Below, one piece after another: positions 1 through 32,082 of a stretch of DNA of 32,082 nt. The DNA is taken from positions 1 through 32,082 of the forward strand of contig NW_021829642.1 in NCBI RefSeq assembly GCF_006345805.1, given 5' to 3'. Below the pieces are notes generated by a model. That model did not search any database, was not told the origin of the DNA, and saw only the letters and a list, made by a program, of their open reading frames with translations. How positions within the stretch are numbered: position 1 is the first letter of the stretch; each line of letters begins with the position of its first letter. This DNA comes from Octopus sinensis (lineage: Eukaryota). The translations under genes and the position numbers were made by a program.

Positions 1-285
1 TTCTCTCTTTCTTAAACGTAAAACTGACTGGTTAATTCCCTATTGCAATTTCGACGTAAGGGACCTCTGAAGCGATCCATTCGTCTCGTTAAGGGAAATA
101 TTCCTATAGATAGTAAGCAAAACAAGACTTTACCCTGGGGCTAGCATGAATCCCGACCGGCAAGAGAAATGTTTCAAGCTCTATCTACACATTCAAGTTT
201 TGAATTCAAATGCCATGCACAGCGTTTATGTGAAAAGAACCGTAACTTCGAGCCACGGCAAAATCACTGGATATGAGTTGGGAAA

Positions 286-522
286 AATTAAATCTAAACA
301 ATATGAGAGATCACTGTATGGATCCCTTGTATGTTAAAAATAGACGTCAAACCGTCTTACCACTAAATCTTTGCTCTCAACTAAGTGAGACGCTAGATGT
401 TTACGAGCTAGAGAGCTGAAAAGAAACAGACATAGCACATATTTTGTGGTAAGACGGTTTCACATCTATTTTTAGCATCAAGGGGTCCATATAGTGATCT
501 CTCATATTGTTTATATTTAATT
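286..522. repeat. Long imperfect inverted repeat (foldback / MITE-like), arms 286-375 and 434-522, 58-nt spacer
   Basis: Reverse complement of 434-522 aligns to 286-375 with about 9 mismatches and 1 gap in 90 nt (hand alignment); TTAA near both outer ends (288-291, 517-520). Confidence 0.9.
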
Positions 523-1008
523 AAAATTCACGGTCCTCGAACATTTTAAAGTATGATGACCACTATTGATATTATTTAATAATATTGTTTAATAATATTA
601 ATTTCTACTCTTATTATTTGAAAAATTAAATGATTAGAACGTAATTTAATAAACTAATTACGGAGAATAAATTATAAACAATGAAGATTATTTATGAATA
701 TATCAATGGCCAAAGATGTTATCATAGAATACGTAGAAGAACGTTTATATTTATTTTTAACATATAAGGGTTTTTGAAACTCGCTTAGGTAACATGCACG
801 CACAATTATACACCTACGTACAGACATATATGCAACAGACTGGCATGTATACATACGTATATACAATGCACTTATATATGTATATCTATATATGTATATT
901 CATGATATACACTATCATGCATACACACACACTTTCACACACTTCACACTTCCACACATGCATTCAAACATTCTCATGTACAGAAGCAAAGACACACAGA
1001 CACACAAG

Positions 1009-1009
<1 letters not shown>

Positions 1010-1084
<75 letters not shown>

Positions 1085-1085
1085 C
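1010..1085. repeat. (CT)n microsatellite within a (CA)-rich low-complexity tract
   Basis: Directly visible. Confidence 0.95.
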
Positions 1086-1437
1086 CCACACACACACACA
1101 CTTACACGCACTCACACATTCTCACACAAGTCTAGACACACATACATACAAAGAAATATTCACATATTCAAATACACACGCACACGCATACACACAAACA
1201 CGTCCACAAAGATATACTTTCTCGTATTAACCTTCGCTCTCTTTCTCTCCCTCTCCTCCTCCCTCTCTCTCTCTCTCTCTAGCACGCGCGAACACCCATG
1301 CACACACACACACGACCCTGCGCGCACGCCCACCCACACAGAGTTCAGATCCATCTTTGACATTTCCATATTCGGCTGGACAAGAGACTTAATTCCTTCT
1401 CTGTCTCTTTTGCCTTCGAATATCGGAAGTACGAACC

Positions 1438-1475
1438 AGATCAAAGGTTGTAGATCAACAGATTAAAGATCAAAG
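1438..1475 (+). promoter_or_regulatory. Cluster of TCF/LEF-like motifs
   Basis: AGATCAAAGG at 1438-1447, AGATCAAAG at 1467-1475, near-matches AGATCAACA and AGATTAAAG between them. Confidence 0.3.
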
Positions 1476-1586
1476 AGCTATCGATCACATATTGATAGTT
1501 GCTATGGATCAATAATGGTCAAGCAATTTATAATTGATCGCAACTAAATGCACAACACATGATTTATTTAGATGCGTGTCTCTATC

Positions 1587-1609
1587 CTCTTCCTTCTTCT
1601 TCGTCTTCT

Positions 1610-1641
<32 letters not shown>

Positions 1642-1816
1642 TTCGTCTTCTTCTTCTTCTTCTTCTTTTCTTCTTCTTCTTCTTCTTCTTCTTCTTCTTT
1701 TTCATTTCCTCCCCTCCTCCTCCACTTCTTTTTCTTCATGTTCTTCTCCTTCTTTGTCTGCAGCTGCATCAACCACAACACCTACTACTACTACTACTAC
1801 TAATACTACTACTACT

Positions 1817-1851
<35 letters not shown>

Positions 1852-2043
1852 GCTGCTGCTACTACTGCTGCTACTACTGCTACTACTACTACTACTACTA
1901 CTATACCTGATGTTGCTGCTACTATTACCACTACAACATTATATTTCTTTTTCATTATCATCGTCATCATATTCTTTTTCTCTTTATATATTTAGCCTTA
2001 TCTCTTTCTTCTTCTTGTCATTATTAATATCATTGTTATTTTA

Positions 2044-2081
<38 letters not shown>

Positions 2082-2132
2082 TTAAGTCCTGTTATGACCA
2101 TATGGAGGTACAATTTCACTTTCACTCTTATG

Positions 2133-2180
<48 letters not shown>

Positions 2181-2183
2181 TAA
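1587..2183. repeat. Compound trinucleotide microsatellites (TTC)n, (TAC/TGC)n, (ATT)n, (AAT)n
   Basis: Directly visible; explains the poly-K/E/S/L/Y/N ORFs. Confidence 0.95.
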
Positions 2184-2271
2184 TAGCTTCACATTTTGCC
2201 ACAGGGACAACGATTTTGGGAGGACGGGATGAGTCGATTACATCGACACCAGTACTCAACTGGTACTTAAT
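2184..2271 (-). mobile_element. 3' fragment of SINE type B
   Basis: Reverse complement matches aagtaccagtt...tggggtcgatgtaatcgact seen in the copy at 21605-21757. Confidence 0.75.
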
Positions 2272-2414
2272 TGTTCGCAATTTAGCTCCCTATAGAGCCT
2301 CACACGCAGGAGAGTTCAAAGGATAGCGATCAGACTGATAAGGTTCACCTGTTCTCAGAGGTAAAAAGAAGAAAAATGCCTTTACACAGGGTCAATACAT
2401 TTACATAGAACAAA

Positions 2415-2445
<31 letters not shown>

Positions 2446-2650
2446 AAACAATATTTCAGAAACATTGGTCACAATTCCAAAACCCACAAGTCCTGCTAGA
2501 GGAGGGCCTTTCCTCGGAGAATCATATGAGACGGAATACTAAGGCAGAGCAGAATAAGCAATGATCCAAAGGGAGAGAGGTAGAAGGTCAGAGTCGAAAA
2601 CAGTACAGACAAGAGGTTGATGGCCTCCCTAGGGAGCAAACCGGCTTACG
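2272..2650. mobile_element. Possible solo-LTR-like insertion
   Basis: Starts TGT, ends ACG; imperfect terminal inverted repeat around gctcccta / tagggagc; abuts a truncated SINE; no clean target-site duplication. Confidence 0.2.
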
Positions 2651-2696
2651 TAAGTATGTTTAGACCTATGTATACACGTACCTATGTTTGTATAAA

Positions 2697-2742
2697 ATCC
2701 TTTAAAATGTTTTATCCCGAAGGCCCCGGCCCTGCTGGGGCA
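2697..2742 (-). mobile_element. 3' tail fragment of the element found at 4638-4753
   Basis: atcctt...aaaatgtttta.cccgaaggcc.cggcc.tgctggggca matches 4638-4691. Confidence 0.8.
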
Positions 2743-2744
2743 AA

Positions 2745-3050
2745 CTATGACCATGCTTGAGCACTGACTTAAGGAACTTTAGTCTAACGATTGGGCCACG
2801 GTTTTTATTTTTTTAACGCTTGGTACTAAATCTCAGTCTCTTTTCGTTAGGTTGCGTAAAAAACTGACAAACCCCAGCTACCAAGAGGTGGTGGGAAGCA
2901 AACACAAAACACAAACGCACGCACACTTGTGCTCAGTCCTACTGTGTGGCACCTCTATATAGCAGGAGATACTTGCCCAAGACGCCACGCAATAAGACTA
3001 AACGCGGAACCATGTAATTGGCAAGCAAACTTCTTACTACACAGTGACAC
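2745..3050 (-). mobile_element. Degenerate SINE type A
   Basis: Reverse complement resembles both head (cttgcccaag...ggaaccatgt...cttcttac) and 3' half of the 4468-5070 copy. Confidence 0.7.
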
Positions 3051-3195
3051 TTAAGCTACATGATACGATTGTCAGAATCGTCAGGGCCTCAGAAAATATA
3101 TTTGCTCATATTTCTTATGGAATTTTAAGATGTTAGTTGAAATCTTACTAAGGGACGTATTCTCCCCGTTCTTCTACAGCTGATAAAATATATTG

Positions 3196-3360
3196 CTTCC
3201 AAATGTCTGCAGAAGCACAGCGAGCTCGCGGGAGGGGTTAAAGAGAATAGGCCTTATTTTATCGAACTCTAAAGAATGAAAAGCAAAGTCGACCACGGCG
3301 GAATTTGAACTCAGAGCGTACACACGTACGGAATGCTGCTGAGTACTTTACCCGCCGTCT
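3196..3360 (-). mobile_element. SINE type B, degenerate
   Basis: gaatgaaaagcaaagtcgaccacggcggaatttgaactcag is the reverse complement of the type B core tgagttcaaattccgccgaggtcgactttgcc. Confidence 0.75.
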
Positions 3361-3655
3361 TCGAGTAAAAGAATACATTAGCAGCCAAATATTTTACGCA
3401 ACTGCGGATCTTTAACAGCAGGCCATCAATGTACAAAACATAATTATTCATCCCATCTTTCAACAAATTTATGCACGTGAGCAGCAGCTCTCTATGAAAA
3501 GGGAGAATAGTAAACTAGATAATGTGCAATGGGAAGAACAAATGTTTAGTATATGAGAGATCACTCTCTTAAAGGAGGAGAGAAAACAAACTGAATATAG
3601 GTCAGTCAAAGAGGCGTTTTCAACGCTGACCTGTGTTAGATATGTATGTATGTGC

Positions 3656-3704
<49 letters not shown>

Positions 3705-3951
3705 CATGCATATATGCATGTAGATATATATTGATTCAATTATGAATGTCTCCAAGAATCTTGTAGAGGTCAGAAGTTACGACACTTAATGCGAACAACT
3801 TGGTGTTTAGGAGATAAAAGATAAAATACCACAAAGACACACAGACGCATATCTATAGATGTATAGATATATATGCACATTTACGTATATAGATATATAT
3901 ATATATATTCATTCACATATATTAGTATTCATACTCATATATACACGCATA

Positions 3952-4020
<69 letters not shown>

Positions 4021-4467
4021 GATATATACATGATATATGTATGTGTTCATGTTTATTCGTACTGATGTCATTCTACATATTCAATAAGATGCAATATGGC
4101 GCCCTCTCAACTTTAACACTTCTTACGAGCAATAAAATTCGATGCCCAGCTATTTTATCATTCTTGCTTATATACTTGAATGGATTCGGTTGACATCTCT
4201 TCTTTTACGATTTATTCTTACAAATTGCCATTGAGTTAATCAACTTTGGTTATGAGCCTACATAAGTCTTAAACATCGTAACATATAGCCAGATACATAA
4301 CCATTTGGTTTGCTAAAAATAGTAGCTGTATGCCTCTAAAATTGTACTATACATTGCAAAAAGAGAAGCACACTTTTGATACGTGACAACCTCTTGTTTC
4401 ATTTTATAAACTCTATCATATAATATGGTCTAAATTAAAACTTTCCATCAAAATTTCTTTTTAATTT

Positions 4468-4749
4468 GAGTGGCTGTGTGGTAAGGAGCTTGCTTATGAA
4501 CCACATGGTTCCGGGTGCAGTCCCACTGCGTGACACCTTGCGCAATTTTCTTCTACTATGGCCTCGGGCCGACCAAAGCCTTGTAAGTGGATTTGGTAGA
4601 TGGAAAGTGAAAGAAGCCCGTCGATATATATATATATATCCTTAAATACTTAAAAATGTTTTAGCCCGAAGGCCGCGGCCATGCTGGGGCACCACCGCTG
4701 AAAATCAAGTTCCCATGCCGGGAATCGAACCCGGGCCGCCTGTGTGGAA

Positions 4750-4805
<56 letters not shown>

Positions 4806-5070
4806 TATATATATGAGTGTGTGTGTGTGTATGTATGTATGTGTGTGTATACGTTTGTGTGTCTGTGTTTGTCCCCCCCAACATCGCTTGACAACCGATG
4901 CTGGTGTGTTTATGTCCCCGTAATTTAGCGGTTCGGCAAAAGAGATCGATAGAATAAGTACGAGGCTTCCAAAGAATAAGTCCTGGGGGTCGATTTGCTC
5001 GACTAAAGGCGGTGCTCCAGCGTGACCACAGTCAAAATGACTGAAAGAAGTAAAAGAGTAAAAGAGCGAG
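4468..5070 (+). mobile_element. Full-length tRNA-derived, CORE-like SINE type A (octopus OK/OR-type; exact family not assignable) with internal (TA)n(TG)n
   Basis: A-box tggctgtgtgg, B-box-like gggtgcagtccc, CORE-like gtgacaccttg.gcaa, tail gtaaaagagtaaaagag; highly similar to 8183-8580, 13129-13545 and 30944-31340. Confidence 0.9.
4638..4753 (-). mobile_element. 5'-truncated tRNA-Glu-derived short retroelement nested in the (TA)n of a type A SINE
   Basis: Minus strand 4753-4710 reads TGG CTTCCAC ACAGG CGGC CCGGG TTCGATT CCCGG CATGGGA A (3' half of a eukaryotic tRNA-Glu, loop TCC instead of TTC), followed by a tail ggtgccccagcatggccgcggccttcgggct...ttaagtatttaaggat. Confidence 0.8.
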
Positions 5071-5419
5071 TAAACACAGCCTAATAATAATAAATTCCTG
5101 TTTGAAAATACCACAAAATTAGATTCAAATTAAATTGACGCAAAAGCTGTGTTGTTCCACAGAAATATAGGAACAAGAGTGTTAAAGTGATCTAAATTAT
5201 AGCATTTCATGAAAATTCGATGTTAATTTGTGTTCCAAATACTTGTTTAATTATGAAAACGGTATTTTGCTAATTTGTTTCTTTGTATTAATAATTAATT
5301 GAAACAAATCGAATGTACTTCAGCAGAAATTTAGCGACGACAGAAAATTTGTGAGAAAACTCAACTCAATAGGTTTAACAAAATTTGTTGGTATTTGATT
5401 ATTTTCAATATTAATTGAA

Positions 5420-5620
5420 TCGAGAGCTGGCAAAATGGTTAAGACGCTGGGTAAATTACTCAGCAGTAATTTGTCCGACTTTATGTTCCGAGTTCAAATA
5501 CCGCTGAGGTTGACATTGTTTTTCATCCATTTGGAGGCGATAAAATATGCAACAATTGAACACTGACGTTACTGTAATCTACTTGCATCCTGACCAAAAA
5601 TTGCTGGCCAAATTCTGAAG
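5420..5620 (+). mobile_element. SINE type B with 15-bp target-site duplication
   Basis: gagctggcaaaatggttaag head, gagttcaaatacc B-box; flanked by exact tcaatattaattgaa at 5405-5419 and 5621-5635. Confidence 0.85.
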
Positions 5621-5640
5621 TCAATATTAATTGAAACAAA

Positions 5641-5831
5641 GTCGGCCAGCTGGCAGAGTCGTTAGCACGCCGGACTAAGAAGCTTGGCGGTATTTCGTTC
5701 GTATTTTCGTTCTGAGATTCAAATACATCTAGGTTGACATTGCCTTATATCATTTCGGAGTCCATAAAGTAATTAATTACCAGCTGATTAACCCTCCCCC
5801 AAGATTGCTGGCCTTGTACAAACATCTGAAA
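5641..5831 (+). mobile_element. Second SINE type B in tandem
   Basis: agctggcagagtcgttagcacgccgg head; followed by a 12/15 match to the same target sequence at 5832-5846. Confidence 0.85.
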
Positions 5832-6135
5832 TCAATGTCAATGGAAGCAGAAGTAGTTTTCTCCGACGACTGAATACAACAGCTATTTGTACATTCACAT
5901 TCAAAGCTGTCCCAACATATCTAAAAATGAATGTATCATCCTCCATCCGATTGCGCTCAAATCTGATATGTAGATACCGACGGTATCAGGGCATGTATAA
6001 GTCTTGAAAAAGTTACAAAAATCGATTCCAAGTGAGAATGCGATCGATAAAGCCGTGGGAAATCGTTTTTCTTTGGAATAGAAAAAAGTCTATCTTTATT
6101 TCTTCTTTTGCTGGTGTCTCAAATTAAGGTTAAAT

Positions 6136-6195
6136 CAGTGTTTCTCAAAGCGGAGGCCTATGGGACGGTCGGAAAAGTTGTTTTGAGAAAATTTG
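6136..6195. mobile_element. 60-bp hAT (Charlie-like) mini-MITE relic
   Basis: Left end cagtgtttctcaaa, right end tttgagaaaatttg; 8-bp flanks ggttaaat / gtttaaat (7/8 identical). Confidence 0.55.
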
Positions 6196-6303
6196 GTTTA
6201 AATGTTTTGACAACTCAGCACCGTCCATTGGAAGGGGAGGCGTTTTGCTCGTGTGTATATATATATATATATATATATAGTTATATGTGTGTGTCTGTGC
6301 GTT

Positions 6304-6347
<44 letters not shown>

Positions 6348-7369
6348 GATGTATATATATATATATGTAGATATATATATTTGTATATGTATATGCATGC
6401 GGGAGCGTGTGTATATGTATGTATACGCACACCCATGCACACACACACACATATGAGATATATTCAAAGAAAGAAGGAAGGAGAGAGAGGGAGAGATAAA
6501 TATAATGTAACGAGATTAATTGAATGAGGAAAACACTGTAACAGAACAGAAAGAGAGAGGGGGAGAGAGAGGGGAGAGAGGGAAAGAGGGAGAGGAGACA
6601 GTATGGAATCAAGTGAGGGAGATATTTTGATTAAGCTATTACTCTCTAATGGCTAGCTGAAGGCTTGCATGTCAAATAAGCTTCATATTAATAGCTTAAT
6701 ATAACCTACAGGTTTATGCGTAGCGGTTACATATGAGTGTTTGGCAGTCATTGCTGCTTTTAAGGGCTTTTACTGACGTAAACATTAATTGGATGTCTAC
6801 TTCGTCTTGAAATATGCTGCTTCACCAAGAAAATTGTACACCGATTAATTTACGTTTGAAATGTATTCTGCTTGAAATATAATCTTAATAATAACTTAAT
6901 TACAGTGTTTGTTGATGATGCTGATGGTGCTGCTATATTACGAAACATATGTTGTCCCTGAAATATTATTCCTTAAAACAATTCCATTCCCTTGCATTAT
7001 TTCGTGTGACATAAGGAAGGCCGTTATAAGCATTATAAAACCAAATACTAAACACCCAATTCTGTACATCTCGTTTCGCATTCTTCCGTTTAAACGAAAC
7101 GATGGCGAGCGTCGGTTTGTAACAATTCGTTGACCGCCATCTATTTTTTTTTGGTGGGGGGGGGGTTGTTTGTTTTGTTTGTTTCTATTCGGTTTCTGTA
7201 GTGAATGATTCACTTACAGCTTAGTGGAATGAAATAACGTGCAGCCGGGTGTTTTTGCTTGCTTAGGAACAATGCGCACCCTCTTGTTTGGTAATCGAAA
7301 CTACAATATTTTCATCAGGAGTGAAATGTCCCAGACAACGGGCCTTCACTCCTCGCATTTAACATGATC

Positions 7370-7505
7370 TTTATTTTATGAACATCGGTGGGATAAAGAT
7401 TTAAATTTGAAAAAAAAATATTTTCTTAACTGGGATTTGAACTCAGAACAGAAATATTTGCAAGGCGTTATATTTCAGACACTAACAACACAACCAATTT
7501 AGCTC
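7370..7505 (-). mobile_element. Highly degenerate SINE type B
   Basis: ttattttatg..., gggatttgaactcagaac and ...ctaac match the reverse complement of type B landmarks. Confidence 0.5.
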
Positions 7506-7699
7506 TAGTAAGTCTTTAGTCTTTAACATTGATTTATATAGTATCTTCGGGATTCTTTTCTTTCTACCGGGGTCCCGACCTTATATCATTTCCGTCTGAC
7601 ACGCTAATGCTTTATCTCTCTACATATAACACATCTTGACACTTCACTAAGAAGGATTCAATCGACTAGCAACATCTAGAATTAACTAACATCGTTCTT

Positions 7700-7713
7700 G
7701 TTTCCTTAGCAAC
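7700..7713. promoter_or_regulatory. RFX X-box-like motif
   Basis: GTTTCC-TT-AGCAAC fits GTNNCY(N0-3)RGYAAC; extra half sites tagcaac and tagtaac nearby. Confidence 0.3.
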
Positions 7714-8182
7714 AGTTTAGTAACTAGTCTTTGCTAATACAAATTGTACTTCATACTTGACGCAGTTACTGCTGTTTCATCAGTGTTACTCGAAGCAGTT
7801 CATAGAAGTGCAGTTGGAAATCAATAAACCGATCTATTACATCGTTGAATTTCCAAGGCAGGACCATTTCGGTCTTTGCCGTAACACTGTGTTTTTATGT
7901 TGGTTTTGTTTTATTTTCTTTCTTTTCTGGGACTTTTTTTTTTTGGTAATAAACAAAACTATTTACTATAATACAAGACAAAATGGAGGTGTTAACCATC
8001 TGAATCTTTAGTAAATAAATCCATGCTGTTCTGATTTCGTTTAGCCGTTTATCTTTTTCTTTCATTTTTTGTCGAAAATATATGATACATGTATAATGAA
8101 CTCATTACAGGGTACGCTGAAACTATGCGGAAACCTGTTTGTTTTACAGAGTATGCGCCTATAACTCTCCTTCCATACATAG

Positions 8183-8580
8183 GCACAGGCCTGGCTCTCA
8201 GGTAAGAAGCTTGGTTCCCAACTTCTTGCCGGCTGGGTTCAGTCTCACTGCATGGCACCCTGGGCAAGCGTCTTCTACTATAGCGTCGGACCGACCAAAG
8301 CCTTGTGAGTGGAATCGATTGACGGAAACTGAAGGAAGCCTGTCCCATATATATTTATGCACGTGTTTTTGAATCTGTGTTAGTCCGCCGTCCACCATTA
8401 TTTAACAACCGATGTTAGTGCGTTTATGTCCCCGTAATCTCGCGGTTCAGCAAAAGAGTCCGATAGAATAAGTACTTGGCTTACAAAGAATAACTCCAGG
8501 GGTTGACTTCTTCGACTAAAACCTTTAAGGTGGTGCTCCAGCATGGCCGCAGTCAAATGACTAAAACGTGTAAAAGAGTA
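8183..8580 (+). mobile_element. Full-length SINE type A
   Basis: Collinear similarity to 4468-5070 from head to the taaaagag tail. Confidence 0.9.
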
Positions 8581-8689
8581 ACAGAATATATATATATTTA
8601 TATTCTTATATGTAGACAGTTCTGTCGACTGGCATTACCAAAATCATACATATATGTGTGTTGTGCACGCACATGTGTGTATGTATGTA

Positions 8690-8705
8690 TGCATATATAT
8701 GTATA

Positions 8706-8736
<31 letters not shown>

Positions 8737-8846
8737 CACACATATATAAATATATACATATATAATATATACATGTATGCATATATACGTACATGTGCAT
8801 GTGCATATATATATATATATACATGTATGCATGTATATGTGTATGC

Positions 8847-8877
<31 letters not shown>

Positions 8878-9020
8878 CATAAATATATATATACATAAAT
8901 ATTTACATATATACATAAATATATATATACATATATATATATTATATATATATATGTGTATATATATATATATATATGTATGTGTGTATGTATGTATATA
9001 TGTATGTATATATATATATG

Positions 9021-9076
<56 letters not shown>

Positions 9077-9083
9077 CACATAT
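8690..9083. repeat. Long interrupted (TA)n microsatellite
   Basis: Directly visible. Confidence 0.95.
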
Positions 9084-9300
9084 AAAGTTAATCCAAACAT
9101 GAAAACACAAAGAGAAAAGAAAAATAACGCGAGGACGTGGAACAAGTATGGTGTTATTGGACGCTCAGGAAAGGAAAGGAAGGAGGACTTAACATTTCGA
9201 GCGGAGCTCCTCTTGAGAAACATTGGAAAAGGAAAATCCAAGGAAGGGAAGACGGAGGAAAAATTCGCCAACGATATACCTAACAAGAAACATAACATGT
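9084..9300 (-). mobile_element. ~210-bp non-autonomous element, Penelope-like pLTR-derived, copy 1
   Basis: Collinear with 29964-30170, same start aaagttaatccaaaca after (TA)n; contains a minimal hammerhead motif on the minus strand. Confidence 0.7.
9187..9221 (-). ncRNA. Minimal type I hammerhead ribozyme, core-mutated
   Basis: Minus strand GTTT CTCAAGA G GAGC TCC GCTC GAAA T GTT AAGT; CUGANGA has G5 changed to C; stem II GAGC/GCTC intact. Confidence 0.55.
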
Positions 9301-9338
9301 ACTGACAGACAGAGAGACAGACAGGCAGGCATGAAGGC

Positions 9339-9445
<107 letters not shown>

Positions 9446-10096
9446 CAGGAAGTATAGTTGTAGTATAGAATCTACACCATTATCTGTCTTCTGTTTCTCG
9501 ACCTGTATTTGCAGACGCAAATGCTTGTGTACGTCTCTCTCTGTGTATGGCTATGCGTTTGTGTAAAGAGATGTGTGTACGTGCTGATGTATGCGTTTGC
9601 CTGTCAGTAACCAACTATCAGTATGTATATCCGTTGAGTGCCAATCTGTTAGCTAGTATGGTGGCAATGGTCGGACCTTGTCGGAAATGTTAGCTTCGCG
9701 CCATATTGTCTGCTTCAGTCAGATTCAAGACAAAATGGATATGTGAGTCACGTGTTGCGATCCATGTTAGCAAATAAAGAAACAGATGTGTAATCATACA
9801 CGGAACACTTGTAGTCTAAAGAAGATGACAGCAATACTGTCCGCTTGTTCTCATCGGTATTTACCGTTGCCGTTGACGTTGTTGTTGTCACTGCAGTAAT
9901 TGTTGTTGTTGATGGTTTTGTTGTTGTCACTATTGTAGTTGTTATTGTCACTACAGTTTTTCGCTGTCATTGCTCCCTTTGTTAAGATTTTATGAATCAT
10001 AATGGACCTTGGAGAGAAGGTATTCCAAGCGTGACCGTCACGAGTTTTTCATGTTTCGAACAGTTATATGATATCACCATCCAATATTGCCTTCCA

Positions 10097-10127
<31 letters not shown>

Positions 10128-10130
10128 ATT

Positions 10131-10161
<31 letters not shown>

Positions 10162-10191
10162 GGATATTTCATTCACCCATCGATATATATA

Positions 10192-10356
10192 TACGATGGG
10201 CTTCTTTCAGTTTCCGTCTATCAAATCCACTCACAAGGACTTGTCGGCCGGAGGCTATAGCAGAAGGCATTTGCCCAACGTGCCACGCAGTGGGACTGAA
10301 CTCGGAACCATGCGGTTCGTAAGCAAGCTACTTACCACACAGCCACGCCTACGCCT
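10192..10356 (-). mobile_element. SINE type A, head half only
   Basis: Reverse complement of the type A head (gggcttctttcagtttccgtct...cttaccacacagccac), ends in (TA)n. Confidence 0.9.
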
Positions 10357-10404
10357 ACATATATAATATATATATATATATAATATTATATATATATAAT
10401 ATAT

Positions 10405-10438
<34 letters not shown>

Positions 10439-10441
10439 GGT

Positions 10442-10486
<45 letters not shown>

Positions 10487-10487
10487 T

Positions 10488-10538
<51 letters not shown>

Positions 10539-10619
10539 AATTATATATATATATGTATATATAAACCTAGTGCGTTATTTCTAGTATTTTCAAAAGCTAC
10601 ATAGAATTGGTGATTGTTA

Positions 10620-11330
10620 GTGCAGGTTAATGTTAGAGTAAATGATAGTGGCTTTGGTGGTGGTGGTGGTGGTGGTGGTGGTGGTGGTGGTGGGAATGGT
10701 ATGTGCAGACAGAAGTAGTTAAGGTGTTGATGGTAGTCTTCGAGGTTGTGGTGGCAGCACTAGTGGTGATGGCGTGCTCAGGTAGTAGCTTTAGTAGTGA
10801 AGCTAGAACTAAGAGTGGTTACAGTGCTGGCGGTGGTGGTGTAGTGTTTATCGTGACAGGTTGTTCTTGCACTAGTAATTTTAGTGGTGATGGTCATAGT
10901 GTTGATACAGGTTATGACTGTAGTAGCGGTGGTGCTGATGATGATATTATGTACAGGTTGTAGCACGTGCAGTAATGAAAGCAGAAGTAAGGACTAATGG
11001 CGTATGCAGCAATAATGGTGGCGTGGCGTAGTTTTAATTGTAGTGGTTGTGGTAGTGTTGTTGTTTTTGGTGTTGGTAGTGGTAACAGCCTCTAGTGGTG
11101 ACAGTACCTATAGTAGTGATGGCATTACTAATAGCGACTAAGTCGGAACGAGCGGTGGCGGCGGTGTGGGTTGTGATGATGGCTTATAATCGTATTAGTT
11201 TTGGTTATAGCGCTGATGATCATGGCGGTCGTAATGGCGGTAACAGAAATGATATTTCTACTTTTGTTGTTGTAGTTGTTTTCGTCTTCGTTGTTTACTC
11301 GTCCGTCATTATTGTCATTGTTAGTTGCTC
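10620..11330. repeat. Degenerate GGT/GTA/GTT trinucleotide low-complexity tract
   Basis: (GGT)n at 10655-10692 decaying into GT-rich triplets. Confidence 0.85.
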
Positions 11331-11507
11331 ATGACTTTAGGGGGTTTGTTTATTCTATATTATTCTCTATTACGATTTTTCTTCCTTTCTTTGTCTGTTT
11401 TGTCTTTCCTTTGATATCGAATTCTAACGTCTGTCTGCAACGTTTCTCTCATTTAGACTTTGGACTTTTTCGTTCGAGGAATCAGACATTTGAGGATTAG
11501 CTCGGTA

Positions 11508-11792
11508 TTTCTGTTTCTCTTTGTTACTTCTCTCTCTCTCTCTCCCTCCCTCTCTCTCTCTCTCTCTCTGTCTATTTATCTATCTATCTCTATCTCTGTC
11601 TCGTACAATCTCTCCCTTTCTCTCTTTCTGTCTGCCTCTTTAGCTCTGCGCTTAATTTTTTGTTAATCACTCATTCTCATTTAATTGTATATATTTCAAT
11701 TGTTTGTTTATTCATACGTTTCGTCTCATTCGATACCCTGACCCCAACGTTTGTTTTGTCCTCTCTTTTTCTCAACCTTATGGTGAATAAAG

Positions 11793-11825
<33 letters not shown>

Positions 11826-12090
11826 GCTGCCCACTCTCTCCGCCTCCTTATCTATTTGCCTATGTCTCTCTCTCTCTGTCTCTCTCTCTCCCGCTTTTTA
11901 TTTTTCCTCCTCTCTCTCTCTCTCTCTCTTTTACTCCATTTTTATCTTATTCTCTGTGTCTCTCACTTCCTGTGACTGTCTCTGTACCTATACATCTCTG
12001 TCTCTCCATCATCTTTTTCTTCTTTGTGTCTCTCCATCTCATCTTCTCTCTCTCTCTCTATCTCATCCTCTCTCTCTCTCCCTCTCTCTC
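11508..12090. repeat. (CT)-rich polypyrimidine low-complexity tract
   Basis: Directly visible. Confidence 0.9.
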
Positions 12091-13128
12091 CAGACAACCA
12101 AATTAAATACTATCTCGGATTCCTTACTGAATCTTTAATTTAACAAAACCATTTCCTTCTTTTCCTTTGTCTTACCAGCGATGTTTTCTACGAATATTGG
12201 TATTTTTTCGCTTTAATTTTTAAATTCCATTCTATTCCTTTCAATAAAATATTATTTACATGACCAACAGACAACGATAACAACAACAATAACAACAATC
12301 AGACAAAGAAACAAAACTGCATATAAACCATAAAAACATTTCTGATCCAAAATATATAAAAATACATAACAGAAATAAGGAGACGACACATCAAATAAAA
12401 TGTTTATATGAATATTCCAATAATCTATATTTTAATAAACAACACAGAAAACATAACATTTACGTGATTAAGAATACAAACAATTTGTTTGTGTGTGTGC
12501 GTGTGCGCACGCATGTATTAATGTTAGCCCACAGCAAAGGACTTTTATTTTCTAAAGAATTAACTCCAAGTGGTCTCTAGTTGAGGAGACCGAAGATCCA
12601 AACCATTCAATCCATGACAATTACATTTGTTTCATCCTTTTTAAAAGAAAATCGGTTATATGCCATAGAAGTAGTATTGAATTAAGATAGTTATTTGTGA
12701 CTTATATCCCTCCCTAACTCCCTCCCTCTCCCTGACACTCCGACCTCTCCCTCCCTCTCTCTCTCTCCTATTCTCTCTTTCTCTTTGTCAATCTAAATAA
12801 ATATATCAAGTGTTCTCTCTGATTATTCATCTCATAACAATCTCTCATATAGACTTACTGTGTTTAACAACATAGCATATATATCGGAGGCAGACGAAAA
12901 TCCTTCCAGAGAAAATAGAAACTGCATTCCTTTTCTGCTGAGTATTTTCATTAGTAAGTACTCAGAACCAACCACATCACAAAAGGAAATCTGTTGCCGC
13001 CGATTAGAATAGCTATTTCTGTATCATGTTTAATATTAGTACATCGTGATGGGCAGACTTACTGCCGTCTTCGTCCGGAGATAATATCCTTTATATTCAT
13101 GCCGTCGATACGGAAAAAAAGGACAAAA

Positions 13129-13545
13129 CAAGCATGGTTGTGTGGTAAGAACTTTGCTGTTCAGGGTTCAGTCCTACTGCGTGTCTCCTTGAGCAAGTGT
13201 CTTATACAATAGCCTTGGTCTAACCAAAATCTTGTGAGTGGATTTGGTAGACGGAAACTGAAAGAAGCCCATCATGTATGTATGTATATATATATATATA
13301 TATATATATGCCTGCATGCGTCTTTGTGCTTGTGTTTGTTTCCCATCAACGCCTGACAAGACAACGGGTGTTAGTGTGTTTATATCCCCGTAATTTAGCA
13401 GTTCGGTAAAAGAGACCAATAAAATAAGTACCAGGCTTTAAAAAATATGTTCTGGGGATCGATTTGTTCAAATCAGAGTCTTCAAGGTGGTGACCCATCA
13501 TGGCTACTATCTAGTGAATGAAACAAGTGAAAGATGAAAGATAAA
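13129..13545 (+). mobile_element. Full-length SINE type A
   Basis: Collinear similarity to the other type A copies; tail gtgaaagatgaaag. Confidence 0.9.
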
Positions 13546-14167
13546 TTATATATTGGGCGTATAAGAAAATGGTCCGAGCAGCGGAATGCTAGACGCGCAG
13601 TTGTTTCTCGTTGGGCTTTTGCCAATCTTATATACTTACAGCCAAACACATGTCAAGAAGAAATCTACCGCCACCGACATAGGAAAACAGTGAACGCACA
13701 ATCACTGGTGTTGTATGTAGCCACCCGGCAGAACATAAATCCCTCATTTGTAACTAAAGCACTGTTTCAATTAAAAAAATCTATTTGTTTATTATATTTA
13801 ATGTTTAAATATCGTTAGAGCAAACTTACGTCTGTCTTCGTCTACTCGTACTCTATCATACTGTGCTTGAAAATATAATGTTTATCGAAAGTTGTTTTTG
13901 CAGCGACATGTCAGAAAGATGGATGCATATCTGCGTCCTTAGGCTTCGTCAGCAGCATGTGCTCACTGCCAACCATAATGCTAAGACGACATCAATCACC
14001 ACTGATGTCTACGTGTGTGTTTGCGCGTGTATTAAGTGTGTATATAGATATTTTCATAATATGGGAACACACACACATTCACACATACACCAACATTATG
14101 AATATAATATGATATGAATATGTGTGTATATATATAGATCGATGTACAAATATATATATATATAATC

Positions 14168-14201
<34 letters not shown>

Positions 14202-14286
14202 ATATTATATATATATATTTATATACACCTATCTATGTATACATATATATCAATGTTTATGCATAGATAGATAGATATCCAGCTAT

Positions 14287-14321
<35 letters not shown>

Positions 14322-14334
14322 CATTGATAGATAT

Positions 14335-14414
<80 letters not shown>

Positions 14415-14906
14415 GCAAACAGAAAGAATGATAGTGAAAAAAGTGAGTGAGAATGCAGCGGGAAAAGAGAAAATGTCCCCTTCTATGTCTCTTCCCATAT
14501 TTAGGATCATAGATTCTGTAGAGTTTGAAATAATTTTGGCTGCTATGTCAAGCATTCTCGCCTCACTATGTAGACATCGCACCGCCTTCTCTTTCAGTTG
14601 ACCAAGATCACCCCGCAACGACATTCCCTCCAGCCGCTGCCACCGTCACCTCACTGGACAAGTCTTAGTATCATAATGGATTCCATATGGATCCATTGTT
14701 TTCTTATTTTGTTCCGTATTTGTTTTGTACTTTTTACTCCTCATTTCTTTTTTATAACTACGAAATAATTCATATATTCAAAATGTTGGACAATATACAG
14801 AATAATACTAAATTCTGTCTCGTGGTTGATTGTCATTTGCAGACAAGTATCTTCTCGTTTTCTCTTTAGGAAGAAAAAAAAGAACATCTCCTGTTTAAAA
14901 CATATT

Positions 14907-15228
14907 GATATGCCTCGCAACACATTTAGTCTTACTGCTAAAGAAATGGTAAAAAAAAAGAAGAAAAAACGAAAATAAAGATGACAAAATTACATTCTTT
15001 ATAAACCTTAAGTATGCTTTCACATACAGAAAACTTATTTTTATATATAATGCATGTCGCATATAATGGAGCTTTCGTCGTATAATGATGTTGCCTGGTT
15101 GAATATGGCGACGGTGAATATAATGGCGTTTTCACTCATAAAAGAACTTTATTACTCTGTTCCATTGGCTGCTAAAACTTGAAGCTATAATACCTGCTAT
15201 AGGCCACATTATATTATGTTTCAAAAAT
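14907..15228 (+). repeat. Diverged local direct duplication, copy 1
   Basis: Collinear with 16079-16388; identical 27-mer tataaaccttaagtatgctttcacata at 15000-15026 and 16164-16190. Confidence 0.9.
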
Positions 15229-15231
15229 CTC

Positions 15232-15412
15232 GCAAGCAATGCTGTTTGATAAAGAAGTACGCTTCGCAAACACGTGGTTTCGGATTCCGTACCACTGCGG
15301 TGCGGCACCCTGAGCACATGCGTTCTTTTCTATTATAGTACCGAAGCTCCGGTCGATCAATGCTTTGTGAGAGAATTTGATAGACGGAAACTGTGAGAAG
15401 GCAGTTGTATAT
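15232..15412 (+). mobile_element. Degenerate SINE type A head
   Basis: aagaagtacgcttc...ggcaccctgagca...tagacggaaactg landmarks. Confidence 0.7.
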
Positions 15413-15463
15413 ACAGGTGAGGACAAAAGTAGATGTACAGTTGCTCAATATGAGCAGAATGTT

Positions 15464-15610
15464 TAAGGCGGCGAATTAGCAAGAGTTCTGAGTTCAAATT
15501 CCTCTGAGATCGACTTTGCCTTTCATTCTTTCAAGATCGATAAAATAAGTAACACTTGAGTGCTGGCGTTGGTGTAAACGTCTTATACCTCCCCCTGAAA
15601 CTACTACCCA
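15464..15610 (+). mobile_element. Internally deleted SINE type B
   Basis: aaggcggcga head and tgagttcaaattcc...tcgactttgcctttcat core. Confidence 0.8.
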
Positions 15611-15838
15611 TTTCGGTGGAATGTTATTTTCATTTCTCTTTTAGGATAAGAATTCTATGCAATTAGGAATAATTATTTTATTAGAGATATAATTAATTAA
15701 AAAGAACATGCTAAAAGAAAGATATTAGAGAAATGAAAAGAACATTCTACAAATCAAGGAACTGTGTACCTGCTTTTACACCTGGACCCTGTGTTTGTGT
15801 TGTGTGCGCGTGTTTCTGAGAGAGAGAGTGTGTGTGTG

Positions 15839-15871
<33 letters not shown>

Positions 15872-16078
15872 TCCTCAACAACGTAAAAACTTGGCAATTG
15901 GTGTTGCTGTATCTACATCCCAGTAAAATGGACGATTCGGTAAAAAGTGACCATCTGCATAAATGGCAGACATTAAAACAAGGACAGGCGTCGACTTGTC
16001 TCACTAAACTCTTCAAGCCGGCGACCCAGCTCGACCGCAGTCCTGTAAGTGAAGCAAGTACAAAATAAAGAGATAAAC

Positions 16079-16388
16079 GATATGCGTCAACCACACGTTT
16101 AGCCTTCCTGCTTAAGAAATGAAAAAAAGGAAACGAAAATAAAGAACAAAGACTACCTTTATATATAAACCTTAAGTATGCTTTCACATAGAGAAACTTG
16201 TTTTTATATATAATGCCTGTTATATAATGGAGTTTTCGTCTTCGGCTATAATAGTGTTCGCTGGTTGAATATATAGCAACGGTGAATATAATGGTGTTGT
16301 CATATAAAATTATTTTATTATTCTGTTTCATTGGCAGCTATGATTTGGAGATATGATGCACTCTATGAGCGACATTATGCTTTAAAAG
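16079..16388 (+). repeat. Diverged local direct duplication, copy 2
   Basis: Collinear with 14907-15228. Confidence 0.9.
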
Positions 16389-16699
16389 CCCACAAATAAA
16401 ACCGTAAGAAGTAACCGCTTTAAATATAAACTGAAAGAGTTATTTGCCAGCCATGCCTAAAGATGGGAAAAAGACGTTTTAATGCAGCCGTTTTGGGTCG
16501 ACGCTGATTTATTTGACCTCAAACTCTTTCATTTTTTTCTCGTCCTCCACCAACTCTCTCACTTTGCCTCTCTCTCTCTCTCTCTCTCTCGTTCTTTCAC
16601 CCCTCTCTACCTATTCTTCTCTTTCTTTTTATCTGTGTGATCACCCTAGTTATATTCGTATGAGGGCATAATGTTTCTCACAAACTCTCTCTCTTTCTC

Positions 16700-16740
<41 letters not shown>

Positions 16741-17109
16741 TCTCTCTCTCTCTATCCATTTGTACGTGTATATTTGTACTCGTCTTTGTGAGTGCGTTTC
16801 TGGGTGTTTATCTCCGGTGCCAAATGATACTATCGCCAAAGCTGGCTCCAAGTCCAGTCAGATGAGTCAAATATTAGCGTCCAAACAGCTGCACCTAATA
16901 AACTCATCCCGTCAACGAGAGTTTTCTTTCAGCTGTTAAATGGCGCCTGAATACAGGGAAATAAAGATAAGTTCCATTGCTCTGTAAACACTTGGTAAAT
17001 TTTAAAGCGACGAACGGCAGAGTTATTGGCGTGTTGGATAGAATGCCTCCATGAGGTCAAATTTGCTTTTAATATTTTCTGTGTTTTTAGACAAATTACA
17101 AGGTACCAG

Positions 17110-17340
17110 TCCTAGGCGATGCTTTGATGGAACATTAAGACTCTTCGAAGAGTTGTGTATTTTCTGATGCCAACATCTACGAAAACATGAGCTCCGAACT
17201 GCACCGGCCCAAGTCGGTACCTTGGAGAGGAGAGACTAGCACACATGGACAACCACAACACTTTCTCGCAAACATCTGATCTGGGCCTTCCTATGAATGC
17301 GCAGGTGGATGACCCATCTTCGCAGACAATGACTCTACAA
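17110..17340 (+). mobile_element. Frameshifted relic of an RTE-like LINE ORF2 C-terminus
   Basis: Across frames: KTLRRVV, QHLRKHELRT, LAHMDNH, KHLIW, HLR in the order expected for LRRI..W.QHI.N.EL...GHLARMD...K.L.W...GRP.LRW. Confidence 0.45.
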
Positions 17341-17777
17341 TGGCAAAAATTAAAGAAAATTTATTATTGGTATGTTCTAGCAATCATTGTTTAGCCTCGA
17401 GTTAGCTACGACAAGGGAGAATTACTAAGAGCAAAACATTTTAGTTTTCATTTGTATTCATTTTATTAATATTCTTATTTATTTATGCGACATTTTTACT
17501 AAGCACAAATATAAATCATTTTCTAATTGGCTTGGATACAGCAATCCTGAATGGATTCAGGATCCCGATGCAAATGAAGACTGCCAACATCATTTTGAAA
17601 CAACATTATTCAATATATTGTGTACTCATGTGATTGTGTTTATTTTAGACTATCGATAATCCTGGGTCAAGATCGGAATACTGAGGCCAATAAGCATAAA
17701 TACATTTAATACAAACATACACACACACATATGTATACTTAATTACATATAAGTTTGTGTATGTACATATATATGTA

Positions 17778-17814
<37 letters not shown>

Positions 17815-18131
17815 CAAATCTATATATATTCACTGTAGAAACATAGGTACGTACATGCATACGTATAAATACAAACACGCAGAGAGAATTAAATTTTGCT
17901 GGTTATGGTGTTGGTTTTGTTAGTATATGGTATGGATTGTATGGTGCTGCAGTATATTCAAGTGTGTATAACTATGCAAATACGTAAATGAATCCATTGT
18001 CTACAGAAGGTTTATAATATCGAACGTTGTGCGGGATTATGAAATATTTCTGTAACGAATACTTACAACATTTATTGCATAACAGACAGAATTACAATTC
18101 ATCCATATATACACGCATGCATTATATGTAT

Positions 18132-18230
<99 letters not shown>

Positions 18231-19098
18231 TACATATACCTAATATTGGAATATATATGTATTGATAAATATATATGCATACATATATGTACACTTAAAT
18301 ATTTATGCATATATATATAGTGAGAGAGGGAAAGAGAGAAAGATAGACAGAGCGAGATAGATAGATAGATAGATAGACAGATAGATAGATGTATTGATTG
18401 GTTGACAGACGGACAAATACACAGATATATGTATAACGCCTATGATTAAATATGCACTCATACTTGCTCACCCGATGCAATAATGTCACTATGTGAATTA
18501 GTTTGTGTTTTTCGACAACATTCTTATTTATTTTGTTTACACAAGAATGCATGTACACGTGCACGCGCGCGCAGACACATATGAAAATATATTAAATAAC
18601 ATACAAGAGGATTACTAGATTTCTTGAATTGCTTTCCACTTCCACTGCAGAAGATTGGTATTATCTTCCACTACGAAGATCAAGATATTTCAGACATCAA
18701 GAATAATGCACGCTTCACATGACTTGAAGTAAAACAAAGATTATCTGAAGACGAGTATGCACATGTTTTAGCCTTAACTGACATCATTAGCTCAGCGGTT
18801 TTCCGACCTTAACTTCGGGTGGCCTAAACCAAACATATATGCACTTATGAAGTCTAAGTACTTGGTACAAATGTTAGGCAAATGAGCCAAGAGGATTAGC
18901 TCAGAGGGGCGAGTTGCAGGTTTTGATAACAAATACGAGAAAGACTATTCTAAATAACATGCAAGAATTTTTTTCTATTTACTGAAATGTTCTTTCCTGT
19001 CGTCTATAATTGTGTGGGTACGTGCGTGTGCGAGTGTCAAAATATGTGTACAGTTATGCACCTATATGTATGTATGTGTACATAATCTATAGATTTAT

Positions 19099-19520
19099 CA
19101 GGCGTGGCCTTTTGGTAAGAAGCTTGCTTCCTAATCATTTGCTCTGTATTCTGTCCCACTAGGTGGCTCCTAGGTAGAGGCGCGTGACTTTGTGGTTAGG
19201 GTGTCAGCATCATGATCGTAAGATTGTGGTTTCGATTCCTGGACCGGGTGACGCGTTGTGTTCTTGAACAAACCACTTCAGTTCACTTTGCTCCAGTCCA
19301 CTCAGCTGGCAAAAATGAGTAACGCTGCGACGGACTGGCGTCCCGTCCAGCAGGGGAACATATACGCCATAGAAACCGGGAAACGGGGCCCATGAGCCTG
19401 ACTAGGCTTTAAAAGGACGAAAAAATGAGAATATGAGCTAACTCTTGATACTTTGGCCACGTTTCTTTTAACAAAGCCTTGGGTCTTGATAGGTAGGGGA
19501 ACTGAAAAACAGCCTGCCAT
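19099..19520 (+). mobile_element. SINE type A head interrupted by a type C SINE
   Basis: Type A head at 19099-19177 resumes at ~19470-19520 (acaaagccttg...gaactgaaa). Confidence 0.65.
19178..19420 (+). mobile_element. tRNA-derived CORE-like SINE type C
   Basis: A-box gtgactttgtggttagg, B-box gtttcgattcc, CORE-like gttgtgttcttgaacaaaccactt, then ctgcgacggactggcgtcccgtccag; antisense copy at 27085-27270. Confidence 0.8.
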
Positions 19521-19594
19521 ATACACACATATATACATACGTACATACATTTATGTGTGAGTGCGAGAGAGAGAGTGTGTGAGTGCGTGTGTAT

Positions 19595-19812
19595 GTTGTT
19601 GTTGTTGTTGTTGTTGTTTTAAGCAACAAGACGGGTAAGGGTGATTAGGTGATGGTCTAGGGCTTAGGGGCGGGAGACCCCAGACCTTGGAAAAAAAAAC
19701 TTTGGTTGTCTTGCAGTCAAGGGCTCTTCGTTGACGCCCGACACCACTGGGAGGTAGCCCTCGAAGTCGCTGGAAATGGAGATCTCCAGGTCAAAATTCT
19801 TGAACGGCTCTG
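19595..19812 (-). other. GC-rich coding-like fragment with (AAC)n tail, embedded in (CA)n; origin unknown (retroelement 3' end or exon)
   Basis: Minus frame EPFKNFDLEISISSDFEGYLPVVSGVNEEPL with most codons ending in G/C, then a pyrimidine-rich stretch and (AAC)n. Confidence 0.35.
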
Positions 19813-19817
19813 TGTGA

Positions 19818-19881
<64 letters not shown>

Positions 19882-21489
19882 TGTGTGTGTGTGTGAGCGT
19901 GTCAAGCCGCGTGTCGTTTTCTTTCTGGCTGAAGATTACGAGGAGAAATTGATAATTTGGATGTTCGATTAATCTAAAATCTCGACTTGTCTTCGTCTCC
20001 ATCGGCGGAGGTTACATTCAATTCTATCATTAATGTGGAACTATTTGAATCTGTCAACGTATGTGTCATGGCAAAGATGTGCATCTTTGCTTGTATGTGT
20101 ATCTGTTCGAGACTGCTTCGCCTGTGCGTTTGTATGCATGTACTTGTGTGTGGGGATGAGTGGGAATGTGTGTGGGTGTGGGTGTGTCTGTGGGTGTTCT
20201 TGTGTTTTGTACGTGAATACGTGATAAAACTAGCTGAATCAGCTGTAATAATGTCAATTCATTGCACCTGAGAATCAAATCTGTTTCAGATTTTTCGAAG
20301 AATAAGATTGTAAATCATATTTAGCGTTACACACACACAAACACACAGACACAAACACAGACATACCCCTACAGACACGGATACACTCATACATGAAAAC
20401 ATGCACGCGTATTTTAACACTTGTATAGACATACAGGTACAGACACACATAAACATACGCATACGAATACTTCTTTTCGTTATCTTGACACTAACGACTA
20501 ACCTAATTTACTGGCAAGGAGTTCACTAAGTCTCACAGAGTGTGTTTGTGTGTTATTGCGTGTGTGTGTCTTCGTGTCTGCGTGTGTGTGTGTGTGTGTG
20601 CCATGATGAACAAGATTATAGATACGCCATTTTAAACCGCGATATTCATTCACTCTCTTCCTCATTCTTTTACGAAAAGAGATAAGAAAATTCCGAGGAA
20701 CTATTCTAGATATTTCTGTGGAGAAATGCCGATATTCTATTATTGTTCTTCTTAAGAAAAAGTAATATATATGCATGCATATGTATGTACGTATGTATTT
20801 AGTTATGTTTATGTACGTATGATGTATATGTATATATATATATTATATATAGATATATATTATATATATATATATATTAATGTGGTTGTGTGTGTGTGTG
20901 TGTATACATATATAATTTATATATACATATATAAATACATATAAATTGCATATCTATATGTGTGCATGTATGTATATATATATATATATATATAAGTATA
21001 TATGTATATTTGTATGTTGTAATATATATATATATATATATATAATATATATATATGTATTTATGTATGTACGTATGTATGCATGTATGTATGTATGTAT
21101 GTACGTATGTATGCATGTATGTATGTATGCATGTATGTATGTATGCATGTATGTATGCGTTTAAGTATAAATAATTAAATACAAAAATAATTATTATTAT
21201 CGCTGTAGCTACTTTGCTGCAGTCGTCGTTATCATAATCAGCATCGTTGTCATCGTCGTCGCCATCATCATCATCAGCAACAGTACCCTTATTATCATCA
21301 TTGTTATTACCATCATTGTTATTATTGTCATTGTTATTATTCGAATTATTATTATTGTTGTTCTTGTTGTACTTTTTCATTAAGATTTTCCGCACTAGAT
21401 ATAGTGAACTTTTCTACTTCATATTCTGGTAGAATCGTTTAGAAGAAAATACGGTTCGCGTAATTATTTCCAATTCCTTACACTCAGCT

Positions 21490-21757
21490 TATAATCATGG
21501 GGTCATGAGTTCGATACGTAGCAACGTATTGTGACCCTCAGCAACACACTTTATTTCACATTACTCCAGTCCACGTCTTTTAAAATGGCCAGCCACCCCA
21601 TACCCTTGAGTTCAAATTCCGCCGAGGTCGACTTTGCCTTTCATCCTTTCGGGATCGATAAATTAAGTACCAGTTACGCACTGGGGGTCGATGTAATCGA
21701 CTTAATCCGTTTGTCAGTACTTCTTTGTCCCCTCTATGTTTAGCCCCTTGTGGGTAA
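21490..21757 (+). mobile_element. Degenerate type C head (21490-21575) followed by a well-preserved 5'-truncated type B SINE (21605-21757)
   Basis: gagttcgatac...cactttatttcacattactccagtccac; tgagttcaaattccgccgaggtcgactttgcc...tagccccttgtggg. Confidence 0.8.
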
Positions 21758-21761
21758 TAAT

Positions 21762-22020
21762 GAAACAGATTCTCCTTTTTGGGTTTCATCGAATTTTTCA
21801 AATTCCAATTGCAAAGGAAAATGAAGATGGAGACTTCCTGCGTTCCAACAAATTTGTTGAAAGATGGGTGAGGGTGAGGAGCATGGTGCGAAATGAAGTA
21901 TTCTGAGCATGCAACCTGTAGATTGAACGAAAACAACAAAAAGAGACCGGTGGTAGTGATCAGGCTGACGATGTTTTTTTTTTGTCTTGTTTTGTATTTT
22001 TATTTTATTGTCTACGGGTA
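21762..22020 (+). mobile_element. 3' end relic of a Tx1/L1-clade LINE (ORF2 C-terminus and 3' UTR)
   Basis: FIEFFKFQLQRKMKME, frameshift, then SNKFVERWVRVRSMVR, stop, T-rich UTR; F...W terminal motif typical of L1/Tx1 ORF2 (assignment from memory). Confidence 0.5.
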
Positions 22021-22064
22021 GCCATTGGGGGAATACTTCCACTTTTAGCGAATTATTCATTGCT

Positions 22065-22375
22065 CAATCGCTTTTCATCCCTTCGGGATCGATGAAATGG
22101 GCATTAGTTGTGTAGAGGCGTCGATGTCATTGACTTACCCAATCCCTCTAAACTGCTGGCTTTATACCAAAAATTTGTGCCAAATTCTTGTTGTTGTTGT
22201 TGTTAAGGTGGAGAGCTGGTAGAATCGTTAGTAAGCCGGGTAAATGCTTAGCAGTATTTCGTCCGTCTTTACATTCTGAGTTCGAAAGGCACCCAGGTTG
22301 GCTAGGAAAGCAGTCCAGCAGGGAGATCAATAAAATCGACTTGCCCCTCCGCCACCAAAAATTCAGGAGTACAAA
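22065..22375 (+). mobile_element. Two SINE type B pieces (3' fragment 22065-22185; copy 22205-22375)
   Basis: ttttcatcccttcgggatcgat; aaggtggagagctggtagaatcgttag...ctgagttcgaa. Confidence 0.75.
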
Positions 22376-22404
22376 TAACAGACTGGATTATTATTATTAT
22401 CAGT

Positions 22405-22424
22405 ATTAGTAGTAGTAGTAGTAA

Positions 22425-22458
<34 letters not shown>

Positions 22459-22466
22459 TAGTAGTT

Positions 22467-22525
<59 letters not shown>
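22405..22525. repeat. (TAG)n microsatellite
   Basis: Directly visible. Confidence 0.95.
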
Positions 22526-22526
<1 letters not shown>

Positions 22527-22932
22527 AAACAGTATCAGTAGCAATATTGCATATTTCTGGTTTACTTCAATTAACGTTTACCAAATCAAGATGTAGATGT
22601 TTCTTCCACGAACGACGACAGAGTGAATCACACAGGATGCAGTGTTCCAGTGTGTGAGTGTGAGCGTGTGTATGCTTGTGAGTGGGCGTATATATATATA
22701 TATATATATGCGTATGTGTGTGTGTGTGTGTGTGTGTGCGTATGTATTTGAACGTATGCGTGTCTCAAACTGTGTATCTGCGCGTGTGTATTCGTAGGAA
22801 GCTTTCCTAAATTCAATTACTATTTCCTTATCGCACCAGTGTCATATAAATCCCATGTCGATAATACGACAAACATAGGTAGATACGTTTTTTTTCTTTA
22901 TATCTCTATGTCTGCGGGTGTATTTGTGTCTG

Positions 22933-22974
<42 letters not shown>

Positions 22975-23312
22975 TATATAAATATATATGTATATGTATA
23001 TGTATATATATATACGTGTATATATATATACATATATATGTATATATATGTGTGTGTGTGGTGCATGTATGTATGTATGTATATGTACATGAATACAAAT
23101 GCTCAGAAACAAAACAGTGTATGTTCTGCGTGTTAGACACGATACGTTTTCATTCGGTAATCTATTTCTAGTATAACAGATCTAATTTGATTATTTCAAT
23201 TACTAAGACTCATACCATCGCCAGACTCAAGCAAAAGGAAATATAACATTGTTCCGACCCACATGTCGTCTACCAAACCATCGAATCTCTATCTCACGAT
23301 CGTCTTCCATAT

Positions 23313-23355
23313 TTACCTCTTGATAAAGTACAAGCACCCGAAACGTCGATGGTGA
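23313..23355 (+). ncRNA. Degenerate minimal hammerhead-like relic
   Basis: TTACCTC TTGATAA AGTAC AA GCACCC GAAA C GTC GATGGTGA; stem I pairs with one bulge, GAAAC-GTC intact, core differs from CUGAUGA by two transitions. Confidence 0.35.
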
Positions 23356-23436
23356 TTTGTATTTTTCCCTTTTAGATATAAAACTTCTCTCTTTCCTTTC
23401 TTTGGTTTTGTGTGTGTGTGTGTGTGTGTGTGTTTG

Positions 23437-23469
<33 letters not shown>

Positions 23470-24418
23470 CTGTGTGCGCGCGCGTGTGTGTGTGTGTGTG
23501 TGTGTGTGTTCTTTTGTGTGAAAGCGTGAGTGTGTATGAAAGCGTGGTTTCGATTCTCAGACCAGGAAGTACATGGTGTTCTGAAGCAAGGACTTCTTAT
23601 CATTTGCTCTTCATCCATTTTAACGCCTGATGAGGAGCACGCCTTGCATCTGAACAAAGGAAGTTGGTTTTGATTGAGGGGGTGACTTGAAGTACAGGAC
23701 AAACATGTGATTACAATAAAAGAAAGTCATCTGTGCAAGTTGTTCGCAAAAACATTGCGGCCCCCTCAAGTGTTGCCTACGAGAGCACTTACGTATAAAG
23801 TTTTCAGGCCCTGATAGAATCAGATATTCAAATAGTAGAAGAAAAACCAAGAAAGAGTCGGGGATGGCGCACAAGTACACTCACCTTTTGTACTGACATA
23901 TGCGTAACGTACTTACTAAAGTAAATACAGATTTATCATTCTAGTTATTCATAAATTCACAAGTAGCTGAGAGAAATCATAACGTCTCTTCAAAGTCACA
24001 CAGGGGTTCACACATGACACGTACTCCACAGTCGACTATCGGCACCAGAACCAAGCGTATAGAAGGTACGCACACAAACACACACAAACACACACACACG
24101 CATACAAACACACATATATAAACAAATACGGCAAATACGTACATGTATACGCAGTTTAAAACACTTCTTTTTATGAATAAACCATTAAACCCAGATTTCA
24201 TACAAATCATTTTGACACACTATTCTGCCATTGACCTCCATCTTACCATTTCCTACAACACTTTCTCTGCCGCATTCCATTCTTTTAACATTCTCCGCAT
24301 TTCCCCTTAAATTTTAGAAGTTATTTCGTCTGATAATGCCAGATGTAGTTTTATTTCCTCTGTATGAAACGTTCGTGTGATTTTCCTGCTCTTTTTGGGT
24401 GTATATATATATATATAT

Positions 24419-24518
<100 letters not shown>

Positions 24519-24893
24519 TGTGTGTGTGTTTGTGTGTGTGGTGTGTGTGTGTGTTATATATATATATATATATTATATATAATAATGTATGTATGTATTG
24601 CTTATCTTTCATCTAAAGATGTTTTGATAGGTTTATTGGCAAACCTGCCCGAGTATTTTTGTTCATCTTTATGTATTATATGTTGAGCTTTTACATTATT
24701 AATGTGGTTGTTGTTGTCACTGTTGTGTCAGTTTTTTGTTGTTGTTGTTTGGTATTGTTGAATTAGAGGACTTCTTACTGTATATTTGACTGGCTGTTAC
24801 TATACACGCATATACTCTCATTTATGTATATACCTACGTATACACACACACCACACACACACACACACACACATATTATATATATATATATAT

Positions 24894-24937
<44 letters not shown>

Positions 24938-25033
24938 TAGATAGAATAGATAGATAGATAGATACATGTGTGAGTTTGTGTGAATATATATATAATTATA
25001 TATATATATATATGATATGTATGAATATATGAA

Positions 25034-25064
<31 letters not shown>

Positions 25065-25095
25065 GGTATATATATATGAATATATATACATATAT

Positions 25096-25145
<50 letters not shown>

Positions 25146-26029
25146 TGAAATGTATTTACCATAATTTAAAACAAATATATTGCGTAACTCCAAGTTTCAG
25201 CGTCGCCAGTCATGAAAATAGAGGTGATCGCCATCAGCTGTATAATCGCTGATATCATCTTCGAGATCATCATGATGAGCAGCATCATCATTATCGTCAT
25301 CAGCATCACCACCAGCACCAGCACCAGCACCGGCAGCAGAGTCGTCATCTTCCTCATCGTCACCATCGTTATAGTCGTCGTCGCCGTATCGACGTCGGTG
25401 TCGTTGTCGCCATTGTGATAGCTTGAAAGTCATTAAACGTAAAACGGATGACTTCTATGATTGTCTTCATTCAAATTTCTTTTCACATAACCAAAAGCAA
25501 TAGAGGGATAGTGTATAAACACATACACACATTCACACACTGTACACGCGGTAATGACTATTCGCACGTCCTCATATTAAACCACACACATACATACGTG
25601 CACGTACACTCGCACACTCGAAGACACACACAGGAGCTTGATATATGAGCAGTTATCAACACGCAGACAGATATTAAAAGACACACGCACGCACACAGAC
25701 AGACAACAGCACACACGCATACACACACACACAATAGTACATACACATATACGTCCAAGAAATACACACATATGCATACAAGTCCACGAACACACTCTCT
25801 CCGTCATCAACGTTTATATTGAAACTCCCAGATACGATATACTTATACTAGTAGCAATAGTTACTCACACAGACACACACACACACACATACATACACAC
25901 ACATACACACAGACACACACGTACACACACTATCACACACAGAGGGTAAAACATACATACAGGAAAGTACACGTACTCAAACTCAAATCAATTTATACTG
26001 AGATAATACAATTATATTTAAGAGAATGT

Positions 26030-26335
26030 GAAGACGCATGATTTAGTGGTTATGGGTATTCGGCTCATTATCTTAAGGTCATGGGTTCAATTAGCAGCAA
26101 GAAACTTTACTTCACATTGCTTCAATTCACTCACCCGGTAAAAATGAGAAGTACCTGTAATTTCAAAGGGCGCAGCTTTGCCGCATTCTGTGTCACACTG
26201 CATCTATCTTAGATCTACGTTAAGGGGGCGCCTGTTTATGAAATGCTCAGCCGCTTGCACGTTAATATCACGAGCAGGCAGTTCCGTTGATCGCATCAAC
26301 CGGAACCCTCGTCGACGTAACCGACAGAATGCCAG
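26030..26335 (+). mobile_element. tRNA-derived SINE with type C-like head and a different 3' body
   Basis: gcatgatttagtggtta A-box, gggttcaatt B-box, actttacttcacattgct...aaaaatgag shared with 19178-19420. Confidence 0.65.
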
Positions 26336-27084
26336 TTGTTTAAGAAATCAGTGATGACTCTCCAAAGTATTCTCGAAAGGTCATCAACCCTAATAAAACA
26401 CAAACTATAATAACTTGGCTATAATATTAATATGATTACTGCTCCCAGCTACTTGTGAATGCTGCTGTGTTTGTACCTCCCCTTGGTGCCTATCTAATTA
26501 TGGACATATCACAATACCGATGATGCAACGTTGGTTTTGGGACTGGCTTATAAAACCGTTGGTCCTCCAGGGCGAGCAGCGTTTGATCAACCATTTGCAA
26601 TTGTTTTCTGAGTTTTTTTTTTATCCCAGTTTAATTAACCGATGTTTTTCATCTGGTTTTCATTGTTGCTGCAGTGTTGGTTGTGGCATTAACTTGAAAA
26701 CTTTTTATGCTGCAAGAACCATCAGGGCTTAATTAACGAAAATGTTTGTTTTTTTTTCTTTTTGTTTAAATTTTTTTCCTTTTAATTAGCAATTCGGTGT
26801 TCGGCTTTTAATGTTGGCATCAATTAATTTGATCCATTCTATATTGCAAAGAGATTATACAACGTCCGAAGGAATGACTTTCTTTAGAAGTATGATAAAT
26901 TCTTTGAGACTATGCTCCGAATCAGATCCCTACTATTCTATATTCATGTGAGGGTTGCGTATTATAGAAACGTGCCTATCAGGGTTCTAGCCATCACAAA
27001 ATACCTGATGCATTGCAACCCCTAAAACAGCGGTTGGGTTACCACCTTTGTCTACCCTATAGGATAAAAGACAGAGTCAAGAAC

Positions 27085-27270
27085 CTCCCCGACTCTTATA
27101 GACTCATAAGGCCGGTTTTCCTGTTTACGTGGTGTATGTATTCCCCAATTGGACGGAAAGCCAGTCCGTCACGGTATTACACATTGTTGCTACCAAAGTA
27201 AACTCGAGAAACGTGAACTACACTTAAGGTATCATGAGTCCAAAACCTTATCCACAAAGCCACGCGCCAC
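27085..27270 (-). mobile_element. Degenerate SINE type C
   Basis: tggacgg...ccagtccgtcac and ccacaaagccacgcgcc are reverse complements of 19178-19420 landmarks. Confidence 0.75.
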
Positions 27271-27616
27271 ATTATACGAAAAAAGGAGCGTATTTTGTTG
27301 CCGTCATTAGGATCCTACAAAGATTTCCTGCAAACATCTACCTATGTACGTGCAGACTAGCAATCGCCTCTATTACTCCCATCAATCAGTAAAGGTGTAG
27401 AGGGATCTGCAAAGGCGGCAACCCTCGTTAACTGATTGACGTAATTAAATGTAGAAAGCAAGATGTCAATGAACCGTGTTTTTTTAAATCTTTCATACAT
27501 AATATCACAAATGAGAGAAGCCCAGAGAAGGGTCATACACCCTGTTCTTTTTGTCTCTCTCTCTCACACACAATACTTTAGTTCACCCCGCCCCCAAAAA
27601 AATCCCCCCTCAAATT

Positions 27617-27658
27617 ATAATAATAATAATAATAATAATTATAATAATAATAATGATA

Positions 27659-27713
<55 letters not shown>

Positions 27714-27883
27714 TTTTCTGAAAAAATGACATTATAAACCTTTGAAGAGATTCTGCATCATCTAAATCAAAAGAAGCAAAACAAAGAACTCATAGGAATA
27801 TATATATATATGTGAGTCTGTGTGTGTATGTATATACATATACATAGGGAGAGAAGTGAGATCAACAGATAGATAGATAGATC

Positions 27884-27919
<36 letters not shown>

Positions 27920-28281
27920 TATAGATCGATAGATAGATATTCGAATAGATATAAGTACTAAGATATATATACATATATATATATGTATGTATGTATGTAT
28001 GTACGTATCTATATAGATATATGATTATATATGCATATATATTATATAATATATATATGTAAATATATACGCATATATTTCCGTATATGTCTCTGAGTAT
28101 TTATATTTATGTGTATATATATATATATATATTATATATTTTATTATACGATTTTATTTTACGTTTTTTAAATATTTCCGTTATATATATACATATACAT
28201 ATACATATCTATATGTATATTATATATATAATATATATATATATATATAATACAGATATATGTATACATATCTATATGTAT

Positions 28282-28314
<33 letters not shown>

Positions 28315-28382
28315 TATATATTTATTTATATATACGTATAGAACATATACATATTATATGTATATATAGATATATATATATA

Positions 28383-28427
<45 letters not shown>

Positions 28428-28446
28428 TATATGTATACAATCTATA

Positions 28447-28493
<47 letters not shown>

Positions 28494-28520
28494 ATTATAT
28501 ATAATATATATATATATTAT
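27617..28520. repeat. (AAT)n, (GATA)n and long interrupted (TA)n tracts
   Basis: Directly visible. Confidence 0.95.
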
Positions 28521-28697
28521 GTAAGATCTTATTACATACATTGTAGTGTAAAAGCCAGTCAGCTGAAAGTGTTATCGAAAAGTCAATCAGTATAAAACAC
28601 ATCATTGATAAAAGACGACTTGCTTTCCCTTTTTTTCTTATTCTTTTTTGCATCGAGAATTTTCTTTACTTTTGGTTTGTTTTTAATCATTTTTTCC

Positions 28698-28751
28698 ACT
28701 CACCTGAAAGTAGAAAGAAAAAAGAGAAAAGAAAGAAAAATGATTCGTTAG
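28698..28751 (-). promoter_or_regulatory. Candidate recursive splice site (ratchet point), AG|GT junction between 28704 and 28703
   Basis: Minus strand CTAAC gaatca TTTTTCTTTCTTTTCTCTTTTTTTCTTTCTACTTT CAG|GTGAGT; stops in all three frames within 21 nt downstream. Confidence 0.6.
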
Positions 28752-29931
28752 ATGTTTCGTTGTAGCTTAAAAAATCAATAATAGAAGTTATAGACAATTA
28801 TAATAAATGACGCGGTCTGAAAAGAAAAAAAAACATATACCACATGTTATAATCATATATATATACATATATACACATTAGAATCACATGTATATATATA
28901 CACAGATATATATATATATATATATATAAACGTATATATACATACATATATATATGTTATATATACATATACATATCTCATTTCTATATACGTGTATATG
29001 TGTGAGTATATACATACATTGTGTGTGAGGCGGCGAGCGCGTTTGTGGATGTACGTATCTATGTATATATATATGAGGTGTATGTGTCTATGCTTTTGTA
29101 TGTTGTTCTCGATGTCGTTTAGTGCTCGTCAGTGCGTTATTAGTTTGCCAGATATAATGTAATTTCATTATACCTTTGCTCGTATGCATGGTTTAATCAG
29201 TCTCTTTCACACACTGTCTCTCGTTTCTCTTTTTCTGTCTCTTCCTGTGAAGATTCGTTGGAAAGTCGCCAACACAGGTTAATGAGGACACGCAATCAGA
29301 AACTACCCCATAGCAAGTGGTTCCTTTATGTCGCTTTGACTTCACAACACGCTTATAGAACTCATACGATCCAACATCCAATTTAGACACTTTATAAGCT
29401 TTCCTTTACACAGGGATTATACAAATGAATAAAAGTCGATGTTTCATCTGAGATCCTCCCTCTTTCACAGCTTATCCTTTTGGTTCCAGAACTGCGATTT
29501 AATGCATTTAAGGTTGTATAAGAACAGGGAGTTCCGGAATATTTCTCCTATATGCTACGCTAAATAGTCTACTGTGTCTCCCAGTTTGCACTGACTCTCT
29601 CGCCCTCCCACTTCATGCATATATATATAAAGAGCATTTCAATAGACGCACATGGGTCTATTGATATGGTCTTCCCATAATTAACAGGAATCTTACTGAA
29701 GAGCCAGCCTGAGTAAAGGAATATTATTTTTATTACTGAATTTGGCGAAACTGCAGTATAAGAAAAGCTAAGTTTGTAAAAGTTTTTAATTTTCATCTCA
29801 CTAAATTTATCCAGCTATTGTGTATCTAGTGCACTCTTCGCCTTGAATGTAATGATATATGTATAATATATGGCGTGTACTGGTACACCGGCGATTATAA
29901 TTAATTTTATTGTATCGCATTTAACTTTGTT

Positions 29932-29963
<32 letters not shown>

Positions 29964-30170
29964 AAAGTTAATCCAAACAAGAAAACACAAAAAAACACAA
30001 CAACGTGAGGACGTGGAACAAATATAGTATTATTGGACGCTCAGGAAAGAAGGAAAGAAGGAGGGCTTAACGTTTCGAGCGGAGCTCTTCGTCCGAAACA
30101 TAGGAGAAGGAAAGATCCAGAGAAGGGAAGGCAGAGGAAAAAAATCGCCAAAGGTACACACGAGGTCACA
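29964..30170 (-). mobile_element. ~210-bp non-autonomous element, Penelope-like pLTR-derived, copy 2
   Basis: Collinear with 9084-9300; flanked by (TA)n and (GA)n(GATA)n. Confidence 0.7.
30065..30099 (-). ncRNA. Minimal type I hammerhead ribozyme, core-mutated
   Basis: Minus strand GTTT CGGACGA A GAGC TCC GCTC GAAA C GTT AAGC; CUGANGA has U4 changed to G; palindromic ACGT stem III region. Confidence 0.6.
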
Positions 30171-30219
30171 TATATAATGAGAGAGAGAGAGAGAGATAGA
30201 AAGATAGATAGGTAGATAA

Positions 30220-30288
<69 letters not shown>

Positions 30289-30347
30289 CAGAGATAGATA
30301 GGTAGACAAATAGACAGATAGATAAAGAGATAGAGAGATAGATATTC

Positions 30348-30391
<44 letters not shown>

Positions 30392-30495
30392 ATGTAACCA
30401 ATGAAATTATCACTTTATCTAATCTTCAGGTTTTATTATTTGATATATTTACGATATTACAACTTTACACACTTTTACAATATTGAAATAAACTA

Positions 30496-30539
30496 GTCGT
30501 CTTCCACAATTGACAACCTTGTCAATTATAGAAAACAAC
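30496..30539 (-). other. 21-bp-arm hairpin / palindrome
   Basis: Arms 30496-30516 and 30519-30539: 17 Watson-Crick pairs and 4 C-A mismatches on plus, which are G-U pairs on minus. Confidence 0.7.
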
Positions 30540-30943
30540 AGCCACTACATTCATATATATATATATATATATATGCGTGTATATATATATTGTTTATCTA
30601 TCTATCTATAATATATATATATATATTATATATATATATATATATTCATACATACATACTTGAGGTAAGAGGTTCATCGCCTCAATATGTGTCTTATGTT
30701 TTAAATTATAATGGACTTCTTAGTCCCAAAACTTGTAAAATATTGTAAATTGTAAGAGAGTTATTACCACAAGATGTGTCTTTCTAAACGAACAATGTTA
30801 TAGAGTAGCAGAGGGTCGGCAGGCGCTTTCTGTCTTCTCCCATCTTTATCATCTTGTATCATTATCATTCGCCTCATCAATGTCTTGTCCAGCCCGCAAA
30901 ACTACCCATCTTTGTACTGCCTCTATAGCAAATTTGATAACAT

Positions 30944-31340
30944 AAAGTAGCTTGCTTACGAAACACATGGTTCCGGATTCAGTCCCACTGCGTGACACCC
31001 TGTGCAAGTATCTTCTACTATTGCCTCGGGCCGACCAAAATCCTTGTGAGTGGATTTGGTAGATGGAAACTGAAAGAAACCCGTCCTATATGTGTATATA
31101 TACATATGTGTGTGTGTATATATTTGTGTGTCTGTGTTTTTCCCCCAACATCTGTTGACAACCTATTTTAGTGTATTTACGTCCCTGTAACTTAGAGGTT
31201 CGGCCAAAGCGATCAATAGAATAAGTACTAGGCTTACAAAGAATAAGTCCTGGGGTCGATTCGCTCGACTAAACTAAAGGCGGTGCTCCAGCATGGTCAC
31301 AGTCAAATAATGAAACAAGTAAAAGAGTAAAGAGTAAAGA
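30944..31340 (+). mobile_element. Near full-length SINE type A
   Basis: Collinear with 4468-5070; tail gtaaaagagtaaagagtaaagag. Confidence 0.9.
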
Positions 31341-31394
31341 GTATATATGTGTGTGTTTGTATATATATATATATATATATACATACATTCATAC

Positions 31395-31435
<41 letters not shown>

Positions 31436-31835
31436 CGTCCACTCGTGACCGAGGAAGAGCATATATACATACATATATATATTTGTGTGTGTGTATATAT
31501 ATATATATGTGTGTGTGTGTTCATGTGTGTGTATGCATACATCTTTATATATATCCATAATTGCAAGCATACGGAAAGCCTGGAAAACAGAGAAAGGCAG
31601 GCATACAGTCGAACAGAGAACATAGATCAGTTAAGATAACACAGGTGGCGAGTCTACTTCAAACAGCTGTCATAAATCTTCAAAATGGCTGCGCTACGGG
31701 CGACGTGTCAGACACTGCGATTTCGTACATAAAAGTAGCATTCTTAAACTAAACAACGGATAATGTGTTGTGCAACAGTCCGTCGTAATATACTAGAATG
31801 CAGAAGAATAGATCCAGCCAACCATCCACACACAC

Positions 31836-31883
<48 letters not shown>

Positions 31884-32082
31884 ATATATATATATATATA
31901 GATATATATATATATATATATATATAAACATATATAATATGAATATATATATATATATATATAAACACAAGTATGTATGGATCTATATATGTGTATTCGT
32001 GAAAAGATGTTGGTCCTACGACAATTCATTGTTGCTTAACAATGGGTCGTTATGAAACAATGGCGTCCTCATTATTGCAACA

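Follow-up and report, generated by a model that had tools for sequence, protein, structure and literature searches.

The window analysed here is the whole of an octopus contig, 32,082 bases long, and its minus strand carries a putative recursive splice site (Table 1; a slash within a motif marks the point of splicing). Read in the direction of transcription, a CTAAC branch-point motif, the second A of which lies 44 nt from the AG, is followed by a run of 29 pure pyrimidines (28740-28712), one A and CTTT, giving a tract of 34 nt in total, and then by CAG directly abutting GTGAGT. All three reading frames past the AG meet a stop, at nt 2-4, 15-17 and 19-21. The initial annotation, made from the letters alone, had described these elements correctly on the minus strand: the branch point and its distance, the near-pure pyrimidine tract of about 34 nt, the abutment of CAG and donor, and the stops within 21 nt in every frame. 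Its statement that the tract is not a microsatellite agrees with Tandem Repeats Finder, which listed no array over this sequence. Strong 3′ and 5′ splice motifs abutting at AG/GT, the hallmark of a recursive site, are found here.

Three YAG/GTRAG junctions are present in the window, and only the one at this site is preceded by a strong tract (19 pyrimidines in 20, against 10 and 7 at the other two). From the 17 acceptor-like sites and 36 donor hexamers of the window, a post-hoc estimate gives an expectation of 0.0095 per window for an acceptor-like site with an abutting GTRAGT. The 311-bp stretch containing the site is matched once in the genome (G000, 2.72 Gb).

Table 1. Features of the recursive splice site, its exon and intron, and the paired candidate sites. 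Positions are those of the window unless prefixed with G000.
Feature	Position	Strand	Basis or remark
End of first intron segment, at least 40.5 kb including 37.1 kb on contig C9032	28704..32082	-	Contig order taken from the junction
Second acceptor-like CAG	28817..28819	-	Sequence; bypassed by the X18 junction
Predicted branch point CTAAC, branch A at 28748	28747..28751	-	Sequence; same CTAAC in DNA of organism E
Polypyrimidine tract, 34 nt with one purine	28707..28740	-	Sequence; DNA contigs of organisms B and D reach 28727, that of E 28723
3′ splice site CAG, used	28704..28706	-	Exon 1 joined behind CAG in the X18 contig
Putative recursive donor GTGAGT; CAG/GTGAGT after step 1	28698..28703	-	Sequence and U1 duplex; predicted use
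Cryptic exon (RS-exon), 164 nt, non-coding	28540..28703	-	Contigs of 4/4 presumed RNA runs; X20 circle
In-frame TGA after phase-1 exon 1	28687..28689	-	Frame from P0001/P0002; predicted NMD trigger
Downstream donor AAT/GTATGT, weak	28534..28539	-	X20 back-splice joint; no difference listed in organism E (28523-28585)
Start of second intron segment, at least 28.5 kb	1..28539	-	No host-protein exon found
Same-strand pair of candidate sites	G000:C21:5088090 and 5138718	+	Candidate exons of 40 and 39 nt, ending CAG/GTAA
Same-strand pair of candidate sites	G000:C8:57541090 and 57678798	-	Strict pattern

The use of the site was studied in assembled contigs from sequencing runs, in which depth is flat along each contig. 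None of the 24 listed runs is on record as RNA; five were guessed to be RNA, of which four, drawn from three studies, were compared. All five contig records obtained from the four presumed RNA runs fall within 28538-28706, downstream of the AG. The contigs from runs X9 and X18 (one study; mean depths 30 and 58, values that cannot be ranked against the main mRNA) stop matching the window at 28706 and continue with 25 extra letters each. The 25 letters of X18 had a single match in G000, with no mismatches, on contig C9032 and directly before a CAG/GTAATG donor, while the reversed control gave no match. The junction letters were read in X18 only, X9 having an overhang of equal length in the same study. 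Both sides of the junction share the letters CAGGT, and loose ends near the pyrimidine tract are often false in this contig comparison; the latter concern is answered because the 25 letters match exactly, once, and at the end of an exon. The DNA run X6, which shares the two allele marks of X18 (a substitution at 28586 and 10 letters inserted at 28619), continues through the pyrimidine tract. A contig that joins GT-AG-consistent sites on two separate contigs most plausibly represents a splice product, and the 3′ splice site is used, with exon 1 joined to 28703. The junction between an upstream exon and 28703, which the initial annotation had named as the thing to look for, was found in this way as a contig junction. 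The 25 letters of X18 and the five shared ones add up to 30, the usual contig overlap, which suggests that the assembly forks here, towards unspliced RNA or a different site starting with GT.

The exon on C9032 encodes MSLSTQTHFFALFISCWLLLLHP plus one base, and corresponds to the N-terminal residues (23/23) of P0001 and P0002, two predicted Octopus vulgaris proteins; it is a signal-peptide exon. The match suggests that G000 belongs to an octopus closely related to O. vulgaris. Both proteins carry the UniRef label 'Protein quiver'. Against Pfam the host protein reached 21.1 bits with UPAR_LY6_2 (cut-off 31.5) and 15 bits with QVR (cut-off 27.3), and in the protein alignment its signal peptide, the spacing of its cysteines and its hydrophobic tail agree by eye with the Ly6/uPAR type. 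The Ly6/quiver name would accordingly be a label for the host and not an established orthology to fly quiver. Six of six aligned proteins, comprising P0001, P0002 and four homologues, one of them from Argonauta, continue beyond exon 1 with P-V/A-S/N-G/A-I/L-R-C and no insertion. The uninterrupted P-V/A-S/N-G/A in these six predicted proteins implies a coding mRNA from which the 164-nt exon is absent, and the sequences fit an intron of phase 1 after exon 1.

Host exons from the second onward were not found in G000 using two protein queries and two degenerate patterns, nor on either contig. Within the window, tblastn with the host protein gave no match better than E 2.7, and Pfam gave no match for any of the 131 filtered minus-strand ORFs, nor for the 60 longest among the 149 filtered plus-strand ORFs. 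If C9032 and the window are colinear, the intron spans at least 69 kb, divided by the site into at least 40.5 kb upstream and 28.7 kb downstream; what the contigs have in common is limited to repeat-like matches of up to 420 bases. The site is therefore likely to sit in a giant first intron of a minus-strand gene, as had been proposed from the letters, with the upstream exon spliced to 28703 and with a contig order that rests on this one junction.

Some further features of the host gene were observed. The isoforms P0001 and P0002 part after residue 108, and the shorter one is without the last cysteines and the hydrophobic tail; it resembles a gene model that reads through an intron. The start codon of the host gene is preceded (L002:1568-2000, minus strand) by a long stretch of CAG, AAC and AGT triplet repeats, open in frame for more than 130 codons without an ATG. 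At C9032:34856 (minus strand), 2.2 kb into the same intron, a weaker acceptor-like site is followed by GTGAAA in a CT-rich region, which may be due to chance.

The best donor within 200 nt of the site is AAT/GTATGT at 28540/28539, and it delimits an exon of 164 nt beginning at the putative recursive donor. This exon measures 174 nt on another allele and 196 nt in organism F, and since the three lengths span all three phases it is non-coding. Exon 1 followed by the cryptic exon reads P-G-E-W-K-K-stop, with the stop five codons in and 147 nt before the exon end. A 50-nt rule for NMD has been described (PMC6110456), and the included exon is a predicted NMD substrate. In simple U1 pairing (not MaxEnt) the regenerated donor scored 8.5 against 6 for the exon's own donor, and the energies of the duplex with the U1 5′ end were -13.3 kcal/mol for the regenerated donor, -3.2 kcal/mol for the exon's own and -8.3 kcal/mol for that of exon 1. 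The GC content is 29.9% in the cryptic exon compared with 43.1% in coding exon 1. Its 5′ half is 72% purine, against 31-59% at the 25 other candidate sites described below, and such a purine-rich stretch may favour exon inclusion. A hairpin between the tract and the purine-rich part of the exon (28610-28755, minus strand), which would place AG/GU in its loop, is no better than in shuffled sequences and not significant (32/200 and 29/200 shuffles).

Run X20, from organism F, yielded a single record of 226 nt at depth 20, the first and last 30 letters of which both lie on 28554-28583. The joint links the end of the exon to its start, giving a closed circle of 196 nt that uses exactly this donor and this acceptor. 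The simplest reading of the circle is back-splicing, tandem duplication in organism F being the other possibility. A lariat junction was ruled out as the source of the joint, because T is the 5′ letter and the position coincides exactly with a conserved, canonical GT donor. The downstream donor AAT/GTATGT is used in at least one organism. A circle needs an acceptor that is still unspliced, and so some transcripts must leave the recursive route. The initial description of the site as a zero-length exon thus holds for its AG/GT structure and fails for a bare zero-length exon, given that a 164-nt exon starts at that point.

It was also observed that, translated in frame 0, the first nine bases past the AG (28695-28703, minus strand) give V-S-G, three residues found after exon 1 in the host protein as well. 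This is either a coincidence or a trace of a copy of the start of exon 2; a phase-1 junction avoids that frame, and no donor follows.

Conservation was compared in DNA of related organisms. A single contig of organism E (record 5) covers 28523-28723, and relative to the window all of its eight substitutions (8/8) and all 17 gap letters (17/17) lie in 28586-28689, and the 97 nt flanking the two splice sites are free of both. The loose end of this contig past 28723 reads CTAAC before a T-rich tract, and no difference in GTGAGT was listed for organisms D and E. Judged from these alignments, the splice signals and the branch point are kept and the middle of the exon drifts, a pattern that rests on one informative relative (E), organism D being near-identical. 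In the kind of cross-species comparison suggested by the initial annotation, the AG/GT and branch point are kept in one related organism. As a separate observation, the 3′ part of the exon (28523-28616, minus strand) has hardly changed in organisms E and F, with one difference from the window listed in E. The conserved part would exceed the needs of a donor, and it may hold sites for splicing regulators.

Recursive splicing through an RS-exon is probably the main route at this site. In the proposed mechanism, U2/U2AF on the CTAAC, pyrimidine tract and CAG, together with U1 bound at the weak donor lying 164 nt further on, would define the exon. Exon 1 would then be joined to 28703 from its CAG/GTAATG donor, with removal of at least 40.5 kb, the step seen as a junction. 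The regenerated CAG/GTGAGT would in turn outcompete AAT/GTATGT and join exon 1 to exon 2, leading to the normal protein. Two side products are envisaged, one in which use of the weak donor would leave the stop five codons in and lead to predicted NMD, and one in which the exon would be back-spliced to the circle, as represented by the circular contig of one related organism.

The step-1 junction fits a recursive intermediate and the 5′ junction of an included cassette exon alike, and the depths of the two junction contigs, which are not at trace level, count against the recursive route. Poison (NMD) cassette exons with an early stop are known, as are single-exon circRNAs from skipped exons, formed by back-splicing between the exon's own canonical sites. 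It could be that the exon is of this kind, being alternatively spliced as a whole so that NMD tunes the output, with GTGAGT held but rarely used, for example through masking by the exon junction complex. The early stop, which precedes the exon end by more than 50 nt, speaks for such an exon, as do the use of the downstream donor in the circle, the depths just mentioned, the purine-rich 5′ half and the roughly 60 nt before the downstream donor that are unchanged in organism E; masking of such donors by the exon junction complex is moreover known (PMC6224609). However, a perfect and conserved donor at +1 and the excess of such sites across the genome would be unexpected, the exon's own donor is far weaker than the regenerated one, and, unlike in poison cassette exons, the body of the octopus exon is not ultraconserved. 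A poison exon is for these reasons considered an unlikely main explanation, although the poison-exon and recursive models can coexist.

For X9 and X18 the contigs stop at 28546 and 28554 with no additional joint, and AATAAA occurs at 28326, 28158 and 28145, as might be expected if transcripts spliced to 28703 were polyadenylated in or after the exon and the gene were truncated by an alternative last exon. These contig ends are uninformative, however, since the DNA run X6 breaks at 28564, and because of that break they also cannot separate intron read-through from inclusion. With no poly(A) loose end listed, and with a conserved and used donor at 28540/28539 that a last exon would render superfluous, this reading appears very improbable. 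It is similarly hard to credit that the exon is kept mainly to make a circular RNA of 164-196 nt, the Ly6 gene being a mere host transcript: the closed circular contig is indeed the only record from X20, but a circle was obtained in one of the four runs and the exon middle drifts, the exon folds no better than its shuffles (z +1.21), and the search for a structured RNA or snoRNA in it returned seven Rfam matches, all far below their gathering scores. The initial annotation had also allowed for an ordinary non-coding exon of 113 nt (28816-28704), bounded by the acceptor at 28817 and the donor at 28703. Its acceptor-like sequence is present as claimed, but the X18 junction goes from exon 1 to 28703 and not to 28816; no contig of the four presumed RNA runs lies over 28707-28850, a gap that carries no weight against the 113-nt exon. 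A chance motif is opposed by the low expectation per window and by the conservation of the motif, and that the site is either this ordinary exon or such a chance motif seems extremely unlikely. Recursive splicing through the RS-exon is accordingly retained as the preferred reading.

A strict pattern of tract, CAG and GTRAGT was matched 25 times in G000, against 6, 1 and 2 matches when the donor was permuted in three ways and 4 when the pattern was reversed (p 4e-9), with counts that may be lower bounds; the genome-wide excess of such AG/GTRAGT starts is about 8-fold. The site in the window misses the strict pattern by one purine and is not among the 25, which are motif-based candidates. A downstream donor scoring at least 7 within 20-300 nt was present at 15/25 sites as opposed to 32/173 control windows (p 1.6e-6), and a CTRAY branch motif at 9/25 as opposed to 9.7% of 1065 windows (p 3.6e-4), enrichments that would equally be expected of ordinary short exons starting with GTRAGT. 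The best donor lay within 100 nt at 15 of the 25 sites. At each of the 15 well-scoring sites the downstream donor scores lower than the site's own, a result partly built into the pattern. Four of the 15 candidate exons are multiples of three and two of these 15 are also open, which is chance level and no proof against coding.

In two same-strand pairs the sites are separated by 51 and 138 kb, where 0.006 and 0.015 such pairs were expected, and the candidate exons between paired sites gave no Pfam match. Among 117 candidate ORFs around the two pairs, two matched Pfam, both as LINE-type endonuclease/reverse transcriptase, and no host gene was identified from them. The LINE-type endonuclease and reverse transcriptase ORFs were noted at L060:4364-6376 (minus strand), about 5 kb downstream of the C8:57541090 site. 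The 25 loci (L014-L038), with donors enriched 33-75 nt downstream, are candidate octopus ratchet points by their motifs.

A broader reading, put forward tentatively and with more doubt than confidence, is that the site would act as a three-way switch between recursive removal, NMD-coupled inclusion and circular RNA, that it would belong to an octopus-wide class of RS-exons extending the mechanism to molluscs, and that the output of the Ly6/quiver gene would be set in this manner. The Ly6/quiver-type product may modulate ion channels or receptors.

Vertebrate RS-exons are known from long neural genes, for example CADM2 (PMC6224609, PMC6110456), and were reportedly described by Sibley in 2015. 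The RS-exon model is set out in PMC8605326 and PMC6224609, Drosophila ratchet points with cryptic RS-exons are given for Ubx, kuz and Bx (PMC8605326, PMC6110457), and a survey of recursive splicing takes in deuterostomes from sea urchin to human, Drosophila and yeast (PMC6224609). The octopus site is like those of Drosophila in its tandem acceptor and donor, its long first intron, its weaker downstream donor and the junction from the upstream exon to the site (PMC8605326, PMC6110457). Conserved splice signals together with a drifting, out-of-frame exon content are likewise found in the fly (PMC8605326), as are many sites per genome, some of them in same-strand pairs (PMC8605326, PMC6110457). 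Unlike in Drosophila, the exon has 164 nt rather than about 50 nt, it is visible in ordinary assemblies and gives a back-spliced circle, the intron segments are at least 40 and 28 kb compared with 9-15 kb in flies, and the animal is a mollusc.

With vertebrate RS-exons the octopus exon shares a partial donor at the exon start that is completed by the upstream CAG, and a competition between donors (PMC6224609, PMC6110456), as well as a premature stop lying over 50 nt ahead of the junction and a low-GC exon placed after a GC-richer one (PMC6110456); unlike them, it is hosted by a gene for a small Ly6/uPAR-type protein. The further strict candidates in the octopus, at least 25, are nearer to the fly number than to the 9-10 fully cryptic human sites (PMC6224609, PMC6110456).

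A literature search by titles, with subscription literature mostly outside it, found no paper on recursive splicing or ratchet points in octopus, cephalopods, molluscs, Lophotrochozoa or squid, in keeping with the earlier remark that the process is not known to have been described in cephalopods; in a further search by titles, none of the papers listed was on circles from RS-exons. A survey of octopus RNA reports low circRNA levels, and the word 'recursive' is absent from its main text (PMC9699675). The mechanism was already known, and the lineage appears to be new. Given one junction-supported site and 25 mapped candidates, pan-bilaterian RS-exon splicing becomes testable with existing octopus total RNA-seq, and a circle from a cryptic RS-exon would provide a stable means of following exon definition at these sites.

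As to the remaining content of the window, SINE-like interspersed repeat copies were noted at 4470-5066, 8235-8597, 13159-13545 and 30945-31346, among others, and also on C9032. Low-complexity sequence makes up about a third of the window.

Follow-up and report, generated by a model that had tools for sequence, protein, structure and literature searches.

Two octopus repeats carrying a minimal hammerhead motif are probably solo pLTRs of a Neptune-type Penelope-like retroelement

The minimal hammerheads of metazoan Penelope-like elements (PLEs), as described by Cervera and de la Peña 2014 (PMC4209133), are the closest published counterparts of the repeats reported here. Stem I is short in these motifs, A9 and G10.1 are separated by an extra nucleotide, G10.1 pairs with C11.1, and a palindromic CG replaces helix III; the motif is found in both pLTRs, and most examples are single, dispersed and tied to truncated PLEs. 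The octopus family shares each of these features. It differs in its dominant core, CCGACGA, since C at position 4 (C4) occurs in 0 of the 56 motifs in the Fig. S3 text of that paper, and in having as its 3' UTR a CA-rich tract of roughly 1.5–3 kb. The Neptune clade, as presented by Craig et al. 2021 (PMC8557442), is defined by a CX2-5CXXC linker, and its members have a C-terminal GIY-YIG endonuclease with CCHH, pLTRs, heavy 5' truncation and microsatellite targeting, all as in the octopus element, whose fetched copies, unlike the Neptune elements described, include none with an intact ORF. That source treats the role of hammerheads in PLEs as still open. In Drosophila, Penelope transcription is described as starting inside the element's own pLTR (PMC2377424). 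Animal non-LTR retrozymes (Li, Clavereau, Pollet 2026, bioRxiv 10.64898/2026.07.22.740005) are similar in being short non-coding units with a type I hammerhead related to PLE pLTRs; in that account they are defined by tandem units, whereas the octopus copies are solo and of the same kind as the pLTR of an ORF-bearing element.

The window analysed is a stretch of 32,082 nucleotides of Octopus sinensis DNA (contig NW_021829642.1). The first-pass annotation had noted two related short repeats in it, and these are about 200 bp long and homologous (9082–9279 and 29962–30159, 82.7% identity over 202 nt, E 6e-53), although homology of copy 1 stops near 9279 and does not reach 9300 as had been proposed. 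The copies are spaced 21 kb apart, and each is solo rather than tandem. Both start at the same base directly after (TA)n, as had been noticed. The TA runs, a (TA)n-rich run at 8693–9084 and a (TA)n run at 29932–29964, neither with an assigned strand, lie at the 3' ends of copies 1 and 2 respectively, and are likely insertion targets given the family-wide enrichment described below. Copy 2 (29965–30171, minus strand) is a solo PLE pLTR of the C4 (CCGACGA) subfamily. It is 91–93% identical to both pLTRs of the full-length copy L131, and differs from the pooled C4 majority at 9 of 203 positions and from the majority of the U4 (CUGACGA) subfamily at 16 of 203. Copy 1 (9084–9279, minus strand) is a slightly 5'-trimmed solo pLTR of the U4 subfamily, with 26 differences in 202 to the U4 majority and 37 in 199 to the C4. 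It is U-type at 15 of 18 diagnostic sites, and alignment to the pLTR of locus L222 agrees. A PLE ORF is absent from the window. Other dispersed short repeats are present at 3253–3358, 4467–4702, 13135–13553, 15485–15594, 19178–19414, 21607–21769 and 30944–31164; these are common to many of the fetched loci and are probably SINE-like.

The two copies share one hammerhead layout, in which stem I leads into a core of 7 nt; in both, an extra nucleotide then separates A9 from stem II, stem II has 4 bp and a loop of 3 nt, and GAAA, the CG palindrome centre and GUU follow. In copy 2 the minimal type I hammerhead, identified from the sequence and by a relaxed descriptor scan, occupies 30065–30099 of the minus strand. 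Its stem I is formed by 30099–30096 pairing with 30068–30065, followed by the core (30095–30089) with a private G at position 4 (30094), the extra A (30088), stem II (30087–30077) and GAAA (30076–30073) leading into the CG palindrome centre, with the predicted cut after 30069. This is the sole match of the relaxed scan in the window, and 3 shuffles of 45 other loci gave 0 matches. The decayed hammerhead of copy 1 (9187–9221, minus strand) was read from the sequence and is missed by a scan allowing one mismatch; it has C in place of G5, substitutions at position 7 and in the extra nucleotide and a broken ACGT palindrome, and is predicted to be inactive. The minus-strand cores are as read previously, CTCAAGA in copy 1 and CGGACGA in copy 2, and stem II and GAAA are indeed identical in the two copies. 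The 3' strand of stem I is AAGC as annotated in copy 2; in copy 1 it is AAGT.

The family motif has stem I, a stem II with a G-C closing pair, the extra nucleotide after A9, GAAA, a palindromic helix III and an NUH triplet, and its assignment as a minimal type I hammerhead agrees with the published PLE consensus. Closest is the Neptune motif of Acropora digitifera given in PMC4209133, in which the core plus extra A, the CG palindrome centre and 3 of the 4 stem II pairs are identical. General models did not recover it. There was no Rfam hammerhead in the window at E≤1, where the 116 matches were to miRNA and other families on simple repeats, nor in the tandem locus L115 at E≤10. Folding gave z-scores of -1.16, -0.49, -1.33 and 0.03 with best structures other than a hammerhead, and cofolding of the two L115 motifs did not yield the dimer fold. 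A comparison of column conservation between the hammerhead and its flanks (4/35 against 44/126, p=0.007) was rejected as circular, because the rows had been chosen by an exact hammerhead 27-mer. The pair counts, which carry the same selection bias, show changes on both strands in 1 of 8 pairs and no variation in 3 of the 4 stem II pairs.

In the 2.72 Gb genome searched there are 6,321 exact matches to the C4 27-mer and 2,501 to the U4 27-mer. A control 27-mer representing the other product of CpG decay has 216, and because this is so far below 2,501 the U4 copies are mostly a genuine subfamily; CpG decay as their origin in the main family was rejected. With the core left free, position 4 among the 100 matches listed, counted by hand, is C in 66, U in 33 and A in 1. 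A flanking diagnostic is present in 61 of these 66 C4 rows and in 1 of the 33 U4 rows, so that the two core states are tied to subfamilies. A further set of 30 copies, referred to below as unconditioned, was drawn from the 7,215 matches to a pattern that avoids the hammerhead (two C4 subgroups are excluded by it) and comprises 15 U4 copies, 14 C4 copies and 1 without a motif. Both position 4 states are present in contigs of all four runs, which is uninformative on expression. A C4 subgroup at L193, L195 and L197–L201 has a GUC cleavage triplet and one stem I mismatch, and no ORF-linked copy of this subgroup was found.

These counts bear on the earlier proposal that the two window copies complement one another to a CUGANGA core. 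This fails, since position 4 is C in 28 of the 29 genomic sequences nearest to copy 2, U in 1 and G in none, and the apparent complementation reads, from the sequences, as two independent decays within two subfamilies. The U4 subfamily has a CUGANGA core; the C4 subfamilies and both window copies lack it. The wider reading of a non-autonomous, ribozyme-processed retrozyme family with its core recovered by complementation can point to the canonical U4 subfamily (15 of the 29 unconditioned copies with a motif), but copy 2 derives from a C4 ancestor, no tandem arrangement of the unit is present in the window, other loci have it flanking an ORF, and insertions do not begin at the cut. It is largely refuted and we consider it very improbable. 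A non-LTR retrozyme in the sense of tandem units without a coding parent was likewise rejected, the window copies being solo and the unit being the pLTR of an ORF-bearing element.

Longer copies of the repeat continue into a common CA-rich tract. Full-length elements were reached by searches with an ORF-start piece, taken from one locus joining the repeat to a PLE ORF, and with a 5' UTR piece. In the 20 loci fetched by the ORF-piece search, a pLTR follows the CA-rich 3' UTR in 12 and directly abuts the 5' UTR in 6. Loci L129, L131 and L146 have pLTRs at both ends of a single ORF encoding, in order, PADKG, YIDD, CX4CXXC and GIY-YIG/CCHH, which bears out the suspected link to Penelope RT/GIY-YIG ORFs. 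The element layout is pLTR, 5' UTR, ORF, CA-rich 3' UTR and pLTR. The ORFs of all fetched copies are broken. Pfam matches to the ORF are RVT_1 (E 2.5e-4) and GIY-YIG (E 1.8e-3), both with scores under the curated cut-offs. Searching with a 443-aa piece of the ORF gave 319 relatives at E≤0.001. The top ones share about 50% identity with it and carry RT, PF26215 and in part GIY-YIG, and the named relatives are from sharks, corals and snails. The CX4CXXC linker between the RT and the endonuclease in the ORF copies is of the Neptune type, and because it fits the definition of that clade it indicates that the element belongs in Neptune, at the level of sequence; likeness to the published Neptune hammerhead would be indirect support for this placement. 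A Naiad PLE was rejected, as the endonuclease here is C-terminal to the RT, with GIY-YIG and CCHH, and a hammerhead is present.

Three further observations were made among the fetched loci. A rare C3-to-T change is shared by the two pLTRs of L131 (831–1018 and 6190–6381 in ORF-sense coordinates), as would arise if a single stretch of template had given rise to both. L101:4180–4689 corresponds to part of another PLE-type reverse transcriptase; this piece is unlinked to the pLTR family and has no Pfam match. In L115:1305–1970 and L122, two pLTRs separated by a short spacer occur naturally as a unit; their two hammerheads are 475 and ~675 nt apart respectively, and the units resemble retrozyme precursors.

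Ends of the unconditioned copies show how the repeats are likely to have been inserted. The preference for (TA)n proposed earlier is confirmed: 29 of the copies were examined and 27 of their 3' ends located, and (TA)4 is present within 25 nt of 25 of these 27, compared with a background of 6–8%. The GA/GATA flank that had been taken as a second family feature is not one, (GATA)5 being present within 120 nt of the 5' end in 0 of 118 sampled rows. The 5' ends of 23 of the 30 copies fall at offsets of -9 to +15, with 8 of these at -9 to -7; 4 others extend into the 3' UTR and 3 start further in. No start among the 30 lies from -141 to -10 or at the predicted cut (+102), so the processing by ribozyme that had been suggested has no support so far. 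The starts of short copies thus have a sharp edge, which precedes the predicted cut by ~110 nt, and this edge, with the lack of starts at the cut in the copies, suggests that uncut RNA was likely the template. Among internal-deletion junctions, which join the repeat to internal ORF or UTR pieces, 7 of 15 fall on this edge at -8/-9, or 5 of 13 once three sharing one junction are merged, and these are without TA microhomology. In full-length copies the 3' end of the pLTR is joined to the 5' UTR by a short, TA-rich stretch, as would be expected if priming used TA microhomology. The 5' edge sits within TCATTC, which we take to resemble an initiator element.

The solo pLTR could instead be a SINE-like non-autonomous element with its own internal promoter, using the proteins of the parent in trans. 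The sharp 5' edge, the large excess of short copies (4 of 30 reach the 3' UTR), the existence of the pLTR-spacer-pLTR units at L115 and L122 and a C4 subgroup, C-d, without an ORF-linked partner among the fetched loci would each fit with this. We nevertheless regard it as rather unlikely, for four subgroups match the pLTRs of ORF-bearing copies stepwise, as would by-products of the same masters. Of the non-autonomous family described in the first-pass annotation, what stands is possible self-propagation of solo pLTRs; the unit itself is the pLTR of an ORF-bearing element.

The preferred reading, to which we assign a probability of about 0.8, is that both window repeats are solo pLTRs of a Neptune-type PLE, the enzymes of which likely inserted them into (TA)n, likely from RNA uncut by the hammerhead. 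The RT and GIY-YIG endonuclease of the parent element would have placed solo pLTRs in (TA)n runs, with priming at the pLTR 3' end probably through TA microhomology. The 5' edge would be the transcript start of an internal promoter, and the reverse transcriptase would run to the 5' end of the uncut transcript. The hammerhead would be weak and is predicted to be dimer-dependent, any cleavage presumably requiring two pLTR motifs that pair via the ACGT palindrome. The U4 to C4 change would have occurred once in the main lineage and been tolerated.

Published activities are in agreement with copying of an uncut transcript. PLE minimal hammerheads are reported as having no activity as monomers and low activity as dimers (PMC4209133), U4C is reported to lower hammerhead activity considerably in vitro (PMC3088659), and single mutants in the CUGA region have low activity (PMC9901934). 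By analogy, U4C would be likely to weaken cutting by the octopus motif. The same substitution is known from a viroid hammerhead variant cited in Perreault et al. 2011 (PMC3088659), which as cited is a rare form of a tertiary-stabilised ribozyme, whereas octopus C4 is the majority state of a minimal motif in a multi-thousand-copy retroelement. A literature search, with incomplete coverage of published variant lists, found no report of U4C in PLE hammerheads, and the accessible portions of the literature on Penelope hammerheads in octopus yielded nothing on this pLTR motif.

The C4 hammerhead may even be catalytically dead, kept only by inertia or because it serves as a signal for structure or protein binding. 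Besides the low activities quoted above, the cleavage footprint in 0 of 30 copies would favour this, as would the spread of a sister pLTR family, B (L177–L191), to 17,105 exact matches in spite of a CUGUNGA (A6U) core. The viroid U4C variant is cited as having remained infective (PMC3088659), however, and distant C4 relatives retain the other core positions, the palindrome and the stem pairing, with stem I replaced by compensating letters. A dead motif is quite possible, if on balance improbable.

These distant relatives come from 45 metagenome loci of a related protein, in which a scan gives 9 motifs, 8 of them with CCGACGA. Where the ORF end is present (n=17) a motif was found by eye ~80–140 nt past it in 13 loci, with position 4 being C in 9, U in 2 and A in 2. 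Apart from position 4, this motif is identical to the Neptune motif published for Acropora digitifera. Stem I letters are wholly unlike those of the octopus family and pairing is preserved, and C4 in distant relatives with a replaced yet paired stem I would make C4 either recurrent or old in this PLE group.

Within the octopus family, 19 ORF copies arrange as a ladder in an unrooted tree, and an earlier 18-row tree agrees with this. C4 copies make up a 100/100 clade containing the shortest terminal branches (0.012–0.015), to which the U4-linked L222, L127 and L223 do not belong, and for this reason the sequences suggest a single U-to-C change followed by continued spread. L224 has a U4 pLTR yet falls within the C4 clade of the ORF tree and looks chimeric. 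The direction of change is taken from the unrooted ORF tree because pLTR divergence yields no clean age order: pooled C4 copies are more diverged than U4 (0.11 against 0.077), with overlapping subgroup medians. The pLTR tree has poor support and an unreliable root. C4 could also be ancestral, because C4 also prevails in an older sister family, whose loop has 4 nt (60 C4 and 38 U4 among 100 matches listed, by hand count); CpG decay may explain much of the U4 in that family.

In family B, any of the four bases can occupy position 7, and C-G replaces G-C as the outer pair of stem I. Its motif lies within 450 nt of 9 of 112 copies compared with 4 of 196 distal segments, and at L006, L016, L037, L056, L057 and L238 it is 200–240 nt upstream on the same strand. 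This proximity is likely due to shared (TA)n targeting. Mixed dimers with family B are a possibility on sequence grounds, the ACGT palindrome being common to both families. A match to family B in the window was rejected as a false positive from a loose pattern. A CTGAGCG motif, at 30036–30042 (minus strand) in the window and ~25 nt 3' of the hammerhead, is common to families A, old-A and B; its complementarity to the 3' strand of stem II makes a competing fold possible.

The octopus repeats are a real, minor variant of the known PLE hammerhead pLTRs. The present analysis contributes the parent element with its ORF, the ladder of subfamilies and the edge at the 5' end, and the gain is incremental because minimal hammerheads in truncated PLE ends have been in print since 2014 (PMC4209133). 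More tentatively, and in our judgement with the odds against it, U4C would be a working cross-phylum core of Neptune pLTRs missed by CUGANGA searches, a slow ribozyme suited to copying from mostly uncut RNA, and solo pLTRs would be complete copies from promoter start to pLTR end, maybe self-promoted SINE-like units. If U4C works and solo pLTRs are complete copies, solo pLTRs would map the transcript start. CUGANGA descriptors undercount PLE hammerheads, and the natural U4/C4 pair within an otherwise identical 35-nt motif makes the importance of cutting for these elements directly testable.
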